This document shows, one piece after another, positions 1 through 27,159 of a stretch of 27,159 bases of DNA. The stretch lies in IMG/VR virus record IMGVR_UViG_3300037424_000800, positions 1-27,159 of that record. One strand, given 5' to 3'. Each line of letters opens with the position of its first letter. Position 1 is the first letter of the stretch. This stretch comes from a virus (Duplodnaviria; Caudoviricetes). The notes below the pieces were generated by a model. That model made no database searches. It worked only from the letters and a program-made list of their open reading frames with translations, and had not been told where the DNA came from. The translations under genes and the position numbers were made by a program.

Positions 1-196
1 CGGGCGGGGCATTCTCGTATGGTCCCAAAACCCTTACGAAAGCCAGGCGCATATCGTGTCTTAGGATATCCACTGACATCCAGTTTCCCGGCGAGATGTC
101 CTGGCGCGGGTTGAAACCAAGCTGCAGATTAGCTAGCCGTGCTTTTTGCCGTTCTAACTCAGCTTCTAGCGCGGCTTGCACATAGCGCGATCTCAT
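1..196 (-). CDS. hypothetical protein, runs off window edge
   Basis: ATG at 196 abuts the upstream TAA (TAAATG); frame MRSRYVQAALEAELERQK... stays open to base 1. Confidence 0.6.
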   Translation of the reverse strand, partial: MRSRYVQAALEAELERQKARLANLQLGFNPRQDISPGNWMSVDILRHDMRLAFVRVLGPYENAPP

Positions 197-550
197 TTAT
201 TTGTCACCGAACGGCAACCCGTCCGATGGGTCAATACCTGCCTCTAACTCGTCGGTGTCCAGGGGTTCTTTGTCCTTGATAGGTTGGAATTCGCTCAGGT
301 GGTTTACAGCAAGGATAGGCTCAATGGCGTCTTTGGGGTCCGGGCGACGCCCTTGCTTGATGGTAAATACTAGGGCGGTAGCCTCTTTTCGTACTTCTTC
401 TCGACAGTTTCCCATGAGCTCAGTAATCGCCTGGATAGGGTTTTCTTCCGGTTCAAGGTCTGCCCACATGGTTACGCCCATCTCGGACGAGTTATAGCGA
501 CCCAGGTTAAATTTTCGATTATATGTCGCCGATATGGTCTTTATGATCAT
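197..550 (-). CDS. hypothetical phage protein
   Basis: 117 aa ORF, RBS GAAAGGGA, acidic tail DPSDGLPFGDK. Confidence 0.8.
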   Translation of the reverse strand: MIIKTISATYNRKFNLGRYNSSEMGVTMWADLEPEENPIQAITELMGNCREEVRKEATALVFTIKQGRRPDPKDAIEPILAVNHLSEFQPIKDKEPLDTDELEAGIDPSDGLPFGDK

Positions 551-579
551 CGAATGATCCCTTTCGTTGAGGTAGGTTG

Positions 580-605
580 GGCGGCGCGGTATGCACCGCG
601 CCGCC
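580..605 (-). other. GC-rich intergenic hairpin
   Basis: GGCGGCGCGGT-atgc-ACCGCGCCGCC, 11-bp perfect stem, no U-tract, shortly upstream of the RBS of 197..550. Confidence 0.7.
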
Positions 606-617
606 TGTATAGTATGG

Positions 618-1490
618 CTAGAACGGCATGTCGTCTGCCGGGTTTTGATACTCCTGAACCTCGCTGGTCTGCTGCTCGGTTTCCCGCTTGTTGGGCGCTG
701 CCTTGTTCCAATCGTCCAACCACTCCTGCGAGTTTAGAAGAGCATCGTACATGACGGCGGCGATAATATCCCCGACGTACCAATCGGTGATGTTTTTCTC
801 GCTGATCTCTTTGGGGATAAACACCTGGGCCGGGGTTATGGGGCTTTGCTGCCCCGGTTTACCTTTCGGCACGCGCACCGGGGTATCCCCGAACGTACCG
901 ATTGGCGCATAGAAGTAGTTCGCCGGTAAACCGGTCTTGAAGTCGGCGTTGCTGAAATATTGCTTGCGGGCAGCGGCGGTTCCACGCTCGAACTCGGACA
1001 CAGCGTCGTTGAGTGCTTGCCCGGAGTACCCGGACGCACTCAATATCCCAAAACCCCAGGGCTCGAAGACCTTCTTAGCGCGGTCATGGCTGGCAAGGTA
1101 AACCAGTAGATTGACACGGCTGGTAACTTTGCCGGTCTGTTGGTCTTTCTGCCATTTCCCCCGGCGGGCAACAACGGCGCCTACGATGTAGCGGGCGAAG
1201 TAAGCGTCATACGTGTTTCCGCTGCGGGCGGAAACATTCATGCGCTCAGTGAACCCTGCTGGCAGGGTATCGATCCCCATCTCGCTTAGGGTAGTATCCG
1301 CTTCATCAGCGGTAGCGCCCCAACCGCCGAAGTATAAAGCAGTTCCCTTTGTTTTTGAATCCTGGGACTTGTAGGCGTTGTCGCCGTTTTTCCACCAGAG
1401 GTGTAAAGCGGCAAACGGTAAACGGATGCCCTCACCGCTGCGGTTGGCGGCGGTTACGGCATTAGCCTGATCTCTCGGTATGTTAAACAT
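618..1490 (-). CDS. putative ssDNA-binding/recombination protein
   Basis: Start moved to ATG 1490 (AAGGAG RBS); C-terminus PADDMPF resembles the SSB acidic tip. Function is an inference from that tail only. Confidence 0.5.
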   Translation of the reverse strand: MFNIPRDQANAVTAANRSGEGIRLPFAALHLWWKNGDNAYKSQDSKTKGTALYFGGWGATADEADTTLSEMGIDTLPAGFTERMNVSARSGNTYDAYFARYIVGAVVARRGKWQKDQQTGKVTSRVNLLVYLASHDRAKKVFEPWGFGILSASGYSGQALNDAVSEFERGTAAARKQYFSNADFKTGLPANYFYAPIGTFGDTPVRVPKGKPGQQSPITPAQVFIPKEISEKNITDWYVGDIIAAVMYDALLNSQEWLDDWNKAAPNKRETEQQTSEVQEYQNPADDMPF

Positions 1491-1550
1491 TTGGTTCTCC
1501 TTGTGATAAGTGTAGGTCGCTGATTGGTTGGTCAAGTTGATTAGCGTAGG

Positions 1551-1820
1551 TTACTGTTTGTTGGGGATAGGTTCGTCTTTCGCCTCCTTTATCTTGCGCG
1601 CTTTGGCAACGAGGGCACGGGCGCGCTCGCGCGTAACACCACCCAGGGCCTGCCCGGTTTCCTCCAGGGTCTTACCTTGCACAACGTGTAGCTGATAGGC
1701 CAGCATCGCCCGTTCGATATGATCGGGGTTTTGCTGATCGTCCGCGCATTTGCGGCACATCTTACCGGCTTTGCTTTTCTTTGGACCCCCGCAGATGGGG
1801 CAAATGTAATCGTTGCTCAT
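1551..1820 (-). CDS. Zn-finger plus sigma70 region-4-like HTH protein
   Basis: CPIC...CRKC followed by KTLEETGQALGGVTRERARALVAKA (region-4-type TxERxR HTH); RBS GAAAGGAA before ATG 1820. Confidence 0.7.
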   Translation of the reverse strand: MSNDYICPICGGPKKSKAGKMCRKCADDQQNPDHIERAMLAYQLHVVQGKTLEETGQALGGVTRERARALVAKARKIKEAKDEPIPNKQ

Positions 1821-1845
1821 AATTTGGTTTATTCCTTTCAACAGA

Positions 1846-1885
1846 ATTATAAACCCTGATCGCCAGTTTTGTCAATACGCAATTG
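1846..1885 (-). promoter_or_regulatory. sigma70 promoter with degenerate copy of the shared box (P0)
   Basis: AATTGCGTA-TTGACA-18 bp-TATAAT, lying inside the 3' end of 1847..2179. Confidence 0.75.
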
Positions 1886-2179
1886 TTCATTGACCCATCC
1901 GGCGACATTAATCTCGATGCGAAACGAGGCTTGCGGCAGCGGGGCAATGATCTGCTGCTTGAACCGCTGGTGCAGCCTAATCGCTGTTTCCCGGTCGGTA
2001 AATTTCAGCAGGATCGCCAGCGCCAGTTGTGCCGGACCTGACCCGGCATAACCCCAACTAAAACCGTCGGGGCTATGGTTCCAGACCCCTTGCGATGGGC
2101 GCGGGCTAATGTACCTGCCGTTCAAGTAGACCTGCCGGGACTTCCATTCCCCGGCTATGATGGTTTTATTCTCAATCAT
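1847..2179 (-). CDS. DUF6166-like protein
   Basis: Motif NHSPDGFSWGYAGSGPAQLALAIL. Confidence 0.7.
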   Translation of the reverse strand: MIENKTIIAGEWKSRQVYLNGRYISPRPSQGVWNHSPDGFSWGYAGSGPAQLALAILLKFTDRETAIRLHQRFKQQIIAPLPQASFRIEINVAGWVNEQLRIDKTGDQGL

Positions 2180-2182
2180 GGC

Positions 2183-2434
2183 TTACCTCGCAAACGCGGT
2201 CAAAACGATGGACGGCTTTCGACCGGTGTAACCGATGCGCTTGCAACTGGTCAATTTGGGGTCAAGCCAGTCTCCCTTACGTTCGTCGCCCTCAGTAGTG
2301 TTAGCCACCATCGTCCTGGCTTTCAGTGGAGTTTCGGCAATAACAACAAATGCTGTTACGTAATCGTGTAAGGGATGAAAACTTCTTGGAAGTCGTTCAT
2401 TGTCTCGTTGCTCGATCAAATATACTCGGTTCAT
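2183..2434 (-). CDS. hypothetical protein
   Basis: Start moved to ATG 2434 (RBS TGAAAGGAAAC, ATGA overlap with upstream stop). Confidence 0.75.
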   Translation of the reverse strand: MNRVYLIEQRDNERLPRSFHPLHDYVTAFVVIAETPLKARTMVANTTEGDERKGDWLDPKLTSCKRIGYTGRKPSIVLTAFAR

Positions 2435-2856
2435 AGCAGGTTTCCTTTCATTTTGCTGATTATCTCGTCCGCGACCTGGGCGGGAGTTTGCTTTGCTGTT
2501 TTTCCATTGAGCTGCACCAGCGCCCACCCGTTTGCATATAACCACCGCGCCTTGATCTCGTCGTATGCCCACATTTTAGCGGCGCCATGCCATCCCTTTG
2601 ACCCGTCCACCTCAACGGCGATCAGTTGCCCGTCCATTTGGAAAGCTACGTCGATATATTGTTCCATCCCCGGTTCGGTATGGATGGGGTGTTCGTAGGC
2701 GATCCATTCCGGGTTGAGTAGGGTAACGGCGAGGCGGGCTTTTGCCTCTGCTTTGGTTGGGCGCTGACGGCGTTCTTGTGCTGCGAAAACGGCGCGGCGC
2801 TTTCCCGCTGTCCTCGCTGTTTCGCTGGTAAACGTTCCAGATGATCTAGCCATCAT
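2431..2856 (-). CDS. DUF559/Vsr-like PD-(D/E)XK endonuclease
   Basis: PTKAE...YIDVAF...LIAVEVDG..WH...DEIKARWLYANGW pattern. Confidence 0.7.
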   Translation of the reverse strand: MMARSSGTFTSETARTAGKRRAVFAAQERRQRPTKAEAKARLAVTLLNPEWIAYEHPIHTEPGMEQYIDVAFQMDGQLIAVEVDGSKGWHGAAKMWAYDEIKARWLYANGWALVQLNGKTAKQTPAQVADEIISKMKGNLL

Positions 2857-3062
2857 AGCACCCTAAAGGCCCGGCGGCTGGCGAGCTGTACTACCGATCC
2901 GGGAAAGCTGATGACCCAGGCATTGCGGTCATTAGCGCCCTTGCCTTTGAGCAACCCCAGGATTTCGACCTCGACTTTGGGGTTGTTGTACATCGCCTTT
3001 CGCCCGGAAAGGGCGTGGCGGTCGTACTCGATCACTGACCCGTTGTAAATTTGCGTCTTCAT
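2853..3062 (-). CDS. hypothetical protein
   Basis: 69 aa, ATGA-coupled on both sides. Confidence 0.7.
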   Translation of the reverse strand: MKTQIYNGSVIEYDRHALSGRKAMYNNPKVEVEILGLLKGKGANDRNAWVISFPGSVVQLASRRAFRVL

Positions 3063-3259
3063 GGCTTATACACCTCAATCCCGGTGAAAGCTGCAGGATC
3101 GTCTTTTAGGGCTTTTCGCAGGACAGTCTCTACGGCGATCCACGCGTTCCAGAGCCTCATAATTTCGGTGGTACTCAGATCGGCGGGTCGGTCAGCGTAA
3201 GCATGCCACGCGGCGTGCTCGGCGTCTGCGATTTCCTGGGGAGTCAATTCATCAGCCAT
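3059..3259 (-). CDS. hypothetical protein
   Basis: 66 aa, GGAGG RBS, operon packing. Confidence 0.7.
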   Translation of the reverse strand: MADELTPQEIADAEHAAWHAYADRPADLSTTEIMRLWNAWIAVETVLRKALKDDPAAFTGIEVYKP

Positions 3260-3260
3260 T

Positions 3261-3752
3261 TTATTCCTCCAACGTGTGGTCTATGTTGTATCCCCGGTGC
3301 CCGGTCGCCTTACTAGGGCGAACCAGCGCGCCGTGAGCGGTGGTGGCTGCCCACCGGCGACCCTGCTCAATGTCGTTGAACTCATGAAGATCGTAGCTGC
3401 CTTTCTTCTGCTCGGCAACCAGGATTGTGCCATCGCTAGTTTCATACCAGGGTGACGTTTCGACCGGGGCTAGCTTCGGGGTGGGTTGTGGGGTAGGGCG
3501 GTTCTGGCTTGCCCGTACCGAGATCATTTTGCTGATCATGTGTTTGCAAGCCACTTTCGGATGGTTGATCCGGTCAGGGCAGTTGCAGCTTCCGCAGGTG
3601 GTCACGTACTGGTGGACGTTCTCGGGTTTGCTCAGCAGGATACCGAGCGCCCGGTTGGTGCGGGCTTCGTCCAATTTGCCCTTGCGGGCGGCTGCGCGGG
3701 CTTTGTTGTATTGGCTAAAAATCTGTGATCGGGTCAGGGTCTTGTCAGTCAT
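3261..3752 (-). CDS. SWIM zinc-finger protein
   Basis: CNCPDRINHPKVACKH (CxC-xn-CxH); RBS GAAAGGAAC; first gene after promoter P1. Confidence 0.7.
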   Translation of the reverse strand: MTDKTLTRSQIFSQYNKARAAARKGKLDEARTNRALGILLSKPENVHQYVTTCGSCNCPDRINHPKVACKHMISKMISVRASQNRPTPQPTPKLAPVETSPWYETSDGTILVAEQKKGSYDLHEFNDIEQGRRWAATTAHGALVRPSKATGHRGYNIDHTLEE

Positions 3753-3776
3753 TGGTCGGTGTTCCTTTCTACCCTA

Positions 3777-3815
3777 ATAATAACCGATAACTTCTCACTT
3801 GTCAATAGGCAATTT
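3777..3815 (-). promoter_or_regulatory. shared-box sigma70 promoter P1
   Basis: AAATTGCCTA-TTGACA-17 bp-TATTAT. Confidence 0.9.
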
Positions 3816-4174
3816 CACGCTTTCCACTTGACCGTCATTTGGAAGTGCCTCATTGTTGCGTTCCAGGCTTGCTCAGTCGTGGTTACCGTTTTGTTCGCCA
3901 CGCCCACGAAGAAGTCGCAGTCACCTGCTTGTTCCCTTTCGTAGGCTGGTTTGTGGTCGGAAAACCGGACCTTGTACCGTTGCTGCCCGTGGTAAACGAA
4001 GACGTATTTTGAGCGCGTCGTCACTGCCCGGTGTAGCCCAACCTCTAACCCGGCATCAATGGCATTGCGGATAAATAGCAGGTACTTCGGCGTAGGGTAC
4101 TGCTCAGGGTAGCGGTCGATCATTTGCTTGATAGCGTCCGGGCTTATGCGGCGGTTATCGTCATTGTTCATCAT
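3815..4174 (-). CDS. hypothetical protein
   Basis: 119 aa, coupled to the SNF2 stop; its own stop overlaps the edge of the P1 box. Confidence 0.75.
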   Translation of the reverse strand: MMNNDDNRRISPDAIKQMIDRYPEQYPTPKYLLFIRNAIDAGLEVGLHRAVTTRSKYVFVYHGQQRYKVRFSDHKPAYEREQAGDCDFFVGVANKTVTTTEQAWNATMRHFQMTVKWKA

Positions 4175-6339
4175 TTTGTTTCCCGGTATTTCTCGATCAG
4201 TTGCCCTAGCATGGAGAAATCCTGATCGCCGACCGTCCCGTCATGGATGGTCTCGATCACCTGGCGCTTGCTTTCTAGTAGGGTTACGATGTCCTCGTCC
4301 ACCGTCTCGCTGGCTACCAAGTACCAGCAGGTAACGCTATCATGCTGACCGATGCGGTGACAACGATCCTCAGCTTGTACGTGGTCGCCTGGGGTCCAGG
4401 CGAACTCAACGAACGCTACATCGCTGGCTGCGGTCAGGGTCAACCCTACGCCCGCCGCTTTGATGTTCCCGACAAATAGGGTAACCTTATCATCGTTCTG
4501 AAAACGGTCAACTGCTCGCTGTCGTGGGCTTGGGCCAATAATGTTACCTTTCTTGTCTTTTATTGGGTCATTACTGTCTCGCCCGTCTAACCGCACTGCC
4601 TGATCCTTGAAGGCGTCCATCAGCCGGTCGATGATCATGTGGTGGGTGGCGAACACCACCAGCTTCTTACCGGTGTCCAGGAAGTTCTCGATCCAGTCGA
4701 TCACGTCCTTGATCTTTCCCAGGGCGGCGGCTTGTTTGGCTTTCTCGAACCATGCCAGTTGTTCAGCTTGCCGAACCGATGAAAGCGCCTCTTCGATGTA
4801 AGAGTCGTATTCTGCGCGCTGCGCATCGTCGAAGTTCATGACCAGGGTTGCCCGTCGTTTTGGAGGCAGTTCCTTGAGTACCTCACTTTTGATCCGGCGT
4901 ACAACGTAGGGCTTGATCTTCTCGTGCAGTTTACCCAGGTTGGTCGCGCCCTCGGTGTGGAAACCGAAACGATCCTTGTACGCGCCGCAGTACTCTACCG
5001 CGTAGCGGTAGAAGTTGGGCCATGCCTTCGGGTCAACCATGTTCAATAATGGGAACAGTTCTTCCGGGCGGTTGGTGACCGGCGTCCCGGTTGCCAGGAT
5101 GACCCGGTCGATCTTCTTGGCGATCTCGATCAATGCCTTTGCCCGCTGTCTCTTGCGGTTCTTGGCGTAGTGTGCCTCGTCCGCGATCACTAGGGCTGGA
5201 CCCCACGCGATCAAGGCGTCTTGCCACTTGGCTAACACGTCATAGTTGATGACCGCTACGTCAACCCCTCGTAGGCTGTATGGTTTGCCGCCGTTAATTA
5301 GATGAACCTTGTCTTTGGTGGACAAGAATTTGTTGATCTCCCGCAGAGTATTCAGTTTCAGGCTGGCAGGTACGATGATCAAAACGGGGCGCAGTTCCGG
5401 GTGAAGCTGCAGCGGGGCAAGGTATTGAACCGTCTTGCCTAACCCCATCTCGTCGGCGATGATCGCCCGGTGGTTCGATTTTTCAAGGAACTCAACGCCT
5501 GCTCGTTGGAACGGCAGTAACGGCAGCCTCAAACCGGGCACGTCAAAGTCGCTGCTGGATTTCCGGCTCATATTAGAAAGCTCGGTTTGGGTCTGTACTA
5601 GAGTTTTGAACTCCGGGGTTTGTGCCGCCTGGGGGAACAGGCTTACCATGTCCATCGCCAGCCGTCCTGGAACCACCCAGGGTTTTCCGGGTAGCTCAGG
5701 GTTCCAGCGCCGTTCTTCCAACGCCTTGACCTTTGCCAGGTTATCTTGAAAATTGCCACCGCGCCCGAAGTGCACCAGCACCGACCCCTCATGTACGCTC
5801 AGGGTCACATCGGCGTTGCCGGTCACCTGGGTTTCGATTTGCTGCGGTTGCGCCGGGGTTTCCGGGGTGACCTCGATCATTTCCGGTAGGTCATAGTCCG
5901 CACCGTCACCTAGTAGCTTCTTGATGGCATCCAGCGCGCTCAGCGGGACACTCCACGGCGTGCCGTTGATCTCGGGGTGCCAGCGCCAACCGGGGATCAT
6001 TTTCAGCGCCGTTCTGGTTTCATCGCTCGGTTTGCCGCCGAAGAAAACCATGACACGCCCGCCCTGAACCTTCACGGATGGGCGGGGCAGCGGGATCGCC
6101 TCTGCCTTGTCCGGTAGGGTGATGCCCGCCTCATCAAGCTGGCGGCGATACTTGCGCAGCATGTTCAAGGATGCCGCGCGCTCCTTTTCAGTCAGTGGTA
6201 TGCCGGCAGTTACCTTGTCTGCCAGGGCATGCCCGAACATCCCATCGAAGGCGTTGTACCCGATCCCGTTTAGGTCACGGGCAAGGTCGGGGTCGCGTCC
6301 AGCTAAAAAGACCAGGGCTTGGGCAATAGGGTCACTCAT
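4171..6339 (-). CDS. SNF2-family helicase/ATPase, SMARCAL1(HARP)-like
   Basis: LPFQRAGV, ADEMGLGKT, DEAH, TGTP, GVGLTLT and QAEDRCHRIGQ motifs; two N-terminal repeats with RW.P...W.VP. Confidence 0.9.
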   Translation of the reverse strand: MSDPIAQALVFLAGRDPDLARDLNGIGYNAFDGMFGHALADKVTAGIPLTEKERAASLNMLRKYRRQLDEAGITLPDKAEAIPLPRPSVKVQGGRVMVFFGGKPSDETRTALKMIPGWRWHPEINGTPWSVPLSALDAIKKLLGDGADYDLPEMIEVTPETPAQPQQIETQVTGNADVTLSVHEGSVLVHFGRGGNFQDNLAKVKALEERRWNPELPGKPWVVPGRLAMDMVSLFPQAAQTPEFKTLVQTQTELSNMSRKSSSDFDVPGLRLPLLPFQRAGVEFLEKSNHRAIIADEMGLGKTVQYLAPLQLHPELRPVLIIVPASLKLNTLREINKFLSTKDKVHLINGGKPYSLRGVDVAVINYDVLAKWQDALIAWGPALVIADEAHYAKNRKRQRAKALIEIAKKIDRVILATGTPVTNRPEELFPLLNMVDPKAWPNFYRYAVEYCGAYKDRFGFHTEGATNLGKLHEKIKPYVVRRIKSEVLKELPPKRRATLVMNFDDAQRAEYDSYIEEALSSVRQAEQLAWFEKAKQAAALGKIKDVIDWIENFLDTGKKLVVFATHHMIIDRLMDAFKDQAVRLDGRDSNDPIKDKKGNIIGPSPRQRAVDRFQNDDKVTLFVGNIKAAGVGLTLTAASDVAFVEFAWTPGDHVQAEDRCHRIGQHDSVTCWYLVASETVDEDIVTLLESKRQVIETIHDGTVGDQDFSMLGQLIEKYRETK

Positions 6340-6686
6340 GGGTTGCTCATCCGGTCATAGCAGTCCGGGCAACTAGCGCCGCTGCTGCTGGTCATAACCT
6401 CAGCCACCGGGATCGTATGACCGCAATCGCAGCGTTTGTACTCGATGACCGGTGCGGGGCGGGCTACCAGGGCGTCGGCGTCGCGGATTTTTGCGTACCA
6501 ATCGGAGTCGTAATTGATTTCTTTGCCAGTTGCTAGATAGTCCAAAACTTCCTGGCGGCTGGTCATCGGCCGGCGGCCTACGCGCTCTGCGTACCAAGTT
6601 TCGCGCTCGATAACCATATCGATGAACTTTTCGATCCGGTCATCGTCTGTCCAAGTTCCTGTGCTCAACATCCTCTGGAATTTCAT
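6336..6686 (-). CDS. hypothetical protein with C-terminal Zn ribbon
   Basis: Start moved to ATG 6686 (GAAAGGAACACAGACCATG); CDC...CPDC. Confidence 0.75.
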   Translation of the reverse strand: MKFQRMLSTGTWTDDDRIEKFIDMVIERETWYAERVGRRPMTSRQEVLDYLATGKEINYDSDWYAKIRDADALVARPAPVIEYKRCDCGHTIPVAEVMTSSSGASCPDCYDRMSNP

Positions 6687-6712
6687 GGTCTGTGTTCCTT
6701 TCTTATACTCCA

Positions 6713-6751
6713 ATAATAACCGATAATTCACTGCTTGTCAATAGGCAATTT
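6713..6751 (-). promoter_or_regulatory. shared-box sigma70 promoter P2
   Basis: AAATTGCCTA-TTGACA-17 bp-TATTAT. Confidence 0.9.
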
Positions 6752-6761
6752 TATAAACGGG

Positions 6762-6802
6762 CAAACAAAAACCGGGCGTGGGGGGGGCACGTCCGGTTTT
6801 TG
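6762..6802 (-). terminator. intrinsic terminator, possibly bidirectional
   Basis: CAAAAACCGGACGTG-C7 loop-CACGCCCGGTTTTTG on the minus strand, immediately upstream of P2. Confidence 0.8.
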
Positions 6803-6831
6803 CCTTCACACAATAAGGAGCGAAGTGAACC
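6762..6831 (-). ncRNA. candidate anti-SD small RNA 1 (~70 nt)
   Basis: Own promoter (6838-6866), no ORF, UUCAC/GUGAA stem with loop UUCGCUCCUUAUUGU, ends in the terminator. Confidence 0.55.
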
Positions 6832-6837
6832 GATCAA

Positions 6838-6866
6838 AGTATAGAACCAACGCTGTCAAAAGTCAA
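6838..6866 (-). promoter_or_regulatory. sigma70 promoter for candidate sRNA 1
   Basis: TTGACT-17 bp-TATACT; the -35 overlaps the stop codon of 6863..7663. Confidence 0.7.
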
Positions 6867-7663
6867 GGATGTTTATTTATGCACCCAACGCACAGCGGTT
6901 GAAATGCCAGTTGTCCACGCTTCATCATGCCTACCGCCTCCGGTGTACTCTGCCCCCACTTCCACCAGAAGCCGCGCTCGTTGACGCACTGCTCTAATCC
7001 ATCCAACCATGCACCCCAATGCGGAAACCAGAACGCAGCCTCTTCGCGCTCCTCTTTGTTCTGCATCGTGCCACACATACACTCGCCAGAACGGTGTAGC
7101 AAAGCTGAAACGGGGTTGACTTCCAATTTCTCGTCATGGATGAAGTCCATGCAGTCGCGCTTTGTCCATTCGTTGATGATGTTCACCCACACGTTAGGGC
7201 CATCCGCCTTGACGGGTTCCCTCATCGTCATCATGCGGTTCTGGCTTTCCTGCCTGCGCCCGCCGTTGATAAGCAAGATATTGCGTCCGCGCTTCCCCTG
7301 GCGTATCGTTGCCAGCCCCGCGCGCAACCGCTGGCGCTTCAAGATGTGGTAAGCATAGGTGTGCGCCCTCTCTCCTTTGCCAAAGAAACCCTTGCGCAAC
7401 ACGTAATCCTCATACGCGCTCCCCGCGGTTCGCTCGATGTACGGCAATCCTGTACTCTCAACGTATCGGCGCACGTAATCCAGCGTTTCGGGTATCCCCG
7501 TCCCGGTGTGAACGTGCATTACATAATCAACCTTCACGCCCAGGCGCAAGGCTACGTGTAACGCGGTTAGGCTGTCTGTGCCCCCGCTGAACATAGCAAC
7601 GGCGGCATAAGGCTTATACTCCATCCGCGCCTGCTTGATAATCTCTCGCGATTGCTCAAACAC
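6863..7663 (-). CDS. PAPS reductase-family (PP-loop) protein
   Basis: FSGGTDS PP-loop, GGRRQES..R, WTKRD, SGECMCG. Confidence 0.85.
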   Translation of the reverse strand: MFEQSREIIKQARMEYKPYAAVAMFSGGTDSLTALHVALRLGVKVDYVMHVHTGTGIPETLDYVRRYVESTGLPYIERTAGSAYEDYVLRKGFFGKGERAHTYAYHILKRQRLRAGLATIRQGKRGRNILLINGGRRQESQNRMMTMREPVKADGPNVWVNIINEWTKRDCMDFIHDEKLEVNPVSALLHRSGECMCGTMQNKEEREEAAFWFPHWGAWLDGLEQCVNERGFWWKWGQSTPEAVGMMKRGQLAFQPLCVGCINKHP

Positions 7664-8363
7664 GCGTTTTTTGTCCCAGGCGTTCTAATTCGTCTACCAG
7701 ATCACCGAGCAATTTTTCGACCTTCGGTAAGTCGAACGGTAGTAGCGCCAGGGTTTGCTGGACGCTATGGATCAGCCCGGTCAAATGGCTCACTACCAGG
7801 CGCAAGCGTTTCTCCGGGTCCTGTTCATCGGCAATATTGCGTAGCCCTTCCAGATGACGGTTTTCTTCCGAGAAGGCCAGGAGCTCGCCGTCAGCGGTGT
7901 TCACGTCGCCGAACTTTGCCTCCATCCAATCAACGGACGGGGCGATGCCTCCCCGGTTATGCGCCTCAACGAGGCATGCGCTCAACATCTCGCGCCAGCG
8001 CGCTGGGTTGCGCATGGCGGATCGCAGGTGATCAATCGACAACCCTGGAAAATCGTCCAGCCCTCCAACCCCGTTGCTGGCATAGAAATCAACTATCTGG
8101 ACGTATTCGCGCACGGTGCGAGTAGCCTTGCCGGTCAGCGATGCGAACTCTTTGTAAACGTCCATAACGCCGATTTCAACTACATTTCCTGTTTCCCTGC
8201 CCTCTTGCTCGGCTTGTTTTAGTTCGTCTATGGTCAGGGCGATCAACTGCCCGATTTCCCAGGCGGCGTCACTGGACACCTGTCCCAGGTAGATAGCGCG
8301 CTCCCGGCGCGCCTCCGGTATGAATTGGCTTACTGATGTTACGACTATCATCTCTGCAACCAT
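7656..8363 (-). CDS. hypothetical protein
   Basis: 235 aa ORF overlapping both neighbours. Confidence 0.75.
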   Translation of the reverse strand: MVAEMIVVTSVSQFIPEARRERAIYLGQVSSDAAWEIGQLIALTIDELKQAEQEGRETGNVVEIGVMDVYKEFASLTGKATRTVREYVQIVDFYASNGVGGLDDFPGLSIDHLRSAMRNPARWREMLSACLVEAHNRGGIAPSVDWMEAKFGDVNTADGELLAFSEENRHLEGLRNIADEQDPEKRLRLVVSHLTGLIHSVQQTLALLPFDLPKVEKLLGDLVDELERLGQKTRV

Positions 8364-8764
8364 TTTCTTATCCTCTCTTTTGTGATCTCGTGGTCCGCCG
8401 GTATCCCGAACGTGACCCAGGGTTTATGTGAACTGGCATTGTACTCAGGGACGCGCGCCGCCAGGGTGATCAAGTAAAGCGCCTCGTTAATAGTAGTTAC
8501 CACCCCGACGATCCCGGGGCAATTGGTCAAGAATTCTATCTCGCCGGGCTCGAAGCGGGTTAGTTTTTCTAGCGATTTAACCTCGATGGCTACGCAGCGC
8601 TGGCCCACCCACACCAGCCAATCTACCATCACCCCGCCGCGCTTAGAAACGTCCACGGCATAAATCGGTGGCATGTCAGGCAGCTCACGGGCTTGCTCGA
8701 CCGCCTCAGCGACGACATGGTGGTTTTTGTCTGGATGGGGGTTATACTTCGGGCGTCTGGTCAT
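8348..8764 (-). CDS. PD-(D/E)XK nuclease, VRR-NUC-like
   Basis: MVDWLV...VAIEVKS...PGEIEF; start placed at the ATGA overlap (8764). Confidence 0.6.
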   Translation of the reverse strand: MTRRPKYNPHPDKNHHVVAEAVEQARELPDMPPIYAVDVSKRGGVMVDWLVWVGQRCVAIEVKSLEKLTRFEPGEIEFLTNCPGIVGVVTTINEALYLITLAARVPEYNASSHKPWVTFGIPADHEITKERIRKWLQR

Positions 8765-9600
8765 GGGAAGCACATCTCGTCATCGTAAGATATGGGTTCA
8801 TCGTCGAAGCCGGTTGGAACTGGGATCGCCGGTTCTATGAGCGCCTCTTTTGTCAAAGCCCCCACGGTTTCGATGGGTGGACGCTCGGACAGCACGGCAC
8901 CTTCCAGGAAGCGCAAAGCCTGCTGTACGACGCCTCCGGGTTCCAGGTCATACGACTCTGGTAATGCTCCGTTAGATTGGATGGCATGGTGTGGAGTAAC
9001 ATTTGTGAACACGTTCTTGGTGGTGGTAACCACATAGCGTTCCTCGTCGTTCTCGCTCGATAGTACAACCTCGATCACCTTGCCACCGAAAAAGATGGCT
9101 TGCGGGCGTTCAGTTTTTGCGAGATTATAGAATGCACGAACGGAGAGATCACCTTGCCCGGATACCCACCGGTCAACAAGCTCCTTCATGGTTGGCGCTG
9201 GTCTTCCTTCGGCTATTTCCTGCTTGGTAAGGGCGGCGTCGATCTCGGCTCGGTTCAAAACCCAGCGCGCCTCAGTCTTGAATGACTCGCGCGGGCGCCA
9301 CCCCCCGTCATCGCCCGGAGTAGAAAACCAGCGGGATAGTGCCAGCCATTCAGGATCGCTCAGGTCTTTCGTTGAAATCCCGTCAGACTCAAAAGACGCA
9401 GAATCCTCCAGCAAAACCCACGCGATCACCAAATGACGACGGCGGTCTTGCTCGGTGACCGGGGTGTTCCCGTCGTTCATGGCCTTGTTGAACTCGCCTA
9501 TGATGCGTCCCTTTGCCCCAGGTGAAAAGGTCTTGTCAAACGGTTGGGCGCGGTAGTGCTGGCAACCTTTGCGCACGGTTTCAGGGGTCAAGGTTTTCAT
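8761..9600 (-). CDS. hypothetical protein
   Basis: 279 aa, coupled to neighbours, acidic C-terminus. Confidence 0.8.
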   Translation of the reverse strand: MKTLTPETVRKGCQHYRAQPFDKTFSPGAKGRIIGEFNKAMNDGNTPVTEQDRRRHLVIAWVLLEDSASFESDGISTKDLSDPEWLALSRWFSTPGDDGGWRPRESFKTEARWVLNRAEIDAALTKQEIAEGRPAPTMKELVDRWVSGQGDLSVRAFYNLAKTERPQAIFFGGKVIEVVLSSENDEERYVVTTTKNVFTNVTPHHAIQSNGALPESYDLEPGGVVQQALRFLEGAVLSERPPIETVGALTKEALIEPAIPVPTGFDDEPISYDDEMCFP

Positions 9601-9836
9601 ACTATTATCCCCTCTTTAAGCTTGAGTTTAGCATATTGATAGAGTTCTTCTGCTACCCGGAGGTTCCTTTCCATCGTTTCCCACTCGGCGGCTGTGTAGT
9701 CCTTCTTGCTTTCTCGTAGATCAAAGCAGTCCGGTGGCATTGGTTCATATCCCTTATCGACGGCTAAAAGAACACGGGCGAAGTAATCCCAAAGGTCGAT
9801 CAAAGGTAACTTGCGCTTACGGTTGAAGATGCTCAT
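9597..9836 (-). CDS. hypothetical protein
   Basis: 79 aa, coupled on both sides. Confidence 0.7.
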   Translation of the reverse strand: MSIFNRKRKLPLIDLWDYFARVLLAVDKGYEPMPPDCFDLRESKKDYTAAEWETMERNLRVAEELYQYAKLKLKEGIIV

Positions 9837-10696
9837 ATTGGCAACTCCATGTATGCCCTGATAAACTCAGCCGCCAGGGGAGCCACTATCGCGTTCCCGT
9901 AGGCGCGCAGTCGTCCCACTCTGGCGGTAGCCCCATAAGCCAGCGGGAAAAGGCCGGGTTGAGTTGGTCTGGATTTTCCGTCCCGGCAGGGGAGCCATTC
10001 AAGGTCAGACCATACACCGCCTGTTCGTTCAGTGGTCTGCTGTTGCGCTCCATCGTATCCTCGGACGCTCTCCCGTCCCTCCAGTCCCGCGCTGATGGTG
10101 TTCCCCAACCCGTGAGCTTCGTTGCTCCCGACAAGTTCAGCATTTTCTTTTCGTGATCCCCTTTGCTGTACTGGTAATCTCCTCTCGCTGCTTTCGGAGT
10201 GGGCCACGAAGTAAAGTCTTTGCCTGATGTGCGGCGCTTGCGCGCTCGCAGCGCATATATCGACCGCTGCGACGGTGTAACCCGCACCTTCCAGGTCACT
10301 GTAAACAAGATCGAGCCACGCAAGACCATCCTTTGACGCAACTTGTTCACCAAAGACGACTGCAGGCCGGCACTCTCTGATGAGCCTGAACCATTCAGGC
10401 CAGAGATGCCGAGGGTCAGCTGTACCGCCGCGCTTTCCTGCGGCTGAGAAGGGCTGGCATGGGCAACTTCCCGTCCATACTTCCCGTTCTTCGGGCCAGC
10501 CAGCGAGACGGAGTGCATAACTCCAGACCCCGATGCCTGCGAAGAAGTGAGCTTGTTTGTGTCCTGTGAGATCATGCGGTTGTACCTCTCTGATGTCGCG
10601 CTGGTCAACGTAGCCGGGTGCGATGTGCCCTGCGTCAATGAGGTTGCGTAGCCACTGCGCGGGGTAAGCTTCGATTTCGTTGTAGTAGTTGATCAT
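9833..10696 (-). CDS. DNA (cytosine-5)-methyltransferase, main (alpha-like) polypeptide
   Basis: FFAGIG (motif I), GSCPCQPFS (IV), GEQV (VI), [11 protein letters not shown] (VIII), [10 protein letters not shown] (X). Confidence 0.9.
9886..10638 (-). CDS. overlapping alternative-frame C5-MTase beta-like polypeptide (start uncertain)
   Basis: 250-codon open frame nested in the MTase, with WPTP/WGTP repeats and [16 protein letters not shown] (motif IX-like). Confidence 0.65.
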
Positions 10697-10938
10697 ATCG
10701 GTAACCTCCCCTGGCGCTCATGTACGCGGATGGCATCACCGATCTCAACGACCGTATCGGCATACAGCTTCGCTTTACGAATGCGCCAGTATTTCGGCTC
10801 GGCGTCAGCTACGAACTCTCGGTTCTCGTAGGGAACCCGCTTGATCCTGGCGATGTCAGCGCGGAACTCTTCGTCCTTGCCGGTCACGGTGCATAGGGCT
10901 GTGTACCCGTCGCCCTCAATGATCTTTACGTCTATCAT
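10693..10938 (-). CDS. small hypothetical protein, possible HARP-like domain
   Basis: 81 aa, RBS AAGGAG; weak resemblance to the second SNF2 N-terminal repeat. Confidence 0.7.
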   Translation of the reverse strand: MIDVKIIEGDGYTALCTVTGKDEEFRADIARIKRVPYENREFVADAEPKYWRIRKAKLYADTVVEIGDAIRVHERQGRLPI

Positions 10939-11135
10939 TCTGGTTCGCTCCTTTTGGTTTTAGTGTGGTAAACGCCGCATTCCACGCAGCGGGAGTATAC
11001 GGTTAAAGCGTCCACGGCGGCCAGGGTGTGGTCAGTCTCTTTTCCACAGCCCATGCAGAACTGCTTCTCGGTCTTGATTATGCACGCGTAGGCGGCGCGC
11101 ACCATCTCAACGAACTGAATAACCTCGGCGCTCAT
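10935..11135 (-). CDS. small Zn-ribbon protein
   Basis: CMGC...CVEC; start placed at the ATGA overlap with the dnaB stop. Confidence 0.65.
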   Translation of the reverse strand: MSAEVIQFVEMVRAAYACIIKTEKQFCMGCGKETDHTLAAVDALTVYSRCVECGVYHTKTKRSEPE

Positions 11136-12496
11136 GCTTCCCACCACTCCTCAGTGACGCGCCCGTTATCCCTGGTCGCAATGTGTCCCACTGTGACAGT
11201 GTCAAACCGGGGGATACTATCATGCACGTAGAAATCGATGCTGGCTAGCCCGCGACCGCCTTCTCTGAATTTTACAAATGCCAGCCGCGCCAGGCTTGGG
11301 GCTTCGGGGATCTTCACTAGAAACGCTATCAGGTCCCCGTCGTGTACCTGCTGCCCGCTGCCACGCATGAGGCTCATGCCTGCCTTCCCAGTGTCCATGC
11401 CCTCTTTGACCACGCTGTTCACCGTGATCATGGCGACCTTAAATTCCTTCGCCACCGTGCGAACCTCCCTGGACAGGATCGCCGATTTCTCGGTTTCGTC
11501 CTTCGCCTTGACTCCCTCCATTAGCAAAAGATAATCCAGCACCACCCATTCGATGTCATACTCAGCCTTTAACCGGGCAACCTTCGCTCGAAACAAGCCC
11601 GGCGTCAAGCGCGCCGTATCGTCCAACCAGACGGGCAGACTGTCGCCGAGCGAAACCCCGTTTACGAGCTTGTGCCAGTCATCACCCTCTAACCTTCCAG
11701 TCTTTAGTCGCCGGGTTTCTATGTTTGACAGAACGGATAGGTCACGGAAACCCATCTGCATCTTCTGCATCTCCGGTGAGAAGATCGCGCCGGCATGGTT
11801 ACCCTGTTCCGGCATAGCCATTTGTAACCCTATCTGATGGGCGAGTTTGCTTTTCCCTATCCCGGGTTGACCAGCGAGGTAAAACGACTCGCCTGGCTGC
11901 AGACCACCGGTATAGTTGTCCAGGTCGATGAACCCGGTCGGGATGCCCCAAACGTCAGTCGGGTTCTTTGACCGTTCCACGACCTCGTCATAGGTGCTGC
12001 TCAATACATCGCCCAACCTGGACGTGCTACCGTCATTGTTAGAGAACGACCCGGATATTTCACGGGTGATGCGCATGCTTGATTCTGTGATCGGCTCAGA
12101 TGCATAGGCAGCTTTTGCCAGCTCATTCGCCTGGCGCAGGATGTCGCGGCGCTGTGCCTTATCGCGCACAATGGCGGCATAATGCTCGATCCCCTGGGAG
12201 TTCGGTACGGCGCTGACCAGCGACGTGATGAATGCTGGTCCGCCGATCTCGGAAAGTTGCCCTGCGCGCTCTAGCTCGTCTATCAGGGTCACGTAGTCCG
12301 GTATGACCTTGCGCGTCCGCAGGGCGGAAAGGGCTTGCCACACCCACCGGTAGCGGTGAACGTAGAACTCCTCCGGGGTCAAGTCGATCAGATCGATCCC
12401 GGCAGGGTCAATGATCGCTGCGCCTAAAACTGCTTCTTCGGCGTCTTTGCTAAAAAGTATCCTGGTTTCGCCTTCGCCTTCGTCTTCCTGGCTCAT
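11132..12496 (-). CDS. dnaB: DnaB-like replicative helicase
   Basis: AEEAVLGA N-domain, GIPTGFIDLD, GQPGIGKS Walker A, VVLDYL, RGSGQQVHDGD. Confidence 0.92.
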   Translation of the reverse strand: MSQEDEGEGETRILFSKDAEEAVLGAAIIDPAGIDLIDLTPEEFYVHRYRWVWQALSALRTRKVIPDYVTLIDELERAGQLSEIGGPAFITSLVSAVPNSQGIEHYAAIVRDKAQRRDILRQANELAKAAYASEPITESSMRITREISGSFSNNDGSTSRLGDVLSSTYDEVVERSKNPTDVWGIPTGFIDLDNYTGGLQPGESFYLAGQPGIGKSKLAHQIGLQMAMPEQGNHAGAIFSPEMQKMQMGFRDLSVLSNIETRRLKTGRLEGDDWHKLVNGVSLGDSLPVWLDDTARLTPGLFRAKVARLKAEYDIEWVVLDYLLLMEGVKAKDETEKSAILSREVRTVAKEFKVAMITVNSVVKEGMDTGKAGMSLMRGSGQQVHDGDLIAFLVKIPEAPSLARLAFVKFREGGRGLASIDFYVHDSIPRFDTVTVGHIATRDNGRVTEEWWEA

Positions 12497-12524
12497 GGGT
12501 CATCCTTTCATTTATCTGGTAGTG

Positions 12525-13418
12525 CTATTTTACTATGGTTTCTGCGTGAAACACGGGCGGTAGTGCGGCTACGACTGCCTCGGGTGAGCGCACCCTGTCA
12601 TTCTCGCTGAACCCACCCCGCTTGAACACGTCTAGCATCCCCTGAACGTTAGACGGGTTATACCCGCGCCCTAACCATTCATGCACCACCGCGCGCCACT
12701 GGTCAACCTTGTGGCGAACTTCGCCAACCGCAGCGACGACCTCCGGACGCCACGCGATGGGCATGTGATAGCGGGTTTCTGACCGGAACGCTTTGACCGC
12801 CGGGTGGCTCAGCAGCGGGTCGCGCTTTTTCCCTTTAGTGTTGAGCGGGACAATAACCTTGACCCCTTGCCCTTGATCGCCCTCCTTCCCTAACGCATCA
12901 AAGAAATCCTGTTCGGTTTGTTCAGTAGAGGGGGCGGGATGTTCATCCCGCGAACTCATGTTTTTATTTATATTCATGTATGATGATTTGGGTGACATTT
13001 TTGCACGTTTCTTGCTTAAAATGTCACCCCCTCCCTCGCTTTCTTTGCTTAAAATGTCACCCCCACCCATGGGGGGTGACATTTTGTCACCCCCCATAAT
13101 AACGGGCGATGATGTATTTACATCAATTGTTTTGGGTTGGAATTTTGGTTTCACTGGGATCTGGTTCACGTTGATTTTATAAACGTTTGTTCCCCACTGG
13201 CTAAAACCCTGATGTACCATGATTTGTTTCTGAACCAGGGAGGCAGTGATACGTTGCACCTGGCGTTCTTCATAGTCTGTTTTCCATGCCACGTAACCAA
13301 TGGACGGGTAAACTCCCTCACCGTCATCATTGGCGTGGTCGGCATACGCAAGTAGGACGTACTTCTCTGGTCTTGGCAGCGCCGATTTCCATACCCTTGA
13401 CATCAATTCAACGCTCAT
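12525..13418 (-). CDS. phage replication initiator (N-terminal winged HTH)
   Basis: MSVELMSRVW...KYVLLAYADHANDDG..YPSI...ERQVQR pattern; lies upstream of dnaB; contains iterons; AAGGAG 8 nt before ATG 13418. Confidence 0.85.
   Translation of the reverse strand: MSVELMSRVWKSALPRPEKYVLLAYADHANDDGEGVYPSIGYVAWKTDYEERQVQRITASLVQKQIMVHQGFSQWGTNVYKINVNQIPVKPKFQPKTIDVNTSSPVIMGGDKMSPPMGGGDILSKESEGGGDILSKKRAKMSPKSSYMNINKNMSSRDEHPAPSTEQTEQDFFDALGKEGDQGQGVKVIVPLNTKGKKRDPLLSHPAVKAFRSETRYHMPIAWRPEVVAAVGEVRHKVDQWRAVVHEWLGRGYNPSNVQGMLDVFKRGGFSENDRVRSPEAVVAALPPVFHAETIVK
12961..13097. repeat. putative replication origin (iterons plus AT-rich tract)
   Basis: Five TGTCACCC-core copies in both orientations, including a 20-bp direct repeat TTGCTTAAAATGTCACCCCC (13012-13031, 13045-13064) and a palindrome (13069-13097); AT-rich tract at 12961-12990. 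Confidence 0.85.
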
Positions 13419-13441
13419 TTGGCTCACTCCTTATCGTTAAA

Positions 13442-13552
13442 AAATCCAGACCTTATTCCTGGCGGCAACGGCGCTCACGGCAGCAACGGCGGTTCTGCGC
13501 TTGGCGGGCGCGTACCGGTGCGCCGTGGCAACCAGGGGTAAAATCTGGATTT
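13442..13552 (-). ncRNA. structured 5' leader of the initiator gene (candidate)
   Basis: Long imperfect stem AAATCCAGATTTTA/TAAGGTCTGGATTT continuing CCTGG/CCAGG and ACGGCGC/GCGCCGT, ending just before the RBS. Confidence 0.55.
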
Positions 13553-13620
13553 CGCCGTTGACTTTTATTCCGCCCGTAGCGCCGGAGTTGCCAGCCCCGG
13601 CGGGCTTTGTTGTTACCGGT

Positions 13621-13629
13621 ATTGTACCA
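13621..13629 (-). promoter_or_regulatory. extended -10 promoter for the replication operon
   Basis: TGgTACAAT about 200 nt upstream of the initiator start. Confidence 0.5.
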
Positions 13630-13637
13630 CGGGTTCA

Positions 13638-14063
13638 TCACCGCGCGGCGCGGATCGTAACGAACGGTGCGCCGGTCTTTTTGAGGGTCAGCAGCTTGTC
13701 CTTCAATCCGGCTGGCAGGGCGGCGGCGAATCCCTCAAGCTGCGCTGTGTCCCAGGTGGTCTTACCGCCGTTAAATACGGCGATCATCCATTCACCTTTG
13801 ACGGTAGATCCCTGTTCAAGGACGGCGTTCTTCACGCTGGTTTCCATAGCTGCAAGGTGGGCGCTGGCGGCGTCGATTTTGGGGTCAAACTCTGCCCGGA
13901 TACCGTCCATAACGGCGCGCACATCCTGGGGGATCGCCTGGGTCAAAAGACTTTCCCGGTTGGTGATCAGGTTGTTTAGCTGATCACGCAGGATGGCGAT
14001 GTCATCCAGCATGGCAGCTGGACTTGGTTTGGTCTTTGGTAAGTCTTCGTTGTGGTAGATCAT
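13638..14063 (-). CDS. hypothetical protein with helical N-half (Gam/Gp157-like layout, tentative)
   Basis: 141 aa, AAAGGAG RBS. Confidence 0.7.
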   Translation of the reverse strand: MIYHNEDLPKTKPSPAAMLDDIAILRDQLNNLITNRESLLTQAIPQDVRAVMDGIRAEFDPKIDAASAHLAAMETSVKNAVLEQGSTVKGEWMIAVFNGGKTTWDTAQLEGFAAALPAGLKDKLLTLKKTGAPFVTIRAAR

Positions 14064-14075
14064 TCGGTTCTCCTT

Positions 14076-14336
14076 TCAGTCATAATCTTGCGTGGTTGGA
14101 CCGCTGAGCGGCATAGGGGCGCTTACGGTTTCATAGTCAATATCATCACGCCAGTAAAACGCGTCTGGCGCATTATCCGGGGCGACCACGATGTTTTCGA
14201 CTCTACTGCTGGTGCGTTCTCGTAGGTGGTTCATGGCTCCCGCGATCTCCCTGGCATAAGCCTCGCTGGTTGCCTGAGCGATCAGGCAATAGTTGGCAGT
14301 GTCTCGATCATAAGCGTATATTTTGGTCTTGTTCAT
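14076..14336 (-). CDS. hypothetical protein
   Basis: 86 aa, GAGGA RBS, ATGA-coupled. Confidence 0.7.
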   Translation of the reverse strand: MNKTKIYAYDRDTANYCLIAQATSEAYAREIAGAMNHLRERTSSRVENIVVAPDNAPDAFYWRDDIDYETVSAPMPLSGPTTQDYD

Positions 14337-14800
14337 GGGTGTTTCCTCACTAGTTTTACGTAGACTGGGTAACCCAGGCGGTCAACGCTGAACCGGACGC
14401 TGTATGGGTCGGCGGCTCGTAGTGCCTTGATTACCCCAAAGACTGTCTGGAAGGGCAGGTCGGTGCCGAAAGCCAGGTTGGTGAAGCTGGCGTACATCTC
14501 ATATCCACTCAGCTTGCAGATGCGGGTGAGCTCAGTTTTGACTTTTTCAACGGTTGCCGGGTCGGTCACCGGTTCAATACCGATCTCGCTATAAGATGCT
14601 TTCGGTAGCCCTGCGCCGGGCAAGCCTAGTTTTATTGCTTCGGCGACGCCGAGGGGGTTGGTCCCTGCGATGCTAAACTGGACGCCGAATGTCTCGCGCA
14701 TAATCGCCGCTCGTTCCCGGTTACGCTGGTGCACTTCCTGAACCGAACCGCGCCGCAACTCGTTTTTCATCTTGGGGGCTTTCATAATCTGGTTGGTCAT
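14333..14800 (-). CDS. hypothetical protein
   Basis: Start moved to ATG 14800 (GAAAGGAATAGACCAATG), downstream of P3. Confidence 0.75.
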   Translation of the reverse strand: MTNQIMKAPKMKNELRRGSVQEVHQRNRERAAIMRETFGVQFSIAGTNPLGVAEAIKLGLPGAGLPKASYSEIGIEPVTDPATVEKVKTELTRICKLSGYEMYASFTNLAFGTDLPFQTVFGVIKALRAADPYSVRFSVDRLGYPVYVKLVRKHP

Positions 14801-14822
14801 TGGTCTATTCCTTTCTACTCTA

Positions 14823-14861
14823 ATAATAATTGATTTCTCCTTGTTTGTCAATAGGCAATTT
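14823..14861 (-). promoter_or_regulatory. shared-box sigma70 promoter P3
   Basis: AAATTGCCTA-TTGACA-17 bp-TATTAT. Confidence 0.9.
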
Positions 14862-15321
14862 ATTTCCTTCCACTACAAACCGGACAGTCGTTATCCAGGG
14901 CATTCGCCAGGGTGCCAAGTTTAGTAAGAACCCCGTCCACGATCATGCAGACCCCGCACAGGTTTTCCAGGTCTTCCTGGGGCACGTCGAACCGGGTTTC
15001 CACTTGCGCTCCGATCCGTACTTCGATGATCCTGTGCCCGGTCTTTGGGTCATCCCAATAGTGGACCCGCTTGGCGGCTCTCAATACCTGAGCGTTTTTG
15101 CGCAGCTCATCAATGCGCTCAATTATCCGTCCGTACCGGATGGTTACATTGGGCGACATCTTGGTCGTGTCGCCTTCATGATAACTTAGCAGGGCATTAC
15201 GCTCGTTTGTCAGGGCGATCAGTTCTCCGGCCAGCGACGCCAGTTGCAGCATATCATAGGCGAACGGGTACTTGCGCCTGAACCGTTCCCAGGTGTCATT
15301 ATCGATATAAGATAGGTTCAT
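14860..15321 (-). CDS. hypothetical protein
   Basis: 153 aa, GGAGG RBS; stop overlaps the P3 box. Confidence 0.75.
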   Translation of the reverse strand: MNLSYIDNDTWERFRRKYPFAYDMLQLASLAGELIALTNERNALLSYHEGDTTKMSPNVTIRYGRIIERIDELRKNAQVLRAAKRVHYWDDPKTGHRIIEVRIGAQVETRFDVPQEDLENLCGVCMIVDGVLTKLGTLANALDNDCPVCSGRK

Positions 15322-15574
15322 GGTTGGTTTCCTCCAGGATCACATCAACCGGTTTGTCCGGGTCAAGGTAACGGGTTTCGACGGTCAGGTTGTCAAATAG
15401 GTGTTCGCCGACGGTTTCGCCGGGTATGATGCGTCCAAACCGGACAGACCCGCCGGTGCGCGAGTAACCCATGCATTCCCATAGTTCGCCCTTTCCCAGG
15501 CGGACTGGCAGGTTATAGTATTCCGGGTATGCCGCCACATTGTGGGCGGTGATGGTTATCTTTCTCATGGTCAT
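15299..15574 (-). CDS. hypothetical protein
   Basis: 91 aa, operon packing. Confidence 0.7.
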   Translation of the reverse strand: MTMRKITITAHNVAAYPEYYNLPVRLGKGELWECMGYSRTGGSVRFGRIIPGETVGEHLFDNLTVETRYLDPDKPVDVILEETNHEPILYR

Positions 15575-15577
15575 TTC

Positions 15578-16018
15578 CTATCCCAGGTAACCCAGGGCTC
15601 GACCCCAACGGATCGTGCCGTAGTGCTGGTTGAGGGGAACGGTCTTGATGACCTTGTCGGTGAGGGCGTCCAGTTCCTTCGCCATGGCGCGGCGGGCATC
15701 GAAGTCATGTTCGCCGTCGGGCTGTACCGGCAGGTCCCATTCAGCGGTGACCGGCATGCAGTGATGCTGCCCGATTGGACTGATGGCGAAAGCGACCATG
15801 CGCCAAAGGTAAGCCGCTTTGCCGCTTACCGGTTCGGGGGCGATCATTTCGATTTCGCCGTTGTAGCTGCGGTACGGGTGATCCCGGGCGACCCTCGGCT
15901 TGCTGGCTCGCAGGCAACCGGTTTTCGGGTTGATGATCCGCTTGACCAGTTCCAACTCGTCGTCGGTCAGGTCGATCAGGGCTTCCAGGTCGATCTTGGG
16001 CATTTCACTGCAGTACAT
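15578..16018 (-). CDS. hypothetical protein
   Basis: 146 aa, GAAAGGAACTAGACCATG. Confidence 0.8.
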   Translation of the reverse strand: MYCSEMPKIDLEALIDLTDDELELVKRIINPKTGCLRASKPRVARDHPYRSYNGEIEMIAPEPVSGKAAYLWRMVAFAISPIGQHHCMPVTAEWDLPVQPDGEHDFDARRAMAKELDALTDKVIKTVPLNQHYGTIRWGRALGYLG

Positions 16019-16072
16019 GGTCTAGTTCCTTTCTGCCGGGGTTATTGCCAGCCCCGGCGCTAGTGGTGGGTT

Positions 16073-16483
16073 TTACCGGTTGTTCTCTGCCAGGCTAACG
16101 GCGGCATTCATAATTTTGGCGAATAAGCTGGCGGTTTCAGGAGTCTGGCTGCCCAGGGCTGCCCAGTTGATCTCGGGTTCAGGTTCTTTGCCGAACTTCT
16201 CATAGTAGTACACGGTGATCCAGGCGTCGAAGTATTTGCCTTCGTTTTTGTAGTCGCGCATTATTCCGAACTCGACGCTGCCTTCGCCGCTTCCATCGTT
16301 TCGCAGGTTAGGGCGAACTGAGAAACCAAGCGCCTCTTCCAGGGGCTTGACCTCTTCGGTCATCAGTTTGTCTACCAGGGCTAAGTACTCGTCCGTGGTG
16401 CGGCTGGTGGCAAAGATTATGTTGATCTCGTTTTTGATTTTGAGCAGGGCGTTCAGGGTGGGGTCATTCGTTTGGAGTTTCAT
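16073..16483 (-). CDS. hypothetical protein
   Basis: 136 aa, GAAAGGAAACGACCATG, downstream of P4. Confidence 0.8.
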   Translation of the reverse strand: MKLQTNDPTLNALLKIKNEINIIFATSRTTDEYLALVDKLMTEEVKPLEEALGFSVRPNLRNDGSGEGSVEFGIMRDYKNEGKYFDAWITVYYYEKFGKEPEPEINWAALGSQTPETASLFAKIMNAAVSLAENNR

Positions 16484-16528
16484 GGTCGTTTCCTTTCGTT
16501 GTCTAAGTCAGTTTTTTCTTACGTCTTA

Positions 16529-16567
16529 ATAGTAAACGATAACCGCCTATTTGTCAATAGGCAATTT
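16529..16567 (-). promoter_or_regulatory. shared-box sigma70 promoter P4
   Basis: AAATTGCCTA-TTGACA-17 bp-TACTAT. Confidence 0.9.
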
Positions 16568-16983
16568 TAGAAAAGCATGAGCTGTTCAGGTTGAACGCCG
16601 AACGCGCCGGTGTAGGCTGCGTGGATTTCCTCGTCAGTAGGTTCTGCCCATTCCCATTCAGGATGCTGCGTCCACCACCACTCGAAGAACTCGGACGCCT
16701 TGATCTGGATGTCGAATTCCAGGGCGGGGTCGTTGATGACGGTGCGCTCGATCCTGTCTACCAGAGCGGTTGAAAACAGGCTGGCGCAGCCGGGCAGGAC
16801 GGCTTTGGCGATCTCGTAGGCTCGGTACAACCATGGCAGTTGCACGTCGAATGCCCACCATAGGTCACGCGTGCGCCAGAACTCGTCCTTGATCGCGTTG
16901 AGCGCCAGGTTTTGTTTAGGCTTGAGCGGGCCGCGCTGCTTGATCACGTAAAGCAGCGCGGCTTCGGCAGTATGGTCGGTCAT
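16567..16983 (-). CDS. hypothetical protein ending in QLMLF
   Basis: Start placed at the ATGA overlap (16983); stop overlaps the P4 box. Confidence 0.75.
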   Translation of the reverse strand: MTDHTAEAALLYVIKQRGPLKPKQNLALNAIKDEFWRTRDLWWAFDVQLPWLYRAYEIAKAVLPGCASLFSTALVDRIERTVINDPALEFDIQIKASEFFEWWWTQHPEWEWAEPTDEEIHAAYTGAFGVQPEQLMLF

Positions 16984-17390
16984 GCCAGGATGATCCAATA
17001 GACGGCTTTGCGGGGGAAGCGATTTATCCTGCACAGCGGGAAGTCATCGTCCACGTATGGGCGGTAGTCATCCGGGTCGATCCCGTGGTGCCAGTCGCAG
17101 AACGGGCACGGTTCCCGGTTTTCCAGCCACATATTGAACCGGTCAACGTTGTAGTCCAATTGTTCGCCACAGCGAGGGCAGCAGCCCCGCTCGGTGCAGG
17201 TGCAGGGTTCCGGATCGCTTGGCAGGGTCACCCAGGTGCTTCCGTAGTCAACCCGGTCGCCGCCGGTTTCGATCTCGCCGCGGGCGCCGCAATCCGGGCA
17301 GTGGTTGGGCCAGCGTGCAACCCAGACGTCGTACTGTTCTTGTTGGAGGGCGGCGCGTTGCTGCGCCGCCTCGATGGGATTGTAGGTCAT
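16980..17390 (-). CDS. Cys-rich Zn-finger protein
   Basis: CPDC, CTC, CPRC, CPFC motifs. Confidence 0.7.
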   Translation of the reverse strand: MTYNPIEAAQQRAALQQEQYDVWVARWPNHCPDCGARGEIETGGDRVDYGSTWVTLPSDPEPCTCTERGCCPRCGEQLDYNVDRFNMWLENREPCPFCDWHHGIDPDDYRPYVDDDFPLCRINRFPRKAVYWIILA

Positions 17391-17611
17391 GGTTGCACTC
17401 GACGTTTCAGGCTGGCGCTGAACAGCCGGTTCATGCGGATCAATCGGCGGGCCGCGCGGGGATCGTTCTTTCCGTTGAACATGGCTTGGTATTCATGCAG
17501 CTCGCCAGCTTTGTTAGTTATGCTCGCGCTGCGGAACACAGCGCAGGTGACCCACGTCCGGTTAGGCAGGGTTCCCTGGTTCAAATGGACGGCTTCGATT
17601 CTAAGGTTCAT
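17387..17611 (-). CDS. hypothetical protein
   Basis: 74 aa, GAAAGGAAACAAGACCATG. Confidence 0.75.
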   Translation of the reverse strand: MNLRIEAVHLNQGTLPNRTWVTCAVFRSASITNKAGELHEYQAMFNGKNDPRAARRLIRMNRLFSASLKRRVQP

Positions 17612-17674
17612 GGTCTTGTTTCCTTTCGTAGGGGTCTGGTGGGGCGGCTTGCGCCGCCCCGGTTTCAGGGGTTC

Positions 17675-18145
17675 TTATCTGGTCTGCCACCAGATTACGT
17701 CAGCCAGGTCGATCTCGTTGTGCAGGCTGACGATCTTGTTTTCGCCGCGCAGTACCCGGTCGCAGATCGCCTCGATCAGCTCAACCACGTCGCTCAGGTG
17801 GTATGAGCAAAAGTGCTTTCCAGCGATACTCCACTCGTAGCGCCCGGAACCGGTTTCTTTGATCTCGACTAAGTTGTGGTGGTTACCGACCACTATGAAC
17901 TGGGCAGTTCTGCCGCCGATGCTCTCGAAGTTGTGGACGCCTTCGGCGTTGATGCCGTGGTCAATGTTTTTGGTCATGATCCAGTCCATCAAGAAGCGGA
18001 CAAAGTCATTGCGGTAGATCGCCCATAGTTCTTCCTGGGGGATCGGGCGGCTATGGCTGCTCACGTGGATATGGTCGCCGTCGATGGCGATTTCCATCTT
18101 CTCGGTGGCGGTTTCGATCTTGGTGGTTTTGATTTCTGCGGTCAT
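17675..18145 (-). CDS. hypothetical protein
   Basis: 156 aa, GAAAGGATCAAGACCATG, downstream of P5. Confidence 0.8.
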   Translation of the reverse strand: MTAEIKTTKIETATEKMEIAIDGDHIHVSSHSRPIPQEELWAIYRNDFVRFLMDWIMTKNIDHGINAEGVHNFESIGGRTAQFIVVGNHHNLVEIKETGSGRYEWSIAGKHFCSYHLSDVVELIEAICDRVLRGENKIVSLHNEIDLADVIWWQTR

Positions 18146-18193
18146 GGTCTTGATCCTTTCGCTGTCTGGTGGTCGGTTTGTTCTTGCGTTTTA

Positions 18194-18232
18194 ATAATAA
18201 ACGATAACCGCCTATTTGTCAATAGGCAATTT
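18194..18232 (-). promoter_or_regulatory. shared-box sigma70 promoter P5
   Basis: AAATTGCCTA-TTGACA-17 bp-TATTAT. Confidence 0.9.
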
Positions 18233-18246
18233 TAGAGTTAAGCCAG

Positions 18247-18271
18247 ACCACCCGCGGATCGGGCGGGTGGT
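18247..18271 (-). terminator. hairpin upstream of P5 (possible terminator, no U-tract)
   Basis: ACCACCCGC-7 nt-GCGGGTGGT. Confidence 0.4.
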
Positions 18272-18303
18272 AGCTGCTAATGAAGCTCCTGGTAGCGGCG
18301 CTG

Positions 18304-18768
18304 CTAGAGTTGTTCGAGATTCTCGCAGTGACCGTAGAACCAGCGCCATAATTTGATGCGGCGTTCCCGGTCAGAGCGTTCGACGTATCCTTCGATGCTC
18401 TCACCCTTGCGCCGGGGCAATTCCTTTGTGTCAAGCCGGTCGGGGTGGTACTGTTCCAGGTAGCAGCCGGTCACGTTCGGAATTCGCAACGTGATGCACC
18501 CGGAGTCGTCCTGCTCGATGCAGGTTTCCCCGTTTTCGTCGCGCTTGGTATGACCGCTGATGGCGACCACGTAAATGTGGGGTTGACCGGCGATGATCTT
18601 GGCTTTGATGATCGCTTTGTGGACGTACTGGGCGTAGTCCAGGTGGCTGGGCTGGATTTCGACGCCGAGATCCTTGCTCAGGTATCCGGCGATGTTTTCC
18701 AGTTCCTTGTCGCGCCCGGTGATGGTATGGGCGTCGATGAAATAGGTATTGCTGGTCTTGGTTGTCAT
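18304..18768 (-). CDS. hypothetical protein
   Basis: 154 aa, TGAAAGGAAACTAGACCATG, downstream of P6. Confidence 0.8.
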   Translation of the reverse strand: MTTKTSNTYFIDAHTITGRDKELENIAGYLSKDLGVEIQPSHLDYAQYVHKAIIKAKIIAGQPHIYVVAISGHTKRDENGETCIEQDDSGCITLRIPNVTGCYLEQYHPDRLDTKELPRRKGESIEGYVERSDRERRIKLWRWFYGHCENLEQL

Positions 18769-18819
18769 GGTCTAGTTTCCTTTCATTTAGTCAGTGGTTA
18801 GGCTTATTCTTACACTCCA

Positions 18820-18858
18820 ATAATAACCGATATTCCCGTGTTTGTCAACAGGCAATTT
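18820..18858 (-). promoter_or_regulatory. shared-box sigma70 promoter P6
   Basis: AAATTGCCTG-TTGACA-17 bp-TATTAT. Confidence 0.9.
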
Positions 18859-18874
18859 TAGATTGGAATGCCAC

Positions 18875-18911
18875 AAAAAAGCGCACCGCCCGGAGACCAG
18901 CCGGGCGGTGC
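18875..18911 (-). terminator. intrinsic terminator
   Basis: GCACCGCCCGG-7 nt-CCGGGCGGTGC-GC-TTTTTT. Confidence 0.85.
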
Positions 18912-18947
18912 TAAATGAAAGGAACGCGGGGGGTGTATGACCCCGCG
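18875..18947 (-). ncRNA. candidate anti-SD small RNA 2 (~72 nt)
   Basis: Hairpin CGCGGGG/CCCCGCG, unpaired linker UUCCUUUCAUUUA, then terminator; extended -10 directly upstream. Confidence 0.6.
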
Positions 18948-18952
18948 ACCGT

Positions 18953-18976
18953 ATTATAGCATAGTTTCCACTATGC
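18953..18976 (-). promoter_or_regulatory. extended -10 promoter with adjacent palindrome
   Basis: TGcTATAAT (18953-18961) overlapping the DUF3560 stop; inverted repeat GCATAGT-GGAA-ACTATGC at 18959-18976. Confidence 0.6.
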
Positions 18977-19739
18977 GTTTTGCCCAGTAGTGAGCGTCGC
19001 TGGTAAGGAACCGCTGCCATGCGCCTTCGCTCGGCGCCCATCTAAAACCGTGCTCTTTCAAAGCGTCACGTACCGCCTTATCCGGTTTGCCGGGGAAGAA
19101 TATCTGCAGCCGGTTCTCGTCAGCGTTCTTGACGATGCGCACCCCGTTGACCTCGGTTTCCCTATTCTGCCGGGTGGCTGCCCGTTCCAGCGTCTTTAGG
19201 CGCTCTTTCAGGCGGGTGATGTTGCCCCGGTTGTTCGCCAGGGCGTAATCTGGAAATCCCAGGCGACCAACGAAATCGGGTTCATAGAGCTTGCCAACAT
19301 GGGTTTCGGTGAAGCCCATCGTTAGCAGCGCGGCCCGGTTGGATGGAGTATCGCCGTTACGTATGATCTTGTTGGTGGCTTTCATCTTCTCCTGGTCAGC
19401 TTCCAGCTTGGCAATCCGCGCCTTGATCTTCTCGATGGCGTCCGGGTCATCGCTGGAAATCGCCGCGTTGCTTTCAGCGGCTGCGGCGCGGCTGGCGGCG
19501 TTGGACGCTTGCTCAGCGAGCTCCGCTGATTTGCGAAAACCGGACTCGATCTTGGCGCGGTAGCGCCGGTCACGCTTCTCGCTGTGATGACCAACCAGGA
19601 TCGGTTGCCCAAACGGGATCACGTCTGCCATATCGTGCGCACGCTTGCGCATAGTGACTGACTGATCAAAGAGGTTATCGGCACGGTTCTTGAGTCGTTC
19701 TATGCGTTGCTGTCTTTTTTGTTCGTAATCACTTTTCAT
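18954..19739 (-). CDS. DUF3560 domain protein
   Basis: IPFGQPILVGHHSEKRDRRYR, ISSDDPDAIEK, RLQIFFPGKPD...GFRWAPS; GGAGG RBS before ATG 19739. Confidence 0.85.
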   Translation of the reverse strand: MKSDYEQKRQQRIERLKNRADNLFDQSVTMRKRAHDMADVIPFGQPILVGHHSEKRDRRYRAKIESGFRKSAELAEQASNAASRAAAAESNAAISSDDPDAIEKIKARIAKLEADQEKMKATNKIIRNGDTPSNRAALLTMGFTETHVGKLYEPDFVGRLGFPDYALANNRGNITRLKERLKTLERAATRQNRETEVNGVRIVKNADENRLQIFFPGKPDKAVRDALKEHGFRWAPSEGAWQRFLTSDAHYWAKRIVETML

Positions 19740-19950
19740 TGGGTTCCTCCTGAGTTGTTTCTTCCTCGAACATATTAGCAATGGTATCTCGATCATTTGA
19801 GGCGTGGATGGTTTTCCAATCCCCGAACACCTGGGACTGGCGTTGCACTTCATAAACCACACTGAGGTTTTCAAATACAACGGCGATCATGCGGTGAGCT
19901 GCGCCGTACCTGTCTTTGCGCTGGTACATCAAGATCGTTTTTTTGTTCAT
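19729..19950 (-). CDS. hypothetical protein
   Basis: 73 aa, coupled to neighbours. Confidence 0.7.
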   Translation of the reverse strand: MNKKTILMYQRKDRYGAAHRMIAVVFENLSVVYEVQRQSQVFGDWKTIHASNDRDTIANMFEEETTQEEPNEK

Positions 19951-20831
19951 TGGTCATGCTCCCTTTCGTGTAATGGGCTATATGCCCAGGTTAGCTCGTA
20001 CCGGTACGCCTCACTGTCCCGGTCATCGTTGGGCGGCAGCGGGTCAACGGTGAAGACCCAGGTGTGCGGGACGGCGTTGACGGGATCGGATCGGTCGGTG
20101 TGGACGCAGAGTGTTCCGAACGGCATGGTTGCCCACATGAGCGAGAATGGGCGGTTGTAGCTGGCGTAGACGTGGCGGGCTCGGCGCACCTGGGTAGCTC
20201 GATCTTTGTCTTCCTCGCTGATCGCCTTCATCAACTCATGGTGCCACGCGCCGGCTGCATTATGGCGCAGTTTCGATAACCGGTCATACCCGCACAGTTC
20301 GGCGAAGCGATAAAACCGGTCGGAGTCGTCGCACCATTTAACGGGGCGGGTGGGGTACGCCGTGCTTAGGTCAACGATGAATGGCTTATAGGATTTCGGG
20401 TCTAACGCCAGGGTGATCAAGTCATTGATTTCCCACCCGGCGCGGTTTACGCCGCGCACTGCCTGTTCCAGCGCCAGTAAAACGTCCCGGTTGATCCGGC
20501 GGTGTTCGATCTCCTGCCCGTACACAGGCGCCAGCTTGCGTACCAGCCAGGGGCGACCATCCGGGGTCATGACCTCGGTCCAGTTCTTAGGGAAGAAGGG
20601 CTTATCAGCGAACTCCCGCAAGAGGTCGATTTCCTTAGTAGGATACAGAGCGTCGGCGTTGGGGTATGGGCGGGCTATTAGGGGTTTCCAGACGAATCCG
20701 TCGGGGGTCAGGAAAGCGCCGCCGGTGTGGACGCCATCGGGCAACCCGTCTGCGCGTGTCCCGGTCAGCTTAGTGCAGCCGTCGAATGGCGGTTGCCCGT
20801 ACATCTCGATGGGGAAGGATAGCTTAATCAT
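19947..20831 (-). CDS. hypothetical protein, possibly kinase-like fold
   Basis: 294 aa; VWK, KE, INDL and IVDLS occur in protein-kinase-like order (tentative). Confidence 0.6.
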   Translation of the reverse strand: MIKLSFPIEMYGQPPFDGCTKLTGTRADGLPDGVHTGGAFLTPDGFVWKPLIARPYPNADALYPTKEIDLLREFADKPFFPKNWTEVMTPDGRPWLVRKLAPVYGQEIEHRRINRDVLLALEQAVRGVNRAGWEINDLITLALDPKSYKPFIVDLSTAYPTRPVKWCDDSDRFYRFAELCGYDRLSKLRHNAAGAWHHELMKAISEEDKDRATQVRRARHVYASYNRPFSLMWATMPFGTLCVHTDRSDPVNAVPHTWVFTVDPLPPNDDRDSEAYRYELTWAYSPLHEREHDQ

Positions 20832-20832
20832 C

Positions 20833-21015
20833 TTATGACCACCCTTTTGGAACTATTCCGAAGTCGATAGTTATTCCAAAACCGAGAACATAAATATCAA
20901 GTCTTCGAGCAACAAAAGCGATGCTAATGATCGTGATGCCGAACAAATATAGCTCTATCCCGAAATTGTTATGATTAGTGTTCTTCCAGTCTGATCTAAA
21001 CTTAATGCGTTTCAT
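20833..21015 (-). CDS. small hydrophobic protein
   Basis: 60 aa, GAAAGGAAACGACCATG. Confidence 0.7.
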   Translation of the reverse strand: MKRIKFRSDWKNTNHNNFGIELYLFGITIISIAFVARRLDIYVLGFGITIDFGIVPKGWS

Positions 21016-21037
21016 GGTCGTTTCCTTTCGTTTGTTG

Positions 21038-21187
21038 GATTAAGTGTTCACTGAGAGCCAGAACTCGGCGGTTCTGCTTCGCATGGTTAACGAAGTGGGG
21101 CGGGACCGGGGCTTTTGCCTATGTATCCCCGACCTTGTATCCGGTGCTTGGGTAAGACCCTCTTGTGCTCTCGGTCAACACTCAATC
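21038..21187 (-). ncRNA. multi-branched structured RNA in a ~320-nt intergenic gap (candidate)
   Basis: 21-bp imperfect closing stem (21038-21058 with 21167-21187) enclosing hairpins CAGAAC/GTTCTG, CTTCG/CGAAG, ACCGG/CCGGT and GGGT/ACCC. Confidence 0.6.
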
Positions 21188-21335
21188 TGGTAAGGTTCTA
21201 AATCCGACCCGGCTCTACCGCCGTCTTCCTTGCTTATCCCCCTGGGGGGAGCCTCCACGATTATCCTTCGGCACGCCGTGTTGTGATCGCTTTGGTTTCG
21301 GACCTACCCCCATGATAAGGGCGGGGATCGGTTTG

Positions 21336-21524
21336 TTAATTTACGAAGTAATCTGTATGCCCGTATAGGTGGCGATAAAACTGGTTTATGATCATTCCTG
21401 ATTTCTCTAGCTCGTTTATGGTTTTGAAGTTGAGCCAGAAAGGCCATATTACGATGCGGTTTCCTGGTCCGACGTATCGGGCTTTTAGAACCTTGCAAAT
21501 AGCCTGTTGCCTATTCTTGGTCAT
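21336..21524 (-). CDS. hypothetical protein, first gene of the leftward arm
   Basis: 62 aa, GAAAGGAA RBS, downstream of P7. Confidence 0.65.
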   Translation of the reverse strand: MTKNRQQAICKVLKARYVGPGNRIVIWPFWLNFKTINELEKSGMIINQFYRHLYGHTDYFVN

Positions 21525-21545
21525 TGAATTATTCCTTTCTATATG

Positions 21546-21584
21546 ATTTTATACCAAAACTGCTTGCTTGTCAATAGGCAATTT
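21546..21584 (-). promoter_or_regulatory. shared-box sigma70 promoter P7
   Basis: AAATTGCCTA-TTGACA-17 bp-TAAAAT. Confidence 0.9.
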
Positions 21585-21592
21585 GCAGAGTA

Positions 21593-21621
21593 TTGATTTT
21601 TGTTTTTCTGCGTGATAAAAT
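21593..21621 (+). promoter_or_regulatory. rightward promoter, divergent from P7
   Basis: TTGATT-17 bp-TAAAAT with an extended TG. Confidence 0.7.
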
Positions 21622-21646
21622 GATATGAGAGGCGGAGCACAGCTTA

Positions 21647-22933
21647 ATGGCAAAGATCAGTGATCTGATTCCCGATTCAAAAAACGCCAACCGCGGCACG
21701 CGGCGCGGCTTGAAGGCGCTGGACACTAGCCTGCGGCAATACAAAATTGGGCGCGGCGTTCTGGTTGATAAGCACGGCAAGATTATCGCCGGGAATAAGA
21801 CGGTGGAGAGGATAGCCGATATCGCACCAGATACGGAGGTCGTTCTAGTGCCGACCACGGGTGACCAGCTTGTAGTTACTCAGCGCATGGACTTGGACCT
21901 GGATACCGACCCAGAGGCGCGGGCGCTGGCTACCTACGATAACCGCGTCGGGCAGCTTGACCTTGATTGGGATGTGGAAGCGTTGAATGATGTAGGGCTG
22001 GATGTGCTGGGCGATCTGTGGACGGATAAGGAGCTGGCAGAGATTGGCTTCAACGTCGAGGAGCCGCCGGAAGACCCAGGCGCGCAGATTGACCGCGCGG
22101 AGGAACTGCGTGAGAAGTGGGGCGTGGAGCCGGGACAGTTGTGGCGGTTGGGCGAGCACCGGCTGATATGCGGGGATTGCACGGATAGGGCGGTGGTGGA
22201 GAGGGTGATGCAGGGAGAGAAGGCGAAACTTACCGTGACTTCTCCGCCTTACGCAGTTGGCAAGGAATACGAAGAGGGTGTGAGCTTTGATGACCACTTG
22301 GCGTTATTGCGTGGTTTTACAGATCGGACAATTGAGATAACTATTCCGGGTGGTTTTATTTTTACGAACTTTGGTGAGATAGCGGCGCTATCTCACGCCT
22401 CGCCACTTACGGGAAGCAAGCGCCAATGTATTTATCTTATCTCTCGTGATTACTGGCAGATATACCACGAGGAGCGCGGCTGTGATTTATATGCCATGCG
22501 AATTTGGTATAAACCATTCAATCGCCTACAGCAACCATTTTGGAGTTATCACACCAGCATCCCCCACCACCAGGAATGGGAACATATCTGGACTTGGCGC
22601 GTGCCGGGCGGGGACGGTGACCGTGTTTGCGATTGGGATATTTCAGTGCATGCAATTTGGGACACGCGCAACGAGGCAACTGAAGATCATCCACTTACCC
22701 GCCATGTAGCCGCCTTTCCGGTATGCCTACCGGAAAGGGCTATAAAGGCGCACTCAATGAAGGGTGAAGTTGTATATGAACCATTTAGCGGTTCCGGCAC
22801 GACCCTGATCGCCTGCGAGCGGCTGGGGCGCAAGTGTCGCGCAATCGAGATCAGCCCCGCATACTGCGCCGTGGCGATACAACGATGGGCGGATATGATC
22901 GGGCAAGAGCCGGTGCTATTGGAGGCGGGATGA
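21647..22933 (+). CDS. ParB-like N-terminus plus beta-class amino-methyltransferase (SPPY, N4-mC likely)
   Basis: IIAGNKTVE/DNRV N-domain, HRLICGDC, TSPPY, HVAAFP, EPFSGSGTT. Confidence 0.9.
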   Translation: MAKISDLIPDSKNANRGTRRGLKALDTSLRQYKIGRGVLVDKHGKIIAGNKTVERIADIAPDTEVVLVPTTGDQLVVTQRMDLDLDTDPEARALATYDNRVGQLDLDWDVEALNDVGLDVLGDLWTDKELAEIGFNVEEPPEDPGAQIDRAEELREKWGVEPGQLWRLGEHRLICGDCTDRAVVERVMQGEKAKLTVTSPPYAVGKEYEEGVSFDDHLALLRGFTDRTIEITIPGGFIFTNFGEIAALSHASPLTGSKRQCIYLISRDYWQIYHEERGCDLYAMRIWYKPFNRLQQPFWSYHTSIPHHQEWEHIWTWRVPGGDGDRVCDWDISVHAIWDTRNEATEDHPLTRHVAAFPVCLPERAIKAHSMKGEVVYEPFSGSGTTLIACERLGRKCRAIEISPAYCAVAIQRWADMIGQEPVLLEAG

Positions 22934-23098
22934 TACAAGCGTCTCAATTGCATTCTGGAATGAGCCATAATCAGCAATCAGCCTGTCAATCCAATGTTGG
23001 GGCAGGCGCACCGTCTTTTGTGTCATCCGAACGCCGAGGCGGGGCTTTCGCCCCGCTCCTGCTCGTTTGCCGCCGTGCTGTTTCTTTGTTTTGTTCAT
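22916..23098 (-). CDS. small DNA-binding protein (GGKRAGAGRK plus RHH-like segment)
   Basis: HGGKRAGAGRKP followed by TQKTVRLP...LI. Confidence 0.7.
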   Translation of the reverse strand: MNKTKKQHGGKRAGAGRKPRLGVRMTQKTVRLPQHWIDRLIADYGSFQNAIETLVSSRLQ

Positions 23099-23367
23099 CG
23101 CGGTACTGTTACCTTAACTTTCTTACCCATGCCGTTAATGATCTCGTGGGTGGGGGTTGGGGCGTATTCGCCGTCAAGGTGGAGCCGATCGCTTATGTCT
23201 GTTAATATTTCCTGGATATCCAGGAGGTCTCCTACGTATCCCCAGTGGTGTCCGGCGCGGTCCCGTGATGCTTCTTTGTCGTGCCTCTCAAGTCCTGCCT
23301 CAATTTTCTTTAGCAGTCGCTTGATTTGGGCTTGGCTGGTTTCGTATGCTTCTAGGCTGGTGTTCAT
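23095..23367 (-). CDS. hypothetical protein
   Basis: 90 aa, AAAGGAG RBS, ATGA-coupled to 22916..23098. Confidence 0.75.
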   Translation of the reverse strand: MNTSLEAYETSQAQIKRLLKKIEAGLERHDKEASRDRAGHHWGYVGDLLDIQEILTDISDRLHLDGEYAPTPTHEIINGMGKKVKVTVPR

Positions 23368-23392
23368 CGTTATCTCCTTTATTCTTTATCTT

Positions 23393-23426
23393 ATATTGAT
23401 TATAGCATACAGAATCAATATGTCAA
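23393..23426 (-). promoter_or_regulatory. consensus promoter with overlapping operator-like inverted repeat
   Basis: TTGACA-16 bp-TATAAT with extended TG; ATATTGATT (23393-23401) and AATCAATAT (23413-23421). Confidence 0.8.
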
Positions 23427-23472
23427 GCATATTTATAAACTCTCATAATCCTTTAATATTTCAGGGTATAGG

Positions 23473-23790
23473 ATGACCGGCAGTAATACAGCGGGGAACA
23501 CCGCAACAGGTAAGCCATTTGCCAAAGGCGACCCGCGCATCAATCGCAAGGGACGCCCAAAGTCCTTTGACGCGCTGCGCTCCCTCGCCCAGCAGATCGC
23601 CCACGAAGAAGCGCAGTCCGGCGGGCAGCCAGTCGTCATCGGCGGGCACAAGGTGACGGTGGCTGAGGCGATCCTGCGCAAGTGGGCGATGAGTCAGAAT
23701 GCGCAGTTACAGCGGGCGTTTATCGAGGTGCAGTTCACGGTGAGCGGGAATATCTTCGAGCCCTACTTTGTTGTCAAGGCGGAGTATTGA
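23473..23790 (+). CDS. DUF5681-like protein (small-terminase-associated N-terminus), possibly truncated
   Basis: KPFAKGDPRINRKGRPK motif; TGATG overlap with the next gene. Confidence 0.65.
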   Translation: MTGSNTAGNTATGKPFAKGDPRINRKGRPKSFDALRSLAQQIAHEEAQSGGQPVVIGGHKVTVAEAILRKWAMSQNAQLQRAFIEVQFTVSGNIFEPYFVVKAEY

Positions 23791-25022
23791 TGGTAAAGAT
23801 TAAAGATCTGACTCAGGATGTAAAGAACGCCAACCGCGGCACGCGGCGCGGCTTGAATGCGCTGGACGCTAGCCTGAGGCAGTACAAGATTGGGCGCGGC
23901 GTTCTGGCTGATAAGCATGGCAATATTATTGCCGGGAATAAAACGGTGGAACGCATTGCTGACCTTGCGCCAGATACTGAGATTATTATGGTTCCGACTA
24001 CGGGTGACCAGCTTGTAGTTACTCAGCGCATGGACTTGGACCTGGATACCGACCCAGAGGCGCGGGCGCTGGCTACCTACGATAACAGGGTAGGGCAGCT
24101 TGACCTCGATTGGGATGTGGAGGCGTTGAATGATGTAGGGCTGGATGTGCTGGGCGATCTGTGGACGGACAAGGAACTAGCGGAGATCGGCTTCAATGTC
24201 GAGGAGCCTCCCGAAGACCCAGGCGCGCAGATTGACCGCGCGGAGGAACTGCGCGAGAAGTGGGGCGTGGTCAGCGGTCAACTCTGGAAGTTGGGCGAGC
24301 ACCGGCTGATTTGCGGGGACTGCACGGACAAGGTGGTGGTGGAGAAGGTGATGGGAGGAAACCTCCTGCGACTTATCTGGACTGATCCGCCTTATGGCGT
24401 TAAGTATGGCGAGAAGATGGAAGATGCGAACCCGATGGGTTATCGGGTTCGCCGTATCGAAAACGATAATTTATCTGATGGCGACTTAGAGAAGATGATT
24501 AGATCGGCTTACACGAATTTGGCAGATCACGCGCAATCAGGTGCGGCATTATACGCAGCGTGCCCGGCGGGTACGCTGCTCCCAACTGCGATTGCGGCTT
24601 TTGCTGGTAGTGGTTTTGTGTTCCACTGGGGTTTGGTTTGGGTGAAAGATCAACTAGTATTAGGGCGTGGCGATTATCACTTTAGGCACGAGAATATTTT
24701 ATATGGTTGGAAGCACGATGGGGCACACCTTTGGGCGAGTGACAGAAAACAAGACAGCATCTTTGAGATACCACGCCCGAAATCAAGCGAAGAACACCCG
24801 ACCATGAAGCCCGTAGCATTAGTTGAAGCGATGGTCAAGAATTCCAGCAATCATAACGATATCGTGGCCGACCCCTTCCTCGGCTCCGGCACGACCCTGA
24901 TCGCCTGCGAGCGGCTGGGGCGCAAGTGCCGGGCAATCGAAATATCTCCTGGGTATGTGGCTGTGGCACTTCAGAGATATTACGATATGACAGAGATTAT
25001 GCCTATGTTGGTGGATTTATGA
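23790..25022 (+). CDS. ParB-like N-terminus plus beta-class amino-methyltransferase (DPPY, N6-mA likely)
   Basis: Start moved to ATG 23790 (GGAG RBS; aligns with the paralog start); TDPPY, HPTMKP, DPFLGSGTT. Confidence 0.9.
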   Translation: MVKIKDLTQDVKNANRGTRRGLNALDASLRQYKIGRGVLADKHGNIIAGNKTVERIADLAPDTEIIMVPTTGDQLVVTQRMDLDLDTDPEARALATYDNRVGQLDLDWDVEALNDVGLDVLGDLWTDKELAEIGFNVEEPPEDPGAQIDRAEELREKWGVVSGQLWKLGEHRLICGDCTDKVVVEKVMGGNLLRLIWTDPPYGVKYGEKMEDANPMGYRVRRIENDNLSDGDLEKMIRSAYTNLADHAQSGAALYAACPAGTLLPTAIAAFAGSGFVFHWGLVWVKDQLVLGRGDYHFRHENILYGWKHDGAHLWASDRKQDSIFEIPRPKSSEEHPTMKPVALVEAMVKNSSNHNDIVADPFLGSGTTLIACERLGRKCRAIEISPGYVAVALQRYYDMTEIMPMLVDL

Positions 25023-25043
25023 CCTACGCGCACATGATAGCGA

Positions 25044-25796
25044 GTGGGCAATGAGTACATACGCGCGAACCTTATAAAAATGGATAACCATAAAGAAGAG
25101 CCTATTCCAGGCAGGTGTGGGGCCAAGATCAGATCCAGGACTGGCGGCTTCTGCAAACGCTATCCACTTGTCGGAAGGACACGTTGCAGGTTGCACGGTG
25201 GGGCAACGCCGCGCGGCGTGGACAGCCCGCATTACAAACATGGGCGATATTCCAAAGCATTACCAGTCAGGCTATTACAGAATTACGAGGCAGCTATCGC
25301 CGATCAGGAGCGGCTTGCCCTGGAGGATGAGAACGCGCTACTGGTCGCCAGGTTGCAGGAGCTCATAAAACGCATTGACGCCGGGGGGAGCGGGAATATC
25401 ATGCGCCAGTTACAGAACAAGTTTAGTGATTTCGAGAAAGCGCAGAGACTGGCGTCGAACGCGTCCAACGAAGAACAAAGGCAGCAACGTCTTGCAGAGT
25501 CGCGTGAGGCGCTCAAAGACATCAAAGCATTGATTACGCAAGGTGTCTCGGACTATATAATCTGGGATGAGATCGTGTCGGTAATCGATGTGAAAAGGAA
25601 GGTTGTGGAGTCTGAAAGGAAACGGCTGGTAGAAATGCAGCAGATGATAACGCTTGGGGATGCCGTCGTTCTGATGAGGGCGCTTTCCGAAGCGGTCCAG
25701 AATAACGTAGATAGCCCGAACGAAAGGCAAGCTGTGTATGCTGAGTTCGAGAGAATACTTAGTAGAAACGGTAAGGTCGATCTTATCTCCGGTTAA
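25044..25796 (+). CDS. HGGxSTG-motif protein, probable terminase small subunit
   Basis: RCGAKIR...RCRLHGGATP...YKHGRYS; directly upstream of TerL; start may be ATG 25080. Confidence 0.75.
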   Translation: MGNEYIRANLIKMDNHKEEPIPGRCGAKIRSRTGGFCKRYPLVGRTRCRLHGGATPRGVDSPHYKHGRYSKALPVRLLQNYEAAIADQERLALEDENALLVARLQELIKRIDAGGSGNIMRQLQNKFSDFEKAQRLASNASNEEQRQQRLAESREALKDIKALITQGVSDYIIWDEIVSVIDVKRKVVESERKRLVEMQQMITLGDAVVLMRALSEAVQNNVDSPNERQAVYAEFERILSRNGKVDLISG

Positions 25797-27159
25797 GCCG
25801 GAACAAACCCTTTGGCCGCGAGAGCACGTTTCCCACAACGGGCGTCCGGTTCCATTCCACCGCGGACAAAAGATTATTCATGATTCCAGCTCTAGGTTCC
25901 TCGCGATGCTGGCTGGCACCCAGGGAGGTAAAACCGGTTACGGTCCGTGGTGGCAATACCAGGAGATCCTTCGCACCGGCGGGGGAGACCATTTAGCGGT
26001 TACAGCATCGTATGACCTATTTAAGCTTAAGATGCTTCCGGCGATCCTAGAGGTTTACGAACAGATACTAAGGATCGGTCGCTATTGGGCTGGTGACCGT
26101 ATCCTGGAAATCGCTGATCCTGCTTCGGGACGTTTCTATGCCAGGAAAAACACTGATAAGATGTGGGGGCGTATCATCCTGCGTTCCGCTGATGCGCCGC
26201 GCGGCCTGGAGTCAGGTACGGCTCGGTCGGCGTGGCTGGATGAGGCGGGCATGCCGTCGTTCGCTGTCAAGGTATGGAGGGCGGTATTGCGTCGGCTTGC
26301 ATTGAACCGGGGGCGGATATTGATTACGTCAACTTTGTATGATGTGACCTGGATAGATACGGAGATCATGGATCGAGCAGAACGTACCGGGATAAAAGCG
26401 ATTGAAAACGTAGACGGGGCAGAGATCGAAACGACCGTGAGCGAAACCGCCAACATTACGATGGTGCAATATGACTCAACCCTTAATCCGCAGTATCCGA
26501 AGGAAGAATTTGAGTTTGCCAGAGACACACAGCCCGACGACGAGTTTCAGATGTTTTATCGTGGTCGGCGGGTCTCTATGCGAGCGCGCATTTATGATAC
26601 ATTTGAACGAAAAGCAGACACTTGTGCTCGTTTCCCGATCCCTCCTAACTGGAAGCGGTTCGTGGGGATGGATTTTGGAGGGGTGAACACGGTCGCCCTG
26701 TTCTACGCCGAGGACCCGCGCACGCCGAAGCCTCACCGGTTGTACTGTTATCGGTATTACCATGAAGGGGGGCGCACATCCAAGGAACATGCCGAGGAAA
26801 TATTAGCAGGAGAACCGGGAATACCTATGATCGCGGGCGGCGCAGCGGGCGAGGACCAATGGCGGCGAGAAATGGTGGAGGGCGGTTTGCCGATTAAAAA
26901 ACCAGAGATTTCTAGCGTTAAGCTCGGTATTGATATTGTCTATGCCCAGAATAAAACGGGCAATATAGTTTACTTCGACGATCTCGAACCGCTCCTGTCC
27001 CAAAAAGAACGCTACCGGCGTAAGGTTGGACCGGATGGGTCTGTGACGTCCGAGATCGAAAATAAATCAGCTTTTCACTTTATGGACGCGGAAAGGTATA
27101 TAATATCCGAGATCAGGAGCGAGGGTGCTGCGCCGCCCGATCCTAACGCTTATGCTGAG
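25738..27159 (+). CDS. terL: terminase large subunit, runs off window edge
   Basis: Manually translated frame 1 from ATG 25738: FHRGQ, AGTQGGKT (Walker A), WLDEAG (Walker B), GMDFG and HFMDAERY (RNase H-like nuclease). Confidence 0.9.
   Translation, partial: MLSSREYLVETVRSILSPVKPEQTLWPREHVSHNGRPVPFHRGQKIIHDSSSRFLAMLAGTQGGKTGYGPWWQYQEILRTGGGDHLAVTASYDLFKLKMLPAILEVYEQILRIGRYWAGDRILEIADPASGRFYARKNTDKMWGRIILRSADAPRGLESGTARSAWLDEAGMPSFAVKVWRAVLRRLALNRGRILITSTLYDVTWIDTEIMDRAERTGIKAIENVDGAEIETTVSETANITMVQYDSTLNPQYPKEEFEFARDTQPDDEFQMFYRGRRVSMRARIYDTFERKADTCARFPIPPNWKRFVGMDFGGVNTVALFYAEDPRTPKPHRLYCYRYYHEGGRTSKEHAEEILAGEPGIPMIAGGAAGEDQWRREMVEGGLPIKKPEISSVKLGIDIVYAQNKTGNIVYFDDLEPLLSQKERYRRKVGPDGSVTSEIENKSAFHFMDAERYIISEIRSEGAAPPDPNAYAE

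What the first reader, a model, noticed from the sequence alone, without database searches (positions are those of the whole stretch)
6713..18961. Both sRNA candidates share one architecture and divide targets by RBS class
Seen: the two units share no obvious sequence but have the same layout. The promoter overlaps the upstream gene's stop codon, then come ~70 nt with an exposed anti-SD, a terminator, and a shared-box promoter 10-16 bp later (P2, P6). One reads AAGGAG-type RBSs (starts 13418 and 10938, core only at 1490, 14063, 23367); the other reads AAAGGA(A)-type RBSs. The adjacent initiator and helicase genes are each matched by a different RNA. Inference: a two-channel RBS code for phage translational control, which might also hit host mRNAs. 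I know of no described equivalent but could not search for one.
Basis: inference. Interest (0 to 1): 0.85.

Follow-up and report, generated by a model that had tools for sequence, protein, structure and literature searches.

The report
Twin phage anti-RBS small RNAs
An uncultured phage carries two tiny promoter-to-terminator units whose sequences mirror its own ribosome-binding sites; they likely make small RNAs that would dampen its early and DNA-replication genes, one broadly and one narrowly, rather than reading a two-class code.

Summary
The layout is real. Two minus-strand units (A ~6831-6763, B ~18946-18875) each have a promoter over the upstream stop codon, a ~70-nt folded RNA with an anti-Shine-Dalgarno tract, a terminator and then a box promoter. 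They are the only such units in the window.

B's linker is the exact complement of three RBSs (14 nt, next gene; 12 nt, dnaB and 2434). It also fits the GAAAGGAA motif at 11 of 41 phage starts, against 1 of 259 starts in a host-class genome. A fits four starts best (initiator 13418, 19950, 10938, 11135), chosen by flanks rather than by class.

The 'two-class code' is overstated. AAGGAG and AAAGGA are overlapping registers of one host anti-SD, and 3 of 5 AAGGAG sites also contain AAAGGA. The 'shared box' is a common phage promoter.

No close relative and no transcript data were found. An unrelated phage (L427) has a B-like unit matching five of its own RBSs. Yfr1, csRNAs and P1 c4 are precedents, and this scan has noted anti-SD phage RNAs in at least 17 other genomes. 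Verdict: likely trans-acting self-silencing sRNAs; new variant of a known kind.

The parts
6838..6866 (-). Unit A promoter (-35 contains the TGA stop of the upstream PAPS-reductase-domain gene 6863-7663)
6763..6831 (-). Predicted RNA A, about 69 nt; ends inferred from promoter and terminator
6811..6824 (-). Anti-SD tract of A, mostly in a 10-nt hairpin loop
6763..6801 (.). Bidirectional intrinsic terminator of A; also ends the replication-side operon
   Evidence: sequence
6713..6748 (-). Box promoter after A, driving gene 6686
18953..18961 (-). Unit B extended -10 promoter containing the TAA stop of the DUF3560 gene
18875..18946 (-). Predicted RNA B, about 72 nt: 5' hairpin, 14-nt single-stranded linker, terminator
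18911..18924 (-). Anti-SD linker of B
18875..18911 (-). Intrinsic terminator of B (11-bp stem, U6)
18820..18855 (-). Box promoter after B, driving gene 18768
18777..18790 (-). RBS of gene 18768 (orphan, 154 aa): perfect 14-nt complement of B; also pairs in cis in a read-through transcript
12503..12514 (-). RBS of the DnaB-like helicase (start 12496): 12-nt complement of B
2442..2453 (-). RBS of gene 2434: 12-nt complement of B
13423..13436 (-). RBS of the O-like replication initiator (start 13418): best predicted target of A, 14 bp with G-U pairs
10944..10953 (-). RBS of gene 10938: perfect 10-nt complement of A
11136..11157 (-). Start region of gene 11135: predicted target of A
19951..19972 (-). 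Start region of gene 19950: predicted target of A

Best explanation
Two sigma70-type promoter / anti-Shine-Dalgarno / terminator units lie at the 3' ends of two early operons, and they likely make ~70-nt RNAs that would pair in trans with this phage's own ribosome-binding sites and block translation initiation. RNA B would act as a group silencer. Its unpaired linker matches the phage-typical GAAAGGA(A) site that heads all 8 box-promoter cassettes, with longer pairing to gene 18768, gene 2434 and dnaB. RNA A would act narrowly on the initiator and genes 19950, 10938 and 11135 through flanking bases. Together they would cover four consecutive genes of the replication module (initiator, dnaB, 11135, 10938). 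The likeliest role is delayed negative feedback on early and replication gene expression, or shut-down of a superinfecting relative. SHOWN: motifs, complementarity, computed folds and enrichment. INFERRED: transcription, RNA ends, pairing in vivo, repression, timing and host.
For: - Anatomy and folding.
- With the 8-nt SD core fixed and flanks random, 14/12/12-nt perfect matches arose in 25 of 5000 trials (5' UTR composition) and 5 of 5000 (window composition). A 14-nt match to the adjacent gene arose in 56 and 11 of 20000.
- A's four best energies were reached by 5 of 600 flank shuffles.
- With accessibility, A gives -15.6 to -10.0 kcal/mol on four starts and -7.6 or weaker on the other 42. 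B gives -10 to -13 on 10 starts, all GAAAGGA-type.
- GAAAGGAA occurs at 11 of 41 phage starts and 1 of 259 host-class starts (Fisher p 9e-10). B follows the phage's variant, where the 16S tail would call for G after GAAAGGA.
- Four consecutive genes among 7 random picks: p 0.011, a post hoc test.
- Independent analogue: L427/L471 has a -10 over the upstream stop, a 5' hairpin, an anti-SD linker, a terminator and a next promoter. Its tract is the exact 10-nt complement of all 5 same-strand GAAAGGA RBSs in that record.
Against: - No transcript evidence was obtained.
- No close relative exists in the collections searched, so no covariation test was possible.
- Energy-based shuffles are weaker than the perfect-match counts: best single target 54 of 600 for each RNA, B top-3 sum 40 of 600.
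- The phage's RBSs resemble each other: 4 of the 14 GAAAGGA starts have a twin sharing 14 nt or more. An inverted RBS copy could therefore match by descent.
- A's preference for phage starts is marginal: 4 of 41 against 7 of 259 at -19.5 (p 0.049), none at -17 (4 of 41 against 34 of 259).
- B's promoter has no -35; L427's -35 is also weak.
- L427 was 1 of 53 hits of a pattern designed to find that layout.
- In other phages 9 of 14 strong promoter/anti-SD/terminator hits (several near-identical) are cis-antisense over a gene of 65 aa or more.
Confidence: 0.55

Rival explanations
1. Cis insulator. B's tract matters only inside read-through transcripts from the upstream operon, where it folds onto the 18768 RBS and keeps that gene under its own promoter. 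A is then only a terminator with a chance tract.
For: In the 207-nt read-through RNA, 12 of the 14 base pairs form with probability 0.82 or more. The longest match is to the gene 134 nt downstream.
Against: It does not need B's own promoter or 5' hairpin. It leaves the 12-nt matches at dnaB and 2434 unexplained. A does not match its downstream neighbour 6686 (-2.2). It is compatible with trans action as a second role.
Confidence: 0.15
2. Relics. The units are ordinary operon terminators carrying leftovers of cis-antisense modules (terminator - RBS - start codon - antisense promoter) whose plus-strand gene was lost. Matches to other RBSs reflect the phage's uniform RBS pool.
For: That cis layout is common in other phages (9 of 14 strong hits). 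Both units read on the plus strand as an RBS, a start codon and a reverse -10 a few codons in. Four of 14 GAAAGGA RBSs have a twin of 14 nt or more.
Against: There is no plus-strand gene or promoter, and the space is filled by the 3' ends of intact minus-strand genes. Promoter, hairpins and terminator are intact in both units. The free-standing L427 unit has no opposite-strand start codon.
Confidence: 0.17
3. Literal two-channel code: RBS class alone assigns each gene to RNA A or RNA B, and host mRNAs are hit as well.
For: Target sets hardly overlap. B reads a recurring motif. A reaches -17 or better on 34 of 259 host-class starts.
Against: Three of 5 AAGGAG sites also carry AAAGGA. A is weak on 1490, 14063 and 23367 (-6.8 to -7.0) and strong on two non-AAGGAG starts. 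Both motifs pair with the same 16S tail. B's motif is nearly absent from the host-class sample.
Confidence: 0.08
4. The tracts are RBSs of translated plus-strand micro-ORFs (25 codons at A; 8 or 17 codons at B).
For: Start codons follow both tracts. At B a GTG lies 9 nt after AGGA, within the phage's usual 7-9 nt spacing (and the sequence).
Against: No strong plus-strand promoter lies near either unit (only 11530, 14317 and 25397). A's bidirectional terminator would stop plus-strand RNA about 10 nt before the tract. A's spacer (5 nt) is at the low extreme, 1 of 25. B's start codons lie in a stable hairpin.
Confidence: 0.05

Closest known systems
Yfr1 of cyanobacteria (RF01116; PMC2796815, passages read)
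   Same: Unpaired C/U-rich stretch between two stem-loops that sequesters target RBSs in trans; B aligns to the model end to end.
   Different: 17.9 bits against a cut-off of 38; lacks the ultraconserved 11-mer; host-encoded with host targets.
csRNAs of streptococci (PMC3091779, passages read)
   Same: [quoted passage not shown] B's 5' loop also holds a CAU upstream of its anti-SD.
   Different: CiaR-dependent sibling RNAs of similar sequence; no Rfam hit here. A and B are unrelated in sequence and phage-encoded.
c4 RNA of phages P1/P7 and Sar RNA of P22 (review PMC12197685, passages read)
   Same: Phage small RNAs that pair near the RBS of a phage gene and block translation. c4 lies upstream of its target on the same strand, as B does (recalled, not from a call).
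   Different: One target (antirepressor), tied to immunity and lysogeny. c4 is processed by RNase P (recalled). No C4 family hit. The predicted targets here are many early and replication genes.
Rhizobiales-2 RNA (RF01723) and ar14 (RF02344)
   Same: C-rich loops and GC-rich hairpins. B plus the upstream GGAA hairpin scores 35.8 bits on Rhizobiales-2 over the full model.
   Different: Below cut-off (40; ar14 19.7 against 58.8), E 0.67 for the whole window. The alignment spans B's own -10, and the likely host is a different phylum.
Start-Associated Sequences of Cluster K mycobacteriophages (PMC3203893, passages read)
   Same: A phage-specific RBS-like repeat before many genes; the authors left open whether an RNA or protein binds it.
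   Different: No cognate RNA is named in the passages read; here a candidate RNA with the complementary tract is in the same genome.

Membership tests
Trans-acting anti-SD sRNA (Yfr1/csRNA-like) | Own promoter and intrinsic terminator around a short non-coding unit | tested here: met
   (sequence prediction only)
Trans-acting anti-SD sRNA (Yfr1/csRNA-like) | Unpaired tract complementary to translation-initiation regions elsewhere, beyond chance | tested here: met
   B: 5-25 of 5000 by perfect match, but 40 of 600 by energy; A: 5 of 600
Trans-acting anti-SD sRNA (Yfr1/csRNA-like) | Transcript detected | not tested
   No sequencing runs were obtained for this stretch
Trans-acting anti-SD sRNA (Yfr1/csRNA-like) | Repression rescued by compensatory mutation, or covariation in relatives | tested here: inconclusive
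Yfr1 (RF01116) | Score above gathering cut-off; conserved 11-mer | tested here: not met
   17.9 against 38 bits
Rhizobiales-2 (RF01723) | Score above gathering cut-off | tested here: not met
   35.8 against 40 bits
C4 antisense RNA | Match to the Rfam C4 model | tested here: not met
   No C4 hit up to E 5 or E 10 locally
C4 antisense RNA | Target is an antirepressor operon | tested here: inconclusive
   No antirepressor family among 41 proteins in Pfam or 25 in PHROGs; gene 18768 is an orphan
csRNA | CiaR-dependent promoter in Streptococcus | not tested
   Terminase relatives point to Chloroflexota hosts; CiaR box not searched
Cis-antisense RNA over a gene's own RBS (Sar-like layout) | A gene on the opposite strand starting at the tract | tested here: not met
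   Only 8-25-codon frames and no plus-strand promoter

The most novel reading that the evidence does not exclude
The phage has evolved a private RBS variant for its early cassettes so that one RNA (B) can switch them off together without touching host translation. A second RNA (A), made from the 3' end of the replication operon, separately throttles the initiator and its neighbours. This would be a two-RNA, self-addressed translational timer, possibly widespread in phages.
Probability: 0.25. Interest if true: 0.8.

Novelty: new variant of a known kind. Interest (0 to 1): 0.5.

Why it matters
Early-gene shut-off in phages is mostly explained by proteins. An RNA that reads a phage-specific RBS motif would be a compact, host-sparing off-switch, and would offer one testable explanation for RBS-like repeats such as the mycobacteriophage Start-Associated Sequences. 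The leaders and RNAs are short and sigma70-like, so the idea can be tested with reporters in a laboratory strain without the phage or its host.

Tried and rejected
SEARCHES FOR RELATIVES
- Gene 18768: one weak viral locus and only itself among proteins.
- Helicase: no viral locus; cultured phages at most 33%. Initiator homologues at most 50% over part of the length.
- Terminase relatives at most 59%.
- The extended box pattern found 0 hits in viral and in metagenome contigs.
- DUF3560 homologues: 17 of 19 loci were read downstream of the stop; none showed a B-like unit.
- The unit finder found no anti-SD unit in 149 other loci (1.34 Mb), nor in 7 whole terminase-related contigs. Those 7 also lack the box and the GAAAGGA RBS, so the test is uninformative.
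- Blastn of A, B and the 21010-21340 region against cultured phages gave nothing meaningful. The 21010-21340 region against 401 host-class genomes gave 8 short weak matches.
- The B-type pattern hit 6 of 401 host-class genomes, with 3 control hits and no trans target seen.
- Roseobacter phages CRP-118 and CRP-403, related to L427 by one gene, showed no unit in the 4.8 kb fetched from each.

IDEAS REJECTED
- The box as a system-specific motif.
- Rfam membership.
- Pairing of A or B with the structured leaders, or with each other: only raw duplex energies were computed, without controls, and nothing was concluded.

LITERATURE
Eight searches listed no tested phage RNA that silences a group of its own genes through a shared RBS motif. 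Most subscription papers are outside that library and no supplements were read.

Expression could not be examined.
Full report
CONTEXT. The window is a whole 27,159-base virus record. It holds a minus-strand early and replication arm: SNF2 helicase, PAPS-reductase domain, C5 methylase, DnaB, O-like initiator and DUF3560. Plus-strand methylase and terminase genes follow. Terminase relatives in genome contigs are most often in Chloroflexota bins, many of them Anaerolineae, among 44 loci. The host class is therefore an inference. Eight box promoters head small gene cassettes. The first gene after each has GAAAGGA in its RBS: 8 of 8, against 14 of 41 minus-strand starts overall (starts curated by me).

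OBSERVATION. Unit A has a 10-of-12 promoter whose -35 contains the upstream TGA. Unit B has a perfect extended -10 containing the upstream TAA and no -35. The predicted RNAs fold better than all 200 shuffles. B is a hairpin, a 14-nt unpaired linker and a terminator. A carries its tract in a 10-nt loop before a bidirectional terminator. A finder requiring promoter, anti-SD core and terminator returns only these two in the window and none in 149 other loci (an earlier, stricter version missed B). The box is not a system marker: about 180 viral stretches hold the 16-mer. Stop-codon overlap also occurs at the box promoter near 1851 and at a third promoter at 21317.

TARGETS OF B. The linker is the exact complement of 14 nt at the RBS of the next gene (18768) and of 12 nt at dnaB and at 2434. 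With the SD core fixed and flanks random, this 14/12/12 pattern arose in 5 to 25 of 5000 trials. By energy the margin is smaller: 40 of 600 for the top-3 sum. With accessibility, B gives -10 to -13 kcal/mol on ten GAAAGGA starts and so behaves as a group reader. That script used fixed sub-windows and scored 12 of the 14 pairs at 18768; the full duplex is -16.8 with 6.7 opening cost.

TARGETS OF A. It pairs best with the initiator (-15.6), 19950 (-13.5), 10938 (-12.4) and 11135 (-10.0), and no better than -7.6 with the other 42 starts. Five of 600 flank shuffles reach its top-4 sum, but 54 of 600 reach its best single value. Initiator, dnaB, 11135 and 10938 are consecutive genes; the post hoc probabilities are 0.011 and 0.04. 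Against this reading, the phage's RBSs are alike: two of 1035 pairs share 14 nt or more, involving 4 of the 14 GAAAGGA starts.

THE CODE CLAIM. Ten of 12 16S ends from the likely host class continue CACCTCCTTTCT. AAGGAG and AAAGGA are thus overlapping registers of one Shine-Dalgarno. Three of five AAGGAG starts also hold AAAGGA, and A is weak on 1490, 14063 and 23367. The partition is real in the model, but it is one broad reader and one narrow, flank-dependent RNA.

HOST TARGETS. GAAAGGAA occurs at 1 start there, against 11 of 41 in the phage. B reaches -14 on 2 of 259 against 5 of 41. A reaches -19.5 on 7 of 259 against 4 of 41, and -17 on 34 of 259 against 4 of 41. B looks self-directed; A is undecided.

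MICRO-ORF AND CIS ALTERNATIVES. Plus-strand frames of 25 codons (A) and 8 or 17 codons (B) exist. There is no strong plus-strand promoter nearby, and A's terminator would stop plus-strand RNA before its tract. A read-through transcript from B folds the linker onto the 18768 RBS with near certainty, so a cis role is plausible alongside a trans one.

ELSEWHERE. No close relative was found (see Tried and rejected). I inspected 14 with a terminator-like hairpin. Nine, several of them near-identical, are cis-antisense over the RBS of a gene of 65 aa or more; in one more (L195) the unit overlaps the start of a long opposite-strand frame. None of the other four showed a match longer than 8 nt in the DNA held. 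A second scan, for tract, U-tract and downstream complementary RBS, gave 53 loci, mostly divergent gene pairs or chance. One, L427 from an unrelated phage, repeats B's layout: -10 over the upstream stop, 5' hairpin, unpaired linker, terminator, next promoter. Its linker is the exact 10-nt complement of all five same-strand GAAAGGA RBSs in the 5.6-kb record, including three bases that depart from the canonical SD. This is one selected case with a weak -35, not a covariation test.

KNOWN SYSTEMS. No Rfam family reaches its cut-off; Rhizobiales-2 comes nearest (35.8 of 40), then Yfr1 by architecture. I read passages, not whole texts, of PMC2796815 (Yfr1 blocks RBSs through an unpaired stretch between two stem-loops), PMC3091779 (csRNAs) and PMC12197685 (c4 and Sar). 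I also read passages of PMC3203893, PMC4603805, PMC10914365 and PMC9163698; the last three added nothing on targets. Other papers were seen only as search listings, and no supplements were read. Details of c4 processing and position are recalled. Earlier AI notes of this scan list 17 findings of anti-SD phage RNAs in other genomes, some reporting covariation with the phage's own RBSs (unchecked). None concerns this genome or sequence.

VERDICT. The anatomy is confirmed, and B in particular is likely a real self-targeting antisense RNA. The division of labour is broad versus narrow, not a two-class code. Without transcripts or relatives the mechanism remains a prediction. New variant of a known kind; interest 0.5.

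Noticed in passing
window 21016-21340, minus strand: A third promoter overlapping a stop codon (-10 at 21317, over the stop of gene 21524) opens a ~290-nt gene-free, multi-hairpin leader of gene 21015 (z -2.5). No Rfam hit and no homologue found. Candidate structured ncRNA or cis-regulator.
   Followed up: partly
window 13435-13555, minus strand: A long hairpin (33-nt arms) ending in six U directly before the initiator RBS; attenuator-like control of the replication genes.
   Followed up: partly
window 18960-18977: Perfect 7-bp inverted repeat with a GGAA loop abutting unit B's -10; an operator, or a third hairpin of a processed longer RNA B.
   Followed up: no
window 14293-14322, plus strand: A 10-of-12 promoter inside the first codons of gene 14336, pointing across its start and RBS; possible cis-antisense RNA without a clear terminator.
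   Followed up: no
window 9886-10638, minus strand: A 250-codon frame overlapping the C5-methylase gene in another frame. The methylase match in L382 also switches frame midway; possible programmed frameshift or overlapping gene.
   Followed up: no
L427:1465-1545 (L471:3007-3087): B-like promoter / hairpin / anti-SD / terminator unit in an unrelated phage, complementary to five of its own early RBSs.
   Followed up: partly
L157, L154, L205, L237 and similar loci: Recurrent cis-antisense units: a promoter inside a gene's first codons, RNA across its RBS, terminator just upstream.
   Followed up: partly
L348, -10 at 2954 on the minus strand: In a Chloroflexi contig, a short antisense unit covers the RBS of a short frame in the leader of an initiator-like gene (named by resemblance, untested), recalling plasmid copy-number control.
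   Followed up: no
window 18241-18275: Strong hairpin without a U tract just before the box promoter at 18222.
   Followed up: no
window 21647-22933 and 23790-25022: Two N6/N4 DNA methylase genes with near-duplicate N-terminal halves (87% over 300 nt) and divergent C-terminal parts.
   Followed up: no

Follow-up and report, generated by a model that had tools for sequence, protein, structure and literature searches.

Gene Content and Presumed Host

The window analyzed here is the whole record of a sediment phage, 27,159 bases long. Its minus strand holds the early and replication region, with genes for an SNF2 helicase, a protein with a PAPS-reductase domain, a cytosine methylase, DnaB and an O-like replication initiator, and its plus strand holds the start of the methylases and the large terminase. 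Three minus-strand features frame the small unit at issue, which we call s2.

12525..13418, minus strand: replication initiator, ATG at 13418, 297 aa, PHROG replication initiation O-like, Pfam HTH_36
6863..7663, minus strand: ORF with a PAPS-reductase domain, final gene of the presumed initiator operon
6713..6750, minus strand: one of seven copies of a repeated promoter, next after s2, at which the following transcription unit begins

Ten ORFs run from 13418 to 6863, beginning with the initiator and ending with the PAPS-reductase gene, with one 28-nt gap and the rest overlapping. This block is likely a single operon, presumably cotranscribed, with s2 at its 3′ end; several of its coding sequences contain terminator-like hairpins.

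The nearest relatives of the initiator are distant, sharing at most about 45–51% identity over partial coverage, and the nearest DnaB relative shares 56%. In a search that covered 401 genomes of the class Anaerolineae alone, the class that holds a Leptolinea assembly, the initiator subfamily is present in 9. This weakly points to Anaerolineae (Chloroflexota) as the likely host, and an ESM Atlas lookup indicated no host. Hfq did not score above the cut-off in any of five incomplete Anaerolineae-class genomes, the host itself being presumed.

The s2 Unit: Promoter-Like Site, Predicted Hairpin and Terminator

The unit is composed of the following elements.

6838..6866, minus strand: sigma70-type promoter-like site TTGACT-17-TATACT, 10/12 consensus match
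6760..6832, minus strand: predicted RNA s2, about 70 nt, ORF-free, its start placed from the -10 element
6826..6832, minus strand: 5′ tail CGGUUCA, able to pair with the spacer GAACC/GAGCC that follows AAGGAG in four of the five such ribosome-binding sites (RBSs) of the window
6804..6825, minus strand: predicted hairpin with a 6-bp stem and a 10-nt loop, UCCUUAUUGU (6819-6810), from fold prediction
6810..6824, minus strand: 15-nt seed complementary to the initiator RBS
6762..6803, minus strand: intrinsic-terminator-like hairpin with a C7 loop (6787-6781) and a U-tract, from sequence and fold

The initial annotation had described a TTGACT-17-TATACT promoter sequence, an ORF-less unit of about 70 nt and a terminator with a C7 loop, and all of these are present as claimed. 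The -35 hexamer TTGACT occupies 6866-6861 and the -10 hexamer TATACT 6843-6838, with a gap of 17 nt. The -35 element overlaps the TGA stop codon (6865-6863) of the PAPS-reductase-like ORF, and because it contains that codon, s2 is also the 3′ UTR of this gene. A promoter matching at least 10/12 positions would arise by chance with a frequency per 60 nt of 0.2% under an order-2 Markov model and 0.8% at 45% GC. The match between the tail and the spacer is to be read as a pattern that was picked after the s2 sequence was seen.

The stem of the first hairpin is formed by CUUCGC and GUGAAG. The loop had earlier been drawn in a 15-nt register, which is absent from all structures up to 2.5 kcal above the minimum; the predicted loop comprises the 10 nt of UCCUUAUUGU. 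The 78-nt unit folds with a z score of -3.55, and none of 200 shuffles is equally stable, the signal coming chiefly from the terminator. An A-tract opposite the U-tract gives this terminator a bidirectional look. A reading of the element on the plus strand, as the RBS of a small gene, was considered and rejected: the sole start codon is a GTG placed 4 bases after AAGGAG, versus 6–9 in this phage, and the site lies directly behind a terminator-like hairpin and has no promoter match.

Predicted Pairing of s2 with the Initiator RBS

The best predicted target of s2 is the ribosome-binding site of the replication initiator.

13423..13437, minus strand: initiator RBS region, 15 bp with s2, 3 G:U

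A pairing over 13 positions with 13436-13424 had been proposed; the place is right and the helix is longer, with 15 contiguous pairs, three of them G:U, between 6824-6810 and 13437-13423. The exposed 10-nt loop matches the initiator site in full (10/10 positions, one G:U). The 15-bp helix has an energy of -19.9, and opening of the stem is predicted to cost 2.7 kcal/mol. The core of the seed is a generic anti-Shine–Dalgarno (anti-SD) word, so specificity is limited to about nine flanking positions, three being G:U.

For comparison, we used the RBSs of 187 fetched loci, with genes called by a simple script. The initial annotation had held that its proposal would fall if the initiator RBS ranked no better than random AAGGAG sites. 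Among 278 foreign AAGGAG sites, one is better than the initiator by duplex energy, and none attains 15 contiguous pairs. When the opening costs of both RNAs are included, the initiator scores -13.4 and ranks first of the 45 window sites, above all 278 foreign sites, the best of which scores -11.7. The initiator RBS therefore outranks random AAGGAG sites, and the proposal is not refuted on this count.

Several null models were applied to the same match. With the flanks of s2 shuffled and CUCCUU held fixed, 63/3000 shuffles reached an equal helix energy at one or more of 40 window sites and 14/3000 did so at the initiator; CUCCUU itself would occur by chance within 28 nt at 0.55%. Comparison of the phage's own RBSs with foreign sets of equal size gave P values of 0.018 (best single site) and 0.013 (three best sites). 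A cofold measure, which permits bulged and scattered pairing, is more lenient: shuffled RNAs do as well with any window site in 283/1000 cases and with the initiator in 63/1000. On the target side, cofolding gives P values of 0.050 (top 1) and 0.034 (top 3). The top-3 sum is exceeded in 2 or more of the 71 foreign loci, and of 2288 foreign phage sites no more than 3 do as well as the initiator. By most of these estimates a match of this quality has a chance of 1–5%, and under the one lenient null 28%; the match is modestly to clearly more than chance, depending on the null.

Other Predicted s2 Targets

Two further sites follow the initiator.

10944..10953, minus strand: RBS of the 81-aa gene 10693-10938, 10 Watson–Crick pairs with s2, of generic strength
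19729..19980, minus strand: 73-aa gene (19950) with its RBS, ranked second among cofold targets (-14.6, bulged pairing)

Perfect pairing with 10953-10944 had also been noted. The position and the pairs are as described, but the match is not specific, since 7/278 foreign sites do equally well. From the exposed loop, UCCUU alone pairs with this site, and three RBSs of an unrelated phage (L124) bind s2 as well as gene 10938 does (-11.3 to -13.3). The accessibility-corrected energy falls from -13.4 at the initiator to -9.1 at the next site, and the other AAGGAG sites pair contiguously with s2 over only 6 bases. By these calculations, the initiator is the best predicted target of s2 and probably not its sole one, with 19950 and 10938 next.

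Proposed Feedback on the Initiator Operon

The reading that we favor, though we give it slightly less than an even chance, is that the 3′ end of the replication block yields an RNA of about 70 nt whose predicted loop pairs with the initiator RBS and lowers translation of the initiator. Either a promoter of its own would drive the RNA, or processing would release it from the 3′ UTR of the operon. First contact with the initiator message would be made through the exposed 10-nt loop, after which the weak stem, with its low predicted opening cost, would open to allow the 15-bp helix to cover the Shine–Dalgarno sequence. At this site, such a helix would outcompete the 6-bp pairing of CUCCUU in 16S rRNA. 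Because s2 terminates the operon that begins with its target, the outcome would be delayed negative feedback on replication initiation. Its reach would be weaker on other genes of the AAGGAG class, such as 19950 and 10938. A sister RNA, s1 (described below), would act likewise on the GAAAGGA class, to which DnaB belongs. The finding that no Hfq exceeded the cut-off in the five incomplete candidate-host genomes would fit a long, chaperone-free pairing and proves nothing.

The unit had been likened to antisense copy-number control encoded 6.6 kb from its target. The distance is as stated, and the likeness is less apt: since s2 closes the apparent operon that contains the initiator, operon-end feedback is the closer parallel to its predicted action.

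A Sister Unit and Two Classes of RBS

When all loci were scanned blind for promoter-to-terminator units free of ORFs, 56 were returned; eight, which overlap the gene start of the opposite strand, were dropped. An anti-SD word is present in both of the two window units, versus 7 of 46 units elsewhere; in other phages, many anti-SD matches are accounted for by RBSs of opposite-strand genes. The second window unit, s1, has the same build as s2, and its seed is complementary to three RBSs of the phage itself.

18874..18961, minus strand: sister unit s1, with hairpin, seed 18924-18911 and terminator; extended -10 element TGcTATAAT covering the stop codon of the DUF3560 gene
18777..18790, minus strand: RBS of gene 18304-18768, 14 Watson–Crick pairs with s1
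12503..12514, minus strand: DnaB RBS region, 12 Watson–Crick pairs with s1
2442..2453, minus strand: RBS of gene 2183-2434, 12 Watson–Crick pairs with s1

None of 229 foreign AAAGGA sites attains 12 Watson–Crick pairs with s1. Mean binding is -11.4 for the 13 AAAGGA(A/U) sites of the window versus -5.9 for 107 foreign ones, and the top-3 P value by cofolding is 0.00025. On helix energy alone s1 is unexceptional, with 1175/3000 shuffles as good and P values of 0.11–0.19 against foreign sets.

The spacers that follow the Shine–Dalgarno words divide along the same line. GARCC occurs at four of the five AAGGAG sites of the window and at none of the 13 AAAGGA(A/U) sites; GACC occurs at 9 of the 13 AAAGGA(A/U) sites and at none of the five AAGGAG sites. 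Both are rare in foreign sites (13/279 and 9/232, respectively). The window RBSs thus appear to form two classes whose spacers mirror the 5′ ends of s2 and s1, an assignment based on patterns picked after the RNAs were seen. When the tail of s2 was replaced at random, 8/300 replacements matched or exceeded the natural class binding; random replacement of the s1 tail had no effect, with 171/300 as good.

These data raise the possibility, which we consider doubtful but worth stating, of a two-key RNA code. Here, the early genes would fall into two RBS classes, each read by one operon-end RNA through an anti-SD seed and a 5′ tail. The RNA s2 would be keyed to the initiator, and s1 to promoter-proximal genes and the DnaB helicase, so that RNA feedback on replication would operate without a chaperone.

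The same two classes can be read in another way, in which s2 and s1 together damp both groups of early-gene RBSs, for example, in an early-to-late switch or a quiet state, and the initiator is an ordinary client. The mirroring of the seeds and tails of s2 and s1 by the RBS classes speaks for such silencing of whole groups, as do the good binding of all 13 class members by s1 and the binding of 19950 and 10938 by s2. The initiator (-13.4) is separated from the next s2 site (-9.1) by a large energy gap, and the other AAGGAG sites pair over only 6 contiguous bases; this argues against the initiator being one client among many, and we consider group silencing unlikely.

Homologue Searches and Units of Similar Build

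No relative of s2 emerged from the searches that were made. Rfam gave no match to s2 at E values up to 1 and a sub-threshold match on the terminator of s1 only. Searches of non-coding pieces by blastn yielded no s2 homologue in sets of 35, 187 and 29, in a 15-genome set or in a 21-locus set; 10 virus records searched whole likewise held none, nor did 10 records searched for s1. Against 50,697 phage records only chance matches to s2 were seen, and the s2 pattern occurs in none of the 401 Anaerolineae-class genomes. Searches with the promoter pattern gave 3 and 4 loci that have the promoter core alone in common. In one DNA sequencing run, possibly the one from which the record derives, two contigs identical to the window overlap by 21 bases inside s2; the run holds no variant copy, and none bridges the unit by 31 bases.

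Similarity to the initiator or DnaB led to phages with units of the same build and of unrelated sequence. The loci L123 and L124 represent one phage and are identical here; two tandem promoter–hairpin–terminator units with anti-SD words lie upstream of the likely initiator (L124, 8625-8830, plus strand), which was assigned by its position before DnaB. The second of these units forms 14, 14 and 11 Watson–Crick pairs with RBSs of its own phage and 9 with its own DnaB site (P top 3 = 0.008). The relatives of L124 are its own near-identical records and one distant match. The L122 unit also favors its own sites (P 0.004), but it is ambiguous, with a -35 element that overlaps an opposite-strand RBS. 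In four of six informative look-alike units, a preference for own RBSs is absent (P 0.21, 0.63, 0.79 and 0.995). The L071 family was left out of this test, as its sister loci matched each other, and a candidate in L041 was set aside as ambiguous, its other strand reading as an RBS and ATG. The likeness of s1 to the first L124 unit is the best among 55 units (27/5000 shuffles); we claim neither homology nor covariation, given that the L124 unit is weak on its own DnaB site (-5.3).

Short promoter-to-terminator units with a common AACTGAAT word near the start were also observed at L040 8224-8330, L255 1108, L221 12224 and L045 8930 (all plus strand). The L040 unit has an anti-SD hairpin loop and closes the early region. 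A conserved RNA-like unit with two anti-SD stretches lies near the initiator gene at L071 3374, L078 7371 and L081 4634 (plus strand).

The lack of an s2 homologue fits a plainer account of the locus, in which the unit is nothing more than the 3′ UTR of the PAPS-reductase operon with its intrinsic terminator, and its promoter hexamers and anti-SD match arose by chance. That the -35 hexamer is partly stop codon, that the fold signal comes mostly from the terminator, and that the lenient null allows 28% are all in keeping with this account. It needs several coincidences, however: a promoter in this position (0.2–0.8%), CUCCUU within 28 nt (0.55%) and the extension of complementarity at the initiator (0.5–2%). 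A second window unit of the same build, with matches of its own, also argues against it, and we rate an ordinary terminator as rather improbable. As far as the sequence can tell, s2 is a genuine and well-constructed candidate whose statistical support is moderate; the sister unit strengthens the case, and the want of relatives weakens it.

Possible Action in Cis or on the Host

The seed and its target lie on one strand at opposite ends of one presumed operon, an arrangement that would also allow the 3′ end of the full operon mRNA to fold back on its own initiator RBS and so confine initiator synthesis to the time of transcription. Against such action in cis stand the promoter-like site exactly at the start of s2, the 6.6 kb of translated RNA between seed and target, and the s1 matches, two of the best three of which fall in separate transcription units at a distance of kilobases. 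We judge it very unlikely.

Nucleases that read UCCUU exist. The CUCCUU core of s2 is the core of the 16S tail end in one Anaerolineae-class genome, AAGGAG is carried by 26 of 141 candidate-host RBSs, and 2/141 pair with s2 at -14.8 or better, equalling gene 10938. It is nonetheless highly improbable that s2 serves to damp host AAGGAG mRNAs, or as a mimic of the 16S tail or a decoy for a UCCUU-reading host nuclease or ribosomal protein, as the phage's own sites match best: none of the 141 RBSs of this presumed host attains the helix energy of the initiator, and no more than 3/2288 foreign phage sites equal it.

Relation to Known RNA Regulators

The closest parallels to the proposed feedback on the initiator are OppZ and CarZ of Vibrio cholerae, which are sRNAs cut by RNase E from operon 3′ UTRs that pair with their own transcript and block translation initiation as negative feedback, with Hfq among the keywords (PMC7398697). 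Like these, s2 is placed where the presumed operon of its predicted target ends and is complementary to translation starts within it (15 bp at the initiator, 10 bp at 10938). OppZ and CarZ are host RNAs whose action is shown experimentally, whereas s2 is encoded by a phage, follows a promoter-like site of its own and has the initiator as a predicted target. Among phage RNAs, c4 of P1 and P7 is an antisense RNA with loop sequences that pair near an RBS and block translation of the antirepressor (PMC12197685). The complementary sequence of s2 is likewise placed in a predicted loop, of 10 nt, for pairing near a phage RBS. Unlike c4, s2 has no Rfam match, has a simpler build of two hairpins and has an O-like initiator as its predicted target; none of the 46 window proteins is an antirepressor by Pfam.

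The Cuckoo, CcsR and ar14 RNAs of Alphaproteobacteria have two to four hairpins, each with the anti-SD loop CCUCCUCCC (PMC4615179). They share with s2 an anti-SD word in a hairpin loop. In contrast to them, s2 has a single loop, UCCUUAUUGU, lacks CCUCCUCCC, has no Rfam match and extends its complementarity into the flanks of the target. The lambda RNA LPR1/PreS is a phage sRNA that affects DNA replication by base pairing with host genes and raises dnaN translation (bioRxiv 10.1101/2024.10.31.621285). Like it, s2 is a putative phage sRNA that would act on replication by base pairing, but the predicted effect of s2 is repression of a gene of the phage, whereas PreS enhances a host gene.

CopA and the Inc RNAs are antisense RNAs of plasmid copy control, which are made from the opposite strand of the rep message, are fully complementary to it and make first contact through loops. 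RNA control of initiator translation, with loop contact first, is also what is predicted for s2. It differs from these RNAs in lying on the same strand as its target, 6.6 kb downstream, and in having an imperfect complementarity of 15 bp with 3 G:U. Judged by its sequence and predicted build, s2 belongs to neither the c4 nor the Cuckoo family, nor to the cis antisense copy-control RNAs. No report of a phage sRNA that represses its own initiator was found in the literature searched, most subscription journals being outside its coverage. If the proposal is true, a phage curbs its own replication initiator through a small RNA encoded where the initiator operon ends, which is a design shown in Vibrio host operons; if s1 acts likewise, the phage addresses groups of genes through the flanks of their RBSs, likely in a lineage where Hfq was not found.

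Other Features of the Window

One sigma70-type promoter is repeated seven times on the minus strand of the phage, at 3777-3812, 6713-6748, 14823-14858, 16529-16564, 18194-18229, 18820-18855 and 21546-21581. The constant element AATTGCCT lies upstream of all seven copies, and most have a TTATCG spacer element; this promoter is absent from both s1 and s2. A core of 13–17 bases of this promoter is also present in L085, L121, L192, L194 and G012. The terminator loop of s1, UGGUCU, is complementary to an AGACCA motif directly 5′ of the start codons of several promoter-proximal genes.

The leader of the initiator (13438-13629, minus strand) has an extended -10 element near 13629, a long irregular hairpin with arms at 13552-13520 and 13474-13442, and a U-tract just 5′ of the RBS. 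A similarly stable fold (z -4.2 to -6.8) lies 5′ of the initiator in 5 of 23 loci, namely, the window, L039, L041, L066 and L085. The leader could be an attenuator or a nuclease site for initiator control. One GC-rich hairpin-forming word occurs at about 13590-13605 and 16046-16069, upstream of the initiator leader and of gene 16018. Inside the initiator gene, a perfect inverted repeat at about 13054-13095 (minus strand), accompanied by repeated GGTGACA-type words, is a possible origin.

An ORF-poor stretch of 320 bases at 21016-21340 (minus strand) has a multi-hairpin fold (z -2.4) and no Rfam match; one of its hairpins matches G007 at 21/23 positions. Overlapping ORFs in different frames at 9833-10696 and 9886-10638 (minus strand) both match DNA methyltransferases, a cytosine methylase in two nested frames, and both ORFs are also found in L117, L045, L081 and L141. 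Finally, the methylase genes at 21644-21943 and 23787-24086 (plus strand) are 87% identical over their first 300 bases and differ in their catalytic parts.

Follow-up and report, generated by a model that had tools for sequence, protein, structure and literature searches.

A candidate trans-acting small RNA against the shared ribosome-binding site of early genes in an uncultured phage

The DNA analysed here, a 27-kb fragment (27,159 nt, hereafter the window) of an uncultured phage that is estimated to be 24% complete, carries a 72-nt element which, judging from its sequence, is probably a trans-acting small RNA (sRNA) directed against ribosome-binding sites (RBS) and damping the early and replication genes of the phage. 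The unit is a real feature, probably a base-pairing sRNA, and falls outside the named families (Yfr1, c4 and the other Rfam families). The best support for an anti-RBS RNA comes by analogy, namely from what appears to be covariation of seed and RBS between phages, foremost in a second phage, G019, whose early genes have another RBS and whose own unit carries the corresponding complement.

The 72-nt unit and its genomic setting

The sequence of the window is present in one sediment metagenome; the sequencing runs listed with it comprise no RNA run and one DNA run, which may be its source. None of the collections searched contains a close relative of the phage. Its minus strand, from 21524 to 197, holds the early and replication genes, which encode an O-like initiator, DnaB, an SNF2-type helicase, a methyltransferase, a DUF3560 protein and many unknowns, and its plus strand holds the terminase and two methyltransferases. 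Chloroflexota-type names were found in 27 of the 44 genome-bin relatives of the terminase, the best four included, and the phage host is therefore probably an Anaerolineae-like bacterium. Five Chloroflexota genomes (29.1 Mb) served as stand-ins for this host. The unit lies at the end of the first early operon, where the following features were delineated.

18954-19739, minus strand: DUF3560 gene, which closes the first early operon and immediately precedes the unit
18953-18961, minus strand: extended -10 (TGn + TATAAT), TGCTATAAT, a putative promoter element
18875-18946, minus strand: candidate 72-nt small RNA, with a presumed start at G18946, 7 nt past the -10
18926-18946, minus strand: predicted 5' hairpin with 6 G-C pairs and a 9-nt loop
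18912-18925, minus strand: anti-RBS seed of 14 nt, predicted to be unpaired and accessible between both hairpins
18875-18911, minus strand: intrinsic terminator with an 11-bp stem, a 7-nt loop (18894-18900), two bases and U6
18820-18856, minus strand: next sigma-70-type promoter, one of the 7 early cassette copies

The perfect extended -10 that an earlier note on this DNA had described is there, at 18961-18953 of the minus strand, and is one of two TGnTATAAT sites within the window. The stop codon of the DUF3560 gene, TAA at 18954-18956, lies within its TATAAT, so that the unit is also the 3' UTR or end of the first early operon and, with three bases in common with a stop codon, the -10 deserves less weight as a promoter. 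The arrangement of about 72 nt into hairpin, open tract and terminator was recovered in the predicted fold, which none of 200 shuffles matched in stability, and every position of the seed has a predicted unpaired probability of at least 0.9. Two G/C bases separate the terminator stem from the U tract. The same note had called the unit ORF-less, which does not hold strictly, as an 84-codon ORF (18787-19041, minus strand), with no known relatives tested, crosses it. By consensus matches only, promoter and intrinsic terminator enclose the unit in the way that is general for trans-acting base-pairing sRNAs. Searches of the window against Rfam gave no match at the gathering threshold and four matches at E up to 10.

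A second unit on the same strand shares this context, and both are tied to a repeated promoter.

6838-6866, minus strand: sigma-70-type promoter of the companion unit, overlapping the stop of the last gene
6765-6833, minus strand: companion unit, a CUCCUU-type seed and a terminator, followed by a promoter cassette
3813, 6749, 14859, 16565, 18230, 18856 and 21582, minus strand: the 7 copies of the early promoter cassette

The companion is probably identical to sRNA 1 of the earlier note. Six terminator-like hairpins occur on the early strand, only two of which are intergenic (18911 and 6796), and an anti-RBS tract lies just upstream of both; likewise, both units (18875-18946 and 6765-6833) directly precede a copy of the early promoter cassette. 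In the companion, the tract is complementary over 10 nt to the RBS of 10938 and over 8 nt, with additional wobble pairs, to that of the O-like initiator 13418, and its best partners are AAGGAG-type starts, among which is this initiator. The cassette itself is a strong sigma-70-type promoter that also has conserved sequence upstream of its -35, and GAAAGGA is found at the first gene downstream of every one of the 7 copies. Its interpretation as a phage-specific operator was rejected, as similar cassettes are present in unrelated phages (L002, L003, L023/L024 and L026) and in a chromosome-like record (L025).

Several other elements of the window were recorded in passing. Repeated and inverted GGGGTGACA-type motifs at 13020-13100, within the O-like initiator gene, probably mark a replication origin. 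Two similar GC-rich hairpins on the minus strand (13565-13615 and 16030-16065), upstream of the initiator gene and of gene 16018, could represent a shared protein or antitermination site. A hairpin without a U tail (18243-18275, minus strand) stands ahead of a promoter cassette, and its 3' side complements a CCAGAC box upstream of the Shine-Dalgarno (SD) sequences of 17611 and 18145. Between genes 21336 and 21015 there is a leader of about 300 nt (21040-21335, minus strand) that gave no Rfam match and could be a structured RNA. Two small genes at 22916-23426 (minus strand) lie downstream of a perfect 12/12 promoter and are inserted opposite to duplicated ParB-like/methyltransferase genes (21647 and 23790).

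Complementarity of the seed to early ribosome-binding sites

Three sites are matched by the seed over most or all of its length.

18777-18790, minus strand: 14-nt target site, the RBS of gene 18304-18768, a perfect complement of the seed
12503-12514, minus strand: 12-nt target site, the RBS of dnaB (11132-12496), a perfect complement
2442-2453, minus strand: 12-nt target site, the RBS of gene 2183-2434, located inside the end of the upstream ORF

The earlier note had placed and sized these three complements correctly, and the nine shorter complements of 8-9 nt that it named are all present as well, at starts 1820, 3752, 6686, 14800, 16018, 16483, 17611, 21015 and 21524; further matches were seen at starts 14063 (8 nt) and 18145 (7 nt). 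On the early-sense strand, the 8-nt core of the seed itself exists as a single copy over 1-21560. That the RBSs are standardised, as had been claimed, is borne out by GAAAGGAA, which is present at 11 of the 49 candidate starts of the window and has a density of about 400 per Mb there versus 278 sites in the 29.1 Mb of Chloroflexota sequence, i.e. some 40-fold higher. The 11-nt extended site occurs three times in the 27-kb window versus twice in all five Chloroflexota genomes. Because the core UCCUUUC also occurs within the 16S tail of two of these five genomes, GAAAGGA is, by its sequence, a Shine-Dalgarno variant, which makes matches of 8-9 nt cheap and expected from any such core. Three unrelated phages have seeds that contain this core, and these seeds match the identical 13 of the 49 window starts over at least 8 nt.

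The long matches exceed chance modestly. The seed extends the pairing on the 5' side of the three sites, and only 2 of 4096 hexamers score equally well in extending beyond the core; the composition-weighted p is 0.0006-0.0034, and 0.018-0.033 when the neighbouring gene is omitted. When both strands of the window are considered, the same three sites are the top three non-self matches of the seed, and 18768, dnaB and 2434 also rank as the top three of 45 start regions in predicted net binding energy (-15.5, -15.0 and -14.0 kcal/mol). For the 8-9 nt sites, the predicted net binding ranges from -13.9 to -3.6 kcal/mol, with 16018, 6686 and 14800 at -13.9 to -12.1 kcal/mol and with weak values for 1820 (-4.3 kcal/mol) and 3752 (-3.6 kcal/mol); two starts that lack the motif score -10.5 and -10.2 kcal/mol. 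The silencing of a regulon in trans, as put forward in the earlier note, is still the best reading, in which the 8-9 nt sites are not as firm as the top three. Equal silencing of these shorter sites finds no support, given the range of their predicted binding energies and the seeds of unrelated phages, which match them equally.

The longest match, 122 nt downstream, belongs to the next gene, 18768, which encodes a 154-aa product without a PHROG or Pfam family and without a named look-alike of weight; three full-length relatives (34-37%) were found among 1.8 billion representatives. It might be argued that the tract acts in cis only, by folding onto the RBS of 18768 in read-through RNA so that the gene is translated solely from its own promoter. 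Such sequestration has a precedent in T4 e, soc, 49 and I-TevI, as described in the cited part of the T4 literature (PMC3014915), and the hallmark of the e/soc type, a long transcript that hides the RBS and a short one that frees it, is seen in the predicted folds: six of the seven SD bases have an unpaired probability of about 0 in the read-through RNA versus 0.14-0.99 in the transcript from the gene's own promoter. The two G/C bases ahead of the U tract may also render the terminator leaky. However, an action in cis leaves the 12-nt matches at dnaB and 2434 unexplained, which by themselves reach p 0.013-0.033, as well as the unit of G019, which has no downstream gene on its strand. We therefore consider a purely cis-acting element rather unlikely, and hiding of the 18768 RBS in read-through RNA may add to the trans action of the sRNA without replacing it.

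Analogous units in other phages

No sequence homolog of the 72-nt unit was found. The exact 24-nt pattern of seed plus stem had no match in viral contigs, and blastn of both units against 150 loci returned nothing except the promoter cassette. Relatives of the DUF3560 gene (19 loci, 18 of which were read downstream) showed no such unit; relatives of the SNF2 gene (80 loci) had no other gene in common with the window, and the three inspected were without a unit. A search with the SSB-like gene yielded no locus, and the one locus returned for gene 18768 was spurious.

A comparison based on the terminase, whose closest relative (P0001) stands at 71%, comprised 21 whole viral records of 80 loci, chosen mainly for length, together with 13 of the 44 genome-bin loci; in each record, the commonest RBS 8-mer and an antisense copy of it ahead of a terminator were sought. 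The top 8-mer was present at 9 or more starts in four entries (the window, G019, G012 and G015), and three of these four records with a strongly standardised RBS have a unit that matches their own motif.

The most informative of these is G019, which was found via its terminase and has five early genes in common with the window, namely the SNF2 helicase (40%), the SSB-like gene, DnaB and two unknown genes. Its early-gene RBS is AAGGAGTTGAAAA, unlike that of the window. At the end of its replication operon there are a possible extended -10 over a stop codon, a hairpin, a complement of its RBS and a terminator, with part of the seed predicted to be paired. With a threshold of 8 nt, this seed finds matches at 20 of the 91 starts of G019 and at none of the 49 starts of the window; at 12 nt or more it matches six of its own genes (12-13 nt), including dnaB (13 nt) and one gene in a divergent operon on the opposite strand. 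Conversely, the seed of the window matches, again over at least 8 nt, 13 of the 49 starts of the window itself, 1 of 91 in G019 and 0 of 169 in G012. The dnaB gene is consequently covered by 12-13 nt in the window and in G019 via different seeds. The gene that follows the G019 unit is convergent, and hence no downstream target in cis exists there. In position, the counterpart of the G019 unit is the companion unit (6765-6833) and not the 72-nt unit.

G012 also has a hairpin, an open tract and a terminator, and its seed pairs with the GAGAGGA sites of this phage over no more than 8 nt (12 of 169 own starts and 2 of 49 window starts at 8 nt or more); it is a weaker third case, as a plain anti-SD sequence would nearly give its matches. 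No such unit was found in G015 (estimated 77% complete), whose RBS is equally standardised (11 of 178 starts) and whose 14 antisense copies, judged by eye, all resemble the starts of opposite-strand genes. The remaining 31 terminase-related entries, likewise assessed by eye, had no convincing unit, so that 32 of 34 are without one when G015 is counted. Alignment of the units of the window, G019 and G012 revealed no homology, and those of G019 and G012 are therefore analogs of the window unit and not homologs. The covariation of seed and RBS that the earlier note had proposed to look for in relatives is thus present in the form of analogous units in G019 and G012, but neither as homologs nor within a single family.

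A scan of viral contigs for the layout alone gave 43 matches, of which 17 are merely the starts of opposite-strand genes (at least 54 codons), and the layout can therefore arise without an sRNA. These matches were selected by pattern and weigh little. Among them, a prophage unit in G038 (L174:10001-10084) has a 17-nt perfect complement to an RBS of its own, the gene concerned lying 737 nt upstream on the strand of the unit, and L179 has a 13-nt match to its own RBS. L171:10001-10200 presents an extended -10, a hairpin, an open anti-GAAAGGAA tract and a terminator, followed by a promoter and a GAAAGGAA gene. In two related phages (L158:3993-4077 and L166:2179-2264), the seed of the unit is nearly the same as that of the 72-nt unit, the terminator is identical, and the 5' hairpin shows a compensating change. 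A strict detector run over 150 loci and the window found the 72-nt unit alone; as it missed the companion unit, it is no measure of rarity.

These surveys bear on the view that the unit is an ordinary operon terminator next to a chance or relic inverted copy of a leader, with the short matches arising from the repeated promoter-RBS cassettes. An SD-like core suffices for matches of 8-9 nt, the cassette is not confined to this phage, being present in unrelated phages and in a chromosome-like record, and over a third of the layout matches (17/43) proved to be gene starts on the other strand. Yet the opposite strand here contains frames of 8 and 17 codons only, anti-RBS tracts are found at both intergenic terminators of the early strand, and a unit against the own motif exists in three of the four strongly standardised records. 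Taken together, we regard this explanation as unlikely.

Far less probable is that GAAAGGAA on the plus strand is the real RBS of a short peptide and the minus-strand RNA its cis antisense, in the manner of a type I toxin-antitoxin system: a GTG and an ATG follow the plus-strand site at 8 and 12 nt and a promoter at 18583-18612 (9/12) faces that direction, but the frames of 8 and 17 codons are located in the hairpin, and the stretch from 18612 to 21518 yielded no plus-strand promoter in a consensus scan. It is hardly likely that the 14-nt inverted repeat (18777-18790 and 18911-18924) serves in DNA recombination to invert the promoter enclosed by its arms; terminator and promoter do lie between the arms, but the fragment is without an invertase-type recombinase and one arm is exactly the RBS, with similar copies at other RBSs (the contigs of one DNA run contained no inversion joint, which at about 6-fold contig depth proves nothing). 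It is equally improbable that the RNA mainly targets host mRNAs with the same SD variant, for although 22-106 GAAAGGAA sites stand before an ATG in each of the five Chloroflexota genomes, the 11-nt extended site is nearly absent from these stand-ins (2 in 29.1 Mb).

Known regulatory RNAs and the proposed role of the unit

In architecture, the unit is reminiscent of Yfr1 (RF01116), which has 54-69 nt versus 72 nt here, places two stem-loops around an unpaired anti-RBS tract of 16-20 nt versus 14 nt here, and blocks translation by covering the RBS, as we propose for the unit (according to the cited parts of PMC2190773 and PMC2796815). The Rfam model of Yfr1 aligns over the full length, yet with 17.9 bits it misses the gathering threshold of 38. 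The unit lacks the ultraconserved 11-nt motif of Yfr1, as this motif is given in the cited part of PMC2190773, and Yfr1 is described there as chromosomal and acting on host genes, whereas the seed of the unit fits the phage's own RBS and varies between phages. The best sub-threshold Rfam match was Rhizobiales-2 (RF01723; 35.8 bits versus 40, E 0.006-0.01), which is driven by the terminator-like stem, while in the alignment the first hairpin is placed ahead of the -10 and many pairs of the middle stem are broken.

The c4 RNA is located upstream of its target on the same strand, as is the case here. The c4 model matched the window neither at the gathering threshold nor among the four Rfam matches at E up to 10. 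According to the cited part of a review of phage sRNAs (PMC12197685), c4 (P1/P7) and sar (P22) are phage RNAs that pair with a phage RBS, similar to the predicted action of the unit, but they control one antirepressor operon, whereas the unit has matching sites at a dozen early genes; no antirepressor was identified in the window. The characterised phage sRNAs covered in that part either regulate a single phage operon or have host genes as their targets. The 6C RNA of Mycobacterium tuberculosis resembles the unit in being chaperone-independent and having multiple targets that include dnaB, and differs in its C-rich loops and chromosomal location, as far as the cited part of PMC6486639 describes it; the unit gave no 6C match in Rfam. 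In terms of outcome, the T4 nuclease RegB is similar, as a common SD motif marks early mRNAs for inactivation, but RegB is a protein that cuts, whereas here an RNA would mask the site; according to that T4 account (PMC3014915), no trans-acting small RNA of T4 had been characterised. Two presumed precedents were discarded: PAK_P3 sRNA2 is wrong as a precedent for an early RBS, the cited part of PMC4933390 naming tRNA loops and gp67, and the terminator-loop case in the cited part of PMC11979758 acts 'likely without base-pairing' and hence offers no direct precedent. In the openly accessible literature searched, no sRNA was described with which a phage targets an RBS common to its own early genes, and the main-text parts of the motif surveys PMC5737381, PMC10690425 and PMC2864571 name no such phage motif.

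A trans-acting sRNA would most likely work as follows. Host RNA polymerase would transcribe the unit constitutively, beginning with the start of infection, and would also produce it as the 3' terminus of the first early operon transcript; the two hairpins would protect the RNA and allow it to accumulate. Duplexes of 12-14 bp on the leaders of 18768, dnaB and 2434 would then block 30S binding without a chaperone, and the finding of Hfq in none of the five Chloroflexota genomes fits such long perfect pairing. The sites of 8-9 bp may serve as weaker secondary targets, and through the match of the companion unit to the RBS of the O-like initiator, both replication genes would be covered. The most likely purpose would be a delayed negative feedback that closes the early phase, comparable to the RegB nuclease in T4. 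Lytic timing is slightly favoured over the lysogenic silencing that the earlier note had offered as an option, as integrase, serine recombinase and HTH_3 repressor were found in none of four records, all of which are incomplete.

A bolder reading involves the terminator loop, which complements AGACCA in 6 of 45 start regions, as had been noted earlier, and does so in an order that is not colinear with the seed pairing. GACC(A)ATG is found at 11 of 49 window starts versus 7 of 1695 in relatives, and 37 of 16384 random 7-nt loops match one of the five commonest start-region hexamers. GACCA is carried by 8 of the 11 short-seed sites and absent at dnaB and 2434 (Fisher p 0.13). We tentatively speculate, at odds that we would not call even, that the starts bear a two-part barcode (GAAAGGAA, then GACCA before the AUG) read by seed and terminator loop, that a second RNA covers the AAGGAG class, that the two could act as a master switch for the early and replication genes without involving a protein, and that such phage-specific RBS/anti-RBS pairs may recur across unrelated phages. 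On geometric grounds, seed and loop pairing together would need a pseudoknot-like fold, which is plausible for the short-seed sites only. A colinear pairing of GACC with the four bases 5' of the hairpin was set aside, since these bases precede the predicted start.

If the proposed action of the sRNA is true, an RNA aimed at the RBS motif that this phage has standardised over its own early genes would amount to a translational switch at the level of a regulon that operates without a protein. Seed/RBS pairs that differ between phages were nearly orthogonal in the cross-test and would thus be candidate parts for synthetic control. For phage biology, the unit would represent an RNA counterpart of T4 RegB, and could explain why the early RBSs have become homogeneous in some phages.
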